In this document: positions 1 through 64,000 of the stretch, piece after piece
Numbering within the stretch: the stretch's first letter is position 1
Layout: each line of letters starts with the position of its first letter
IMG/VR virus record: IMGVR_UViG_3300032312_001958
DNA length: 64,000 nt
From: a virus
Lineage: Duplodnaviria > Caudoviricetes
Reading direction: 5' to 3' (one strand)
Made by a program: the position numbers and the translations under genes
The notes under the pieces: model-generated
The model's input: the letters and a program-made list of their open reading frames with translations, nothing else
The model's database searches: none
What the model was told of the DNA's origin: nothing

Positions 1-709
1 GAAAATTTTAGGTCCAAAAGATTCAGGTAAAGGAATACTGATAGAAATGGATGCGGGATATATCTCACCGACAGAGTCTCGTAACTTGGCGGTAATACAA
101 GAAAGTAAATTGGCTTTAGACTATTCAAAACCTTTTGAGTTCTATGCTGTTTTACAAAAATATAATACACCAAACAGAAATGGTAGAATTTATCCTGAAA
201 AAATATTAAAAAGAGAAGTTGAAAATTATAAAAAAAATTATATATCAAAAGGAACCGCTCTTTCGGAATTAAACCATCCTGAATCATCATTAATCGATTT
301 AGATAGAGTTTCTCATATTATCACTGAAATGTGGTGGGATGGACATATACTACTTGGTAAATTAAAACTTTTAACATCCCCTGGATTTCACGAAAGAGGA
401 ATTGTGTCAACAAAGGGTGACCAAGCGGCCAATCTTTTAAGACAAGGAGTTACATTAGGAATATCATCAAGAGGTGTCGGTTCATTAGTTAAAAAAGGTG
501 AACAGAATGAAGTACAAGAAGATTTTGAATTAATTTGTTTTGATTTAGTTTCATCACCATCTACTCCAGGAGCATATCTTTTCCAAGACATGGCTGATAA
601 ACACAAGTACGAAGAAAATTTACAAGAAGAACAATTACAAAAAGCTGAAAGGTCAACAACAAAATCACTTGATTTAATGAAAAAACTTAACGATTATTTA
701 TCAAAATAA
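1..709 (+). CDS. gp21: Prohead core protein protease (T4 gp21-like), 5' end cut by the window edge
   Basis: Motifs NRNGRIYP, ELNHP and GISSRGVGS, plus FDLVSSPS. The frame is open upstream of 47 (KILGPKDSGKGILIE from position 2), so the true start lies just outside the window. Sits upstream of scaffold and MCP. Confidence 0.92.
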   Translation, partial: KILGPKDSGKGILIEMDAGYISPTESRNLAVIQESKLALDYSKPFEFYAVLQKYNTPNRNGRIYPEKILKREVENYKKNYISKGTALSELNHPESSLIDLDRVSHIITEMWWDGHILLGKLKLLTSPGFHERGIVSTKGDQAANLLRQGVTLGISSRGVGSLVKKGEQNEVQEDFELICFDLVSSPSTPGAYLFQDMADKHKYEENLQEEQLQKAERSTTKSLDLMKKLNDYLSK

Positions 710-715
710 TTTATT

Positions 716-931
716 ATGGAAATGGACGAAAAATATTTTGTTGCAAAAATTCAGTACGATTTACCCGATGAAAATTCAGGTAAAATAAAAAAAGTAAGAG
801 AAGAGAAATTAGTTAAAGGTTACAACGTCACAGATGTTGAGGCTAAAGTTACTAAAGCTTATGAATCATTCTCTTATGATTGGAGAATTACATCAGTCGC
901 TGAAAGTAAGATTGATGAAATTTTCGAATAA
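716..931 (+). CDS. Small conserved protein, DUF4494-like
   Basis: KYFVAKIQY...GKIKKVREEKLV...TDVEAKV...I.EIF resembles the Bacteroidota DUF4494 pattern as I recall it. Confidence 0.55.
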   Translation: MEMDEKYFVAKIQYDLPDENSGKIKKVREEKLVKGYNVTDVEAKVTKAYESFSYDWRITSVAESKIDEIFE

Positions 932-952
932 GTATTAATTTTTAAAGTTTAC

Positions 953-979
953 AAAAAGGAGGGGAAACCCTCCTTTTTT
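953..979 (+). terminator. Rho-independent terminator with GAAA loop
   Basis: aaaaaggaggg-gaaa-ccctccttttt followed by a T tract. Confidence 0.85.
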
Positions 980-1034
980 ATTTTATTTACATAATGTTGT
1001 GAATTTTTCTAAAGTGCCGAATATTTATCAAAAA

Positions 1035-2618
1035 ATGCAAAAAATGGCAGAAAATAAAAACTTAGTTGAAGAAGCGGTAATCCAATTAAAAAATTTGGAA
1101 GAAGCTATCAATGAAAACGCAAAAGAAATACTTGAGTCAACAATGAAGCAAGAAATTAGCGAGCTAGTAAAGGAGTCTTTAAAAGAGGCTGACGAAGAGG
1201 AAACTGAAGATTTTGAAGAAGAGGATTTCGAAGAATCCGAAGAATCAGAAGAAGAATCTGATGAATTTGAAATGGATGATGAAGAAGATTCTGAAGAAGA
1301 ATTTGATGAGTTTGAAATGGAAGATGAAGAAGATTTTGAAGATGAAATGGGACAAGATGATGAAGTTATTGACTTCACACAAATGCCTGATTCTGAAGAA
1401 ACTCAAGATTTATTATTAACAGTTTTCAAAAAAATGAAACCAGAAGATGAGGTTGAAATCCAAAAAGACGGGGAGTACGCACATTTGAAAGACGGTGACG
1501 ATGAGTACCTTATTTCAATGAACGAATCTCGTGAAGAAGAAGACGATGATGACGATGAAGAATTCGAATCAGAGTTGGAAGAAACTATCTATGAAATTTC
1601 TATGGACGACGAAACAGGCGAAATGGAAGAACAATGGCAAGCTTTGGCGGCTGATATGGCAATTGCCGCAGCACCAGTCATCGCTGACAAAATGTTTGGA
1701 GACGATGAAGAAGAATTGGAAGAAACTATTTATGAACTTCACATGGATGATGAAGATGATGAACTTCCTTCTCCTCCAAAAGAAGAAAGACCTGGTGGAA
1801 TGTTCTATGAAAGAGACATGGATTTTGAGTATGAGGAAGAAGAAGAAGACGACGACGAATACGGAGAATTACCTATGGACGATTTAGAAGAAATGGATTA
1901 TCAATCTGAAGAATATACAGAAGAAATGATGCATGAAACTACTAAACCAAAAGTTGGTAAGGGTGGTAAAATCGGAAAACCAAAATTCTCTTACAAGAAA
2001 ACTGCTGGTGGATTTAAAGAAAAAATGAAAGCCGCTAATCCTACAAAAGGTACAGGTAAACCAAAGTTTGAATACAAAGAATCAACTGGAAAGATGAAGA
2101 AAGGTGAATTTAAAGAAGCTTCTCGTACATTAGGTTCAGGTTCAAAATTCAGAAAAGGTGGTCTACCAAAACCAAAAGCTCATTCAGCATTCAATATTAA
2201 TATTGAAGAACATTATTCTTTGATGGAAGAAGTAGAAATGTTGAGAACTAAAAATGAAGAGTACAGAAAAGCTTTGAATATTTTCAGAGACAAACTTAAC
2301 GAAGTTGCTGTGTTCAATTCAAATTTAGCCTACACTACAAGATTATTTACTGAACACACAACATCAAAACAAGAAAAAATAAATGTTTTGAGAAGATTTG
2401 ATTCTGTGGAAACACTTAAAGAATCTAAAAATCTATACAAAACTATTAAGGACGAATTATCATCAACTACTAAAGGAAAAATAACTGAGTCAATAGAAAA
2501 AGTTATGGACAACGAACCAGTAATTACAGGGTCGGCTCAAAACTTAATTGAATCTAAGACTTACGAAAATCCTCAGTTTATGAGAATGAAAGACTTAATG
2601 ACAAAAATAATAAAATAA
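1035..2618 (+). CDS. Prohead core scaffolding protein (gp22-like), very acidic
   Basis: Lies between protease and MCP. Long D/E-rich region and C-terminal coiled coil. ATG at 1035 or 1044 is more likely than GTG at 999. Confidence 0.75.
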   Translation: MQKMAENKNLVEEAVIQLKNLEEAINENAKEILESTMKQEISELVKESLKEADEEETEDFEEEDFEESEESEEESDEFEMDDEEDSEEEFDEFEMEDEEDFEDEMGQDDEVIDFTQMPDSEETQDLLLTVFKKMKPEDEVEIQKDGEYAHLKDGDDEYLISMNESREEEDDDDDEEFESELEETIYEISMDDETGEMEEQWQALAADMAIAAAPVIADKMFGDDEEELEETIYELHMDDEDDELPSPPKEERPGGMFYERDMDFEYEEEEEDDDEYGELPMDDLEEMDYQSEEYTEEMMHETTKPKVGKGGKIGKPKFSYKKTAGGFKEKMKAANPTKGTGKPKFEYKESTGKMKKGEFKEASRTLGSGSKFRKGGLPKPKAHSAFNINIEEHYSLMEEVEMLRTKNEEYRKALNIFRDKLNEVAVFNSNLAYTTRLFTEHTTSKQEKINVLRRFDSVETLKESKNLYKTIKDELSSTTKGKITESIEKVMDNEPVITGSAQNLIESKTYENPQFMRMKDLMTKIIK

Positions 2619-2644
2619 ACAATTAATAAAAAACCAAAAATAAA

Positions 2645-4474
2645 ATGGGAGCATTATTAGAATCAGGTCTTGTTGGTAACATCGGTCTTAAGCACCTTAA
2701 AGTTATCAAAGAAGATACTATTAACAAATGGGACAAATTAGGGTTCCTTGAAGGTCTTCGTGGCCACCTAAAAGAAAACGTAGCGCAATTATATGAGAAC
2801 CAAGCGTCTCAATTAATTAACGAAGCTACTGCAGACGGAGCATCAGGTTCTTTTGAAACTGTTGTATTCCCGATTATCAGACGTGTATTCTCTAAATTAT
2901 TAGCGAATGAAATCGTTTCTGTACAAGCTATGAACTTACCAATCGGTAAATTATTCTACTTTGTACCTAAAATCCAAGGATATACAGGTGGTACAGCTAA
3001 CCAATCAGGTGAGCACTATGCACCTGTAGGAGCACCTGGTAACTACCCTGGTGACCCAAATGCGGGATACACAGGAGCAAATGCTTACGCTAAAAACCTT
3101 TACGATTTATTCTACGAAGGTAATGAAGCGGCTCTTGACCCACCTGGATTATTTGACTATTCAAAAGGTCGTTGGACAGCGATTACTGCAACTACTGCGG
3201 TTCAAGTTTGGTCTAACGGAGCTTTAACTGATTCAGCTATTGTTGCTGGTGAAAACAGAAGAGTTATCTTAAAAATTACAGGTTTCCAAATGAGTGGTGT
3301 TGGTAAATTAATCGCTCCTGATGGCTCTGAAGTTGATTCTGAGACATTCTTGTCTGATTTAAGAATTTTCCCAAGAGGATTAAACACTGCAGGTTCAAAT
3401 GGTTTATCTGCGTCTACAAACTGTGCAATTACTAACGCTACTACACCATTGTTGTTTAGATTAGTAACTCAACAATATGGTAAAGGTATTGTTAGCCCAA
3501 CTTCTACATTACAAGGAACTACATGGCCTTCAAACGGTGGTGGTTCTTATGACAACATTTGTGACCAAACAGGTGCTATGTTTATTGAAGTTGACTTACA
3601 GTGTCCAGTATGTGTAAACTGTGGTCAAACAACTCCTGATGGATATTCAGGTACTACTTTATTCTCAGGAAGTTCAGGTTCTTCATTCTTGTCTATCTAT
3701 AGAAGATATGAAGAGTTAGAATTTGAAGACAAAATTGGTGAAGTTTCTTTTGATTTAGAATCTGTAACAGTTTCTGTAACTGAAAGAAAGTTAAGAGCAC
3801 AATGGTCTCCTGAATTAGCTCAAGACGTTGCGGCATTCCACAACATCGACGCTGAGGCGGAATTAACAGCATTGTTATCTGAACAAGTTGCGGCTGAAAT
3901 TGACCGTGAAATCTTACGTGATTTACGTAAAGGTGCGGCTTGGAACTTACGTTGGGATTACAATGGATGGAGAAGAATTGCTAACACAACTTCTTACACT
4001 CAAAAGGATTGGAATCAAACATTGATTACTGCAATTAACCAATTGTCGGCTCAAATTCACAAGTCAACACTTCGTGGTGGAGCTAACTGGATTGTAGTTT
4101 CTTCTGAAGTTTCAGCAATTTTTGATGACTTGGAATACTTCCACGTATCAAATGCGTCTCCTGAACAAGACCAATACAACATGGGTATTGAAAGAGTAGG
4201 TACTTTAGCTGGTCGTTACCAAGTTTATCGTGACCCATACTTCCCAGCAAACCAAGTGTTGATTGGACATAAAGGTACATCTTTATTGGATACTGGATAC
4301 ATCTACGCTCCATACGTACCACTTCAGTTGACTCCAACTATGTACAACCCATTCAACTTCACACCTATCAAAGGTATCATGACACGTTACGCTAAGAAGA
4401 TGGTTAACAACCGTTTCTACGGACGTATTACAGTTGACGGTGTACGTACATTCGACTTACAAGAACTTAGATAA
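2645..4474 (+). CDS. gp23: Major capsid protein (T4 gp23-like) with central insertion
   Basis: VSVQAMNLPIG, RKLRAQWSPELAQD, DAEAELTALLSEQVAAEIDREI, YAPYVPL, GIMTRY. Confidence 0.97.
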   Translation: MGALLESGLVGNIGLKHLKVIKEDTINKWDKLGFLEGLRGHLKENVAQLYENQASQLINEATADGASGSFETVVFPIIRRVFSKLLANEIVSVQAMNLPIGKLFYFVPKIQGYTGGTANQSGEHYAPVGAPGNYPGDPNAGYTGANAYAKNLYDLFYEGNEAALDPPGLFDYSKGRWTAITATTAVQVWSNGALTDSAIVAGENRRVILKITGFQMSGVGKLIAPDGSEVDSETFLSDLRIFPRGLNTAGSNGLSASTNCAITNATTPLLFRLVTQQYGKGIVSPTSTLQGTTWPSNGGGSYDNICDQTGAMFIEVDLQCPVCVNCGQTTPDGYSGTTLFSGSSGSSFLSIYRRYEELEFEDKIGEVSFDLESVTVSVTERKLRAQWSPELAQDVAAFHNIDAEAELTALLSEQVAAEIDREILRDLRKGAAWNLRWDYNGWRRIANTTSYTQKDWNQTLITAINQLSAQIHKSTLRGGANWIVVSSEVSAIFDDLEYFHVSNASPEQDQYNMGIERVGTLAGRYQVYRDPYFPANQVLIGHKGTSLLDTGYIYAPYVPLQLTPTMYNPFNFTPIKGIMTRYAKKMVNNRFYGRITVDGVRTFDLQELR

Positions 4475-4493
4475 TCTTATCTAATGTGAATAT

Positions 4494-4522
4494 AAAAAGG
4501 TCAGATTTCTCTGACCTTTTTT
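4494..4522 (+). terminator. Rho-independent terminator after MCP
   Basis: aaaaaggtcag-atttct-ctgaccttttt. Confidence 0.85.
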
Positions 4523-4549
4523 ATTATACAAAATTTTATAAACGGACAT

Positions 4550-4571
4550 AAAAAAAGGGACAAAGTCCCTT
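4550..4571 (-). terminator. Terminator for the convergent minus-strand gene
   Basis: Minus strand reads aagggac-ttt-gtccctt followed by a T run. Confidence 0.7.
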
Positions 4572-4592
4572 AAATTTTATTAATTAATTATT

Positions 4593-5351
4593 TTAAGATA
4601 AACTGTTCATAATGTTTTCAATTTTAGAAGCACTTCCTGAAACCGCACTATTTCTTCTGGATTGAATTGCCACTTTTTTAAGTTCAGATATGGATGTATT
4701 ACCTTTTGCCACTTCCTCATTAATCTCATTTGCAAATTTTTGAAAGAATCCTGAGCCGTTCCAAGACGCATATATAAAATGAAATAATAATGAATTACTT
4801 TTCATAACAATATTTTTAGCCTCCGGAGATAAGTATTTATCTGCAAGTTTGTTAAAATGAGGTTCCATAATTTTAACTACTAAATCTATTAATCTTTGTT
4901 CTAAATTACCCCCTCTGTAATAACGTTTCCAAACTCTTCTATCTTTATTTTTATCTATTAAATTCCAAAATTCAATACCAGAATTACTGGTATTTAATGT
5001 TCCTCCGTGTTTCCTATCAATTCCAAACATAGTTTCACCTGAGTCACCCATTCCTGACGATTTGTGCCATTGTGGGTTAAAGTACCCACCTTCTAATTTA
5101 TTAATAACTAATTCAGTCATTTTTTTAAAATCACCTGATATAGTTCCAAATGAATTATCTGAACCATTATTGGTAAATGTGTCAGAAGAATTATCCCCAT
5201 CTTTTTTTGCAAATCTACCCCCAATTCTTTTCTTTACTCTATCAAGCATTGCTTGTATGAACGAGTCACCAACAATGTTACTATCATTTTGTTCAGTGAT
5301 ATTATAATTGACAATTTTTTTTAATTGTTCTTCTGTGACTTTAATTTTCAT
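4593..5351 (-). CDS. GH108-like lysozyme/peptidoglycan hydrolase with N-terminal leader
   Basis: VINKLEGGY...GDSGETMFGI matches the EGGY/G.T.yGI signature of GH108 muramidases. Starts MKIKVTEEQLKKIV. Confidence 0.65.
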   Translation of the reverse strand: MKIKVTEEQLKKIVNYNITEQNDSNIVGDSFIQAMLDRVKKRIGGRFAKKDGDNSSDTFTNNGSDNSFGTISGDFKKMTELVINKLEGGYFNPQWHKSSGMGDSGETMFGIDRKHGGTLNTSNSGIEFWNLIDKNKDRRVWKRYYRGGNLEQRLIDLVVKIMEPHFNKLADKYLSPEAKNIVMKSNSLLFHFIYASWNGSGFFQKFANEINEEVAKGNTSISELKKVAIQSRRNSAVSGSASKIENIMNSLS

Positions 5352-5418
5352 ATCTTATCTCCAAATTTTTCATAGAAATATCATTTTTTTCAGATTCTGA
5401 AATAATTAACTTTTCCAT
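5341..5418 (-). pseudogene. 25-aa mini-ORF or collapsed gene consisting only of a leader peptide
   Basis: My translation: MEKLIISESEKNDISMKNLEIRYEN*. Preceded by TATTTAT-N5. Not in the ORF track. Confidence 0.5.
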
Positions 5419-5421
5419 TAT

Positions 5422-5634
5422 TTATAAATATCTAATAAGTACAGAAATAAATTCCGACTCTGATAAATTATAAATACCTTGTTTGTAGGAATAATTTAGT
5501 ATACGTTTAACTAAATCTTTTTTTTGAGAATCAGTTAAGTTCCGAATTAAAGGAGATAAATCTTCATTTGGATTATAATTTATTGTATCAAAAATTGTTT
5601 GATTTGATGTGTTTTCTTCATGAGTATTATCCAT
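5422..5634 (-). CDS. Hypothetical protein
   Basis: ORF; ATG at 5634 (MDNTHEE) preferred over TTG at 5673. Confidence 0.6.
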   Translation of the reverse strand: MDNTHEENTSNQTIFDTINYNPNEDLSPLIRNLTDSQKKDLVKRILNYSYKQGIYNLSESEFISVLIRYL

Positions 5635-5672
5635 ATATGATATATTTATATAAATAGTAATATTACTTAACA

Positions 5673-6977
5673 ATGAAAGAAACCTATTTAATAAAAAAAA
5701 TCAGGGAAGTTTTAAAAGAAACTAGTTCAAGTTCGGCAGCAGGAATTTATAATATGCCATTAAGCCCCGGTTTAAGAATATGGAAAAAGAAACAAATGGG
5801 TGCGTTCACAGAAAAATTAAATGGGTATCATAACGCTGAGTTATATGTTGACGCATTGGATGGTAATATCGATACTAAAAATGCTGAAGAAAAAGAAAAA
5901 GTATCTGAAAAAATATCTAAATATTATGGGATACACTCATCTCAAAATGATGAAGATGGTGATATATTAAATGATTTTTCAGGTGACATAAAAGAGGCAA
6001 CTGCGGGATATGAAGGTGAATATACTCCTCCGTTGACTTTTGGTAATATCGATTGGGACAACCACGTGTTGGCTCCATTTATTGACCACTCAGGACATCA
6101 TCACAATACTAAAGTAATTAAAAAAGAAGTTAAAGGTAAAATCAAATCCAAAAATAGTGGGTATGTTGAAAAAGACCATCCAAATAAAGGAAAACATAGT
6201 CGAATAATTACACCTAAACAAAATGTTGTTAATGAAGACTTAGCCGTTTGGTTTGGTAAAAAAAAGAAACCAAAAGGTAGTAAACAACCTAAAGGTCCTT
6301 GGGTGAATATATGTAAGAAGGTTGATGGTAAACACCCTCCTTGTGGAAGACCTAAAGCGAGTGACAAAGCGTACCCAAAATGTAGGGCAGCGGGAGTTGC
6401 TGGTAAAATGTCCGATTCAGAAAAAAGAAACGCGTGTCAACAAAAAAGAAGAGCTGAAAAAACACATCCTAAAACAGGTACTGGAAACAAACCTAAAATG
6501 GTTTCTCACAAAACAAATGAAAGTATGTCAAAAAAAATTAAAATAACAGAATCCCAATTAAAAAATTTAGTAAATTTTCTTAACGAACAAACCACATTAC
6601 CAATAACTCTTTCATGTATGGAACCCGATAATCCGAGCTCACCAGGTGTACAATTTAAAAACCTAAGTTTTGTAAATAAATCAACAAAACAAGTTGGGGA
6701 CAAACAAGAAACAACTTTTATTTTTGATAAAACAAGTATGGAAGTTTATAAACAAGAATCAGGACAACAAAAATTCACATTAATTAAAATTGAAAATCCT
6801 GAGTTATCAGATGTACTTGAAAAAAAAGGGTTTAAAAATGCCTCAAGTTTTAATTTCTTAAAAACATACCACTTAAATAGAAAGTTTTATTGCGGGGTTT
6901 TCTTTAATAAAGATAATGATTCGTCAGATACTTTTGCTAAAACAAATAATCTTGTTTCAATTAAAACAACGAAATAA
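5673..6977 (+). CDS. Multi-module putative internal head protein with a basic Cys-containing domain
   Basis: Segments separated by x-x-E sites. Contains EDLAVWF...WVNIC...PCGR...YPKC, a motif seen in other large viruses, and an internal leader KKIKITESQLKNLV. Confidence 0.55.
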   Translation: MKETYLIKKIREVLKETSSSSAAGIYNMPLSPGLRIWKKKQMGAFTEKLNGYHNAELYVDALDGNIDTKNAEEKEKVSEKISKYYGIHSSQNDEDGDILNDFSGDIKEATAGYEGEYTPPLTFGNIDWDNHVLAPFIDHSGHHHNTKVIKKEVKGKIKSKNSGYVEKDHPNKGKHSRIITPKQNVVNEDLAVWFGKKKKPKGSKQPKGPWVNICKKVDGKHPPCGRPKASDKAYPKCRAAGVAGKMSDSEKRNACQQKRRAEKTHPKTGTGNKPKMVSHKTNESMSKKIKITESQLKNLVNFLNEQTTLPITLSCMEPDNPSSPGVQFKNLSFVNKSTKQVGDKQETTFIFDKTSMEVYKQESGQQKFTLIKIENPELSDVLEKKGFKNASSFNFLKTYHLNRKFYCGVFFNKDNDSSDTFAKTNNLVSIKTTK

Positions 6978-6979
6978 TA

Positions 6980-7240
6980 TTATTTAGTTGTTAAAGAATC
7001 TAATTTTTGTAAATCTTCATCACTTACAAAATACAGACCGACAAACTTGTCAAATTCACTCTTAGGTAAGTTTTTAAGATACCTTGCCAATGTTTGTTGA
7101 GAATACCAATCATCTGAATGTACTTCTTGTGGTTGAGTTACACACGTTTTTGTGTTCTTAGAACATTCTTTGTTTGTAACACAAGAAGATAAAAATACTA
7201 TTGATAATAAAACAAAAAAGAATTTGATTGATGATTTCAT
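6980..7240 (-). CDS. Small lipoprotein
   Basis: Basic N-terminus, hydrophobic core and lipobox LSSC. Confidence 0.7.
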   Translation of the reverse strand: MKSSIKFFFVLLSIVFLSSCVTNKECSKNTKTCVTQPQEVHSDDWYSQQTLARYLKNLPKSEFDKFVGLYFVSDEDLQKLDSLTTK

Positions 7241-7312
7241 ACTTATAAATATTTAAGTTTATATTGTAAAGTTACATCAAAATTATTGTTCTACAAAATA
7301 TTTATTAAAAAA

Positions 7313-7705
7313 ATGAAAGTCTGTTTAAAATACCCAAAGAAAACTTTAACTAATAAAGAACTAACAATCCTTGGCGACTTTATAAATTTATTGCAAAAAA
7401 TCATGCCACTTTCAGGTGAAATAAAAATCATGTTATTAAATAAAAGGGTTGGTAAAATGACAACAGGTTCTTATAAAAAAAGTAACCATATTATTAAAGT
7501 TTTAATTAAAAATAGATTACTTGCAGATATGTTAAGAACCTTGTCACATGAATGGGGACACGCTTTTGATAATGAACATATTAATTTTGAAGATAGGAGA
7601 GAGGTTGGAGGTAAGTCTGAAAATTTTGCAAATGCAATATCAGGAGCCGTAACCAAACACTTCATCAAAAAAAATCCTCAAGTTGAGGATATTATTTTTG
7701 AGTAA
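7313..7705 (+). CDS. Zn-metallopeptidase-like protein (HExxH)
   Basis: LRTLSHEWGH with downstream E.fAN. ATG at 7313 preferred. Confidence 0.65.
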   Translation: MKVCLKYPKKTLTNKELTILGDFINLLQKIMPLSGEIKIMLLNKRVGKMTTGSYKKSNHIIKVLIKNRLLADMLRTLSHEWGHAFDNEHINFEDRREVGGKSENFANAISGAVTKHFIKKNPQVEDIIFE

Positions 7706-8104
7706 TTAATTACAAATTTTAGAATAGATAGTCTCTAAAGAATGTTTGATTTGTACATCTAAATCTTTTTCCATCTGTAAAGCCCTTTCTTCCATCTCTT
7801 TTTTGAAAAAGTCTTTTAATTTTGACCAATCAACATCAGGTAGTTTAATAAAATAACTATAAGTATGGTTAGTAATTGTTACCTCACCATCTTCCATAGT
7901 GATAAAAATACCATATTGCTCGTTTTTAATATATTTTTTACGAGAAATCGGGGCAATTAACAACTCAGAATTAGGATTGTGAATCAATCTTCGACAAATT
8001 GCGGTACATTGATTTATACGTGTCCTTTGAAGTTTTCTAAGTTCACTTTCATTGATACTTCTAACAAAAATTTTGTAACGGGCAATTAATCTTTTTAGTG
8101 ACAT
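7706..8104 (-). CDS. Hypothetical protein
   Basis: 132-aa ORF with its own candidate promoter. Confidence 0.65.
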   Translation of the reverse strand: MSLKRLIARYKIFVRSINESELRKLQRTRINQCTAICRRLIHNPNSELLIAPISRKKYIKNEQYGIFITMEDGEVTITNHTYSYFIKLPDVDWSKLKDFFKKEMEERALQMEKDLDVQIKHSLETIYSKICN

Positions 8105-8124
8105 TTTTTATTTATTTATGTCTA

Positions 8125-8155
8125 CAAAGATATTACAAAAATTTTAATTTAACAA
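8125..8155 (-). promoter_or_regulatory. Bacteroidota-type housekeeping promoter candidate
   Basis: Minus strand TTG-N20-TATCTTTG matches the -33/-7 TAnnTTTG consensus, 20 nt before the ATG at 8104. Confidence 0.45.
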
Positions 8156-8667
8156 TAAGGTGATGAACATTTTTTCTTACCATCTAAACCTGGCATTCTT
8201 CCTTTACATACTTGTACGGCATAACCGTTAGCGTATGCTGATGGATAAACTTTAAATTTAGATTTTGCGGCTGATTTACCACGAGAACAAAGTTTTGTTC
8301 CTGACTTTTTACGACCTTCATTCATTTGATATAACGCCAAGGCTTCATCAGGGTTATCAATCGCCATTGACATGTCGTCTAAAACATTGTCATTTTCCAT
8401 CATATCGCCATCATCTATATTCATAGACAATTCCATACCATCTTTTTTCGTTTCATTCATTAGAAAGTCAAATACTTGGTCCATATTGTTTTTTGCCTCA
8501 GCAATATGGTCTTGAGCCCAATCATGACCATTAGATAGAATCTCTTCAACCATGTTACGGTCTAAATCTAATAATAAGTCACATTGTCTTCTCATTTGTT
8601 CTAAATTACTGAAAAACATATATCTTTCAGATTCTTCTTTTAAAATTTTTTTAATTAATTTTTCCAT
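8149..8667 (-). CDS. Putative internal head protein with C-terminal KFKVYPSAYAN domain (DUF5872-like)
   Basis: Leader MEKLIKKILKEE. C-terminal AKSKFKVYPSAYANGY motif is common in large viruses. Confidence 0.55.
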   Translation of the reverse strand: MEKLIKKILKEESERYMFFSNLEQMRRQCDLLLDLDRNMVEEILSNGHDWAQDHIAEAKNNMDQVFDFLMNETKKDGMELSMNIDDGDMMENDNVLDDMSMAIDNPDEALALYQMNEGRKKSGTKLCSRGKSAAKSKFKVYPSAYANGYAVQVCKGRMPGLDGKKKCSSPYC

Positions 8668-8668
8668 A

Positions 8669-9175
8669 TTATCCTTTTAATTCTTCTTTTAATTGGTCAC
8701 AAATTATTGATAAAAAAGATTCGATTTCCCTTTCGAGTCCTTCATATTTTTCAAACAAATTCTCGCCTTCTTCAGACTCAAAATTACATACTGAATAATC
8801 ACCATCAGATGTACAATATATTTCACCGTAAAACTCATCATTACCTATTGTAAAATAACCTGTATGAATAATCTCATCTAATTTTTGTTCTGTAACTTCA
8901 TATTTAAATGACATTTTTGGTATGTTTGGGGCTCCGTCAAAATTCCAAACTTCACCTGTTTGTACCAATTCTTTTGATGATGTCAATTCCTTATCATCTA
9001 AAAATTCGTTAGTTAATGAATAATGGTCTAAATATTTTTTTTCTTTATCTGTTAAAGATTTCATACCTGAAGAATTAATCTTATCAAGTATTGCATCTAT
9101 TTCTTCCATACCTTCATTTAAAAAGTTATCAATTATAAATTTTAACTGAGATTCTTTTAATATTAATTTTTTCAT
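8669..9175 (-). CDS. Leader-bearing protein with DUF6576-like motif
   Basis: MKKLILKESQLKFIIDNFLNE followed by IDAILDKINSSGMKSLTDKEKKYL. Confidence 0.55.
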   Translation of the reverse strand: MKKLILKESQLKFIIDNFLNEGMEEIDAILDKINSSGMKSLTDKEKKYLDHYSLTNEFLDDKELTSSKELVQTGEVWNFDGAPNIPKMSFKYEVTEQKLDEIIHTGYFTIGNDEFYGEIYCTSDGDYSVCNFESEEGENLFEKYEGLEREIESFLSIICDQLKEELKG

Positions 9176-10665
9176 TTTTTATTAACTATTTGAAACTTTA
9201 ATGTTCTTTTATAAGTATCTACCTCACCCGATGTTAATACTTTAATATCTACAAAATACTCATTTGGTATTTTATCTCTTGTATCAAAAATAAAATAATA
9301 TTCATTTGAAGTTCGGTTAATTTGAGTCCAATCTTGTACTTGTACTTCGGTTTGACCTTCTCTTACGTATATTCTATAATAAGCGTTAACTTTTTGTAAT
9401 AATTCATTTGTCGAATAAGCCTTTTTAATTATTACACCTACCTTTCTTATATCGGTATTTAATATTTTTTCATCCTGTTTAATTCCGTAAAAATCAAATC
9501 CAAATAACTCAGGGTCTTTACTCTGTATACCTATTTGAAAAGATTGAGAAAATGGTAATACAATAAAATCATTGGTAATTGAAGGTAAAATATTATTATC
9601 GTATTCTAAATTCTTCCAAACATCATTGTATGTACAAGGATTTGTAATTACAATAGAAGGAACTTCAACTTTATATACCCCTTTAGTAACTAAACAAGTT
9701 GATAAATCTTGAAATAAAACTGTTCCAGTGTTACTAACTATATCAACCAAAGGAGTTGTATCTAAATTTGTAAAATCACCATTAATATAAGAGTATAGGT
9801 ATAAATTGTTTGTTGTGTTACCATAAAAAGAATTCCTGTCATCTTTAATTAAATCATTATAGTTAGTTTCTAAATATGGTTCATAAAAAGTTTGAGTGTG
9901 TCTTGTAAAAAATCCAACAACATAGTTTTCAGTTAAACCTGTTAGTGTTTCTAAATCAGGTAAGAACGCAATTCCCCAACCAGCAATTTGAGTACCATTT
10001 AAGACCGCATTTATTTCTGAAGTCATGTTAAATTCAATATCTTCATTACCAAATTCAAAATGTTGAGTATCAACAATTGTTATTGCGGAGTAATTAATTC
10101 CTCCACCTATTGCGGAATTGGTATTGTCGTATATGCCGGGAGTTTCCCAAGCCGTAGTTGTTGTTAAATTGTACCAATTTGACGGTCTTTCAGAAAATGC
10201 TTTGTCGTTAATTTCTTCACTCGGAGTTAACACTCCTGTTGGAGTGTTAGATGTTTTGTTTGTTGGATAGTAATCGTATCCAACCCCTTCGTCCCAATTA
10301 ACAAAATTATTATTACTATCGTATGTGGAAGGTATTCTAAATAAAATTAAATCAAACGAAGTTGCTCTTTTTACTCCTTCAGAATCTTTAGTATTTAATA
10401 ACTCCTCATCAAAAGATGAGGTATTTGTCATTCGTAATGTATGAGTTATTTGACCATTACAGTCAGTTGTGATTATTCCATTATTGTATTTTTGTATTAA
10501 ACCACTTAAATCTAAATTAAAAATAAATCTTGAATAAGACGTATTTGTGAATGACTCTGAAGTTGGTCCAAAATAAAGTTGTGTTACAGGATTTCTACCT
10601 GTATTAGTATAACTATTGTATAATAATGTATTATTCTTGCTAAAATAAGATTTATGAACTGACAT
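9172..10665 (-). CDS. Putative virion/baseplate structural protein
   Basis: T/N-rich beta-type sequence, SRFIFNLDL and WDEGVGYDY motifs, adjacent to the spike gene, with the late motif upstream. Confidence 0.55.
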   Translation of the reverse strand: MSVHKSYFSKNNTLLYNSYTNTGRNPVTQLYFGPTSESFTNTSYSRFIFNLDLSGLIQKYNNGIITTDCNGQITHTLRMTNTSSFDEELLNTKDSEGVKRATSFDLILFRIPSTYDSNNNFVNWDEGVGYDYYPTNKTSNTPTGVLTPSEEINDKAFSERPSNWYNLTTTTAWETPGIYDNTNSAIGGGINYSAITIVDTQHFEFGNEDIEFNMTSEINAVLNGTQIAGWGIAFLPDLETLTGLTENYVVGFFTRHTQTFYEPYLETNYNDLIKDDRNSFYGNTTNNLYLYSYINGDFTNLDTTPLVDIVSNTGTVLFQDLSTCLVTKGVYKVEVPSIVITNPCTYNDVWKNLEYDNNILPSITNDFIVLPFSQSFQIGIQSKDPELFGFDFYGIKQDEKILNTDIRKVGVIIKKAYSTNELLQKVNAYYRIYVREGQTEVQVQDWTQINRTSNEYYFIFDTRDKIPNEYFVDIKVLTSGEVDTYKRTLKFQIVNKK

Positions 10666-10689
10666 TTATAAATGGTTTATTTATAAATA

Positions 10690-12225
10690 TCAATTAATAC
10701 GAATATTTTGGTTTAAAACAGTATTTCTAGCGTCAGCTAAAGCATCTCTTAACTTTTGTTTAGTTAATTTTCTAACACCATATGGACCTTCATCAGGAGA
10801 TTCATTCGGGTTATGTACGTGGTCAGTAACAAAATCAACTATCAGGTCTAATAAGTCTAACAATTTTTCTCCTCTAACTGAAGAGTTAGTTTTATCAACA
10901 AAAGATTCTAAATCTTCAATATTTAATGTGTCAATAGTATTTGATAAATTTACTTCTTCAGTACCAATTGATTGTAAATGACTTAATAAAAATATTGTGT
11001 CGGCACCTATTGTCGTATAAGTCTCATCTATTTTTTCAACTTCTTTTTCAAATACTTCTTCTTTTTTAGGTTTTGGTGGTTGTACCAATAAATTTTTACC
11101 ATAAACTATAGATGATTCTGAAGATGTAAAATATTTTACAAAATTTTTAAAATCGTTAGAATTTTTATTTATAATTGGATTGGAATTTCTCAACCCATTT
11201 GTAATATTTGGCCCAAAACAAAAGAAAGATGGGTATCTAGGTTCTTTAATTTGAAAATTTGGCATCGGGGGCATATTAATTAATCCCAAATCGCCAAATG
11301 ATTTTTCTAAAAATGTGTTAATTAATGTAGTTGCGGACACCAACGATAGAGAGTTAAAAGTGTATTCAAATAATGTACTACCTATAGAATCTGAAAAATC
11401 AGTGTCTTGAGTAATGTTGGTCGATAAAGTTTTTTCACTTTCTAATAGTTCATAAATTTTTACACTTCCTGTAAAAGTACCATTAATCGGAGGATTTGGA
11501 TTACTTTCTAAATTATCGACATCGTAAATAATTAATTTCTTAACAGGAATAGAATCAGTTTGATTATACAAAAAAATTGTAGGTTCCGGATTTGTGGTTA
11601 TTTTTTCTTTAAAGTGTGATAAGTTTACGAATGCTCTGTTAAAATTTCTTTTTGGAATTTGGTTAGGTACAAATTCATAAACTTTACCGGCCCTTAATAA
11701 TAAACTATTTTGTCCTAAAACCACATCTGAGGTTCCTCTTCCCATAACCGCAACTTCTGAATTTTTAGGAAAAACCCCTTCGATGTTTTGGTTAATTAAT
11801 TTTGGAGACCCGTAATTAAACGGTTTACCTTTTGTATTTGATGATGGACCAACTAAAGATTTTGGTTGAGCTATATTATCTCCCTGTCCTGTATTCGCTA
11901 AAGTTTGTTCATATGTCTCACCTCCAATATTCAAAATGTTTGACGGAGAAAATTGTATCCAATATTGGTCTTGAAAAGTACTCTCAAATGGATTAGCGTA
12001 AAACAATAAAACAGTCTCACCTTCTTGAGGTGCTTGATTAAAAAAAATAGGTAATAATGAAACAAAAACGTATGGGTCATTATCCGACCATTTTGTAAAT
12101 GATGTTTTATTTAATGCCGTCTCATCAATTCCTTGTGGGTATGCTCTTATTTTAAGTGTGCCTGGTTGAGACGCTCCGTCAACGTTTAATACCTTACCTA
12201 ATTTTATTATTTTTTTATTTACCAT
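10690..12225 (-). CDS. Baseplate central spike/hub protein (gp5/gpV-like)
   Basis: N-terminal OB-like segment (P.eGE.V), GRG.SD...LLRAGK, and C-terminal RGEKLLDLL...HVH (H-x-H apex motif). Confidence 0.65.
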   Translation of the reverse strand: MVNKKIIKLGKVLNVDGASQPGTLKIRAYPQGIDETALNKTSFTKWSDNDPYVFVSLLPIFFNQAPQEGETVLLFYANPFESTFQDQYWIQFSPSNILNIGGETYEQTLANTGQGDNIAQPKSLVGPSSNTKGKPFNYGSPKLINQNIEGVFPKNSEVAVMGRGTSDVVLGQNSLLLRAGKVYEFVPNQIPKRNFNRAFVNLSHFKEKITTNPEPTIFLYNQTDSIPVKKLIIYDVDNLESNPNPPINGTFTGSVKIYELLESEKTLSTNITQDTDFSDSIGSTLFEYTFNSLSLVSATTLINTFLEKSFGDLGLINMPPMPNFQIKEPRYPSFFCFGPNITNGLRNSNPIINKNSNDFKNFVKYFTSSESSIVYGKNLLVQPPKPKKEEVFEKEVEKIDETYTTIGADTIFLLSHLQSIGTEEVNLSNTIDTLNIEDLESFVDKTNSSVRGEKLLDLLDLIVDFVTDHVHNPNESPDEGPYGVRKLTKQKLRDALADARNTVLNQNIRIN

Positions 12226-12430
12226 TTCTAGTCTGATATTCTTCTAAGATTCTATTGTATAATGACTCAACTTCATCAAAATGATTAGTCATTTTTAAAA
12301 TAATTTGTTTCGTAGTTTCAAAGTTTTCTTTTAGAAAATCCATTGCGGTCTCTAATTCTTTATTATTTTTATTTTTATAATCTTTGATTATCTCCAAAAT
12401 TTTTTCCGAGTTCTTATCTGTTTGTATCAT
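12215..12430 (-). CDS. Hypothetical coiled-coil protein
   Basis: ORF overlapping the next gene in the operon. Confidence 0.6.
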   Translation of the reverse strand: MIQTDKNSEKILEIIKDYKNKNNKELETAMDFLKENFETTKQIILKMTNHFDEVESLYNRILEEYQTRNGK

Positions 12431-12432
12431 AA

Positions 12433-14394
12433 TTAAAACTTTTTACCGTATGCTGATGATGGTATAGTTGTACCTCCACCAAATGCCGCGACAGCGAGTG
12501 CAGGTATTGCAATCTGTACTTTACCATTTGCTGCTTCTTCTTCCGCCATAGATTTCATTTGCGCCAATTTTGCCAATACAAATTTATTTGGAGCTCCACT
12601 TGGTAAAGAACCTGTTGGTATTCCTAATTTTTGTAATTCTTCTAATGTATTTAAAAATGCTCTAGTGTAAGAATATCCATCTAAAGCCTGTGACGCAAAA
12701 AGTAAAGGTAATGGTATTGAACTACCCAAACCAGTTGTTGCGATTTTGAATAATTTTAATAATTCATCAATCACTGATTTACATTGCCTATAATCAGATA
12801 TAAAACTTGCAACAACAATTAATAATTGAACTAGTTTAGTTATCATTATAATTTTTGTAGATGCTTTTTCTTTTGCCAAATCTTTTACAATGACTTGTAA
12901 CAATTCAAAAATATCTTTTTTTATTTGTTCAAATAATTCTTTAATAAAAATGGAGACAATTTTTGAAATTAAATTAACCACCAATTTTTTAAATTTTTTA
13001 AAAAAATCCCCAACATTATCAATTAAATAATCAATATTCTCACCAGCGGCTTGAGTTAATGATTTAATCATTATCATCAGTGGTAATATTACTTTAGGTG
13101 ATAAAACAGACATTACTAAACCTATTGGTAAATTTTTTAAAAAATCGGTATTTAAACTTAATTGGTATGCAGGTAAATTAACTGATGAATTAATATATTT
13201 ATCTTTTTCTAAATTACTTAATATAGAATCTGTTAAATTTTGTATTAGTTCAAGTTCATCATTTTTACTTGTACCACTCAAAATTTGTTCTAAATTTTGA
13301 AATATTAATTCACTATCAATTGGTAATTGCACATTATCACAATCAGTTAATTCAATTATACCATTTAGAAATTTAGTTCTCTCTTCTTCAATTTGACGTA
13401 AATTTAAAGATGTTAGTTCAAAAAAATCTTCATCAATACCATCTAATTCAGGTATTTTTGATGACCCCTGAACATCAATTTCAGTTGCTGAGTCAAAACA
13501 TAAACCTAAAATTCTTGTAATAAATTTATTCATTTTAAGACTTGCGTCCAAAGTATTTGTACCCGCTTGTACTGATAATGCTCCAGTAAGTAAATCCGTT
13601 ATTTTACCAGCATATAAGTGGGACTCGATAATATCTATACTTTGATAATAATCGACAATAAAACTTGATACTTTGTTTGCAATAGGACCTGAATTATCTT
13701 GTAACCTATTAGATAACTCAACTTTAAAAAATTGACCACTATTACCTTGTCCGTCAGTCTCTACAAAGGTTATATTAAATAAATCTTGACCTGATGCACC
13801 TTTATATAATAAACCTTGGTTATTTGGAGAATTTTGATACGACTCATTAATATTTTGAGTCCTGTTGTATAATTCTTTGTTTAAACTTTTTTTAGTATCT
13901 GACGAGTTAAATGATTTTTTTTCGTAATAAATTTTACCTCTTTTTGTGTTTGGGTCTATTTGTAACTGTTTAAAAAAATCAATTGAATTAACATTAATAT
14001 ATACTGGTTCGTTTGAAATGAATTCTTGTTCTGAATCACAATTAATTGCATTTATAATTTCTTGTATTATTAAATTACGTATTTCAGGTTTTTTCTTTTC
14101 AATTGTTTGAATAAATTTATTTTTTAAATAATTAACAGTATTTTTACCTTTACCCTTAGTTAAGGTATTAATGTCAAATAACTGAGAAAATTGATTTTTA
14201 GTATCCTGTTTAATTTTTTCAGCATTTTTTTTAAGTTCGTCTAACCCTACTTGACCTTTGGATAATAATGATTCTAAATTATCCCCTTGATTCTTTAAAA
14301 CTTCTTGCAAAGAAGTTTTGGCTTCCGTGTAAGATTTAACGGAGCTAATTTCAGATTTTAAATTCTCATAACTATCGTCTAAATCTATAACCAT
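12433..14394 (-). CDS. Large hypothetical protein, probably virion-associated
   Basis: 653-aa ORF in the baseplate operon with a hydrophobic helical C-terminal part. Confidence 0.55.
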   Translation of the reverse strand: MVIDLDDSYENLKSEISSVKSYTEAKTSLQEVLKNQGDNLESLLSKGQVGLDELKKNAEKIKQDTKNQFSQLFDINTLTKGKGKNTVNYLKNKFIQTIEKKKPEIRNLIIQEIINAINCDSEQEFISNEPVYINVNSIDFFKQLQIDPNTKRGKIYYEKKSFNSSDTKKSLNKELYNRTQNINESYQNSPNNQGLLYKGASGQDLFNITFVETDGQGNSGQFFKVELSNRLQDNSGPIANKVSSFIVDYYQSIDIIESHLYAGKITDLLTGALSVQAGTNTLDASLKMNKFITRILGLCFDSATEIDVQGSSKIPELDGIDEDFFELTSLNLRQIEEERTKFLNGIIELTDCDNVQLPIDSELIFQNLEQILSGTSKNDELELIQNLTDSILSNLEKDKYINSSVNLPAYQLSLNTDFLKNLPIGLVMSVLSPKVILPLMIMIKSLTQAAGENIDYLIDNVGDFFKKFKKLVVNLISKIVSIFIKELFEQIKKDIFELLQVIVKDLAKEKASTKIIMITKLVQLLIVVASFISDYRQCKSVIDELLKLFKIATTGLGSSIPLPLLFASQALDGYSYTRAFLNTLEELQKLGIPTGSLPSGAPNKFVLAKLAQMKSMAEEEAANGKVQIAIPALAVAAFGGGTTIPSSAYGKKF

Positions 14395-14756
14395 TATAAT
14401 TTTAAATTAATGTTAGTATCAGAATCAATGTCCTTTTCAATCAGACCTTTTAAAACCTCATCATCAAATTCAGACAAACTAAAAGATTCTGTTTGTGAAT
14501 TTTTTTCCCAAATATTTGCTTGTAACTTTGAAAGACTTAATTTTTTTTCAACACACTCGTTAATTATTTTTTGTTGTTTTTCTATAACAGGTCCAATTAA
14601 AGTCATGTCTTCAGGTTCTTTCATCATAGAAATCATTTTATTTTGAATTCTTAAAGCGGTTGACCTCTGTTCAACTAATTCGTTGTAAATTTCTTGCATA
14701 AGCGCTTGTAGAGAATCTTTGGTAAAATTAATTTCTTTTTTTCTTGGTTTGGTCAT
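14394..14756 (-). CDS. Hypothetical protein
   Basis: ORF preceded by TATTTAT-N4. Confidence 0.65.
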   Translation of the reverse strand: MTKPRKKEINFTKDSLQALMQEIYNELVEQRSTALRIQNKMISMMKEPEDMTLIGPVIEKQQKIINECVEKKLSLSKLQANIWEKNSQTESFSLSEFDDEVLKGLIEKDIDSDTNINLKL

Positions 14757-14784
14757 ATAAATAAATATAAAATTAACTATTTTA

Positions 14785-15531
14785 TTAATCTTCTTCAGTT
14801 TTGATTATATTATCATAAAGTATTTTATATTTTTTCATACTTGTTCTAATTTCTTTAGTTGAAAGATTTGTCATTTCCCTTAGAGATAATAAAATTAAAT
14901 TTTTATTAAATTTATTATTATCAGAAGTTTGAAAAATTTGTTTGTAGTTTTCTAAAATATCACATAACGCAACTCCTAATTTATATTCATTGGTACTTTC
15001 ATGGAACTCATTTGATTTTTCCTTAACTATTTCTAATAGTTTAATTAAAATATTTTCTTTATTATCCTCGTCTTCGTCTATGTAGTAGGCCATACTCGGG
15101 TTATTTTCTAAATCACCTGATATATCTTCGTATGAAATTTTTCTGTTCTGTTCTTTTTGGTCTTTTAAAATTTGACCCATTAAATAATTTTTACAGATAG
15201 TACCAAAATACGAGTATGCTTTCTTTTCTTTTGACGGACTAAACTTTTCAATTTTAGTCATTAAAAAAGAATGTGTGTCAGTATGAATTTCATAAAAATC
15301 CATATCTTTTCGATATAATTTATACCTTCGTATAATTGAAGATATCATTTTATCTAAAGGGTGTCTTAAATAATCATTATAAATCTTGTTCTTTTCGTCA
15401 AAAGTAGAGGCGGTTAAAAACATTCTAACCGCCATCTCTTCTCGTTGGTCAAAGTAATTCTCATTTTCAGATTTACCTTTTTTACCCTTTTGAATGATTA
15501 TTGTTGTTTGTCCTGAATAATCATTGGTCAT
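14785..15531 (-). CDS. Phage RNA polymerase sigma factor (gp55-like, probably late)
   Basis: NYF near the N-terminus and region-2-like KIEKFSPSKEKKAYSYFGTICKNYL (compare gp55 FDP.K..NpfAYfT). Confidence 0.7.
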   Translation of the reverse strand: MTNDYSGQTTIIIQKGKKGKSENENYFDQREEMAVRMFLTASTFDEKNKIYNDYLRHPLDKMISSIIRRYKLYRKDMDFYEIHTDTHSFLMTKIEKFSPSKEKKAYSYFGTICKNYLMGQILKDQKEQNRKISYEDISGDLENNPSMAYYIDEDEDNKENILIKLLEIVKEKSNEFHESTNEYKLGVALCDILENYKQIFQTSDNNKFNKNLILLSLREMTNLSTKEIRTSMKKYKILYDNIIKTEED

Positions 15532-16337
15532 TAAACTTCTTGTGGTTCGTATTTTATGTTTCGGTCTTCAATAAAAAAGTATTCTTTTTTCGCGGAATTA
15601 ATCCAAAACTTAACCTCATCCTCCGATAATACGTTATCACCATTTTTGTAATTCCAAAAAATTCCTCCTTTTCGTAAATTCATATGTTTGTAACCTAATT
15701 TAGGTATTGTCATAATTTTTACTGAATTATATGTTAAACGTAAAAATAATTCGTACACAAAAGTTAATTTCATTGATGGTTTAAATCCTCCAAAATCAAT
15801 AAAAGTATCTTTTTTGATTACCATTCCTGATGTTTGAAAATTTTGGTAATTTTGTAAAGTTTCATTTGTTAAAAATCCCATTTCTTGACTGAAATTTGCT
15901 GCGAATGTTGCTTCATTAGTAAACCCCGCAAAAACCCCTTTATCATCAACATCAACAACAATAGGTAAAAAACAATTTACATCATCATAAACTTTTGAAT
16001 ATTTCTCAACATTTTTGAACCAAATTTTAGAATATTCATCGTCAAATTCAGCAATTGTTACCCATTTTGTTTTTGACTCTGCAACCCCTAAATTTACTTG
16101 TTCACAAAAATTAGGTTCTAAGTTCCATTCAATTTTTCTAACATTTAATGAACCAAAATCAAAAGATTTTAAATGTTCTACTAAAAGTGTTTCAGGGGTG
16201 TGTATAATTATTAATTCTTCGGGTTGAACTTCCTGATTCTGAATAGACTGTATTGATTTTTCAAAAAATTCAGTGAAAAAGGGAGAAACCGCTGATTTGA
16301 TTGGTAAAATTACCGTTAAGTCAATTTTGTTTTCCAT
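15531..16337 (-). CDS. Glycosyltransferase, GT2-like
   Basis: LTVILPI, VNLGV, EFDD, FIDFGGF. Confidence 0.8.
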   Translation of the reverse strand: MENKIDLTVILPIKSAVSPFFTEFFEKSIQSIQNQEVQPEELIIIHTPETLLVEHLKSFDFGSLNVRKIEWNLEPNFCEQVNLGVAESKTKWVTIAEFDDEYSKIWFKNVEKYSKVYDDVNCFLPIVVDVDDKGVFAGFTNEATFAANFSQEMGFLTNETLQNYQNFQTSGMVIKKDTFIDFGGFKPSMKLTFVYELFLRLTYNSVKIMTIPKLGYKHMNLRKGGIFWNYKNGDNVLSEDEVKFWINSAKKEYFFIEDRNIKYEPQEV

Positions 16338-16338
16338 A

Positions 16339-17397
16339 TTATGCTTCTACTTTAAATTTATTAATTTGTTGTGAAAAATACTCTTCTCTAGCTCCCAAAT
16401 ACCTATCAAAAAGGTCAATTACAGTAGTACTGAATTTTTTATGGTCTTGGTAAGATTTAGAAGTTTCTAACCCATTAGAATATAATTTTTCAGAAATATT
16501 ATCCTCAATCCAATTTTGGATGTAATCTGCAGTGTAATCAATTAGTTTATCTGATTCAGTAACCCATATTCCATTATCTTGATTTAACCAACTTGGAGTA
16601 ATACTAGGTAAAAGCCCAATTACTGGACAATTTGAAGCCATAGATTCTAAAGGATATGTCCCAAAAGAACTTTGATTGTCTATCCAAACCGAAAGACAAG
16701 ACTCTTTTAATGTGTTTGAAAATTCTTCTTCAGATAATGCTCTCATATCTCTAAAAGTTACCCATCTGAATTGTGGGAATTTTAAATAGAATTTTTTAAT
16801 AAAATTCACACCATCTCTTTGTTCTCTCGAATGTACCGCGACAATAGGTTTTGCGGGGAATTTAGATACTGAGAATTTTTCAGAAATAACAGGCTCAATA
16901 ATATCGTATGATACATTTTTCATTATTGGAGAGATGTAATCTTTTAACCACTCACTAGTGATAATACATTTAGGAAATCCTAAAGATGACCAAGATTGTC
17001 CTGGTGATAATGTTTCAGTAATCCAATCCGCTGATTGACATAAAACAATTTTAGCACAAGGTAATTTTGTTATTTGAGGCATTATGTACCCAAAAATTTC
17101 AGGAATAATAACAAAATCTTCAGGAGAAATCTCCAATTGTTGTCCTTCTACTGATGTATGGGGTAATTCCATAAATTCGGAACCTAACCATTCTGAAACA
17201 CCAATGTAATCTTTTTGTTCATGTAAAATAATAGGATTATAACCATTATTTTTTAACGTCATAGCGATTCTATAAGTGTGGGCAACCGACGCTTTAGCGT
17301 TCCCTTTGGTGTCTTGAACAAAAAAATAAATTCTAACTGATTTATTTTTTAGGTTCTCAACAGACTTTTGTAATTTTTCTAAATTTGTTTGTTCCAT
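16339..17397 (-). CDS. Glycosyltransferase, GT-B/GT4-like
   Basis: DFVIIPE and SFGTYPLESMASNCPVIG. Confidence 0.75.
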   Translation of the reverse strand: MEQTNLEKLQKSVENLKNKSVRIYFFVQDTKGNAKASVAHTYRIAMTLKNNGYNPIILHEQKDYIGVSEWLGSEFMELPHTSVEGQQLEISPEDFVIIPEIFGYIMPQITKLPCAKIVLCQSADWITETLSPGQSWSSLGFPKCIITSEWLKDYISPIMKNVSYDIIEPVISEKFSVSKFPAKPIVAVHSREQRDGVNFIKKFYLKFPQFRWVTFRDMRALSEEEFSNTLKESCLSVWIDNQSSFGTYPLESMASNCPVIGLLPSITPSWLNQDNGIWVTESDKLIDYTADYIQNWIEDNISEKLYSNGLETSKSYQDHKKFSTTVIDLFDRYLGAREEYFSQQINKFKVEA

Positions 17398-17410
17398 ATT
17401 TTATTTATTA

Positions 17411-17677
17411 TTAATATTTTTTTAATATTCCGATGTTTAATAACGTATTCCAAGCGAGTTTGTACGGAATACTTACCGCACTTTTAGGTCCCAACGCTTC
17501 ATCCGCGTCTTCTCTTTCAGTAATTAAAACATCAATCATAGTTTTAATCATTTCATATTTTACAACAGAAATATGTTGTTCAGTCTTACCCGACTCATCT
17601 GTAGTTGGTGCTAAATTTACTTGATTTTCAATAGATGAAATATCTAAGTAATAATGTTCATTAAATAAGGTCAACAT
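17411..17677 (-). CDS. Hypothetical protein
   Basis: 88-aa ORF within the operon. Confidence 0.65.
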   Translation of the reverse strand: MLTLFNEHYYLDISSIENQVNLAPTTDESGKTEQHISVVKYEMIKTMIDVLITEREDADEALGPKSAVSIPYKLAWNTLLNIGILKKY

Positions 17678-18329
17678 ATTTTATGTCCTCAATTTTTTTA
17701 ATTAAATTTTTTATTGTATCTATCTCACAATTTGCAATTACATCTTTGTTATATGAAGTTTTAAATTTTACACATTTTTTAGGGTATAATTTAATTAATT
17801 CAGGATTTGAAGTAATAACTACATCATAGTTAGAAAGTTTTTTTTGTAAATTGTTATTATTGTAAAAAATAACCGAATCAATCAAACAACCAAACTTAGA
17901 AATAAAAAAAAGTGACGCTGGTTTTGATTTACCGGCACCTTTAGAAAAAATAGAAAACTCGTAATTTTCTTTATTACTCTCAATTAATTCATTCAAAACT
18001 ACAAACGTATCCATCTCAGTTGACGGAGCGTGACCAAAAATTTGCATTACAAAATCTTCGTACAAAAAATTATAAAAATCATACTCCGTTGGAAATTTAA
18101 AATGTTCTTTTAAATCTAAATTATTTATAGGATATGTCATTTCGTACCTAAATTCTTCTGTTAACTCGTTAAGTTCGGTATTACCTGATTCATCTAAAGT
18201 ATATGTTTTAATAGGTTCTGAAAACTCATCAGAAAAATTTTCTAAATAATTTTTTTCATATACTTGAGATATTTTTAAAAATGTATCTCTTAAAACTCCA
18301 TCTAAATCTACCCCAACTTTAGTTTTCAT
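17661..18329 (-). CDS. HAD-family 5'(3')-deoxyribonucleotidase-like protein
   Basis: VGVDLDGVLRD motif I and C-terminal tSYN. Confidence 0.7.
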   Translation of the reverse strand: MKTKVGVDLDGVLRDTFLKISQVYEKNYLENFSDEFSEPIKTYTLDESGNTELNELTEEFRYEMTYPINNLDLKEHFKFPTEYDFYNFLYEDFVMQIFGHAPSTEMDTFVVLNELIESNKENYEFSIFSKGAGKSKPASLFFISKFGCLIDSVIFYNNNNLQKKLSNYDVVITSNPELIKLYPKKCVKFKTSYNKDVIANCEIDTIKNLIKKIEDIKYVDLI

Positions 18330-19056
18330 ATCTTTTTAAAATTTTAGAAATTATAGGGTTTCGAACAATGTCTTCGTCCCCAAAAACATGAATTGCAATA
18401 TCGTCAACGTCTTTAAATTTATCCAACGCGTCAAATAACCCCGAATGTTTTTTATCTTTATATCTATCAGTCTGTTCAATATCACCTGATATAAAAAATT
18501 TACTACTAAACCCAATACGAGTTAATAATAATTTCATTTGACTTGGGGATGAGTTTTGAGCCTCTTCAAATATAAGAATTGAGTTGTCAATGTTCATCCC
18601 TCTCATGTAAGCCAAAGCAAACACTTCAATTACTTCTATTTGTTTTAATTTTTCTCTTTGTTCTTTACCAATTATTTTATTTAATAAATAAAAAGATGGG
18701 AAAATATAAGGGTCTAATTTTTCTTCTAAATTTCCTGGTAAAGAACCTAATTTTTCCTCAGCTTCAACCGCCGGTCTTACTATGATTATTTTTTCATATG
18801 GACTTCTTGGGTCTTGTAACAAATCAACCGCACATTTCATTGCAATAAAACTTTTACCAACACCTGCCGGACCTGAACAAATTGTAATTTGATTGTTAAC
18901 TAATTTATCGTAATATTCTTCTTGTCCTTTTGATAAGAATTTATTTTTAGTCTTACCTTTAATAATTTGGCTAATTTGTTCCTTTTTACTAATCTTTGGT
19001 TTTACCTCTGTTTGAAAAGTTTGAGGTTCTTTAAGGGTTGTTTTTCTTCTAGTCAT
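18319..19056 (-). CDS. phoH: PhoH-family ATPase
   Basis: GPAGVGKS, RPAVEAEEKLGSLPG, YMRG, EEAQN, GDIEQTD. Confidence 0.95.
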   Translation of the reverse strand: MTRRKTTLKEPQTFQTEVKPKISKKEQISQIIKGKTKNKFLSKGQEEYYDKLVNNQITICSGPAGVGKSFIAMKCAVDLLQDPRSPYEKIIIVRPAVEAEEKLGSLPGNLEEKLDPYIFPSFYLLNKIIGKEQREKLKQIEVIEVFALAYMRGMNIDNSILIFEEAQNSSPSQMKLLLTRIGFSSKFFISGDIEQTDRYKDKKHSGLFDALDKFKDVDDIAIHVFGDEDIVRNPIISKILKRYEN

Positions 19057-20030
19057 ATTTTAATTGTATAATATTCCATCCAGTAGTCAATCATTTCATC
19101 TAACATACTTTCAAAAGTGTATTCATGTGACCAACTTGTTTTTTCTATCAATTTTGATGAGTCCCCTTTTAAGTCATGTAATTCTTCAGGTCTTAAAAAT
19201 TTCTCATCCTGAGTTACATACTCTCTATAGTCTAAACCTAAAGATGAGAATACGTAATCACAAAGTTCTCTTACTGAGTGTGATACCCCTGTCGAGCAAA
19301 CAAAATCATCTGAATTATCTAATTGTAATATTTGCCACATTGCTTTAACGTAATCTTTAGCATGACCCCAATCACGAGTCGCGTCAAGGTTACCTAATTT
19401 TAATTCATTAGAAAAACCTAATTTTATTTTAACCGCTTCTTTACAAACTTTATTAGTTACAAAATTAGTTCCTCGTCTTGGTGATTCGTGATTAAATAAG
19501 ATTCCATTAGATATGAACATACCATAAGAATTTCTATAATTACGACAAATGTTATAACTAAATACTTTTGCACATCCGTAAGGTGATACTGGATTCATTG
19601 GGGTAGTTTCTCTTTGATAACCATCAGAATCAATTGAATTACCAAACATTTCGGATGATGATGCTTGATAAATTTTAGTATTAGGTTTAATTAATTTCAC
19701 GGATTCAAGTAGATTTAAAGTACCTAAACCAGTAACATTAGATGTGTAGATTGGTTGGTCAAAAGAAATTCTAACGTGAGATTGTGCCGCTAAATTATAT
19801 ATTTCATCAGGCATTACTTTTTGTATTACAGATATTAAAGATGAAATATCAGTTAAATCCGCATAATGTAATTTAACCTTATCATAAACATTCTCTAATC
19901 TTGAGGTTTGATTTTCCGCAACAGAGTTTCTTTTTAATGTACCATGGACTTCGTATCCCTTCTCAAGTAATAGTTCGGATAGGTAAGACCCATCTTGTCC
20001 ATTTATACCTGTTATTAGTGCTTTTTTCAT
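19053..20030 (-). CDS. gmd: GDP-mannose 4,6-dehydratase
   Basis: GINGQDGSYL, AAQSHVRISF, QASSSEMFG, SPYGCAK, NHESPRRG, RDWGHAKDYV. Confidence 0.97.
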   Translation of the reverse strand: MKKALITGINGQDGSYLSELLLEKGYEVHGTLKRNSVAENQTSRLENVYDKVKLHYADLTDISSLISVIQKVMPDEIYNLAAQSHVRISFDQPIYTSNVTGLGTLNLLESVKLIKPNTKIYQASSSEMFGNSIDSDGYQRETTPMNPVSPYGCAKVFSYNICRNYRNSYGMFISNGILFNHESPRRGTNFVTNKVCKEAVKIKLGFSNELKLGNLDATRDWGHAKDYVKAMWQILQLDNSDDFVCSTGVSHSVRELCDYVFSSLGLDYREYVTQDEKFLRPEELHDLKGDSSKLIEKTSWSHEYTFESMLDEMIDYWMEYYTIKI

Positions 20031-20042
20031 ATTTAAATTATT

Positions 20043-20117
20043 TTATAACCACCAAATTGAGGTTTTCCATTCTTCTCTATCAGGATGTTCGTGTACTGAA
20101 AGTTTATCTAAAAATAA
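20043..20117 (-). pseudogene. Start-less coding remnant in frame after a stop codon
   Basis: LFLDKLSVHEHPDREEWKTSIWWL* follows the TAA of the 20118..20726 gene in the same frame. Confidence 0.5.
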
Positions 20118-20726
20118 TTATTTATTTTTTTCGAAAACAGAAAATCCATTTCTTTCGTCTAGTTTATCATAAAGGGTAGTGAAATTATTACTATCTAATA
20201 TTTCTTGTCTTATTTTATTTGTTTTTAAAATATTACTATCATCTAAAACAACAATTCGAGTTCTATCTTTTAACTTTACCCATTCAGGGTAAGTTGTATA
20301 TTCCCCACCATCTAAAATTAATAAATCAATTTTTTCAGGTAATTTATCCAATATATTCTCAGCAGTTTTTAAATAATTCAAATCTTTTTCGTAGTATAGT
20401 TGAGCGTGGGCATCTGATTGAAAATCAATCGTTGAGTGGTCAAACCAATACACGTCGTCTAAATCTATAATTCTACCATTTAATAAATTAACATAAGATG
20501 AATATGGTTCTAAAAATTTTTTAGCAATTTCGTACATTTCTGGATACAATTCTAAGGAATAGAATTCTTTAGTTTCACTTTTATCAATTAAAGACTGTAT
20601 AACGCACATTGTTGAACCTTCTCCATTCCATGTACCTATTTCTACAATTGTTTTAACGTCTTCCCTACTTGATAGATTATATATTAAGTCTCCCCAAGGT
20701 GTGCCTATATTAATTTGACCTGCCAT
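20118..20726 (-). CDS. Class I SAM-dependent methyltransferase-like protein
   Basis: IVEIGTWNGEGST, LLILDGG, VVLDD. Confidence 0.75.
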   Translation of the reverse strand: MAGQINIGTPWGDLIYNLSSREDVKTIVEIGTWNGEGSTMCVIQSLIDKSETKEFYSLELYPEMYEIAKKFLEPYSSYVNLLNGRIIDLDDVYWFDHSTIDFQSDAHAQLYYEKDLNYLKTAENILDKLPEKIDLLILDGGEYTTYPEWVKLKDRTRIVVLDDSNILKTNKIRQEILDSNNFTTLYDKLDERNGFSVFEKNK

Positions 20727-20744
20727 TTTTTAGTATATATTTTT

Positions 20745-21437
20745 TTATTCATTGGATAAGAATTGAGAATACTCATCTTGATTGTCTTTAATCCAATTAT
20801 GTTTGAAATTAAATATAGGATTTTCAGGTAATTCAATTCCTAAGATTGGATAAAATTCTTTTCTTACAAATATCATATTTCCGGTATGACAGACAAATTC
20901 ATATCCTTTTTGCTTCCCTAAATTATACATCGCATAAAAAGATGTATTGAATTCTTTGTCATAGTTATCGTTATTTTGATAATTTTTGAGTGGATTTATT
21001 CCTGAGTTTATTTCAATAATAACAATAATTGGTTTATAATTTTTTAGTGAGTCCCAATATTTATAATCTTCTGAATCAGTATCAATAGATAGTAATGTAA
21101 ATTCTTCAGGTATTGTAGTTTCAGAAAGAATTTGGTCTAAACTATTATTATTTAAATCCACGTATTTATTTATAGGGATTATATTTGGGTATTCTTTTGA
21201 GGTTTCTAATAATTCAATAAATTTACTTTCATCACCTTCAATCATCACAGAATTGAATCCTTCTTTTACTAATTTTAGAGTGTTACTAGCATTTTTTCCG
21301 TCCCAAGCACCAAACTCACAACACCACTTATCTTCTAAATTCAATCGTTTCAAAAGTTCTTCAATAACCCCATCTTCACCGTTTTGAGAGTTTATATTTT
21401 TATTATAGAGTTCATAAAAAAAATTTTCGTATTTCAT
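20745..21437 (-). CDS. FkbM-like methyltransferase
   Basis: SQNGEDGVI, EFGAWDG, LLSIDTDSED, IIEIN. Confidence 0.8.
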   Translation of the reverse strand: MKYENFFYELYNKNINSQNGEDGVIEELLKRLNLEDKWCCEFGAWDGKNASNTLKLVKEGFNSVMIEGDESKFIELLETSKEYPNIIPINKYVDLNNNSLDQILSETTIPEEFTLLSIDTDSEDYKYWDSLKNYKPIIVIIEINSGINPLKNYQNNDNYDKEFNTSFYAMYNLGKQKGYEFVCHTGNMIFVRKEFYPILGIELPENPIFNFKHNWIKDNQDEYSQFLSNE

Positions 21438-21451
21438 AAGTCATCAATTAA

Positions 21452-22072
21452 TTATTTTTTTTTAAAAAAACCTTCACCAAAGTTACCTCCCCACCAAAAT
21501 TGGTCAATACAGGTAAATCCATTGTCATTTAAGAACCTTTGGATATCCTCAAACAAAGGACACCCTTGATATAGTTCATCGGAGTTTATCTCAACAACCA
21601 AATAATCAATATTTTTTAATGTTTTAATTGAGCCTTTAAGTACCTCTAATTCGTAACCCTGAACATCGATATTCATCATATTATATAGAGAATAATCAAA
21701 ATCCAAATCATCCAATCTATCCATCTCAACAACTTCTTTTTTATCAAAAACTATACTCGGAAATTGTCTTGTGTGTAGTTTCGGTTCCAAAATAGATGAC
21801 GACATCCCATTATTATTCGATTCAACGAACATCTCAATTTGTTTTTTTTCATTACCTAAAGCCTTTTTAACTAAAATGGTTCCGTCTTCATTACCAACTT
21901 TTTCAACTAAAGTTCTAAAATTAGAGTTTAGTGGTTCAAAAAAAATTTTATTCTTCGCACCTAATTCATTATATAATTCATTTTCTTGCCCAAAATGGGC
22001 ACCAACGTGAATTACACCTTTTATTTGCACATCGTGTTTCATAATGAAACCTTTAAATTCTAAGTTATTCAT
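21452..22072 (-). CDS. FkbM family methyltransferase
   Basis: HVGAHFGQE, FFEP, IDVQGYELEVLKG. Confidence 0.9.
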   Translation of the reverse strand: MNNLEFKGFIMKHDVQIKGVIHVGAHFGQENELYNELGAKNKIFFEPLNSNFRTLVEKVGNEDGTILVKKALGNEKKQIEMFVESNNNGMSSSILEPKLHTRQFPSIVFDKKEVVEMDRLDDLDFDYSLYNMMNIDVQGYELEVLKGSIKTLKNIDYLVVEINSDELYQGCPLFEDIQRFLNDNGFTCIDQFWWGGNFGEGFFKKK

Positions 22073-22107
22073 ACCATCTTTTTTTTGTTATTTTATTTTT
22101 TTTGATA

Positions 22108-22881
22108 TTAGATTAATTTTCTATCTTCTAAAAATTTATTTCCATAAAGAATATCTTTATGCTTTTCTAAGATTTTCGCAGCATTAGTATACATCAAGTC
22201 ACTATGTAAGTTATGATTTTTCTGTCTTGAGGTCCCCCAATTTAAGTCTGATTCATAATCTATCCAATACAAACCTGAAACTTTATTTAATTCTTTAAAC
22301 GCTCTCATTGAGATGTCCATATCATCATAATGTAACGGGGCGAAATATTCATCTAAATAATTTAATTTAACTACGTCACTATAATCATACATTAAAGGAC
22401 CTCTGTTACCATATTCTCTTGCATAAAAAATATCTCTTTGAGATGAACTTTTTGGTGAGACATCTATATAATTAATTTGTTTTGTATCCTCATTATATAT
22501 GTTATTATGGGCAACAAAAGAAGTAACTGCAAAAACGTCATTAAAATTTTGAAATGGTTTTAACATCCTCAAGTCAAAATCTTTTTCTTTTACAACCATG
22601 TCATCTTGAATTAAAATAACGTAATCGTTTTCAACTAATTTTAATCCTGCGTTATTTGCTTTAGTTTCAAAAACGTCGTCCGTATAAACGTAATCAACCT
22701 TTTTATTATATTTTTTTAAAATATTTTTGGATAAACTTTCACTATTATCCGTACAACCATCAAACACAACAATTATTTGTTCGTTTTTATCCGACAAGTT
22801 ATCTACCAATCCTTGACAAACTTTTTCAATTAAAAAGTCTTTATTATGAACTGTTAATACAGTTGTAATTTTTTTACTCAT
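22108..22881 (-). CDS. Glycosyltransferase family 2
   Basis: VVFDGCTDNS, ANNAG, IQDD, YDDMD. Confidence 0.88.
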   Translation of the reverse strand: MSKKITTVLTVHNKDFLIEKVCQGLVDNLSDKNEQIIVVFDGCTDNSESLSKNILKKYNKKVDYVYTDDVFETKANNAGLKLVENDYVILIQDDMVVKEKDFDLRMLKPFQNFNDVFAVTSFVAHNNIYNEDTKQINYIDVSPKSSSQRDIFYAREYGNRGPLMYDYSDVVKLNYLDEYFAPLHYDDMDISMRAFKELNKVSGLYWIDYESDLNWGTSRQKNHNLHSDLMYTNAAKILEKHKDILYGNKFLEDRKLI

Positions 22882-23549
22882 GGTTTGTATATATTATAAC
22901 TAATTTGATTATCAAAGTAATTAGAAAAATTTAATTTATGTTTAATTATTAAATTTGTTAAAATACTTTGGTCATGTCTGTGGAATTGCCAATTTTCAAA
23001 ATTTTTACCTAATTTAGAATCTTCATCATCTACAATCTGTTTTACACTACAATATTTCAAATATTCATTCATTAAATTAGTGTTATCATCAGTTTTTTTA
23101 ACAATAAAAAACCCAGCTTCAATTTGTGCGGTATTATGGTAGATTTCTGAATCACAATCCATCAATATAAAACAATCTCTTTTAGTGTGATATTTCTGAG
23201 GAGTTCTGTAACCACCCCAGTTACTAAAATAATAATCGTTACTTTGAAAAAAGTCTAAAACATCATTATAGTTTATATTAAGTATGTCTCCCGCGTCAGT
23301 GTAAATTACTATGTCATTTTGTTCTATAATATTAAAAGTATCTAAAATAATCTTAGGTTTCCAAAGCCAATATCCATCACCTACTTTACAATCTAAAACT
23401 TCTTTATTTTCCTCATAAAATTTATCTTTTTTTATATTTTCAGAATGGTATGGTAATACTATAAAACCTTTTTCTTCGTAGTATTTTTTTAAAAAATTTT
23501 CACGAACTCTAAATTTTTCGTTAGTGTAAAAACAAATATATACTTTCAT
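22878..23549 (-). CDS. Putative GT-A glycosyltransferase
   Basis: GYWLWKP, YTDAG, HRHDQSIL, typical of glycan-locus nucleotide-sugar transferase-like proteins. Confidence 0.6.
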   Translation of the reverse strand: MKVYICFYTNEKFRVRENFLKKYYEEKGFIVLPYHSENIKKDKFYEENKEVLDCKVGDGYWLWKPKIILDTFNIIEQNDIVIYTDAGDILNINYNDVLDFFQSNDYYFSNWGGYRTPQKYHTKRDCFILMDCDSEIYHNTAQIEAGFFIVKKTDDNTNLMNEYLKYCSVKQIVDDEDSKLGKNFENWQFHRHDQSILTNLIIKHKLNFSNYFDNQISYNIYKP

Positions 23550-23553
23550 ATTT

Positions 23554-24483
23554 TTAATATTTCATTTCGTTTAATAAAAATTTTACAGCGTTATCATACG
23601 TAGATGTAAAATTATTGTAAAGGTCATAAGATTGTTGAATGTTAAAATTATCCAAGTATTTTTTAATTTCGTACATAAATGAGTCAAAGTCTGACGTATA
23701 TGTATGTTCAGGAATTAACTCATTTTCAGTTTTAATTGGTAAATGTTCATATAAAAATAATCTACACCCATTGGCAGTAGATTCCCCCAACCTAACAGGG
23801 TATTCTAACCAAACAGGAGTGGCGGATTCCGATAAAGTTATTTTACTATTTTTATAATAGTTAAAACATTGTTCGGGACTAATAACTCCAACACTATCCC
23901 AACAATTAGTTAGTACGTTATATTTTTGACTAAGAATACCTAGTGCTCTGTTTACATTAGGTCTATTATTGATGGTACCAAAATAACAAATATCAATATT
24001 TTTTTCAGAAACAAATTCTTCAGGTTTTTCTGATAATGAACAAGGTAAATAACAAAATTTTAAATTTTCAATTGGTTCTGACGAAAAATTTAATAAATTA
24101 ACTCCTTCTTCACCTGACCTCATGTATTCAGGTCCATGATTTGTTACAAAATCATTAACTATTTTTTCATCAAAAATGTTACTTTTATAAGCGCAAATAA
24201 AATTAACATCTCTTCTTTTTTCAGATAATTCCTTCAATTTTGGTATATCAAAACATCCCCAAATAATGTGATGTTTAATATTTATTGTGTTATAGTAATC
24301 TATATTTGATATTAAATAATTTAATGATAACTCTCCAAAAACTATATCGTATGATTTTTTAGTACATTTAGTTATATCTAAAACCCATTCCGTTTCTCCT
24401 ATTTTTGAAAATGCGTTATAAAACCCTTCAATCTTTCTATGATTGAAATTTTCTTTACCTTCACCTAAAATTAATATATTCAT
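23554..24483 (-). CDS. Putative GT-B glycosyltransferase (CgeB-like)
   Basis: DICYFGT, YKNSKITL, RLGESTANGC. Confidence 0.6.
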   Translation of the reverse strand: MNILILGEGKENFNHRKIEGFYNAFSKIGETEWVLDITKCTKKSYDIVFGELSLNYLISNIDYYNTINIKHHIIWGCFDIPKLKELSEKRRDVNFICAYKSNIFDEKIVNDFVTNHGPEYMRSGEEGVNLLNFSSEPIENLKFCYLPCSLSEKPEEFVSEKNIDICYFGTINNRPNVNRALGILSQKYNVLTNCWDSVGVISPEQCFNYYKNSKITLSESATPVWLEYPVRLGESTANGCRLFLYEHLPIKTENELIPEHTYTSDFDSFMYEIKKYLDNFNIQQSYDLYNNFTSTYDNAVKFLLNEMKY

Positions 24484-25712
24484 ATTTTTTCTGATATTTT
24501 TTTTGATTGTATTACATTATCTTCTATTGAACAATAGGTCCATGAACCATACCTACCTATTGAATAAATTCCGTTTGGATTCCACTCGTTTGACCACTTT
24601 TCATATTTTTCATTTGAGTATTTGTTAATATGTACATATGCGGGATTTAAAACCAACATTTTATGTTCTAAAACATTGTGTCCATTAATCAACCCTACTT
24701 TGTTTAAATCGGATAAAACTGACTCAAATAATATTTCTTCATTAACTTCCTCATGTGAGGGTAAGCCAATTTCAACATATATACTCATCTTATCTGTTGA
24801 CATGATATTGTCGTAAAATCCAACTCTGTAAAAAATTTCATCTCCCGGATAATAAATCCAGTGACTATTAACCACTGACGGTTTATCAAACCCTATGTTA
24901 AAAACAACAACTTTGTTATGGTTAAAGTTTTCTGTACTTTCTCCATTAATTTCTAACAATTTTTTAAATGGTATTGTAGATACCAATTTATCAAAGGTGT
25001 ACGAGTTATTATTTGTTTTTAAAATTTTATTTTTTAAATCTATACGATTTACTCTTTCATTAATTTTAATTTTATCTTCAGGAATATCTTTAAGAATTGA
25101 TTTAATAAATTCAAACGCCCCTTCTTTTGGGTAGATAAAATTATCGTTATAAGATTTAAATGATTTACCACCTAATCCACTCATAAATTCATTAAAATTT
25201 ATGTTTGGAAAAAATCTTTTCATACAATCATAATCCAATAAATCTAAATTACATGAATATAATTTTTCATTATATGGGATTATAAATTTGTTTGAAATTG
25301 ATTCTCCTAAGTTACTATAGACATAATCTTTAAAGTTATTCACTTCTTTACTTTTTTCACAAAAAAATAAATCCTTTAAACAATCTATAAATTCTTTTTT
25401 CTCTAATTGATGTATGTTGTATTGAAACGGGAAATCAATGTAACTATTATTATAAAAAATTTTAGATATTTTTTTAACACTTAAAATTTCACATTCAATA
25501 TTTGAAGTTAATTTGTCTTTTATTTCTTCATTATTAAAGTGAAAAAAATGACCTGAGTAATCCCAAACAAAGTTCTCAGTTTTTATTGTTCTACAGTAAC
25601 CCCCAACCTCTTCTTCTGATTCTAAAACTAAATAATCTCTGTCTTTTAAATATGATGCTAAAGATAATCCTGAAATACCTCCACCAATTATTATAATTTC
25701 TTTATGTGTCAT
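24480..25712 (-). CDS. FAD-dependent oxidoreductase, UDP-galactopyranose mutase/HemY-like
   Basis: IIGGGISGL, VGGYC, DYSGHFFH, PYNEK, IGRYGSWTY. Confidence 0.8.
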   Translation of the reverse strand: MTHKEIIIIGGGISGLSLASYLKDRDYLVLESEEEVGGYCRTIKTENFVWDYSGHFFHFNNEEIKDKLTSNIECEILSVKKISKIFYNNSYIDFPFQYNIHQLEKKEFIDCLKDLFFCEKSKEVNNFKDYVYSNLGESISNKFIIPYNEKLYSCNLDLLDYDCMKRFFPNINFNEFMSGLGGKSFKSYNDNFIYPKEGAFEFIKSILKDIPEDKIKINERVNRIDLKNKILKTNNNSYTFDKLVSTIPFKKLLEINGESTENFNHNKVVVFNIGFDKPSVVNSHWIYYPGDEIFYRVGFYDNIMSTDKMSIYVEIGLPSHEEVNEEILFESVLSDLNKVGLINGHNVLEHKMLVLNPAYVHINKYSNEKYEKWSNEWNPNGIYSIGRYGSWTYCSIEDNVIQSKKISEKI

Positions 25713-25713
25713 T

Positions 25714-26487
25714 TTATATTATAATCCAATTTTTATTATAAATGTCTTCAATATCTTTTGGACCTGATGGACCAAACCAAAAACTAGGAGCAATAATTAA
25801 TCCATTATTTTGATTGAGGTAAGACCCCCACCAACTAAAACTACTATTAGATATTATATTATTATCACTTTGTACCATTAAATTTAAATCAAAAATTTCA
25901 GAATTAAACTCAGAAAAAAATATATTGTCTCCTTTAAATTTTTTTTTACACCATTCAATATCATCTGAAATTATAACAAAGATTGAATCCTCAATTTTAT
26001 TCATTGAGACATTATAGTACCCTAAAGGACAAGAAATATGATAGTTAGGATTGTTTAAATAATCTCCTCGTCTAACGTGAACAGATGTTATTTTTTTATT
26101 ATTTCTAATACTATTCAAAAATGAGGTAACTTGGTTTTTGACATCTTCATCAAAATAAAATAGATTTTTAATATCATCTTTATATTCTTCAAAATATTTT
26201 TCACTTTGGAAATATCCGTCTAAATATATATTATTTTTGATTGGTAATTTTGTATAACTAAATTTTGGTTCAAGGTACCCTTCTAATTCTGAAAAATTAA
26301 TTTTTTTGTTAGGTATTTTTTTAAAAAAATTATCTTTATACCTATTTGACTCAAATCCTTGAGCTGGAGTATAACAGTCCTCAAAGTCAAAAAAACAATC
26401 AGTATTTACATCTTTACTTAACGCAAAAGTTGCGGCGATTTGAAACATTTGGTTACCTAATCCACCCTTTAATTTACAACTTATCAT
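25714..26487 (-). CDS. Alpha-1,2-fucosyltransferase (GT11)
   Basis: GGLGNQMFQ, GYFQSEKYF, HVRRGDY, SDDIEWC, NSSFSWW. Confidence 0.93.
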   Translation of the reverse strand: MISCKLKGGLGNQMFQIAATFALSKDVNTDCFFDFEDCYTPAQGFESNRYKDNFFKKIPNKKINFSELEGYLEPKFSYTKLPIKNNIYLDGYFQSEKYFEEYKDDIKNLFYFDEDVKNQVTSFLNSIRNNKKITSVHVRRGDYLNNPNYHISCPLGYYNVSMNKIEDSIFVIISDDIEWCKKKFKGDNIFFSEFNSEIFDLNLMVQSDNNIISNSSFSWWGSYLNQNNGLIIAPSFWFGPSGPKDIEDIYNKNWIII

Positions 26488-27187
26488 ATTTAGTCTTACT
26501 TCTAATTTTTAGGGCAATATCATTAACTAATGATAAATCTATTTTATGGTCATTTAAAGGATTTGTGTCATTATATATGTAATTTATCTCAGGCATAAAA
26601 TGGTAATGTTCTTCCCCTGACATTTCAAGCATCGGAAACATAAATGATAAATCTCCAGTTACTTTCCAATAATTTCCATTCTCATCTTTTAAATCTTCTT
26701 GTTTTATTTTTCTCCATAAAAACGCTCTCCAAGTTCTCATATGAGTCGCGGTAAATCTTGAGTTTCTTAAATCATTAAAATTCTCTTGTCTTTGTGAAAA
26801 ACCGTTAACTCCATTCGGATATTTAAATGACCCGTTTGCAATCCAAACATTTTCATTTTTATATACATTATTAACTCGCTCAAACACTTTAGAATCGGGT
26901 AACCAATCATCACCATCAACCTCTATTACTATTTCATTATCTCCAATATTTGTATAATTTCTTAAAACATTATCGTAATTACCAGGTTGATATAACTTTG
27001 TTTTATTTTCAATCAGAATAAATCTATCATCATTTTTTATTATTTCTTTTATAATATTAACTGAATTATCCGTAGATAAATCATCAGTAATATAACATTT
27101 AAAATCTTTGAAAGATTGTGACATTATACTAAATAGAGATTTTTGAATATAGTTCTCACAATTGTATACAGTTGTTAATATAACCAT
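26474..27187 (-). CDS. Glycosyltransferase family 2
   Basis: YNCENYI, DDLSTDNS, VDGDDW. Confidence 0.9.
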   Translation of the reverse strand: MVILTTVYNCENYIQKSLFSIMSQSFKDFKCYITDDLSTDNSVNIIKEIIKNDDRFILIENKTKLYQPGNYDNVLRNYTNIGDNEIVIEVDGDDWLPDSKVFERVNNVYKNENVWIANGSFKYPNGVNGFSQRQENFNDLRNSRFTATHMRTWRAFLWRKIKQEDLKDENGNYWKVTGDLSFMFPMLEMSGEEHYHFMPEINYIYNDTNPLNDHKIDLSLVNDIALKIRSKTKYDKL

Positions 27188-27189
27188 AA

Positions 27190-27936
27190 TTAAAAAACTT
27201 TAACTCGTTTATTTAAATAGGATTTGTAATCCTCAATATGTTCATTTTCACTCATTAACACATAAAGGGTTAATCCATTTTTTTTATTAAAATCACTTAG
27301 TCTTTCGGCCCTTAATTTTTGTTTGTATAGATGTAAATTAATACCTAAAAATTTATAATGTAACATTTTTAAATCTTCTCCATTATATATTTTTACTTCA
27401 CCAATTGGGTTACAGGTATGGGCTCCAAAAGAATAATTTATTTCTTTTATTTTATTACAGTCAAACATCATCATTTTATCTAACACAGAAGTTCTGACCC
27501 CATATTTAATTTTTTCTAAAAAGTTATCTTCTGAATTTGGACTATACTCTAAATCTGCGACCATATGAAAACCATTTGGTTTAAACAGAGTAAATCCTTC
27601 GTTTTTAGATTTTATTAAAAAATCATTCATATTTGGATGGTATAGGAACTCATCAGAGTCCCCAATAATTACGTAATCTGCAACACCAACACTATTTTTC
27701 CAAACTTGATTTTTAACTAAAACATGTATTCCATCATTAAATTGATTATTAGTTTCAAAGTTAACGACTTCGACATTATTAAATGATTTGGCAACTAAAA
27801 TGCTATTGTCTGTCGAACCATTATCAACAATTGTTATTTTTTCACAAAATGTTGAGTAGTATTTTATTAAATGAGGTAAAATTTCCTCTTCATTAAAACA
27901 TAAAAAAAATGCGTGTACTATAGGTTTTTTATTCAT
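27190..27936 (-). CDS. Glycosyltransferase family 2-like
   Basis: NEEEIL, DNGSTDNS, DSDEF, LHYK. Confidence 0.85.
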   Translation of the reverse strand: MNKKPIVHAFFLCFNEEEILPHLIKYYSTFCEKITIVDNGSTDNSILVAKSFNNVEVVNFETNNQFNDGIHVLVKNQVWKNSVGVADYVIIGDSDEFLYHPNMNDFLIKSKNEGFTLFKPNGFHMVADLEYSPNSEDNFLEKIKYGVRTSVLDKMMMFDCNKIKEINYSFGAHTCNPIGEVKIYNGEDLKMLHYKFLGINLHLYKQKLRAERLSDFNKKNGLTLYVLMSENEHIEDYKSYLNKRVKVF

Positions 27937-29929
27937 TATTCATTAATTTAATCCATTTATCTAAAATTTCTTTGTTTGTTAGAGTTACATCAGGATTATT
28001 AGTTACTTCATTTCCGTAAAATTTAACACCTGTTAACTCACATTCATCTTTAACTAAAGTTGCAACTTCACTGTTAGATGACAAGTATGCTCTACCTATC
28101 ATATCATATATTTCTTGTTTATTTTCTAAAAATCCTTTTAAAACTACTTTATCACTTAATAATGGTCTAACTTTATTTTCAAAATATTCGGTATTAGGTT
28201 CCCCAAAAAGATAAACTTTTTGACACCCATCAGATAACGCCCTTTCAATTGAAACGTGAGTTTGTTTATTTTCATCAAATGAGCCAATAACTCCAGCAAT
28301 TAATTCTAATCCTTTTTTATCTTTTTTAATTAATTTTTGCTTTAAATTAGGGATTATTGAGTATTCTCCATTATATAAGTTATGGTATTCTCTATGACTA
28401 TCATTCAAAAATACCACTTCGTCCCAAAATTGGGTAATTTTTCCAACTTCAAATAAATCCTTTTCGTGACAAGAAAGTATTACTTTTCTTACATTAGGTC
28501 TTGACGGTAAATTTATAAAATGTGTAATTAATATGTCACTTGTGTCAAGTTTTAAATTATCTAATTTATCTGATTTACATTTATTTAAGTGCCAATCATG
28601 GGGACCATAAAATGTTACATCGTAACCTAATTTATTTAATTCGTTTGTTAGATTAATAAAAGCAACTGTAGAACCACCTCGATTAGACCACCCACTTACA
28701 ATTTTTATTTTTTTTATTTTTGGTCTTGGTACGTTAATCGATAACTCTGGAATTTCTATTTTTTCAATATCAATTGAGTAGTATTTAGATAGACTATCTT
28801 TTATCATCTCATCAAATACTACATATTTAATGACACTTGGGTCAATGACAGGAGTTTCTAAAATTTCTTGAAAATCAGTTATTACAGGTATTAATTCAGT
28901 ATTTTGATAAAGTCTACTAATATGATTGTATACTTCTTTTTTATTAAAAATAATTAAGTCAAAACTAACATCTTTAATTTTATATAATGTATTTGGTTTT
29001 GAAACTTCTTTAACATTTCCTGAATTAAAAATCCATTTCCCGTCCCCAATTCTTAAACCTGGAGGTTCATTAATTGAGGTAAAATTAATCTTATTTCTTA
29101 AAGTTTCCTCTATGGTTTCTGGTTTAATATTTGAAGAAACTGTTATGTTATAATTGTCATTTAGTAATTGATTAACAACTAAATAAAAATACTTTTCAAA
29201 ATCTTTAGACTCAAAAGTGTCAAAACATATAATGGCCCTTAAAATTTCTCCTTTTCTTCTTACTTTTTGTAAAGTTACAGGTAAATTATCTTTATATTTT
29301 TCAGAAAATTGAATTCTGTTTTTTTCCCATTTGTCATTTGTCATTCCAATTGATTTGTGGTTAACCCTAATTAAAGTAGTTACACCATTTTTCACTCCCG
29401 ATATAAAATTTTCAAAACAAAAAGACACGTCATAAAAATGAAACCCCTCAAATTCAATATCAAATTCTTTTTTAATTTTTGTTTTGTCAATACCAAAAAA
29501 TAATCCATCAACAACTATAGTCTCTTCAATAACTTGATTTAAATCAGGTGAATATTCTGATAACCAAGTTTTACCTTCATGGGTATGTAAAACTTTACCA
29601 TACATTTTTGACCTATCTTCCCACCACATACCACTTTGAGGAATGTGTTTAGTACCGGCAACTCCAATAATACCAAATTCAGGGTTTCTTAAAAATAACT
29701 TAACTAATTTTTGTCCCCATTGTTTTGTTTCAACTGTAATATCATCATGACAAAAAACGATAATATCATTTTCTGATTCTTGTAAGATTTCGTTATAAAC
29801 AGTTGTTAAACCCTTTTCACCATTATTAACCTTTTCAATAATTTGAGCCTTAGGAAACCCACAAGATTTTTTAAGATATTCTTGAAATTCAGGGTCACTT
29901 TTTCTTGTACTATATCCAATTGTTATCAT
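27929..29929 (-). CDS. Multidomain glycosyltransferase (GT2-like N-terminus, GT4-like C-terminus)
   Basis: FCHDD, IIGVAG, VDGLF, FHFYD; then RGGST, GSFDENK, LSSNSE. Confidence 0.8.
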   Translation of the reverse strand: MITIGYSTRKSDPEFQEYLKKSCGFPKAQIIEKVNNGEKGLTTVYNEILQESENDIIVFCHDDITVETKQWGQKLVKLFLRNPEFGIIGVAGTKHIPQSGMWWEDRSKMYGKVLHTHEGKTWLSEYSPDLNQVIEETIVVDGLFFGIDKTKIKKEFDIEFEGFHFYDVSFCFENFISGVKNGVTTLIRVNHKSIGMTNDKWEKNRIQFSEKYKDNLPVTLQKVRRKGEILRAIICFDTFESKDFEKYFYLVVNQLLNDNYNITVSSNIKPETIEETLRNKINFTSINEPPGLRIGDGKWIFNSGNVKEVSKPNTLYKIKDVSFDLIIFNKKEVYNHISRLYQNTELIPVITDFQEILETPVIDPSVIKYVVFDEMIKDSLSKYYSIDIEKIEIPELSINVPRPKIKKIKIVSGWSNRGGSTVAFINLTNELNKLGYDVTFYGPHDWHLNKCKSDKLDNLKLDTSDILITHFINLPSRPNVRKVILSCHEKDLFEVGKITQFWDEVVFLNDSHREYHNLYNGEYSIIPNLKQKLIKKDKKGLELIAGVIGSFDENKQTHVSIERALSDGCQKVYLFGEPNTEYFENKVRPLLSDKVVLKGFLENKQEIYDMIGRAYLSSNSEVATLVKDECELTGVKFYGNEVTNNPDVTLTNKEILDKWIKLMNNE

Positions 29930-30525
29930 ATCCCTGTACTCCCAAACCCGTTTTCTCCACGGTCTTTATCATTTATTTTTTCAACCTTAACTAAATTAAC
30001 ATTTCTGCCGGGGTAACATTTTGACAAAACTGCCTGAGCAATTTTCATACCCTTATTTATTTTAAACTGTTCTTTATTTGTGTTAAAAATTATGACCTGA
30101 ACTTCACCAGTATAACCCTCGTCAACAGTTCCAGGACTATTAAGTACCATTAGACCTTGTTTAAGTGCCAAGCCACTTTTAGACCTTACTTGAATCTCAA
30201 AACCTTCAGGAATTTCAAATCTAATTCCGGTAGGTACCAAAGACCTACCAAATCCTTCTATCAAAATATCCTGAGTTGAATATAAATCAAATCCACTATC
30301 TGAAATGTAATTATAATTTAAATCTAAATTAGACTCAGAAGAATACGACAAATCAACTTTATTCATTGATTCTGCCATATGATTTTCAAAATCTTTTAAG
30401 TCAATACCATAATCATCATAAATCTGTTTATATAAATTTATATCTGATTCTTTATCTAAAGAATCTTGAATTTTTTTCATTTCTTTATACAAATCAAAAT
30501 CCTCGTCGTTAATATCTAAACTCAT
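29926..30525 (-). CDS. dut: dUTPase (trimeric)
   Basis: SGFDL, RSKSGLA, PGTVDEGYTGE, RGENGFGSTG. Confidence 0.96.
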   Translation of the reverse strand: MSLDINDEDFDLYKEMKKIQDSLDKESDINLYKQIYDDYGIDLKDFENHMAESMNKVDLSYSSESNLDLNYNYISDSGFDLYSTQDILIEGFGRSLVPTGIRFEIPEGFEIQVRSKSGLALKQGLMVLNSPGTVDEGYTGEVQVIIFNTNKEQFKINKGMKIAQAVLSKCYPGRNVNLVKVEKINDKDRGENGFGSTGI

Positions 30526-31223
30526 TTTAAATTTTTAATTTTTTTAACAACATTTATTAATACCTCAACGTCTTTTTCACAATAATCTTGTATTTCTTGG
30601 TATTTGTTTTCATTCCAAAAATAATAATGTACTTTATTTCCGGTCACTTCCATATTTTTAGAAGATTCGACCCCTAAAGAAATGCACATTAATTCTAAAG
30701 AACTAATTGCTCCAAATTGACCAAACTGCCAAATATCTTTAGTGTCAACCGCTTTAATTTCCCATGGCTTAGTATCGGGAGTTGGTAAAATTGATGATGG
30801 TAATATACCATTAATAATCATTCTTTTACCTAACACAGGAATATCAAAATTTTTGATGTTATGACCACAAAGTACAAACCCTAATTTGTCAACACGATTT
30901 AATAGTGTGTTTACATCCTTCAATAGTTGAGTTTCATCTGAATTAAAAAAAGTTTGTTTTTTAATTGTGTCATCAGGTCCTACAAATCCTACTGAAACAC
31001 AAATTATTTTACAAAATTCAGGTACTAAAGCAGCTCGGTTAACAAATATATCTTCTTTTGATTTATCTGAATCTTCAGTAAATCTTTTTTGAAACCAATC
31101 TAAATAATTATCAAATTGATAACAAAGAGACGGGTAGTCTCTTTTGAAAGTATCGTAATTACTTGAAACCCCGACAGTCTCAATATCTATAAATAATAGT
31201 TTGTTTAATGGGTACTGTATCAT
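30522..31223 (-). CDS. Stand-alone PolB-type 3'-5' exonuclease
   Basis: FIDIET, GHNIKNFDIP, YCEKDV (DEDDy). Confidence 0.88.
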   Translation of the reverse strand: MIQYPLNKLLFIDIETVGVSSNYDTFKRDYPSLCYQFDNYLDWFQKRFTEDSDKSKEDIFVNRAALVPEFCKIICVSVGFVGPDDTIKKQTFFNSDETQLLKDVNTLLNRVDKLGFVLCGHNIKNFDIPVLGKRMIINGILPSSILPTPDTKPWEIKAVDTKDIWQFGQFGAISSLELMCISLGVESSKNMEVTGNKVHYYFWNENKYQEIQDYCEKDVEVLINVVKKIKNLK

Positions 31224-31226
31224 AAA

Positions 31227-32444
31227 TTATTTTAATAAACTGAAATAAAGTTCTTTTCTATCTTTTGTTACGTTATTTAAATCGTATGTTTTTGAAACTG
31301 TCTCGTATAATCTTTCACCTAAATCAACAATCATATTTGGATTATCGACTAATTTTTTGATGTGTTTTGACCAATCAGAATGGTTACGAGTCTCTTCAAC
31401 CAATAAAGCATTACCGTCAACAAATTCACCATTTTTAAGAGCGTGTTTTAAATCAATTGTGTAAGGACCAATATTAGATGCGATTAAAGCTTTCTTATAG
31501 AACCCTGCTTCAATAACCTTCAACTGTGACTTAACTCTATTAAAAATATGGTTTTTAATTGGCGCTAAAGATATATCAAATTTAGAATAATTCTTAGCAT
31601 AAGATGTTGTTGGTAAGGTCCAAACTCTTCTATAACCCTCATTTAATTCGTTGAAGTAAGACTCATCTTTGAATTTCATAAGATGTGTTTTATACTCATC
31701 ACCTACAGTCTTATAATTGTTTGTGAAAATTTCTTCATATTTCACCCAAACTGTTTCGTCAGGTCTAATAGGTCTGACTTTTTTCTCACCTGTGTCTTTA
31801 TTATACTCGGTCATACTACCACGTGTGTCAAATCCGCACAAGACATATTGAATTTTATCATTTAAACTACCTAATTTACTTACCATTCCGTCTAAAAGAT
31901 ATAAGTCATGTAAGTGAGATGAACCTCCAAGCCACCCAACTCTGATTCTGTCCGATTCTAAAGTTTTTTCTTTAAACTGTGGTTCATTAGGGTCAATTGC
32001 GTTTGGTAATACTGAAACATTTTTATTTACTTTAGATACCTCAGATGCAAATACTGAAGTAGTTGTTGTTACATGTTTTGCAGCTCTTATCTGAGCAATA
32101 ATTTTCTCATTTATTTTTTCTTGAAGAATAATAGTGTGTAGAGGATGTTCTTTTGTTGGTAACCAATAGTCGTCAATGTCACAAATAGTTACCACACCTT
32201 GTTTATTAAGTTTTTCAATCAACTCAACTGATTTTTCATAATCTTGACCAATTAGTCTATGAAAATGTACTATATCGTACTTTTGCCAAAATTTATCATC
32301 ATCGTAATTAATATCAAATTCTATATCTACATGAACTTCATTTGGATACAATTTTTGAAGACATACGTGAGGGTCAATCGACCTAAATTTACCTACACCA
32401 CTTCTATCTGAAGGTAATACTAAAATATTAATTTTTTTACTCAT
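31227..32444 (-). CDS. Glycosyltransferase, GT4-like
   Basis: DIDDYW, GWLGGSSH, DISLAP, KSQLKVIEAG. ATG at 32444 preferred. Confidence 0.82.
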   Translation of the reverse strand: MSKKINILVLPSDRSGVGKFRSIDPHVCLQKLYPNEVHVDIEFDINYDDDKFWQKYDIVHFHRLIGQDYEKSVELIEKLNKQGVVTICDIDDYWLPTKEHPLHTIILQEKINEKIIAQIRAAKHVTTTTSVFASEVSKVNKNVSVLPNAIDPNEPQFKEKTLESDRIRVGWLGGSSHLHDLYLLDGMVSKLGSLNDKIQYVLCGFDTRGSMTEYNKDTGEKKVRPIRPDETVWVKYEEIFTNNYKTVGDEYKTHLMKFKDESYFNELNEGYRRVWTLPTTSYAKNYSKFDISLAPIKNHIFNRVKSQLKVIEAGFYKKALIASNIGPYTIDLKHALKNGEFVDGNALLVEETRNHSDWSKHIKKLVDNPNMIVDLGERLYETVSKTYDLNNVTKDRKELYFSLLK

Positions 32445-32451
32445 AGAAACA

Positions 32452-32480
32452 ATTATAGTTATTAAACTATAACATTTCAA
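32452..32480 (-). promoter_or_regulatory. Sigma70-like promoter heading the glyco/nucleotide operon
   Basis: TTGAAA-N17-TATAAT, 7 nt before the ATG at 32444. Confidence 0.6.
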
Positions 32481-32492
32481 CCCATAAGAAAT

Positions 32493-32516
32493 AAAAAACC
32501 CTACCGAAGTAGGGTT
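32493..32516 (-). terminator. Terminator with C(UUCG)G tetraloop
   Basis: Minus strand aaccctac-ttcg-gtagggtt followed by tttt. Confidence 0.88.
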
Positions 32517-32520
32517 ATTT

Positions 32521-33102
32521 TTATTTTAGTTTTTTAATTTTGGTTATCTTACCTTCAAAAATGTGGTCACCAACTTTTATTTGGACCGATTGTTGTGATT
32601 TTTGTTCACTTTCATGAATTATACCTTTTTCAGTTAGAACTTCAGTCACTACTTCTTTTAACATTTTTCTCAAATCTGAATTAATAGGTTGTTGTGGTAC
32701 AGTTTGTTTCTTTTGGTTTACTGTTTCAACAATGGTTTCCTTACCCTGATTCATTAGTCTTGCTGCCTTTTCAATGATTTCATTAGATATTGTTGGAGTA
32801 TTTTGTTGAGGTTGTTGTATAGGATGTTCAATCATTAATTGTTTTATTGCGTCAGGTAATTTAGAGTTTAAAATTTTATCTTTTGTGTTGGTAAATTGTT
32901 TGGTCTGAACAGGTTTGTTTTCAACCATCAAATCTTGAGGTATATTATATTTTGCTTGAGGTGCGCTAAACTCTTCGACACCTACTGGTGATTCCGAATA
33001 GTTTGATTCATTTATAGAGCTAACTTCTCCTCGTTTAATGTTATCACTCTTATCCATGATTTTTTTAGAAATCATGAGTTTTTGTATTAAATCTTCTGTC
33101 AT
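32521..33102 (-). CDS. Hypothetical protein
   Basis: 193-aa ORF containing NSKLPDAIK. Confidence 0.65.
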   Translation of the reverse strand: MTEDLIQKLMISKKIMDKSDNIKRGEVSSINESNYSESPVGVEEFSAPQAKYNIPQDLMVENKPVQTKQFTNTKDKILNSKLPDAIKQLMIEHPIQQPQQNTPTISNEIIEKAARLMNQGKETIVETVNQKKQTVPQQPINSDLRKMLKEVVTEVLTEKGIIHESEQKSQQSVQIKVGDHIFEGKITKIKKLK

Positions 33103-33112
33103 AATTTTTATA

Positions 33113-33496
33113 TTAAGTAAACTTTGCTAAAATGTCAATTGATACCATTCTTTTATCTCCATTTGGATTAAACCCAGGTCTAACCTCTGAGAATTCTTCT
33201 TCTGTTGGGCTTACACTTAAAATATCTTTAACTTTAAAATACCTCCAACCTGGCATAGGTCTTTTTCTTAAAAATCCTCTATGTGAGGCACCTTCTCTTT
33301 CCCAAGCGCATAATACTTGGTTACCTTTTTTATTGATTCCTAAACAAACAGGTTCAATCACTCTAATACCTTTACCACCAGGTTCATCACCATTATAAGT
33401 AATATATATTACTTTACGTTGTGATACTGCGTCCCTTATATCACGTAAAGTAACAGTCTCTAATAATAGTGATTTAAATGATTCTAATAACTTCAT
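33113..33496 (-). CDS. Stand-alone WYL-domain-like protein
   Basis: V.ItY...R.IEP..LG...L.AW...WRyFkv..I fits the WYL pattern. Confidence 0.7.
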   Translation of the reverse strand: MKLLESFKSLLLETVTLRDIRDAVSQRKVIYITYNGDEPGGKGIRVIEPVCLGINKKGNQVLCAWEREGASHRGFLRKRPMPGWRYFKVKDILSVSPTEEEFSEVRPGFNPNGDKRMVSIDILAKFT

Positions 33497-33798
33497 TATA
33501 CTGATGGGGTAGTGTAAGGAACTTGTGCTTTATAGTAATTAATTGCAATTTCTGAAGCTCTTTCTTGTACATCTTTATTATTACCTGCGATAAAATCATA
33601 CGCATTTAATAAACCGTCGGTTCCTGTACCTTTACCCTGAGCGTCTCCTGTCGCTAACGCGTCAGGATGCGTTGAGCTATACGGATTTGTTTGGAAATAA
33701 TCATTAGTCGGAATTAAAGCTCCTCTTTGTTGAACACCAACTTGACCTAATTGGTTTAATTGTTGTTGCTCGAAATTAATTGGAATGTAACTTGGCAT
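33496..33798 (-). CDS. Hypothetical small (structural?) protein
   Basis: YSSTHPDALATGDAQGKGTG. Confidence 0.6.
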   Translation of the reverse strand: MPSYIPINFEQQQLNQLGQVGVQQRGALIPTNDYFQTNPYSSTHPDALATGDAQGKGTGTDGLLNAYDFIAGNNKDVQERASEIAINYYKAQVPYTTPSV

Positions 33799-33802
33799 AA
33801 TT

Positions 33803-34267
33803 TTAAATTATTATTTTTATTATTTCGTTTATTCTTTCGATATCTTCAAATATTGAAGATGCGTGTTTAAAACTTGTTTTTTTGTGACTCAAAGATGGTC
33901 TAACACCATTCAATGGGTTTTTAGTATGGGTTTTTATAAAAGAATTAGATAAACCTGAGTCCATTCTATGTTTTTTAGAAGTTTTAAGTGATTGTCTATC
34001 TTGGTTTAATATCATATTAACCCAATTTTTCATTCTATCTCCACCCATTAATTCATATCTTTCTTTACTTAAATTTCCACTTTCAAATTTGTTTTTATAA
34101 TTTTTTAAAAGTTGATATGATATTTTTTTATTGTTTCTTAAATTTATATTTTTTTTATAACCTGAAGTATTATAAAACCTAGTACTATGCTCATCAAACC
34201 CTTTTTGTAAAGATTCAATAACATCACTTGGGATATCGTACTCTTTATTATATAAATCTTTATTCAT
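33803..34267 (-). CDS. Hypothetical basic protein
   Basis: ORF within the operon. Confidence 0.6.
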   Translation of the reverse strand: MNKDLYNKEYDIPSDVIESLQKGFDEHSTRFYNTSGYKKNINLRNNKKISYQLLKNYKNKFESGNLSKERYELMGGDRMKNWVNMILNQDRQSLKTSKKHRMDSGLSNSFIKTHTKNPLNGVRPSLSHKKTSFKHASSIFEDIERINEIIKIII

Positions 34268-35120
34268 CCTTTTTTATCATCTTAACTAATTCACCTAAAC
34301 TAATCCCTTCTTTATCCGCCATCTTTTTTAAAGATTTTAGATTATTTAAAAAAGTTTTAGACATTTTAGTTTCTTTTTTTGTTATATCTGAATCTTTTTT
34401 ATTTTTTTGTACCAAAATATCCTCAATTAATTTCCTAGCATCCTCATTCCTTTTTTCTTCAATTTTCCTTTTTTCAAAAAGATTAAAAGTCCCAATAAAA
34501 GATTTTTTATTTTTAATTTTATTAGGAGTATTTGTTTCTTTTTTATCTTTTATGTCTTTACCAAATTTTTCAGTTCTGTCTTTCGCGTCTTCAGGTTCCA
34601 TCCCCATGTTTTTTACAAGATATTTGAATGTTTTCTTACCATCCATATTTTTAGTTTCATCCCAACCAAACGCACCATCCATATCAATTTCAAGTATAGG
34701 TCCATCCTCAATAGACTCTCCATAATAAACTCGATAACCTCTTGTTACAGGATTATTGGTTTGTCTTGTCGCCACAACTTCTTGGTCAGTAGTTTTAATT
34801 GGTGAAAGTTTTGGATTAATAATTGGAATTTTTGAACTTAAAAATGTTCCATCATAATCAACTAATTCTCCAATTTCCCCTTTAAAATTTTTTAAATGAG
34901 ATTTCATCTCATCTGTATTTTTAAATTTTTTTACTTTTTGAATTTTTTTAATTTCTTGTTTTACTTTTGGTAAATTTTTCTTTTCAAACAATATAACTTT
35001 ATCGTTTTTTCTGGCCTCACTTAAAGTATTTGAAACTGAATAATATAACGCAATATCATCTTCTCTTTCCTTTAAAAAGAAATAATAATTGTTAGAAAAA
35101 GTCTCAATTTTATTATTCAT
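34260..35120 (-). CDS. Hypothetical K/E-rich protein
   Basis: ATG at 35120 (MNNKIETF) lies downstream of a TATTTAT motif. Confidence 0.6.
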   Translation of the reverse strand: MNNKIETFSNNYYFFLKEREDDIALYYSVSNTLSEARKNDKVILFEKKNLPKVKQEIKKIQKVKKFKNTDEMKSHLKNFKGEIGELVDYDGTFLSSKIPIINPKLSPIKTTDQEVVATRQTNNPVTRGYRVYYGESIEDGPILEIDMDGAFGWDETKNMDGKKTFKYLVKNMGMEPEDAKDRTEKFGKDIKDKKETNTPNKIKNKKSFIGTFNLFEKRKIEEKRNEDARKLIEDILVQKNKKDSDITKKETKMSKTFLNNLKSLKKMADKEGISLGELVKMIKKDE

Positions 35121-35165
35121 AATGTTTTTACCTATAAATACTTTGATTATTGTATTTATTAAAAG

Positions 35166-38126
35166 ATGAGTCAACAGAATATTAATCAATATGTCTTTAA
35201 CAAATGGAAATTAAACCCAAGTTGGAATAATTTGGATATGTCATTGGCGTCCGATGAAACAGATTTTAATGAGGAAGTTGTTTTTTCAACTCAATTAATT
35301 GGAATAAATAATGGTAATAGATTACCAATTTATTTTGATTTAAATAATTCAAATTCGTCCCAAAAACCTACCCTTAATTATGGGGACTATCTTACAGGTA
35401 ATACTTTAGTATCATTAAATTATTATAATCCAAATAATGAAAATTTATCTTGTTTTACAGGTGATAGTTTATGTGATATAGGTTTAACAGGTATTGATAA
35501 TGGATTAGTTCCTGAAATGTCAGGTGAGACAATATATTTTAGTATGGGGTTATATACAGGTACCACAAAATGGGACAGGTATCACTTTGACAGAAGGACT
35601 AAATTAATACCAATAAAATCGTATACTACAAATACTAATCGTTTTTCAGGTAATACAAAAGAAACAATTTATAATATTGTATCAAAAACTGGTGATACAA
35701 CAGGAGTTTATAATCAACTATATGGTGGGTTTAACCAAGGATTTTTTAAATTATTTGGATATGATTATGAAACATTTCCAAATAGATGTAATAAAGGATG
35801 GTCAGTTGAGATGTTACTACGAGCAAGACAGGAGGACCAGTTTTACCCAACATCTGCAGAAACCACATTAAATTTAACATATTCAGGTAACGAAAATACC
35901 TTTTTTTATTTGGGGACAAGAGCTGAAAATAAATTCTATCATCACGCGTCTGGGTCACCTGAATCTGATTCAGGGTACACAAGAGTTACTGAAGTATTAT
36001 CAGAATGTTTAAAAACATGTGCTTGTTCAAACTCTGGAGTAACAAACTCAAGATGTTTAGATGATATATATGAACCATTAGTTTATACTTCACAACATAA
36101 TGTAAATTGTAATTGTGGATGTTCGGAAAATGTAGTTGTAAATCCGGATAAAGACCCATTACTTGACTCAATGTCAAATACATTTTCATTAAGACTATCA
36201 GGTGACACTAAAAATCCGATAGTCTGTGTGAAAGTTTTAAAATTTACAGGAGGTTGCGAGACTACAGGTAGTTGTGAAACAACAGGTATAACATATACCA
36301 CGGGATACACAATAAGTGAGTATTGTTCAACTAATAGGATATTTGAATATTGTGCTAGTAGTACTGATTATATCAACAAAGAACATTGGTTTTTAATTGA
36401 TTGTGTTTGGGAAAGAAACTCGTATTTTGACACTTGTGATTTATTATATCGTGGAGGTTTAGATTCAATAACAAATACATATTATGTAAACTCTTTAGCC
36501 GGTAATTCTGTTAGTTTAATTACCGTACCATATACCCAATCAGGAGCAACTCCGGCAGAACAAGTTGAGATTGTTAATCTAAATGAGGAATGGTTAATTG
36601 AGAAGGATTATAGGCTAGGGTCTTTAAAAATATATGTTAATGGTCGATTGTTTTATGTAATTAATGGATTTGAAGAAGTAATACCTCGAGGTTTAAATAC
36701 TGAAAAAGAAAAACAAATTGGGGTTCCATTTAATATTTCATGGGGAGGGGGAACACAAGGATTGAGAGAAAGTTTAACGTTTAAATCTTGTTCACCTAGT
36801 GATTTTATTTCAGGATTATATGTTAATGACTTTAACACCATTCTTGGAAATAGTAATGAAGAAAATTTGTTAAAGTCATTTGTTGATACCCATAATTTTA
36901 ATACGGTATATTATTATGATTTAACTGGAATTTTAGATAATAATATACAAATAGATAACTTAAAAAGTTTTAACACGTCAATCAGATTATCCGGAGTAAC
37001 GACAATTGGAGGTATTGGGGGTAGTTACCAAACATTAGCGGGTTCGGGGACGACAGGTAATAATTCAAGATTATATTATAATACGGGATGTACTGAAGAT
37101 AGTCAGAAATTTGATGTGTTAAATTTGGAAAATGAGTTTTGGAATTATAACAATCCTGGAACTGTTGATTTCGCAACTTACTATGGATATTTACAATCAG
37201 TAAATTCATCAACAACATTAACTTTTGATTCATATATTGGTCAAATTGATGACCCAACTTCAGCTTATACCCCAACACAAATTGCATCTAATTTAGTTTC
37301 AGAATTAGATAGAATATTGGTCGCATGTTACATTACAACTAATCAATTCACAGGGTCAACTAACTATGGGTTGAATACAGTTGATGAGGAATTAATACTA
37401 ATTGGTGACGCCGCTATAAGTCAAAATAAAGTTCAGGATGTGATTATTATATTCCATGGAGGTAATTCATACATGTATAATTATTTTAATGAATTTGGTT
37501 TCCAAGAAGCGTTCAATAATTTCAAAGAATCGTATGACAACTGGAATAACTCTTCCAAATTAGGTATTAATCTTAAAGGGTATTTTATTTATGGTTATCA
37601 ACAAGTTAAGAATATTACACAAGTAAGTTCAGGGTCAAGTATTGGTTATTTTGAATATCAACAAGACCCTGAATGTATGCCAAATCAAACATTATCTGGA
37701 ACATCATTGTCCGCATTAACGACTAACATATATATTGAACCTCAATTTGGGGGGTCATTTGATGGCGCAATTTCACAATTTAGAATGTATACCGAACCAT
37801 TAACATACCCTGAAGTAGTTCATAATTTTGACATACTTAAAGGTCAATGGGAATTGTTTGACTATAAATGTCCTAGTTGTTCTGATATTGTAATTAATGA
37901 TATAATCGGAACTCAATCCGGTACGGATATTATTTTTAGTTCAGAGTTTTTCTCAGGAAATACATTTAATTTATATTATTACAAAGATTCGGGAGAACCA
38001 AGATATGTTGTTACTGAAAATGAAACTTTTCCGTATACCATGGACACAACTTTGGTCCCAAATTGCTGTGGTAATAATTTTTATTTTTATATTATAGAAT
38101 TAGACCAAACATTCCTTTACACATAA
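35166..38126 (+). CDS. Large virion protein, LamG/concanavalin-like fold with an inserted domain
   Basis: GWSVEMLL, LKIYVNG, FDGAISQFRMY (LamG-like elements), Cys-rich patches, late motif upstream. Confidence 0.6.
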   Translation: MSQQNINQYVFNKWKLNPSWNNLDMSLASDETDFNEEVVFSTQLIGINNGNRLPIYFDLNNSNSSQKPTLNYGDYLTGNTLVSLNYYNPNNENLSCFTGDSLCDIGLTGIDNGLVPEMSGETIYFSMGLYTGTTKWDRYHFDRRTKLIPIKSYTTNTNRFSGNTKETIYNIVSKTGDTTGVYNQLYGGFNQGFFKLFGYDYETFPNRCNKGWSVEMLLRARQEDQFYPTSAETTLNLTYSGNENTFFYLGTRAENKFYHHASGSPESDSGYTRVTEVLSECLKTCACSNSGVTNSRCLDDIYEPLVYTSQHNVNCNCGCSENVVVNPDKDPLLDSMSNTFSLRLSGDTKNPIVCVKVLKFTGGCETTGSCETTGITYTTGYTISEYCSTNRIFEYCASSTDYINKEHWFLIDCVWERNSYFDTCDLLYRGGLDSITNTYYVNSLAGNSVSLITVPYTQSGATPAEQVEIVNLNEEWLIEKDYRLGSLKIYVNGRLFYVINGFEEVIPRGLNTEKEKQIGVPFNISWGGGTQGLRESLTFKSCSPSDFISGLYVNDFNTILGNSNEENLLKSFVDTHNFNTVYYYDLTGILDNNIQIDNLKSFNTSIRLSGVTTIGGIGGSYQTLAGSGTTGNNSRLYYNTGCTEDSQKFDVLNLENEFWNYNNPGTVDFATYYGYLQSVNSSTTLTFDSYIGQIDDPTSAYTPTQIASNLVSELDRILVACYITTNQFTGSTNYGLNTVDEELILIGDAAISQNKVQDVIIIFHGGNSYMYNYFNEFGFQEAFNNFKESYDNWNNSSKLGINLKGYFIYGYQQVKNITQVSSGSSIGYFEYQQDPECMPNQTLSGTSLSALTTNIYIEPQFGGSFDGAISQFRMYTEPLTYPEVVHNFDILKGQWELFDYKCPSCSDIVINDIIGTQSGTDIIFSSEFFSGNTFNLYYYKDSGEPRYVVTENETFPYTMDTTLVPNCCGNNFYFYIIELDQTFLYT

Positions 38127-38161
38127 TTTAATTGTAGTATTTTTTGGATAAAAATATTAAT

Positions 38162-39406
38162 ATGAAAATTTTTATCCAAATTGCGTCTTATCGAGACCCA
38201 CAATTAATACCAACAATTAAGTCCGCATTAGAAAATGCTAAACATCCTGAAAATTTAGTTTTTGCAATCGCAAGACAATTTTACCATGAAGATGGGTTTG
38301 ATAATTTAGACGAATACAGAAATGATGATAGATTTAGAATTTTAGATATACCTTATGAGGAATCAAAAGGTGCATGTTGGGCTAGAAATCAAATACAACA
38401 ACTTTATCAAAAAGAAGAGTACACTCTTCAAATAGATTCTCATATGAGATTTGCGGAAAATTGGGATGTTGAAATGATTGGGATGATTAAACAATTACAA
38501 AAGAAAGGACATAAAAAACCTTTATTAACAGGATACGTACCATCCTTTGACCCTGATGATGACCCTAACTCAAGAGTAATGGAACCATGGAGAATGGTAT
38601 TTGATAGGTTTATACCTGAAGGTGCTGTGTTTTTCTTACCTGAGGTAATACCTGGATGGCAAAATATGACAGAACCAGTACCTGCAAGATTTTATTCTGC
38701 ACATTATTGTTTTACTTTAGGTAAATTTTCAAAAGAAGTTCAACACGACCCTGAATTTTATTTTCATGGGGAAGAAATATCAATTGCCGCTAGAGCTTAT
38801 ACCCATGGATATGATTTATTTCATATCCATAAAATTTTAATTTGGCATGAATATACAAGAAAGGGTAGAACTAAACAATGGGATGATGATAAAGATTGGG
38901 TGAGTAAAAATGATTATTGTCACAAGAAAAATAGGAGTTTATTTGGGATGGATGGTGAAGAACCAATGAACCATGGAAAGTATGGATTTGGTAAAAAAAG
39001 AAGTTTAAAAGACTATGAAAAATATTCAGGATTACTTTTTTCCAAACGAGCCATCCAACAATGGACAATAGATAAAAACTATCCTCCTAATCCGTATAAT
39101 TTTAATACTGAAGAAGAATGGATGAATTCGTTCTCATCAATATTTAAACATTGTATTGATTTACAATATTCACAAGTACCTGAAAAAGATTACGATTTTT
39201 GGGTTGTTGCATTTCATGATGAAAATGATGAAACACTCTTTAGAAAAGATGCCGATAAATCTGAAATTAATCGTATGATGAATGACCCAGATGGTTACGT
39301 TAAAGTATGGAGAGAATTCAATATGGTTAAACAACCAAAATATTGGGTAGTTTGGCCTCATTCTGAATCAAAGGATTGGTGTGAAAGAATATCAGGTAAT
39401 TTATAA
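38162..39406 (+). CDS. GT60/Gnt1-like polypeptide GlcNAc-transferase
   Basis: IFIQIASYRD, SKGACWAR, LQIDSHMRF..NWD, FHGEE...RAYTHGYD. ATG at 38162 preferred. Confidence 0.82.
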   Translation: MKIFIQIASYRDPQLIPTIKSALENAKHPENLVFAIARQFYHEDGFDNLDEYRNDDRFRILDIPYEESKGACWARNQIQQLYQKEEYTLQIDSHMRFAENWDVEMIGMIKQLQKKGHKKPLLTGYVPSFDPDDDPNSRVMEPWRMVFDRFIPEGAVFFLPEVIPGWQNMTEPVPARFYSAHYCFTLGKFSKEVQHDPEFYFHGEEISIAARAYTHGYDLFHIHKILIWHEYTRKGRTKQWDDDKDWVSKNDYCHKKNRSLFGMDGEEPMNHGKYGFGKKRSLKDYEKYSGLLFSKRAIQQWTIDKNYPPNPYNFNTEEEWMNSFSSIFKHCIDLQYSQVPEKDYDFWVVAFHDENDETLFRKDADKSEINRMMNDPDGYVKVWREFNMVKQPKYWVVWPHSESKDWCERISGNL

Positions 39407-39409
39407 AAA

Positions 39410-39481
39410 ATGAATAAAGTTATAAAGTACTGGAATAAGGATTTAGTTTCCCAACATATTACTGACAAAATAAATTTTTAA
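39410..39481 (+). pseudogene. 23-aa mini-ORF or collapsed gene
   Basis: MNKVIKYWNKDLVSQHITDKINF* fills the intergenic gap with operon-like spacing. Confidence 0.4.
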
Positions 39482-39492
39482 TACTTAAAATT

Positions 39493-40131
39493 ATGAAAAA
39501 AATAATTAGTTTTTCTTTATACGGTAATGACCCAAAGTATACTTTTGGGGCTTTATGTAATGCTGAATTAAGAAAAGAAATTTATCCTGATTGGATTTGT
39601 AGATTTTATTGTGGAACAAGTGTTCCTCAAGAAATAATAGAAAATCTTTTAAATTATAGTAATACTGAAGTAATTATGATGGACGAGACTCAAAAATATT
39701 CATTTAGAATGTGGAGATATTTACCAATGATTGATAAAGAAGTATCTATATTTTTATCTAGAGACGCCGATTCAAGACTATCATTCAGAGAAAAAAAATG
39801 TGTCGATATTTTTATAGAATCGGATAGTTTAATACATTCAATACAGGATAATTTTAATCACCCTGATTTTATGGCAGGTATGTGGGCAATGAAAAAAAGT
39901 ATTGATATTGACCTAATTAGACTATTTGAGGAGTGGGGAGAAGAAAAAACCTACGACTCTGACCAACTTTTTTTAAGAGAGAAAATTGTACCTTTATTTG
40001 GTGATAAAAAATTAATTCATTGCTCAACATTTGATAAAACATTCCCAAATGTTGATGAAACTAATCATTTTGTAGGTGAGGTTTTTCCTTGGGATAATCA
40101 TGGTAGACCTAAAAATTATATTTTTTATTGA
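39493..40131 (+). CDS. Putative GT-A glycosyltransferase-like protein
   Basis: IISFSLYG, MWRYLP, SRDADSR (DxD), AGMW, DQLFL. Confidence 0.6.
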   Translation: MKKIISFSLYGNDPKYTFGALCNAELRKEIYPDWICRFYCGTSVPQEIIENLLNYSNTEVIMMDETQKYSFRMWRYLPMIDKEVSIFLSRDADSRLSFREKKCVDIFIESDSLIHSIQDNFNHPDFMAGMWAMKKSIDIDLIRLFEEWGEEKTYDSDQLFLREKIVPLFGDKKLIHCSTFDKTFPNVDETNHFVGEVFPWDNHGRPKNYIFY

Positions 40132-41024
40132 TGAAGTTATTAATACAGCACAATTTTATAACAGGGTTAGGTGATATGTACGTATCGGTTACCCAATATT
40201 TAGAATTTGCAAATGAATATAAAAATAAAGGATATGAAACTGAGCTTGTAGTTTGTTTTAGAGAAAACAAATATATTGATATGATTGATTTTTCAGAAAT
40301 ATTTGATATGGAATATTTTAGTGTTTTTGATAAAATTTCATATGTGAAAAAACCAATTTTAAAAAAGAAATATGAAGAGTTAACTTATGTGTTTACCGCC
40401 AATTTAACAGTCGACCCAAAACCAGGACAGCAAGATTGGGACGTATTTTTATCAGAATCAAACGAAAAATTAATAATACCAAATTCAACAACTTACAGAT
40501 TATTAGTCGATAATAATCAACCAAAAATTAAACCAAAATTTTCTAAAGACATTATTAACAAATCAGATATAATCTCCCGACAAATAGGTGATGATTACAA
40601 TTATTTACAAATTAGAATGAATGATGAAAAAAGACTAACAAAAGATGACTATAAAATGTTAGAGTTATTTCATAATAAAATTATTCAAACTAATGAGGTT
40701 TTTCATATAGGTTCAAATAGTCACGAAGTTTTAAATTTCTTTAACAATAAAAAAAATGTTTTTACATATGGATTTAAATCTAGTTGTGAATTTGATAGTA
40801 ATCACAATTATTTTGGTCACACTAATTTAACAAATGAGGAGTATATACAAAGATTAAAAGACAACATTGTTGAAATGGTTAGTATAAAAAACGCTAAAAA
40901 AATTTATCAATACTCTGAAATTTTTTGGATTTCACAATTTTTGTTTTACTCATTTGTTGAGAACATAGGAAATATAAATTTTTATAGAGTTAATAATCAA
41001 TTTGAAACAATAAGTTATATTTAA
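40128..41024 (+). CDS. Putative fucosyltransferase-like (GT-B) protein
   Basis: TGLGD and QIRMND resemble the GLGn/HvR.gD motifs. Confidence 0.45.
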   Translation: MMKLLIQHNFITGLGDMYVSVTQYLEFANEYKNKGYETELVVCFRENKYIDMIDFSEIFDMEYFSVFDKISYVKKPILKKKYEELTYVFTANLTVDPKPGQQDWDVFLSESNEKLIIPNSTTYRLLVDNNQPKIKPKFSKDIINKSDIISRQIGDDYNYLQIRMNDEKRLTKDDYKMLELFHNKIIQTNEVFHIGSNSHEVLNFFNNKKNVFTYGFKSSCEFDSNHNYFGHTNLTNEEYIQRLKDNIVEMVSIKNAKKIYQYSEIFWISQFLFYSFVENIGNINFYRVNNQFETISYI

Positions 41025-41064
41025 AAATCATCATTATTTAATATATTAATAAAAAACTATAAAC

Positions 41065-41436
41065 ATGGAATACCCAATAAGTGAAATTTTAGATAGATAT
41101 TCTATCGCTATTTTAAAAAAAGAAAGATTAGATATTGATAATCAAAAAGAAATTAATGATTTAAAAGTTGTTATAGAATCTTATAAAGATGAGAATTTTG
41201 AATTTATTGAATCCTATATAACTAAATTAATAGATATAAATGGAAAAATATGGGATTTAGAATCGGATATTAGAAAAGGTAAAGAAGGAGTGTTAGGATT
41301 AGAAGAAGTTGGTAGAAGAGCAATTCTTATTCGAGAAAATAATAAAATAAGAGTTGGATATAAAAACGAAATTGTTGAATATTTTGGAGTTGGTTATTTA
41401 GACATAAAAATGAATCACGTTAGTTCCAATGGATAA
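41065..41436 (+). CDS. DUF6165-like helical protein
   Basis: ISEILDRYSI...IWDLESDIR...N..R...KN.I; paralog of 60552..60935. Confidence 0.55.
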   Translation: MEYPISEILDRYSIAILKKERLDIDNQKEINDLKVVIESYKDENFEFIESYITKLIDINGKIWDLESDIRKGKEGVLGLEEVGRRAILIRENNKIRVGYKNEIVEYFGVGYLDIKMNHVSSNG

Positions 41437-43018
41437 GATAGTTATAACCCTTACAACCGTACCCCAAAGACTTTCTTACAATGTCGATGATGGATTTAAA
41501 TTGGTTTTAAAATCACTTTGTGAACAAAACCATGAAAATTATGAGGTTCATTTAAATTTACCGTATTTTTATAATGTTACAGATGAAGAGTATATTATAC
41601 CTGATTGGTTAAATGAATATAGTCAAAAATACAGTCATTTTAAAATTTTTAGAACTCCCGATTATGGACCCCCAACTAAAGTTGTCCCAACAATAAAGAG
41701 AGAAAGTAAAAATACTTTAATGATTATTGTTGATGATGATTTAATTTATCATCCAGACATGATTAACGAACATTTAAAATATCATGACTTGCTTGACGAC
41801 TCAGTAATTTTATATGACGGTAGAAGTTTAGTTTATCCTAAATTTGGTGATTTAAGAGATGCTTGGGTTTTAACTGTAAATGAAATATTAAGAGTTAAAG
41901 AATTACAACATTATAAATCCGCGTCATATTTTGTCAAATATTTTGAGGATGATTTTTTCAGAGATTTTGTTGGTCATACTAAATCAGATGATGTTTTAAT
42001 GTCTTATTATTTTAGATATAAAGATATACCAATGTATGTTGTTCCTTATGAAGAAGAAGCAAAATTAATATTTGATTACGATAGTTGGCATAAAACTCAA
42101 CGGGTTGAAACTTTTCCAGTAATTAGACCCTCAAATAGTTTAATGGACACTGGATGTAATCACCCTGATATATTAAAAAATGAACCAAAATTTTTTATAC
42201 CTGATAGTTTTAAACATGTGGACCAAAAACCATTTATCAGTAAACATGAAAATATTATAGGTACAAATAATAAAAAAACTATTGAAGTACCGATTCAAAA
42301 TAGAACACTAAATAACAAATTAGAAATCCATAGAGTTAGAGATTTAATTTTAAAAATTAGCGAAGATTTTAATAAGATTGATAAGAAATTTTGGGACACA
42401 ATTCATTTAACAGGTGAAGAACACGATTTCCAAAGAAGTAAGCCCGCTCCTTACATAAAAAAAACTTGTGAGATTGGAAAAATTTTAGGATTAAAAACTG
42501 TGGTTGAAATTGGTGCAACTAGACATGGAATAACTCCTAATTGTGTTAATTATTTTTACAATTCTAATAATCCATTTGTATCACCTACATGTTGTGCGGA
42601 TGGTCACGGAGGAATATTTTTCTCATTAGAAGGATTTGAAACTTACTCAGTTGATATTGATGAAAATTGTGAGACACATATTAGATGGTCATACGAATCT
42701 ATTGGTAGGGAAATCCCAAGTAACCTAAATTTATTCATACCTAAAGACGGGATAGAATTTTTAAATGAATTTGAAGGTAATATTGATATTTTATTTCTTG
42801 ATGGTTGGGATGTTGGTACTCATGAATATGCTGAAAATCATTTAAAGGCATTTGAAGTCTCTAAAGAAAAGTTATCCGATATTCATTTAATTTTAATTGA
42901 TGATACTGATTTTACAATGAGTGAGGGTAAAGATGTTTTATTGTCACCACATTTAATATCATTAGGTTACACTTTATTATTCGATGGTAGACAAAAACTT
43001 TATATAAATAAAATTTGA
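41429..43018 (+). CDS. Glycosyltransferase-methyltransferase fusion
   Basis: N-terminal TLTTVPQR, DYGPPTK, VDDD, SDD; C-terminal VEIGA, LFLDGWD, LIDD. Confidence 0.7.
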   Translation: MDKIVITLTTVPQRLSYNVDDGFKLVLKSLCEQNHENYEVHLNLPYFYNVTDEEYIIPDWLNEYSQKYSHFKIFRTPDYGPPTKVVPTIKRESKNTLMIIVDDDLIYHPDMINEHLKYHDLLDDSVILYDGRSLVYPKFGDLRDAWVLTVNEILRVKELQHYKSASYFVKYFEDDFFRDFVGHTKSDDVLMSYYFRYKDIPMYVVPYEEEAKLIFDYDSWHKTQRVETFPVIRPSNSLMDTGCNHPDILKNEPKFFIPDSFKHVDQKPFISKHENIIGTNNKKTIEVPIQNRTLNNKLEIHRVRDLILKISEDFNKIDKKFWDTIHLTGEEHDFQRSKPAPYIKKTCEIGKILGLKTVVEIGATRHGITPNCVNYFYNSNNPFVSPTCCADGHGGIFFSLEGFETYSVDIDENCETHIRWSYESIGREIPSNLNLFIPKDGIEFLNEFEGNIDILFLDGWDVGTHEYAENHLKAFEVSKEKLSDIHLILIDDTDFTMSEGKDVLLSPHLISLGYTLLFDGRQKLYINKI

Positions 43019-43019
43019 T

Positions 43020-44699
43020 ATGGATAGTAATATTACTTTAGTAACAGGACTTTGGGATTTAAAAAGAGAAGAACTAAGTGAAGGATGGGCTAGGTCTTTC
43101 GAGAACCATTATCTTGAAAAATTTAAACAACTTTTAACAGTAAAAAATAATTTAATTATTTTTGGAGATTCAGAACTTGAAAAGTTTGTGTGGGAATTTA
43201 GGTCACATGAAAATACCCAATTTATTAATCGAGATTTAATTTGGTTTAAAAATGAATTTTACGATAAGATACAGTTAATAAGAAATAACCCAAATTGGTA
43301 TAATCAATCAGGTTGGTTATCTGAATCCACTCAAGCAAAATTGGACATGTATAACCCATTGGTGATGTCTAAAATTTTTTTACTTAATGACGCAAGAATT
43401 TTAGATAAATTTGAATCTGAAAAATTATTTTGGATAGATGCAGGTATAAGTAATACTGTTCACATTGGGTACTTCACACATGATAATGTTTTAGAAAAAT
43501 TAGATAAAAAAATTACAAAATTTTCTTTTGTTTGTTTTCCATATAATGCGGAAAATGAAATTCATGGATTTTCATACCCAATGATAAACAATTGGGCGGA
43601 AGACGATGTTAAATTAGTGGGTAGAGGAGGTTTTTTTGGAGGACCAAAAAAAACAATTGGTGAAATAAATTCAATATATTATGGATTATTATCTGACACT
43701 CTAAACCAAGGGTATATGGGGACTGAAGAATCTATTTTTTCAATCATGGTTTATAAATACCCTAATTTAATAGATTATTTTGAAATTGAAGGTAATGGAT
43801 TATTAAGTACGTTTTTTGAAAACGCTAAAAATGAAACTTTAGAAGTTAAAAATCAAAAAAAGACAAATCAAAAAAATAGTTTTGATATTGATAAAACTTC
43901 ATTATATGTAATTGGATTTAACAGTCCTAATCAATTAGAAACTTTAATTAAATCAATGATTTCTTATGATGAGGATTTTATAAATAAACCAAAAAAATAC
44001 TTGTTAAATAATTCAACAGATAGAAGTACAGATGAAAAATATGTTGAAATTTGTAATCTACACAATTTTGAAATTATTTGGTCTAAAGAAAATCTTGGTA
44101 TATGTGGAGGTAGACAATTTATTGCCGAACATTTTGATAAAAGTGAAAATGATTATATGTTTTTCTTTGAGGATGATATGTTTTTCTACCCTAAAGAGGG
44201 TGAAGTTTGTAGAAATGGATTTAACAGATATGTTAAAAATTTATATCAAAAATCTTTAAACATAATTAAAAATTATAATTTTGATTTTTTAAAATTGAAT
44301 TATAGTGAGTTTTTTGGGGATAACGGAACACAGTGGAGTTGGTATAACGTACCTCAATCTTTTAGAGAACAACATTGGTCTGAAAAATCAAAATTACCTG
44401 AATTTGGTACTGACCCTAATTCTCCTAAAACTAAGTTCACTTCAATAACTTCATATGATGGTGTACCTGTTGCAACAGGTGAAATATTTTATTGTAATTG
44501 GCCTCAAGTAGTGTCAAAAAACGGAAACGTAAAAATGTTTTTAGAAACAACTTGGGCTCATCCTTATGAACAAACATGGATGAGTCATATGTTTCAAGAA
44601 ACAATTAAAGGTAATTTAAATCCTGGTTTGTTATTACTGACACCAACAGAACACAATCGTTTTGAACATTACGACGGAAAACTAAGGAAAGAAAGTTAA
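43020..44699 (+). CDS. HtrL/YibB(WlaTC)-like domain fused to a GT2-like domain
   Basis: TLVTGLWD, WIDAG, GGFFGG; then NLGICGGRQ, FFEDD. Confidence 0.7.
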   Translation: MDSNITLVTGLWDLKREELSEGWARSFENHYLEKFKQLLTVKNNLIIFGDSELEKFVWEFRSHENTQFINRDLIWFKNEFYDKIQLIRNNPNWYNQSGWLSESTQAKLDMYNPLVMSKIFLLNDARILDKFESEKLFWIDAGISNTVHIGYFTHDNVLEKLDKKITKFSFVCFPYNAENEIHGFSYPMINNWAEDDVKLVGRGGFFGGPKKTIGEINSIYYGLLSDTLNQGYMGTEESIFSIMVYKYPNLIDYFEIEGNGLLSTFFENAKNETLEVKNQKKTNQKNSFDIDKTSLYVIGFNSPNQLETLIKSMISYDEDFINKPKKYLLNNSTDRSTDEKYVEICNLHNFEIIWSKENLGICGGRQFIAEHFDKSENDYMFFFEDDMFFYPKEGEVCRNGFNRYVKNLYQKSLNIIKNYNFDFLKLNYSEFFGDNGTQWSWYNVPQSFREQHWSEKSKLPEFGTDPNSPKTKFTSITSYDGVPVATGEIFYCNWPQVVSKNGNVKMFLETTWAHPYEQTWMSHMFQETIKGNLNPGLLLLTPTEHNRFEHYDGKLRKES

Positions 44700-44726
44700 T
44701 CTGTATATTTATTGTAAAAACAATAA

Positions 44727-45095
44727 ATGGAATTTTATATTGGTCAAAATAGTAATTTACCTATTTTAAAGATGCAAGTCATTAAAGACGGTAAACATGA
44801 TATTGATTCAATGTTAGAACTTTTAGAAGAATCTGTTTTATATTTCTCAATGAAGGATATTAAAAATGGAAACTATAAAATATTAAATTCTTCAGCTGGT
44901 TTTGTCGAAAAAATTTTTTTAGAACCAAATTCTGATGTTGAGTATTATCTTTATTATAAATTTTCAAAAAGTGACACCTCTAAATCAGGAAGATTTGAAG
45001 GTGAGTTTTTATTAAAGTCTGAGAATGGAACACTTTTATTGCCAATAAGAGATAAATTATTCATAAACGTTACCGAATCAACAATTATCACTTAA
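44727..45095 (+). CDS. Small virion adaptor-type (BppU-like) protein
   Basis: MEFYI...LP.Lk...Y.F...DT...G.fegEF...LP; late motif upstream. Confidence 0.55.
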   Translation: MEFYIGQNSNLPILKMQVIKDGKHDIDSMLELLEESVLYFSMKDIKNGNYKILNSSAGFVEKIFLEPNSDVEYYLYYKFSKSDTSKSGRFEGEFLLKSENGTLLLPIRDKLFINVTESTIIT

Positions 45096-46648
45096 TGGAA
45101 TTTTTCATAAAAAAAAATGCAACTTTACCATTATTAAAGTTTGAAGTATTTCAAGATGGTAGAAGTGATTTTAATAATTTACAAAATCTGAGTGGGACAT
45201 CATCAAGTTATTTGACTTTAATTGACCCAACAAATTCTGAAATAAAATTTGCTAGTAGACCGTGTTCGATTGTAACCGGACAATCAGAGTACGACGAATC
45301 AAAAATAATTTATTTTGTTCAGTATCAATTTAAAAATACTGAAACAAAAAAATTAGGTAGATATGAAATAGAACTTTCAATGATTGATACAAATGGTACA
45401 GTTATTTTACCATTAAGGGATAAAGTTTTTGTTAATATAATTGATAGTTTTTCAATAGACGGATTTTCATTCCCAAACAATTATGAAGTTGATTATCCGT
45501 GTTGTGAAGGGGCTCAACCTAACCCGACTCCGGCAAATTCACCAACACCATCTATTTCTTCTACACTCACACCAACAAAAACAAAAACACCGACACCAAC
45601 ACCGACACCTAATCAGTCATCTTCGGTAACACCTACACCAACCACTACCCCAACTGTAACACCTACAATTTCAGTAAGTCCAACAATAACTAAAACACCT
45701 ACAAATACACCGACTCAAACTACAACAACTACGACAACAATAACTCCGACTAATACCGTCACACCAACAATAACTCCAACTAATAGTCAGACACCTGCAG
45801 TTAGTCCATCGGTAACACCAACAAAAAGTATTACACCAACAAAAACAAAAACACCAACTGTTACACCAACAAACTCATTAACACCAACTATTACACCAAC
45901 TACTACAATAACACCAACTGTGAGTCCTTCATATATTCCTCCGTCAATTATTGTAAATTCGGTTGATAATGATGGAGTTGTATATTCTTACAATTTTGGA
46001 ACAGGTGTTGTTACTAATGTAACTCCTCCTCAAAATTCATCTATTACTAGTAAAAGTTGGATTGGAAAATACAATAACATTTGGTGGACATTTGACGGAT
46101 ATTCAACTTTATACAGACAAGATGGATTGTCTAATGCTCCTGTAAATAAACCAACTGGTGCACTTACAGACCCAGGTATATGTGTATTAGATTCTAATAA
46201 TGTATTATTTGTAAGAACACCTATGTCAGGTCCTAATAGAAATATAATTTTAGGTCCATATGTAAGTTTATCATTTAGTTATATATTTTGTGGAAGTCTA
46301 CCTGTGAATAGATTTGCCACAGGAGGTATGATAAAAACAACGACAAATAAGTTAATAATAATAACAACTAATTTTTCAAATACATCAGTTTATTTGAATC
46401 AATACCCATACGTAAATAACACTACTTCAGTGTTAACAAGTGAAGTTGAAGTTAATTTAACAAATATTATATCAAACCCTAGAGGAATATTTGTTGCAAG
46501 TAATCAATTTTATATTGTAAATGCGTCAGGAGAAATCTACCAGATTCAAAAAACATCACCGTACACTGTCAGTTATGTTACGTCTATCGGAAGAACGGTT
46601 AAAGGAATTGCTCAAGACTCAACAAATTGGAATGTAAATTTTAGTTAA
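45095..46648 (+). CDS. Virion appendage protein: adaptor domain, mucin-like Thr/Pro stalk, beta-rich head
   Basis: N-terminus paralogous to 44727..45095, about 140 aa of TPT repeats, propeller-like C-terminus. Confidence 0.65.
   Translation: MEFFIKKNATLPLLKFEVFQDGRSDFNNLQNLSGTSSSYLTLIDPTNSEIKFASRPCSIVTGQSEYDESKIIYFVQYQFKNTETKKLGRYEIELSMIDTNGTVILPLRDKVFVNIIDSFSIDGFSFPNNYEVDYPCCEGAQPNPTPANSPTPSISSTLTPTKTKTPTPTPTPNQSSSVTPTPTTTPTVTPTISVSPTITKTPTNTPTQTTTTTTTITPTNTVTPTITPTNSQTPAVSPSVTPTKSITPTKTKTPTVTPTNSLTPTITPTTTITPTVSPSYIPPSIIVNSVDNDGVVYSYNFGTGVVTNVTPPQNSSITSKSWIGKYNNIWWTFDGYSTLYRQDGLSNAPVNKPTGALTDPGICVLDSNNVLFVRTPMSGPNRNIILGPYVSLSFSYIFCGSLPVNRFATGGMIKTTTNKLIIITTNFSNTSVYLNQYPYVNNTTSVLTSEVEVNLTNIISNPRGIFVASNQFYIVNASGEIYQIQKTSPYTVSYVTSIGRTVKGIAQDSTNWNVNFS
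45518..45940 (+). repeat. Low-complexity Thr/Pro/Ser coding repeat (ACACCAAC-type)
   Basis: Repeats of TPTKTK, TPTVTPT and TPTITPT. Confidence 0.9.
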
Positions 46649-46682
46649 TTGTTAAAAACAATGTAATTATATATAAAAGATT

Positions 46683-47006
46683 ATGGAACAATTTTCAACA
46701 ATTCATGTATTTGGTTATGGTGAAACTCAAATTATCGGAAAAACTAATAATGGTAAAGTTCAATCATCATCATTAACAACTTTGACGCCATTTGTAGACC
46801 ACGTAAAAACATTTTTACCTGAAAGTGGTGTTACATTAACTGACTATCACGTTATTCATATTTTTAACGGTATGGATATTAGATATTTAGGTCAAGGTGT
46901 TGAAGACAGAACAGTAGAAACGTCTTTTTTAGTTGGGCTTGACCAAATTGACCAATCATTATTAACCTCATTGGTCGATGAAATCATTTCACTAATACAA
47001 TCGTAA
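46683..47006 (+). CDS. Hypothetical protein
   Basis: 107-aa ORF. Confidence 0.65.
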   Translation: MEQFSTIHVFGYGETQIIGKTNNGKVQSSSLTTLTPFVDHVKTFLPESGVTLTDYHVIHIFNGMDIRYLGQGVEDRTVETSFLVGLDQIDQSLLTSLVDEIISLIQS

Positions 47007-47015
47007 CGATATTGT

Positions 47016-47044
47016 TTGACTTATATTTTTTATTTGATTAAACT
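47016..47044 (+). promoter_or_regulatory. Sigma70-like promoter for DNA polymerase
   Basis: TTGACT-N17-TAAACT. Confidence 0.55.
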
Positions 47045-47105
47045 TACTCAATAAGGTAAACTCCGACCTATGATTCGGAAGCTAATACACCAAAAAGTTT
47101 AATTT

Positions 47106-49901
47106 ATGATATCAAATGAAGAGATTGAGAATTTCCTACAAGGAAATGATGATGAAAAATATATAATCGGTGTTGAATACGATTATGTTAAAGATTGTGT
47201 TTGGAAAATCCTCGAACACCCAATCCACGGAAAACAAATTAAAAAAGATACATTCATCCCATTTGCTTGGGTTGGTGACTTACGTGGACTAAACTTTTAT
47301 CAGTCATCAAAATCATTACAAAAAGAAGCGATGACAAAACATAAAATTGTTATTGAAAAATTACGAACTGACGGTAATGAAAGATTGGAAAAAGGTTTAA
47401 CGTTTATGGTTAAATCATTAAATGGGTACCGTTCATTAATACAGTTTTTTAGAGATGGTGGGGTTGACCCTTGGGGTGAAAAAACTAAAGGATTGATTCT
47501 TATCCTACCTCCTGTTGAACAATTCTTGGTCACAAAGGAGAAAAGACTTTTCAAAGGATTTGATGATTACAACAGTATCACAAGGTTTGTATTTGACTTG
47601 GAGACGACAGCATTAGAACCAAAGGATGGTCGTATTTTTATGATAGGGATGAAAACCAATAAAGGTTTTAGTCAGGTAATTGAGTGTTCAACTGAAGAAC
47701 AAGAAAGAGAAGGTATTATCAAATTTTTTAATACAATAGATGAACTTAAACCAAGTATTATTGCATCTTACAATGGATTTAACTTTGACTGGTTTTGGAT
47801 ATTTGAAAGAGCCAAAGCGTTAAAATTGGACATTAAAAAGGTTGCTAAAACTTTAAATCCAATTAACCCAATCAAACAATCAGAATCAATGTTAAAACTC
47901 GCAAATGAGGTTGAGAGGTTTAATCAGACATCTATGTGGGGGTATAATGTTGTGGATACTTTACACGCAGTTAGAAGAGCTCAAGCGATTAACTCATCTA
48001 TTAAATCTGCGGGTTTGAAGTATATTACCCAGTACATTAAAGCCGAGGCTACTGACCGTGTTTATATTGACCACACAGATATTGGTCCGTTCTATGCTAA
48101 GAAAGAAGAATATTGGTTAAACATACAAAACGGAAAATATAAAAAAGTGGGAGTTGACCCCACAATTGACGAAGCGTGTTCAAAACACTCAAATGTTTAT
48201 ATTAAAACAACAGGTGATGATTTGGTTGAACGATATCTTGACGATGACTTAGAAGAAACTTTAACGGTTGATGAAGAATTCAATCAGGGTTCTTTCCTAC
48301 TTGCGTCTTTGGTTCCAACAACATATGAAAGGGTTTCTACTATGGGAACTGCAACATTATGGGAAATCCAAATGAGAGCTTGGTCATACAAACATATGTT
48401 AGCAATTCCTAAAAAGAATGAAAAGACAGAGTTTGTAGGAGGATTATCTCGACTACTTAAAGTAGGATTCTCTACTGATGTATTGAAACTTGACTTCTCC
48501 TCACTTTACCCATCAATACAACTTGTTCACGATGTATTCCCAACTTGTGATATTACAGGAGCGATGAAAGGCATGTTAAATTACTTCCGTAATACTCGTA
48601 TTAAATATAAAAATTTGGCGAAAGAATATCAGGATATAGATAAAAAACAAGCAACATCTTACGACAGAAAACAATTACCGATTAAGATTTTCATTAACTC
48701 AATGTTTGGGGCATTATCCGCCCCTCAGGTGTACCATTGGGGTGATATGTATATGGGTGAACAGATTACCTGTACAGGACGACAATACCTTCGTCAGATG
48801 TTACGTTTCTTTATGAAACGAGGTTATACCCCACTTGTATGTGATACGGATGGTATGAACTTCTCATTACCTGAAGGTGGTGTGGATGATAGAAGATATA
48901 TCGGCAAAGGTAAGAATTGGTTAGTTAAAGAAGGTAAAGAATACAAAGGTTACGACGCTGATGTTGCGGAGTTTAACGATATGTTTATGAAAGGTGCGAT
49001 GGGACTTGATTGTGATGGAACTTGGAAATCCTGTATGAATATCGCTCGTAAGAACTACGCAACGATGGAACACAATGGTAAAATTAAACTTACGGGTAAT
49101 TCAATCAAGAGTAAGAAACTACCACTTTATATTGAAGACTTTTTGGATAAGGGAATTAAGATGTTGTTAGAAGGTGACGGACAATCATTTGTTGAGTGGT
49201 ATTACGAATACTTGGAAGTTATCTTTAATCAACAAATTCCATTAATGAAGATTGCTCAAAGAGCGAAGGTTAAATTATCAATTGATGATTATAACAAACG
49301 TTCAAAAGAAAAGACCAAAGCAGGTAATGAAATGTCTCGTATGGCTCATATGGAATTAGCAATGAGAGATGGAATTGCAGTTAGTTTAGGGGATGTAATA
49401 TTCTATGTCAATAATGGGGTTAAAGCATCACACGGAGATGTTCAAAAGGTTAATAAACCTAAAAAAGGGTGGTCACAATCTGATTTGGATAATATGATGG
49501 AAGGATATGGTAAAATACCTCTTGAAATGGTTGAATCGTATGTAAAACTTAATTGTTATCGTCTTAACCCATCTGAATTGGAGTCAAATCCTAATATGAC
49601 GGGAGAATATAACGTGGCAAGAGCGGTTGTTACATTCAATAAGAGAATTGAACCATTGTTGATTGTATTTGGTGAAGAAGTTAGAAATAATTTAATTATT
49701 ACTGACCCTAAAGACAGAGGTTTGTTTACCAAAGAACAATGTAAACTAATTAACGGTGTTCCATTTGAACCAAGTGACCAAGATAGTATTGAGGACTTGT
49801 TAACTATTACTGAACAAGAAAAGATATATTGGGAAAAACGAGGAGTTGACCCTGAATACATTTATGAACTTGCTGAAGAAGGGTGGGAAGAAATGGTGTA
49901 A
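47106..49901 (+). CDS. polB: DNA polymerase family B
   Basis: FDLET, YNGFNFD (exonuclease), LDFSSLYPS, KIFINSMFG, CDTDG, KNY. Confidence 0.96.
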   Translation: MISNEEIENFLQGNDDEKYIIGVEYDYVKDCVWKILEHPIHGKQIKKDTFIPFAWVGDLRGLNFYQSSKSLQKEAMTKHKIVIEKLRTDGNERLEKGLTFMVKSLNGYRSLIQFFRDGGVDPWGEKTKGLILILPPVEQFLVTKEKRLFKGFDDYNSITRFVFDLETTALEPKDGRIFMIGMKTNKGFSQVIECSTEEQEREGIIKFFNTIDELKPSIIASYNGFNFDWFWIFERAKALKLDIKKVAKTLNPINPIKQSESMLKLANEVERFNQTSMWGYNVVDTLHAVRRAQAINSSIKSAGLKYITQYIKAEATDRVYIDHTDIGPFYAKKEEYWLNIQNGKYKKVGVDPTIDEACSKHSNVYIKTTGDDLVERYLDDDLEETLTVDEEFNQGSFLLASLVPTTYERVSTMGTATLWEIQMRAWSYKHMLAIPKKNEKTEFVGGLSRLLKVGFSTDVLKLDFSSLYPSIQLVHDVFPTCDITGAMKGMLNYFRNTRIKYKNLAKEYQDIDKKQATSYDRKQLPIKIFINSMFGALSAPQVYHWGDMYMGEQITCTGRQYLRQMLRFFMKRGYTPLVCDTDGMNFSLPEGGVDDRRYIGKGKNWLVKEGKEYKGYDADVAEFNDMFMKGAMGLDCDGTWKSCMNIARKNYATMEHNGKIKLTGNSIKSKKLPLYIEDFLDKGIKMLLEGDGQSFVEWYYEYLEVIFNQQIPLMKIAQRAKVKLSIDDYNKRSKEKTKAGNEMSRMAHMELAMRDGIAVSLGDVIFYVNNGVKASHGDVQKVNKPKKGWSQSDLDNMMEGYGKIPLEMVESYVKLNCYRLNPSELESNPNMTGEYNVARAVVTFNKRIEPLLIVFGEEVRNNLIITDPKDRGLFTKEQCKLINGVPFEPSDQDSIEDLLTITEQEKIYWEKRGVDPEYIYELAEEGWEEMV

Positions 49902-49903
49902 TA

Positions 49904-50236
49904 TTAATCTTTTACACCATCAGATGAAATAATGTACCATGTGTTGAAAACAAAACATAATTCAACACTGGCACCTTTCCCTATAACCATATCGTCGTAT
50001 TCTCTATCGATTTTGTACATATCGGGTACAATTTTGGTTTCAGTTAAAGCTTTAATAATTACGTGGTCACATAGATTAGAATTTAATCTAATTAAAACTT
50101 GGTCGGAATCTGCAGTTATAACTAAAAACTCACCACTAGGTGTGTATTCAGGTTCGTTAGTTATTACTTTTGTTGACACTAATTTTTCAACTCCGTTAAT
50201 TATTCTCTTTTCAGGTTGTGTTTTTAAAGTTCCCAT
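49904..50236 (-). CDS. Hypothetical structural protein
   Basis: Co-oriented directly after the neck gene. Confidence 0.6.
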   Translation of the reverse strand: MGTLKTQPEKRIINGVEKLVSTKVITNEPEYTPSGEFLVITADSDQVLIRLNSNLCDHVIIKALTETKIVPDMYKIDREYDDMVIGKGASVELCFVFNTWYIISSDGVKD

Positions 50237-50239
50237 AAA

Positions 50240-51361
50240 TTAAATTACATATATTTGTCTTGGGAAAGCTCTAAACTTCATTTGTTTGTTTAAATTTTCA
50301 GCAGTTAACGCTTCCCTTTCCATCACTTTGTCAGGTTTTAATCTTGTTAAAATACCTTCAGCACCAATTAATTCTTCAATTAATTTTAATTTTTCATCTT
50401 TTCCTTCAGTAGCTAAAGAAGTATAATCCATTGTCAATTCAGAGTCAGGTGTTTTTAAGTTACCTGAATATTTTCCTCTGACTTTTGATAAAGTTTCTTT
50501 ACAACTAGAAATAAAATATCTTCTAACCCATTGTTTTGCGGGATTATTTAAATCCACCCAAGACATGTCATCTTGAGGAACATCTGATGGTAATCTGATA
50601 ATGTCTGGATTTTGTTTAAGACATTTATCCCTATCTGCCGGACCGACATCATAATACCAATACCATACTTTACCTCTCATTAAGGTAGCGTTACCAAAAT
50701 CAAATTTACCTCCAGGAGTTTGCATTAAATGTACCGCCTTTTTACCTTCAGGTAAAGCTGTTATTCTATAAGTTAAATCACCTGCAATAATTCTTCTTTG
50801 AATATTAATTTCCTGCATTCTTAATAACATATCAAATGCTGGCATCATAAAATATGAACCTGAATATCCCATTTGAGAATACCCCCCAGGTCCACCCAAA
50901 CCAACACCACCTAAAGCTCCAAAACTCCATGGGTCAAATAACATATTAGTTAATTCAGCCGGTGTAAACCAAAGTAATTCATTAATTTCTCTATTGGCAG
51001 GAATTTCATAAATTTGTTGTCCGGGAGATAACTGTATATAATCTTTTTTTAATACATCATCTCCACCCGCTTGTAAACCAACAATTTTAGAATATGCGTA
51101 TGAATATCTTTGTTCTAAATTAAAATCTTTAGTAACAAATGCTCTTGATAATGATTGGGTGTCTAAGTTTAATCCCCATAATTGAGCCCATTGAGACTCA
51201 ATCAAAAAATTTTGTACGTATTGTGAATAATCACCTATCGCGAATTCTAATAGGGTATCCATTTGTTCATCCTCAAGTTCTATAGAACGTAAAGGTGCTC
51301 CAAGTACGTGACGTACTTTAGTATATAAATCACTTCTTTGTGGTTCTTCAATTACTGCCAT
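50240..51361 (-). CDS. Neck protein (gp13-like)
   Basis: LGAPLRSIELEDEQ, WVRRY...KETL..VRGKY. Confidence 0.75.
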   Translation of the reverse strand: MAVIEEPQRSDLYTKVRHVLGAPLRSIELEDEQMDTLLEFAIGDYSQYVQNFLIESQWAQLWGLNLDTQSLSRAFVTKDFNLEQRYSYAYSKIVGLQAGGDDVLKKDYIQLSPGQQIYEIPANREINELLWFTPAELTNMLFDPWSFGALGGVGLGGPGGYSQMGYSGSYFMMPAFDMLLRMQEINIQRRIIAGDLTYRITALPEGKKAVHLMQTPGGKFDFGNATLMRGKVWYWYYDVGPADRDKCLKQNPDIIRLPSDVPQDDMSWVDLNNPAKQWVRRYFISSCKETLSKVRGKYSGNLKTPDSELTMDYTSLATEGKDEKLKLIEELIGAEGILTRLKPDKVMEREALTAENLNKQMKFRAFPRQIYVI

Positions 51362-51379
51362 AGTTTTTATTTATAAATA

Positions 51380-52090
51380 TCAATCTGACTTTTTAGTTTT
51401 AGATAAATAAAGTTCATTTATAAACTTCCAATTAATAGCATCCCAAAAATTTATAATGTATTCATCTCTTTTGTTTTGGTATTTTAGATAATAAGCATGT
51501 TCCCATAAATCTAACGCTAATATTGGAAATCCACCTCTGTCAAATATATTCATTAGTGGATTGTCTTGATTTTGAGTAGACATTACTTTTAACTTACCAC
51601 TTTTTGTAATTACTAACCAAACCCACCCTGAACCAAATCTGTTTTTTGCAACAGATTCAAATCTTTCTTTGAATTCTCTATATGAACCAAAATCTTTTTT
51701 TATTTTTTCTAAAATCTCACCGAATGGTTTTTGAGGTGTCGGGGATAACATCTTCCAAAATAATGCGTGGTTAAACGCTCCACCAGCATTATTTCTGATT
51801 ATTGTATTGTATTTTGAAATTTGTCTAACAATTTTTTCTAGCTCAACGTCCCCGTAATCTTTTTTTCTTAATGCTGAATTTAATTTTTTTACGTAACCTT
51901 TGTAGTGTTTTTGATAATGAAACTTCATAGTTTCAGGGTCAATAAATCTACGTAATGACGCATATCCATAAGGTAACTTATCAATACCTATGGTTTTCAT
52001 TTCATTTATAAAATATTTTGTTTCAGGTAAGACAATCTCACCTGTTATTTTTTTATGTAAAGATTCTGATAATAAATTTAATGATTTCAT
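51380..52090 (-). CDS. sodA: Fe/Mn superoxide dismutase with N-terminal extension
   Basis: LPYGY, HYQKH, NAGGAFNHALFW, FGSGWVWL, NQDNP, DLWEHAYY. ATG at 52090 preferred. Confidence 0.93.
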   Translation of the reverse strand: MKSLNLLSESLHKKITGEIVLPETKYFINEMKTIGIDKLPYGYASLRRFIDPETMKFHYQKHYKGYVKKLNSALRKKDYGDVELEKIVRQISKYNTIIRNNAGGAFNHALFWKMLSPTPQKPFGEILEKIKKDFGSYREFKERFESVAKNRFGSGWVWLVITKSGKLKVMSTQNQDNPLMNIFDRGGFPILALDLWEHAYYLKYQNKRDEYIINFWDAINWKFINELYLSKTKKSD

Positions 52091-52103
52091 CAATAATAAA
52101 TAC

Positions 52104-53861
52104 TTACTTATTATTGATTTCGTTAAGTATTTGTTCAACAATATCTGAGGATGTACCGTCGTCACCCATTACAGTCCCTATTATTTTTTTCTTACTATCT
52201 AATATATCGTAGATTACCCCTTCAATTGTATTTTCAAAAATTGGGTAATAAACTGATACTGAATTTTTTTGTCCATATCGATAAGCTCTATCTTCCGCTT
52301 GTGAGTGGTCTGCAGGTACAAATGACAAATCATTCATAATCACTGCCTCAGCAGCGGTTAAAGTTAAACCAACCCCCGCAGCTTTCATATTACCACAAAA
52401 AACTTGGATTTTGTCACTTTCTTGGAATTTATCCACAGCATCCTGTCTTGCAGGTTTTGTAGTTGACCCATCTAAGTACACAGATTTTTTACCAAAATGT
52501 TCATGTATTTTTTTTAAAGGCTCGGTAAAATTACTAAAAATTATGACTTTTTTACCTTGTTCTAAAATATTTTCAGCTAACTCAATTGTTGTGGATATTT
52601 TTTCTTCGGCGATAACTTGTCTTACTTTCATTAATTTTGTAAATTGTATTGAAAGTGATTTAGATTCTTCTTGTCTATTATTATACCAATCATAATACTC
52701 ACCCATTAACCCTTCATAAAATTTTGATTTTAATCTTAGATAAACGGGAGTCATAATTTTTTCAGGTAAATCTAAAACATCAGTTTTTAACCTTCTTAAA
52801 ATTTGACGAGAAGTTCTCTCTCTAAGTTCTTCTAAATTTGAAGCTCCTGTAACGTTCCAAACTTTTTTACTGCCAACCCTAAATTGATATCCATTACAAT
52901 ATCGGATAGCGTACGCCATCCAATTTTGACTAACAGGACTATCTATTAATTTTAAAAGATTATAATAGTTCATCGGTCTTGATGTCATCGGAGTACCTGT
53001 TAATAACCAAAGTTTATTAATACTCTTGGTTAAATCCATTATAATTTTTGTCCTTTGAGCCTGAGCGTTAGAAACATAGTGAGCCTCATCAATAATAATT
53101 AAATCAAAATTAGATTTTAATATTAATGAATTTTCTTTGTCTTTTGGGTCGTGGAAATTTTTTAAAATGTCATAATTTGCGATAATATAATCTGAATCCT
53201 CAAACTTTTTACCTTCACAGATATAAACACTTTTTTCAGTATAATTACGAATTTCTCTTTCCCAATTTATTTTTAAAGATGCTGGACAAATAATCAAAAC
53301 TTTTTTTGCTCCACTTTCTAAACTAGCAATTACTGTTGATGTGGTTTTACCTAAACCCATATCATCGGCCAAAATAAACTTGTCGTTTTTTAAAAGTTTC
53401 TCAATTGCTTCTTTTTGATGAGATAATGGAGGTCGATTACCATATTTAGAATAATCAACTTCAACAAAATTTTCTTTATACTGTTTTACTATTGCGGCTT
53501 TTGGGACCCAAAAATCGTGAATAGTTTCACCACTATGTACCTTACCCCAAATATGGTATGATTTATCTTTATCTATTAAAATTTTCTCAACGTAAATTTT
53601 ATCAGGTTCTTTAATGAATGGGTTATCTTCAACAAGTTTTTTTGAAAAGTAAGAATCAATATCAACCCATTTTTTCGCAACTTTAGGTGTTGTGTTTGAA
53701 TAATTTATAACATACTCACACTGAGACCTCGTTGGGATATGTTTTTTGTTAGACTCGCACTGTTTTTTTATTTTTAAAATATAGTTATTTGACCCTTCGT
53801 ATTTTTCTAAAATACTGAGAGCTTTTTGTTCAATACTAATATTTTGTAAATTGTTTTCCAA
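52104..53861 (-). CDS. SNF2-family helicase
   Basis: ADDMGLGKT, DEAH, TGTP, QAEDRAYRYGQ. Confidence 0.95.
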   Translation of the reverse strand: MENNLQNISIEQKALSILEKYEGSNNYILKIKKQCESNKKHIPTRSQCEYVINYSNTTPKVAKKWVDIDSYFSKKLVEDNPFIKEPDKIYVEKILIDKDKSYHIWGKVHSGETIHDFWVPKAAIVKQYKENFVEVDYSKYGNRPPLSHQKEAIEKLLKNDKFILADDMGLGKTTSTVIASLESGAKKVLIICPASLKINWEREIRNYTEKSVYICEGKKFEDSDYIIANYDILKNFHDPKDKENSLILKSNFDLIIIDEAHYVSNAQAQRTKIIMDLTKSINKLWLLTGTPMTSRPMNYYNLLKLIDSPVSQNWMAYAIRYCNGYQFRVGSKKVWNVTGASNLEELRERTSRQILRRLKTDVLDLPEKIMTPVYLRLKSKFYEGLMGEYYDWYNNRQEESKSLSIQFTKLMKVRQVIAEEKISTTIELAENILEQGKKVIIFSNFTEPLKKIHEHFGKKSVYLDGSTTKPARQDAVDKFQESDKIQVFCGNMKAAGVGLTLTAAEAVIMNDLSFVPADHSQAEDRAYRYGQKNSVSVYYPIFENTIEGVIYDILDSKKKIIGTVMGDDGTSSDIVEQILNEINNK

Positions 53862-53885
53862 TCTATCAACTTTCCATTATGTCTA

Positions 53886-53914
53886 ATAATAAGTAAAATA
53901 AAGATATTTATCAA
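53886..53914 (-). promoter_or_regulatory. Sigma70-like promoter for the helicase, overlapping the divergent late motif
   Basis: TTGATA-N17-TATTAT on the minus strand; TATTTAT at 53905-53911 on the plus strand. Confidence 0.45.
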
Positions 53915-53915
53915 T

Positions 53916-54431
53916 ATGTCACAGAGAAATGTACCAATAACAAGGTTAGGAAAATTTTTTGGAGCTGAAGATTTTAGTTTAGATGTCGGTATGGGGAGAG
54001 AATGGCTAGAAGGGGACATGAACTTTACATTAGTATTATATAAAGTCGACAAAAGAAAAACTGATTTAGATGATGTCTATGGAGAGGCGTTAAAGAATGG
54101 TATTAAATTTTTACCTCCTGTTGAATTTAAAGCTTACGTACAGGTGATGGCTCCTGAAAACAAAAATATTGGTAACAGTAAGATTAATCAATTTGAACCT
54201 GGTAATATGAGAATATCGGTTTATCAAAAACAGTTAGATGAACTCGGTATTGATATTGATTATGGTGACTACATTGGGTATTATGAAAAAGAAAATAGAG
54301 TTAGATACTATGTAATTAATAATGACGGTAGGGTTACTTCCGATAATAAACATACTTATGCGGGTTACAAACCTTTTTACAGGACTATGATGGCATCCGC
54401 AGTAGGACCTAACGAATTTAATGGTTTATAA
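53916..54431 (+). CDS. Neck/head-closure protein (gp14-like)
   Basis: DDVYGE and GDYI motifs; position before tail terminator and sheath. Confidence 0.6.
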   Translation: MSQRNVPITRLGKFFGAEDFSLDVGMGREWLEGDMNFTLVLYKVDKRKTDLDDVYGEALKNGIKFLPPVEFKAYVQVMAPENKNIGNSKINQFEPGNMRISVYQKQLDELGIDIDYGDYIGYYEKENRVRYYVINNDGRVTSDNKHTYAGYKPFYRTMMASAVGPNEFNGL

Positions 54432-54432
54432 A

Positions 54433-55470
54433 ATGGGTTTACCAAAAAAAATAAAAAAAGATATTAATCTAATTCCTAAAAAAGAAGGATTACCTCGTAG
54501 AATAGAAATGCTTGATATGATTAATGAGCATGGAACATTTTTACCAAAATCTATATTACATGAAGATTTAGACAGGGGTTTTTTAGATTTTGTTAAAAAT
54601 GATTTGGAGACAATTTCTGAAGGTCAAAAGATTCCTGTTATTGACATAATCATGACAACTCAAAATTGGTCAAATTTTACAAAGACATGGGAGTTTCAAA
54701 ATCTTGATAAGAATCCTGAACCCCCCTTTGTCACAACAATTAGAAACCCTGAAGTGAAGTACGGTTCTTTACCTTCTCTTTTATGGACCATACCAAACAG
54801 AAGACAATATTATTACGCATCAGTTCCAACATGGGACGGAGAAAGAAAAGGGTACGATGTTTACACTATCCCACAACCTGTACCTGTAGACATTACATAC
54901 TCAGTTAAAATAGTTTGTAATCGAATGAGAGAACTTAATAAGTTTAATAAAAAAGTAATTGAAAAATTTTCGTCTCGTCAGGCTTACACAAATGTAAAAG
55001 GTCACTATATACCGATTATTATGAATGAAATTTCAGATGAATCAGTTATGGATATAGAAAAAAGAAGGTATTATATACAAAGTTATGGCTTTACACTAAT
55101 GGGATTTTTAATTGACGAGGATGAATTTGAGGTTAAACCGGCAGTTAATAGAGTATTACAGTTAATTGAAACGGACACAAAAAAAGTGAAATCTAAGAAG
55201 ATTAAAAATGAAACTTTACCGTCACCAAGTTTTGTATTTAATTTTGAAAATAATGAGGTGTCCACTTCCCAACAATTAAAGTATACTGCAAATTTAACAG
55301 TTGAATCTAAAATTAATATAACAAGTTATTACGTATATATTAATGGATTATTTTATGGTTCAAATTCAACAATAATTCAAGTTAATAACGGGGACACATT
55401 ACAGATTGATATACAAAAACTTACTATTGGTGAGTCTTCACAAATGAATTTGGCGATTGAGTTAATTTAA
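54433..55470 (+). CDS. Tail terminator/sheath stabiliser (gp15-like)
   Basis: PVPVDITY..., F.l.Gfl; position upstream of the sheath. Confidence 0.6.
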   Translation: MGLPKKIKKDINLIPKKEGLPRRIEMLDMINEHGTFLPKSILHEDLDRGFLDFVKNDLETISEGQKIPVIDIIMTTQNWSNFTKTWEFQNLDKNPEPPFVTTIRNPEVKYGSLPSLLWTIPNRRQYYYASVPTWDGERKGYDVYTIPQPVPVDITYSVKIVCNRMRELNKFNKKVIEKFSSRQAYTNVKGHYIPIIMNEISDESVMDIEKRRYYIQSYGFTLMGFLIDEDEFEVKPAVNRVLQLIETDTKKVKSKKIKNETLPSPSFVFNFENNEVSTSQQLKYTANLTVESKINITSYYVYINGLFYGSNSTIIQVNNGDTLQIDIQKLTIGESSQMNLAIELI

Positions 55471-55617
55471 TTACTCTCCGTAAATATCATTTTTATTTGT
55501 ACAGTTTTTTTTAATTAACATTTCAACAAACTTATTTATTTTAAGACCGTGTTTATCGCAATGTTTTTTTAATAAATCATGATGATATTCTGATATTTTT
55601 AAATTTTTAATTTTCAT
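55471..55617 (-). CDS. Small ribbon-helix-helix DNA-binding protein (not in ORF track)
   Basis: My translation: MKIKNLKISEYHHDLLKKHCDKHGLKINKFVEMLIKKNCTNKNDIYGE*. Strand-helix-G-helix pattern. Confidence 0.7.
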   Translation of the reverse strand: MKIKNLKISEYHHDLLKKHCDKHGLKINKFVEMLIKKNCTNKNDIYGE

Positions 55618-55734
55618 AGGATAAAAAAGTAGAAAAAATTCATACTAAATAATAAATAGATTAAATTATGTAAAGTTTTTTGAAAAACCTGAAAGTATTT
55701 ATATAAAAATAAATTATAAAAAAACTTACATTAA

Positions 55735-58700
55735 ATGGCTAAATCAAACACAGTTTACGTTTCTCCGGGTGTGTATACATCTGAAAGAGATTTGAGTTTT
55801 GTGTCTCAAAATGTCGGTGTAACTACTTTAGGTATTGTTGGGGAAACGGTTAAAGGTCCCGCCTTTGAGCCGATTTTCATCACAAATTATGATGAATTCC
55901 AACTTTACTTTGGTGGAACAACACCTGAAAAATTTGTGAACACACAAATACCTAAGTATGAGGCCGCATATATTGCGAAATCTTACCTACAACAATCTAA
56001 TCAACTTTTTGTAACTCGTGTATTAGGATTATCGGGTTATGATGCGGGGCCTTCGTGGTCTATCAGTACTGTTGCAAATGTTGATTGTAATACTGTTGGA
56101 TTCAATAATACATCAGTTAACTACTCATTTACATTTATAGGAACTACTGCTTCAACATCTACAATTTCGTTTTTGAGTAACCCTCCTTCAGTAATTAACG
56201 CTAATTTTACTGAAAATTATACAACATTTAACGGAGGAACGTCAACAATTTCAGACGATGTTAAATCCTTGTTGTTAAACATTATGAGAACGCCAGCATC
56301 TTCAGCATATACTGCGAGTGTTTGGGGTACTATCCCTTCAAGTGAGTATGTAACATTTGCATCCATTTATACTGGAATAACTAACGAATTTGGAGTAACT
56401 AGTTTATCGGCAATTACATGTAACGCGAATAACGACCCATGGTTTTATTCAAATTTTGATTTAACTACAGGTAATTCATACTCAGGTTATTCGTTCAATG
56501 GGGCAGTTAGGTCTTTATCTGGTAATTCTTCAGGGCAATTCTCAGGAAGTGTATCAGGTACTTACTATACATTAACAGGTACTGCTTTTTCAAATTATAA
56601 TAATATTGTTGTAACAACCCTTCGCTCAAGAGGATTAGCTGATTACGCTAATGATGCGGGTCCAGTTTATCAGGTATCAGGAACTTCTAATTTAAATATG
56701 ATTTGTTCAGGAGCGTATTCAGGTGTTACTAAAAATCCGTTTACAACTTTCTTGTTGTCGGGAGTTACTATTGAAAATACAAACTTCACTTATGAAGTTA
56801 ACTTACTTGAGACAAGTCCAAACTACATTTCAAAAGTGCTTGGAGTTTCAAATTTTGGAAAACCAAGAACAACTTTCCCATTATTTGTTGAAGAAACTTA
56901 TTCTACTTTGTTAAATTATGCATATAACAAAGGTTACATTAGAGGATTAAATTGTACATTAGATACTACAAGTAAAGCTAGAGATTTGACAGCCGATTCT
57001 TTAGGATGGTATTTGGAACAATATCAAAGTGCTGAGTCTCCTTGGGTAGTATCAGAATTAAGAGGTAATAAAGTGTATGAATTATTTAAATTTTTTACAA
57101 TTGCCGATGGTAATAATTCAAATACTCAAGTAAAAGTCACAATTGCGAATATTTCGTTTACAAATGGAACATTTGATGTTGTGGTTAGAGATTTTTATGA
57201 TACCGATAGTAATCCTGTTGTAGTTGAAAAATTCTCAAACTGTAGTATGGACCCAGGTTTGAATAATTATATCGCTAAAAAAATTGGTACGTCTGATGGA
57301 GAATTCCAATTAAATTCTAAATATATCATGTTAGAAGTTAATATGGATGCACCAATTGACGCATTACCTTGTGGATTTGAGGGATACATCAATAGAGAAT
57401 ATCCTTCAGCGTCACCATCTTACCCTGTTTATAAGACTAAATACTATATTCCAGGTGAGACAATATATGACCCTCCTTTTGGTAATTCCGCAGGAACTAA
57501 TAATGACACCCAAAGTTCAGGTGATAATGTTAGAAGAAGTTATTTAGGTTTTTCAAGTCAGTTTGGTGTTGATGAATCATTATTGATTTACAAGGGAAAA
57601 CAAAACCCTGTAAGTGATTTCTGTGATGCGACAACTGGTTCTGATTGGGCATATCTTTCTAAAGGTTTCCACATGGATAGTGGAGCTACCGCTATTACAA
57701 TTTCACAACTTAATCCTAATTATGGAGGTTTAGTGACATCAGGTAATCAAGCATTTGACTGTGGTGTCGCATCTTTCAATTCAGAACCAACATCTGAAAC
57801 AAACCCATATTATAGATTATTCTCACGTAAATTTACTATGGTTCTCCAAGGAGGTTTTGATGGATGGGATATCTATACAGAAAGAAGAACAAATTCAGAT
57901 AGATTTGTATTAGGAAGAAGTGGATATTTGGCAGGAGCATGTGTATCAACAACATATCCATTAGCTACAGGTACAGGAATGTTTAAACAAATCACTGTAG
58001 GTGAAAATAGTGTGGATTGGGCAAACACTGACTACTACGCATACTTGCTAGGTCAACAAACCTTCTCAAATCCTGAGGCAGTTAACATCAATGTGTTTGT
58101 TACACCTGGTATTGACATTGATAACAACAGTAATCTTGTAGAATCAGCAATTGACATGATTGAGAATGACAGAGCTGACTCAATATACATTACAACAATT
58201 CCTGACTTCAATTTGTTACAACCATCAACATCTATGGATAATTTATACTATCCACAAGAGGTTGTAGATATTTTAGAAACTGCAGGTATTGATTCGAACT
58301 ATACCGCAACTTACTATCCTTGGGTATTAACTCGTGATACTGTTAATAACACACAAATTTATCTTCCAGCAACTGCTGAAGTAACAAGAAACTTGGCATT
58401 AACGGATAACATTGCATTCCCATGGTTCGCAGCCGCAGGTTACACAAGAGGATTGGTAAACGCTATCAAAGCTCGTAAAAAGTTAACTCAAGAAGACAGA
58501 GACACATTGTACAAAGGTAGAATTAATCCTATCGCAACTTTCAATGATGTAGGGACTGTTATTTGGGGTAATAAAACTCTTCAAATTAGAGAGTCAGCAT
58601 TAGATAGAATTAACGTTAGAAGATTGTTGTTACAAGCACGTAAGTTGATTTCAGCGGTGGCGGTAAGATTATTGTTTGAACAAAACGACGCGGTAGTTAG

Positions 58701-58914
58701 ACAACAATTCTTAGATTCGGTTAATCCAATCTTAGATTCTATTCGTAGAGACAGAGGTTTATATGACTTTAGAGTTACAGTTCAAAACACTCCTGAAGAT
58801 TTAGATAGAAACCAAATGATAGGTAAGATTTACATCAAACCAACTAAAGCTCTTGAATTTATTGATATTGAGTTCTTAATTACTCCAACTGGAGCTTCTT
58901 TTGAAAACATCTAA
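55735..58914 (+). CDS. gp18: Contractile tail sheath protein (large)
   Basis: SPGVYTSERD, YYPW, PWFAAAGYTRG, INPI, WGNKT, DRINVRRL, EFIDIEF. Confidence 0.96.
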   Translation: MAKSNTVYVSPGVYTSERDLSFVSQNVGVTTLGIVGETVKGPAFEPIFITNYDEFQLYFGGTTPEKFVNTQIPKYEAAYIAKSYLQQSNQLFVTRVLGLSGYDAGPSWSISTVANVDCNTVGFNNTSVNYSFTFIGTTASTSTISFLSNPPSVINANFTENYTTFNGGTSTISDDVKSLLLNIMRTPASSAYTASVWGTIPSSEYVTFASIYTGITNEFGVTSLSAITCNANNDPWFYSNFDLTTGNSYSGYSFNGAVRSLSGNSSGQFSGSVSGTYYTLTGTAFSNYNNIVVTTLRSRGLADYANDAGPVYQVSGTSNLNMICSGAYSGVTKNPFTTFLLSGVTIENTNFTYEVNLLETSPNYISKVLGVSNFGKPRTTFPLFVEETYSTLLNYAYNKGYIRGLNCTLDTTSKARDLTADSLGWYLEQYQSAESPWVVSELRGNKVYELFKFFTIADGNNSNTQVKVTIANISFTNGTFDVVVRDFYDTDSNPVVVEKFSNCSMDPGLNNYIAKKIGTSDGEFQLNSKYIMLEVNMDAPIDALPCGFEGYINREYPSASPSYPVYKTKYYIPGETIYDPPFGNSAGTNNDTQSSGDNVRRSYLGFSSQFGVDESLLIYKGKQNPVSDFCDATTGSDWAYLSKGFHMDSGATAITISQLNPNYGGLVTSGNQAFDCGVASFNSEPTSETNPYYRLFSRKFTMVLQGGFDGWDIYTERRTNSDRFVLGRSGYLAGACVSTTYPLATGTGMFKQITVGENSVDWANTDYYAYLLGQQTFSNPEAVNINVFVTPGIDIDNNSNLVESAIDMIENDRADSIYITTIPDFNLLQPSTSMDNLYYPQEVVDILETAGIDSNYTATYYPWVLTRDTVNNTQIYLPATAEVTRNLALTDNIAFPWFAAAGYTRGLVNAIKARKKLTQEDRDTLYKGRINPIATFNDVGTVIWGNKTLQIRESALDRINVRRLLLQARKLISAVAVRLLFEQNDAVVRQQFLDSVNPILDSIRRDRGLYDFRVTVQNTPEDLDRNQMIGKIYIKPTKALEFIDIEFLITPTGASFENI

Positions 58915-58931
58915 TATTAAACAATAATTAT

Positions 58932-58957
58932 AAAAACCCCCTTATTGGGGGTTTTTT
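58932..58957 (+). terminator. Rho-independent terminator after the sheath gene
   Basis: aaaaaccccc-ttatt-gggggtttttt. Confidence 0.88.
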
Positions 58958-58980
58958 ATTTTAAACAATATTTATATAAT

Positions 58981-59823
58981 ATGAAAAGAATTTTTGAAGG
59001 TTTCACAGAAGAGGGTACTCCTGATTTAAAATATTATGCATTTGATTGGGATGATAATATAATGTATATGCCAACTAAAATTATCTTAAAAGAAAAAAAT
59101 GGTAAAGAGGTTGGTATGGGTACTCATGATTTTGCCAAATACCGTACATTAATTGGAAAAGAAGAGTTTGAATATAATGGTAATACTATTGTAGGATTTT
59201 CAGATGACCCGTTTAGATATTTTGGAGAAAAAGGTGATGAAGAATTTTTGATTGGTTGTTTGATGGCAAAAAAAGGACCTGCTTGGAGTGATTTTGTAGA
59301 AGCAATAAACGGGGGGTCAATTTTTTCAATTATTACCGCAAGAGGTCATCACCCAAATACATTAAAAAGGGCAGTTAAACAATTGATTGACGGTGAAATT
59401 GATGGTATTTCTAAACAAGAAATTGTTAAAAATTTAAAAAAATATAGAGATAAAGTTAAAGGACTCCCAACTGAAAAGTTAGATGACAATACACTTATAA
59501 ATTTATATTTAGAAATGTGTCAATTTTATCCTGTTACACATGGTGAAGGAAGTGCGACAAGTCCTGAAGATGGTAAAGTTAAAGCTATGAGAAAATTTAT
59601 ATCATATGTCAGACAACAGGCAAAACTTTTACAAAAAGACGTAGAAATGATTGACGATGTATCTAATTCGTTTGTACCACAAATAGGTTTTTCAGATGAT
59701 GATGAAAGAAATTTACAAGCAATGATTAATAAATTATCAGATGATGAAGAAAAATCTTTAAAAATGTATACTACTAAAACTGGTGAAAAAAAGAAATTCC
59801 AAGGAACTAGTAATGAAGACTAG
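58981..59823 (+). CDS. HAD-superfamily phosphatase-like protein
   Basis: AFDWDDN, ITARG, K, FSDDD. ATG at 58981 follows TATTTAT. Confidence 0.65.
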   Translation: MKRIFEGFTEEGTPDLKYYAFDWDDNIMYMPTKIILKEKNGKEVGMGTHDFAKYRTLIGKEEFEYNGNTIVGFSDDPFRYFGEKGDEEFLIGCLMAKKGPAWSDFVEAINGGSIFSIITARGHHPNTLKRAVKQLIDGEIDGISKQEIVKNLKKYRDKVKGLPTEKLDDNTLINLYLEMCQFYPVTHGEGSATSPEDGKVKAMRKFISYVRQQAKLLQKDVEMIDDVSNSFVPQIGFSDDDERNLQAMINKLSDDEEKSLKMYTTKTGEKKKFQGTSNED

Positions 59824-59890
59824 TACAAGTATTTTAAAAAAAAAACAAAAGTAAATACATTTTTTTTTCAATTCAGTTATATTATATAAT

Positions 59891-60550
59891 ATGATATATA
59901 TTTTTTCACACTTAGGTTTAGGTGACCATATAATATGTAACGGAATTGTTAGATATTATTCTGAAATTTACGAAAAAGTTTTTGTATTTGTTAGACAACA
60001 CAATTTTAGTAATGTTAGTTATATGTACAGAGACAATCCAAATATTATTCCCATTGTTGCTGGGGATGAGTTTGAAATTGAAAATTACATTGAAGAAAAT
60101 AAACTTTTAGACAAGGTAATTAAAGTTGGATATGATGGGTTAACATTTAATGAAGAAACTACATTTGATGTTGAATTTTATAAAACAATTGGTTTAGATT
60201 TTTCATTAAGGTTTGATAAATTTTATTTTTTAAGGGATTATCAAATAGAGTCTGACATTTTGAAAAAACTTAACCCAAATAATGAAAAATATATCTTTAC
60301 ACATGGGGTCGACCATGATAGGATAAGTACTGAATATAAAATAATTACAAACCCTATTGAATATAAAGTTTTTGATTTATTGACATTGATTGAAAATGCT
60401 GAAGAAGTTCACATTATGGAATCAAGTATAAAAAATATAATAAACTCATATAAATTTAAAAAACCAAAAATTTATTTTCATACTTATAGTCGAGGATATT
60501 CAAATTATTACCATTCAGTTGGTCTAAATGACTTTATATATATTGATTGA
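59891..60550 (+). CDS. Putative glycosyltransferase-like protein
   Basis: HLGLGD.I..NG, IENAEEVH..ESS (GT9/fucosyltransferase-like). Confidence 0.5.
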   Translation: MIYIFSHLGLGDHIICNGIVRYYSEIYEKVFVFVRQHNFSNVSYMYRDNPNIIPIVAGDEFEIENYIEENKLLDKVIKVGYDGLTFNEETTFDVEFYKTIGLDFSLRFDKFYFLRDYQIESDILKKLNPNNEKYIFTHGVDHDRISTEYKIITNPIEYKVFDLLTLIENAEEVHIMESSIKNIINSYKFKKPKIYFHTYSRGYSNYYHSVGLNDFIYID

Positions 60551-60551
60551 A

Positions 60552-60935
60552 ATGAATGAAGAAACAATAAGTGTTAGTATTGGGGAATTATTAGATAAAT
60601 TATCCATTTTAAAAATTAAAAAAAATAAAATAAAAGATTGTTTAAAATTAAGATATATAAATTCAGAATTTTTACATATTAACGAAAAAAGTACTGAGTA
60701 TTTAAAAAACCCAAAAGTAAAAAAATTGTTTAAAAAAATTTACAAAACAAATAAAATTTTATGGGATTTAGAGGATAAAATCAGAAAAAAAGAAAAACAA
60801 AATAAATTTAACAATAAATTTATAGAAATATCTATTAAAATTTGTGAAACGAATGATTTAAGGTTTGTTATAAAAAATAAAATTAACCAAATCACTAATT
60901 CAAAATATAAAGAACAAAAAGATTATTCTGTATAA
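60552..60935 (+). CDS. DUF6165-like protein
   Basis: VSIGELLDKLSILKIK...LWDLEDKIR...ND.R..IKNKIN. Confidence 0.7.
   Translation: MNEETISVSIGELLDKLSILKIKKNKIKDCLKLRYINSEFLHINEKSTEYLKNPKVKKLFKKIYKTNKILWDLEDKIRKKEKQNKFNNKFIEISIKICETNDLRFVIKNKINQITNSKYKEQKDYSV

Positions 60936-64000: not shown

Follow-up and report, generated by a model that had tools for sequence, protein, structure and literature searches.

The characterized enzymes of glycosyltransferase family 60 (GT60) are polypeptide α-GlcNAc-transferases, and those of the Golgi in Trypanosoma cruzi and Dictyostelium start O-glycans on Thr-rich, mucin-like tracts. To our knowledge, GT60 has been characterized only in protists, and phage-encoded protein glycosylation is known from few systems. 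Mycobacteriophages such as Che8, Corndog and Myrna reportedly glycosylate capsid or tail-tube proteins with phage-encoded enzymes. As is predicted for the locus described here, the mycobacteriophages and chlorovirus PBCV-1 employ virus-encoded soluble glycosyltransferases that act in the host cytoplasm on the virus's own structural proteins and yield strain-variable glycans. They differ from it in enzyme families and acceptors, with atypical N-glycans on the PBCV-1 capsid, and we know of no GT60 initiator or mucin-like tract described for either system. Animal GT27 polypeptide GalNAc-transferases share with the predicted properties of the phage enzyme a retaining GT-A fold, a DxH motif, initiation of O-glycans on disordered Thr/Pro-rich tracts and an extra C-terminal domain. 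However, they form another CAZy family.

Among phages, a counterpart is found in the ORF334–ORF330 region of Xanthomonas phage XacN1 (Yoshikawa et al. 2018, PMC5852040), which holds co-oriented homologues of the GT60 gene (48% identity) and of its partner g559 (42% over the full length). Like the GT60-positive relatives of our phage, XacN1 has a variable middle between these two genes and a TPT-rich genome, in which TPT-bearing ORFs adjoin the baseplate and sheath genes. Its middle genes encode a carbamoyltransferase and two unknown ORFs, as opposed to g212, g298, g123 and g529 here, and its GT60 lineage is separate from ours on the tree. XacN1 virions contain at least two Schiff-stained (PAS) glycoprotein bands that were not assigned to particular proteins or enzymes, and ORF334 was reported without a link to GT60, Thr/Pro tracts or ORF330 (PMC5852040).

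The stretch of DNA analysed here (64,000 nucleotides, hereafter the window) comes from an uncultured freshwater jumbo phage of a distant gp23-type, and not from a typical T4-like phage. The genes of interest form a tightly packed, co-oriented block on the + strand, in agreement with the earlier note. Its description of the block as lying inside structural genes holds in part: sheath and capsid genes are 9 and 30 kb away, respectively, but immediately upstream lies a 986-aa protein without annotation, and DNA polymerase B follows directly downstream. The former, g986 (35166..38126, + strand), heads the block and is syntenic in related loci at 48–85% identity; its homologues in three of these (L008, L010 and L026) carry TPT tracts of 200–400 aa following a CxxC motif. 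The motif TATAAATA lies 26 nt upstream of the g986 ATG, and scans for sigma-70 promoters and terminators stayed at shuffle level. A megablast search of the block against cultured phages gave no match, and g986, g212, g298, g123, g122 and g107 had no match in Pfam, PHROG or NCBIfam.

The proposed initiating enzyme (38162..39406, + strand) is a 414-residue protein counted from its ATG start, a length shared by all close homologues. The suspected GT60 identity is borne out by a profile match to PF11397 (‘GlcNAc’; E = 4.4e-65; score 220.9 bits, cut-off 21) that covers profile positions 92–349 plus an N-terminal stretch, and by a match to phrog_24687 (E = 1.8e-172). Both peptide motifs that had drawn attention to it, IASYRD and IDSHMRF, are present, and the latter contains the GT-A metal-binding DxH motif of GT27 and GT60 enzymes (D92-S93-H94), which is invariant among aligned phage homologues down to 51% identity. 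More than 7400 metagenomic homologues were found, and PF11397 was detected on 120 of 120 among the matches listed. By sequence, the protein can firmly be regarded as a genuine relative of the enzymes with which protists initiate mucin-type sugar chains. It shares family PF11397 and the DxH motif with Dictyostelium Gnt1, the Golgi pp-α-GlcNAcT and the mucin pp-α-GlcNAcT of T. cruzi. Unlike them, it is predicted to be soluble, with no hydrophobic segment or signal anchor, and would work in the bacterial cytoplasm on a donor and an acceptor that are themselves predicted. It also has an extra C-terminal extension of ~110 aa, which defines a long form of the enzyme and whose presence follows that of the g559 partner and of neighbors rich in Thr/Pro. 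A PDB sequence search with the protein returned no chain at E up to 1, and literature searches on GT60 or PF11397 in phages returned nothing relevant.

Four further transferase-like genes follow, as had been noted: g212, g298, g529 and g559, all encoding soluble proteins. The mention of two fusions among them was likewise correct, because g529 and g559 each comprise two domains. The more conserved of these, g559 (43020..44699, + strand), consists of an N-terminal HtrL_YibB half (PF09612; E = 6.2e-16; score 59 bits, cut-off 24) and a weakly GT2-like C-terminal half. Its match to TIGR02192 (E = 6e-17) reaches 62 bits, far under the equivalog cut-off of 265, and g559 is therefore a member of the HtrL/YibB family rather than an orthologue of E. 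coli YibB. It is found in nearly all related loci, has full-length homologues in XacN1 (ORF330), Xoo-sp13 and RAS14 (39–42% identity), and directly adjoins GT60 in bacterial contigs. No PDB chain was found by sequence search with g559.

GT60 and g559 delimit a conserved core with a swappable middle, an arrangement present in more than 100 related lake phage contigs, in distant Xanthomonas and Stenotrophomonas jumbo phages and in bacterial chromosomes; the phage pairs that enclose a variable middle fall into two lineages, separate on the GT60 tree. The first middle gene, g212 (39493..40131, + strand), occurs in only part of the related loci. It belongs to a domain family associated with glycosyltransferases, which lacks a Pfam model, counts 4218 representative homologues and is elsewhere fused to GT2, GT10, GT41/TPR and GT1-like (EryCIII-like) domains. 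An apparent PDB match of g212 to CroV588 (E = 1e-10) was rejected as a repeat artefact in which numerous weak alignments with a leucine-rich repeat protein are summed. The next gene, g298 (40131..41024, + strand), has only seven sequence homologues and no PDB chain in a sequence search. Its AF2 model (pLDDT 79, pTM 0.78) is best matched in Foldseek by NodZ (3siw; E = 3.4e-5, probability 1.00, TM 0.51), followed by FUT8 and POFUT2, and g298 is accordingly a predicted fucosyltransferase-fold enzyme of the GT23/GT65/GT68 (NodZ/FUT8-like) type.

The remaining two middle genes travel together, co-occurring in five related loci (L040, L044, L046, L069 and L071). While g123 (41065..41436, + strand) encodes a small helical protein that is not transferase-like, g529 (41429..43018, + strand) has an N-terminal GT-A half with weak GT2/KfiA-like matches (Glycos_transf_2, E = 3.8e-4, under the Pfam cut-off; KfiA 5z8b, E = 0.0026) fused to a C-terminal domain of the phrog_24975 type (E = 4e-11). 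That domain may be methyltransferase-like. Its assignment by eye to the Methyltransf_24 type was dropped, as BLASTP against the window's own Methyltransf_24 protein gave only E = 0.05.

Two Ig-like ‘attachment’ domains in tandem close the block, and the second carries a Thr/Pro tract and a β-propeller head. The first, g122 (44727..45095, + strand), is a stand-alone β-sandwich with 35% identity to the N-terminal domain of g517 (E = 5e-26). It follows g559 in conserved synteny in most relatives, many of whose copies terminate in PCC or run into Thr/Pro or poly-Thr tails. Its language-model atlas neighbors include one cluster with 12% BppU_N members, which we note as a lead only. The second, the fibre-like g517 (45095..46648, + strand), comprises an N-terminal β-sandwich, a PCC motif, the Thr/Pro tract and a C-terminal β-propeller. 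A Thr/Pro stalk of ~140 aa had been proposed, and it is indeed present at about 45518–45940, roughly residues 140–290 of the 517; by composition, P+T+S make up at least 65% of each 40-aa window over ORF residues 150–303. The tract is degenerate, with no clean DNA tandem repeat, and its length differs among homologues through indels. In the AF2 model, the N-terminal domain (pLDDT 70–80) and the propeller (80–90) flank a region below 50 (residues 120–278), with the tract modeled as disordered at about 30. Sequence and model together thus describe a mucin-like tract, that is, a long disordered stretch dominated by Thr, Ser and Pro, and a glycan load on it is predicted.

Fold searches with whole g517 returned propellers in both match lists (Foldseek E = 2e-6; VIA Z about 13), and the propeller matches many unrelated ones, including the phi11 receptor-binding protein 5efv, whose Z of 13.1 is tied with others. 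For the N-terminal domain, the BppU_N lead comes from the language model only. The head domain has only eight homologues and the exact 517-aa protein is restricted to the closest relatives; what is conserved beside the enzymes is the family of its N-terminal domain. From architecture alone, we infer that g517 may be a virion component, and it is our candidate acceptor.

The expectation that GT60 should co-occur with Thr/Pro repeats, whose failure, like that of the GT60 identity, the earlier note had named as a refutation, was borne out in a phylogenetic profile of 15 phage genomes. Many TPTxTPT coding tracts are present in all seven GT60-positive genomes and in none of eight GT60-negative relatives, although few independent lineages lie behind these co-occurrence counts. 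Strand-specific matches number 13–103 per positive genome, against 0–1 for the reversed-pattern control. Conversely, PF11397 occurs in 15 of 33 viral records picked solely for a long TPT tract, as compared with only 4 of 50,697 cultured phage records; among ten near-complete records of viruses that carry long TPT tracts, seven do not have it. Locally, a co-oriented Thr/Pro-rich ORF lies within 10 kb in 39 of 47 non-redundant related loci, and one lies upstream in 21/38 and downstream in 21/34 of the phage loci. An exclusive grouping of Thr/Pro-rich genes next to GT60 was considered and discarded, as in complete relatives they are found at many places in the genome. Because the tracts are spread over the whole genome, adjacency within phage genomes is only moderately informative.

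Bacterial chromosomes present a compact module made up of a Thr/Pro-rich protein, GT60 and g559. In bacteria, where 38 loci were sampled, 12 loci with a long-form GT60 and g559 have a Thr/Pro-rich ORF of 230–590 aa, directly upstream of GT60 in 11 and just past g559 in one. Their contigs belong to Bacteroidota, Gemmatimonadota, Verrucomicrobiota and Pseudomonadota (GC 0.33–0.70), and the two module contexts that were checked are real chromosomes. Short-form bacterial GT60s, which lack the C-terminal extension, have neither a Thr/Pro-rich nor a g559 neighbor. All four of the Thr/Pro-rich neighbors that were read begin with twin-arginine (RR) signal-like N termini, which fits modification ahead of export. 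Jiulongibacter sediminis JN14-9 is a bacterium in which a long-form GT60 neighbors a Thr/Pro-rich protein with such an RR signal.

The recurrence of GT60 beside Thr/Pro-stalk proteins, both in other phages and on the chromosomes of bacteria, makes it probable that GT60 sugar-coats such stalks. Judged from sequence, we therefore favor, at a probability of roughly 65%, a cytoplasmic system for stepwise protein O-glycosylation that acts on phage proteins at their Thr/Pro tracts. During infection, a UDP-sugar would serve the soluble GT60 as donor of the first sugar, which is attached to Thr (or Ser) hydroxyls in disordered Thr/Pro tracts. By family analogy, this sugar would be an α-linked HexNAc, most likely GlcNAc; the reaction that defines the family takes α-GlcNAc from UDP-GlcNAc and attaches it to a hydroxyl of Thr, Ser or Hyp in a polypeptide. 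The acceptor in the window would be the g517 stalk, and attachment of the next sugar or sugars would be the task of g559, the two-domain protein conserved as partner of GT60. Elaboration into a strain-specific glycan would fall to g212, g298 and g123 with g529, together with an upstream GDP-sugar, glycosyltransferase and methyltransferase cluster, before the modified proteins are assembled or released as mucin-like stalks. The earlier proposal that the phage O-glycosylates its own T/P-rich appendage is thus partly supported by the sequence comparisons and by the glycoprotein staining of XacN1 virions; the purposes offered for it, stiffening, shielding or adhesion, are speculation.

GT60 could instead target a protein outside the Thr/Pro tract, such as the folded g122-type domain, a capsid or sheath protein, a hydroxyproline or a protein of the host. 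The GT60 enzyme Gnt1 of Dictyostelium modifies a hydroxyproline of a folded protein, and of all features beside g559 the g122-type domain shows the most consistent conservation, with many copies that have no Thr/Pro tail. However, bacterial neighbors commonly keep the Thr/Pro tract and mostly lack the g122-type domain, and the phylogenetic profile tracks TPT tracts across lineages. One GT60-positive phage genome, G002, does carry oxygenases of the prolyl-4-hydroxylase-type domain PF13640, but this domain is missing from four of five such genomes, which favors Thr/Ser over hydroxyproline. Another protein target is unlikely in our view.

We regard as similarly improbable that the enzymes make or alter a glycan not attached to phage proteins, whether a host polysaccharide or LPS (for superinfection exclusion or receptor masking) or a free glycan, with the Thr/Pro tracts as plain linkers. 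Such tracts are ordinary flexible linkers that phages without GT60 also possess, and the HtrL/YibB family description places it in the E. coli LPS core locus. The second glycan gene cluster of the window (19053..32480, − strand), which is broken up by dUTPase and exonuclease genes, also contains genes typical of O-antigen clusters. It encodes a GDP-mannose 4,6-dehydratase (GMD; E = 7e-116), a GT11 enzyme (E = 2e-33), four GT2-type proteins, FkbM and Methyltransf_24 methyltransferases, an amine-oxidase-like flavoprotein and a phrog_7162 glycosyltransferase. On the other hand, searches of the window yielded no transferase that initiates on a lipid carrier, no flippase and no polymerase, and the enzymes of both clusters have no hydrophobic segment and are all predicted to be soluble. 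Moreover, the GT60 precedents act on proteins, and the bacterial module pairs GT60 and g559 with a single Thr/Pro-rich secreted protein and not with a polysaccharide locus. Under the protein O-glycosylation reading, the second cluster probably feeds or extends the same glycans as the GT60 block.

Glycosylation of phage DNA bases against restriction, as in T4 and other hypermodifying phages, is very improbable: DNA hypermodification by GT-A and GT-B enzymes of phages is documented (10.1101/2023.12.21.572611), the block adjoins a DNA polymerase and the second cluster includes dUTPase/dCTP-deaminase-like and exonuclease genes, but the window has no hydroxymethylase, TET-like or thymidylate-synthase-like gene, GT60 and PF11397 go unmentioned in the DNA-glycosylation literature examined (that study included), the GT60/g559 pair also resides in bacterial chromosomes next to a secreted protein, and a fucosyltransferase fold, GT11, GMD and sugar methyltransferases suit a complex glycan and not base modification.

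More broadly, protein O-glycosylation on Thr/Pro tracts may be the work of a portable prokaryotic mucin-type module in three parts: the Thr/Pro acceptor, GT60 in its long form as initiator, and a two-domain HtrL/GT2 extender to which a swappable tailoring cassette belongs. The module would act in the cytoplasm, prior to virion assembly in phages and prior to twin-arginine export in bacteria, would have moved between lake jumbo phages and Saprospiraceae-type Bacteroidota, and would place strain-specific glycans on many fibre-like phage proteins; we give this generalization an even chance. If it is true, a large, abundant group of freshwater jumbo phages, some phages of plant pathogens and bacteria of several phyla make mucin-like glycoproteins via a eukaryote-type initiator. 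This would bear on the protease resistance and host recognition of phage fibres, on the variation of glycan cassettes between near-identical phages and on the origin of mucin-type glycosylation. Culturable carriers of the genes are XacN1, Xoo-sp13, RAS14, CM1 and Jiulongibacter sediminis.

The ORF at 38162–39406 (+) encodes a 414-aa protein, the same length as all of its close homologues, that matches Pfam PF11397 (E = 4.4e-65) and phrog_24687 (E = 1.8e-172) in profile searches and has a DSH motif that is invariant among homologues down to 51% identity. The earlier note's assignment of a GT60-like enzyme is therefore upheld. Its description of a co-oriented block is also accurate, as every long ORF over 35166–49901 lies on the + strand with intergenic gaps of 0–90 nt. 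Among the neighboring genes, g212 (39493–40131) matches no family model, and in its 4218 representative homologues the domain is found fused to GT2, GT10, GT41/TPR and GT1-like domains. The next gene, g298 (40131–41024), has only seven homologues, and its predicted structure (pLDDT 79) matches the fucosyltransferases NodZ, FUT8 and POFUT (E = 3.4e-5). Two transferase-like genes had been read as fusions, and both are: g529 (41429–43018) has a weak GT2/KfiA-like match in its N-terminal half and no assignment for its C-terminal half, and g559 (43020–44699) joins an HtrL_YibB domain to a weak GT2-like half.

The candidate acceptor is g517 (45095–46648), a 517-aa fibre-like protein modeled as a β-sandwich followed by a disordered region (residues 120–278) and a confident β-propeller, the latter matching generic propellers that include the receptor-binding protein of staphylococcal phage phi11. 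The Thr/Pro tract reported at 45518–45940 is indeed located there; its DNA sequence is degenerate, and its length varies across the eight known homologues. Residues 1–120 of g517 are paralogous to the preceding gene product, g122 (44727–45095; 35% identity, E = 5e-26). The g122-type domain is retained after g559 in relatives, in 42 distinct versions that end in a Pro-Cys-Cys motif (window 45500–45510; loci L007–L077). Many homologues terminate exactly there, and about half of the versions extend further as Thr/Pro or poly-Thr tails, often with more CxxC motifs.

GT60 at 70–95% identity is encoded on 135 IMG/VR stretches, 80 loci of which were compared for synteny. The conserved order is g986 (35166–38126 in the window), GT60, a variable middle, g559, a g122-type gene and a polymerase. 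Few loci carry g212, g298, g123 (41065–41436) or g529, and the full 517-aa protein is confined to the closest relatives. A co-oriented Thr/Pro-rich ORF is present in 39 of 47 non-redundant loci, ending within 3 kb upstream of GT60 in 21/38 and starting within 3 kb downstream of g559 in 21/34, with some tracts exceeding 1000 residues.

In complete relatives, Thr/Pro tracts are spread over many genome positions, so adjacency to GT60 alone is weak evidence, and the phylogenetic profile is the stronger argument for a link. The co-occurrence of GT60 with PT-repeat genes anticipated in the earlier note is borne out: the strand-specific tract pattern TPTxTPT gives 13–103 matches in each of seven GT60-positive genomes (five lake phages, XacN1 and RAS14; reversed pattern, 0–1) versus none in eight GT60-negative relatives. 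The enzyme itself is rare, being encoded in only 4 of 50,697 cultured phage records. In the reverse test, PF11397 was found in 15 of 33 viral records selected solely for a long TPT tract, and it is absent from 7 of the 10 near-complete records with such a tract. Thus, the implication runs in one direction only, from GT60 to tracts.

The phages XacN1, Xoo-sp13 and RAS14 encode GT60 (45–48% identity) and a full-length g559 homologue (39–42%), separated by a carbamoyltransferase and other genes, and on the GT60 tree they group apart from the lake clade. XacN1 virions show at least two Schiff-stained bands, and the authors of that study suggested that the phage's own glycosyltransferases act on virion proteins, going no further (PMC5852040). 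In bacterial genomes, g559 directly follows a long-form GT60 (with a ~110-aa C-terminal extension) in Saprospiraceae, Lewinellaceae, Cytophagales, Gemmatimonadota and Verrucomicrobiota, at loci spanning 0.33 to 0.70 GC. Eleven of these loci have a Thr/Pro-rich ORF of 230–590 aa immediately upstream of GT60, and one more has it just past g559. All four such proteins that were read have twin-arginine signal-like N-termini, and one has a T9SS sorting domain at its C-terminus. Short-form GT60s, such as those of SAR86 and Cupriavidus, have no such extension, and neither g559 nor a Thr/Pro-rich ORF accompanies them.

Ordinary chromosome surrounds the Jiulongibacter and Saprospiraceae loci. Chromosomal GT60s of Saprospiraceae, Lewinellaceae and Bacteroidia (L213, L214, L216, L218 and L220) fall inside the lake-phage clade (support 99/95), which suggests gene exchange between phage and bacterium and hints that the hosts may be Saprospiraceae-like Bacteroidota. 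The Jiulongibacter sediminis locus (L226, 5942–13145) contains two GT60 paralogues (short, 306 aa; long, 420 aa), a Thr/Pro-rich protein, a carbamoyltransferase as in XacN1 and an HtrL/GT2 protein fused to an FkbM methyltransferase, adjoined by UDP-glucose dehydrogenase and epimerase genes. In a Gemmatimonadaceae locus (L227, 7212–7952), the Thr/Pro-rich neighbor opens with a segment that, by eye, resembles a PqqD-type peptide-recognition domain and precedes the RR motif and tract. In Saprospiraceae L214, a 691-aa sulfotransferase-domain protein (4349–6424, −) adjoins the Thr/Pro-rich protein, making sulfated glycans a possibility there.

The most economical reading of the block is that soluble enzymes O-glycosylate Thr/Pro tracts step by step in the cytoplasm. 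In this scheme GT60 would initiate the sugar chain on the tracts, g559 would extend it and the variable cassette genes would tailor the glycan. A prolyl-hydroxylase-type domain is absent from four of five GT60-positive phage genomes, making Thr/Ser the likelier acceptor. Glycosylation of a different protein site, synthesis of a surface polysaccharide and glycosylation of DNA each fit the bacterial three-gene module less well than O-glycosylation of the tracts does. No membrane-like segment is present in any enzyme of the GT60 block or the upstream glycan cluster, and no lipid-carrier initiating transferase, flippase or polymerase was seen among the scanned ORFs of the 64-kb window. Our literature search turned up nothing that ties GT60/PF11397 to phages or to Thr/Pro-rich proteins of bacteria. 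Family membership and co-occurrence are observed, and the rest of the proposed scheme is inferred.

A second large glycan cluster occupies 19053–32480 (−), with a GDP-mannose 4,6-dehydratase, a GT11 fucosyltransferase-family gene, four GT2-type genes, another glycosyltransferase, FkbM and Methyltransf_24 methyltransferases and an amine-oxidase-like flavoprotein. It is interrupted by dUTPase and PolB-type exonuclease genes, and no GDP-fucose synthase was seen with it.

Also encoded in the window (64 kb, ~30% GC) are the major capsid protein, which is of the gp23 type, a tail sheath of 1059 aa, a DNA polymerase of family B, a helicase and PhoH. The capsid is at best 41–43% identical to those of cultured relatives (listed as nearest: an uncultured 484-kb phage, Microcystis phage Mel-JY01 and Flavobacterium phage immuto) and at the nucleotide level no cultured phage gives a match. 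The source is therefore an uncultured jumbo myophage, and the description ‘T4-like’ applies to it only as a distant likeness. Related IMG/VR contigs reach 321 kb and carry terminal repeats. The T4 late-promoter core TATAAATA occurs at 35133, 43003, 5649, 7244, 10678 (−) and 51368 (−), which is 10–40 nt upstream of several starts; the distance is 26 nt for g986 and 10 nt for g559. This hints at T4-style late expression, though the motif is only mildly enriched in the window (25 observed versus 16.6 expected; 2 of 100 shuffles reach 25). Matches of the 609-aa capsid protein (2645–4474, +) to gp23-type proteins come in two pieces covering only ~55–63% of it, so its large insertion is an extra domain. 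The phage also encodes an Fe/Mn superoxide dismutase (51380–52165, −; Sod_Fe_C, E = 8e-40; Sod_Fe_N, E = 9e-22).
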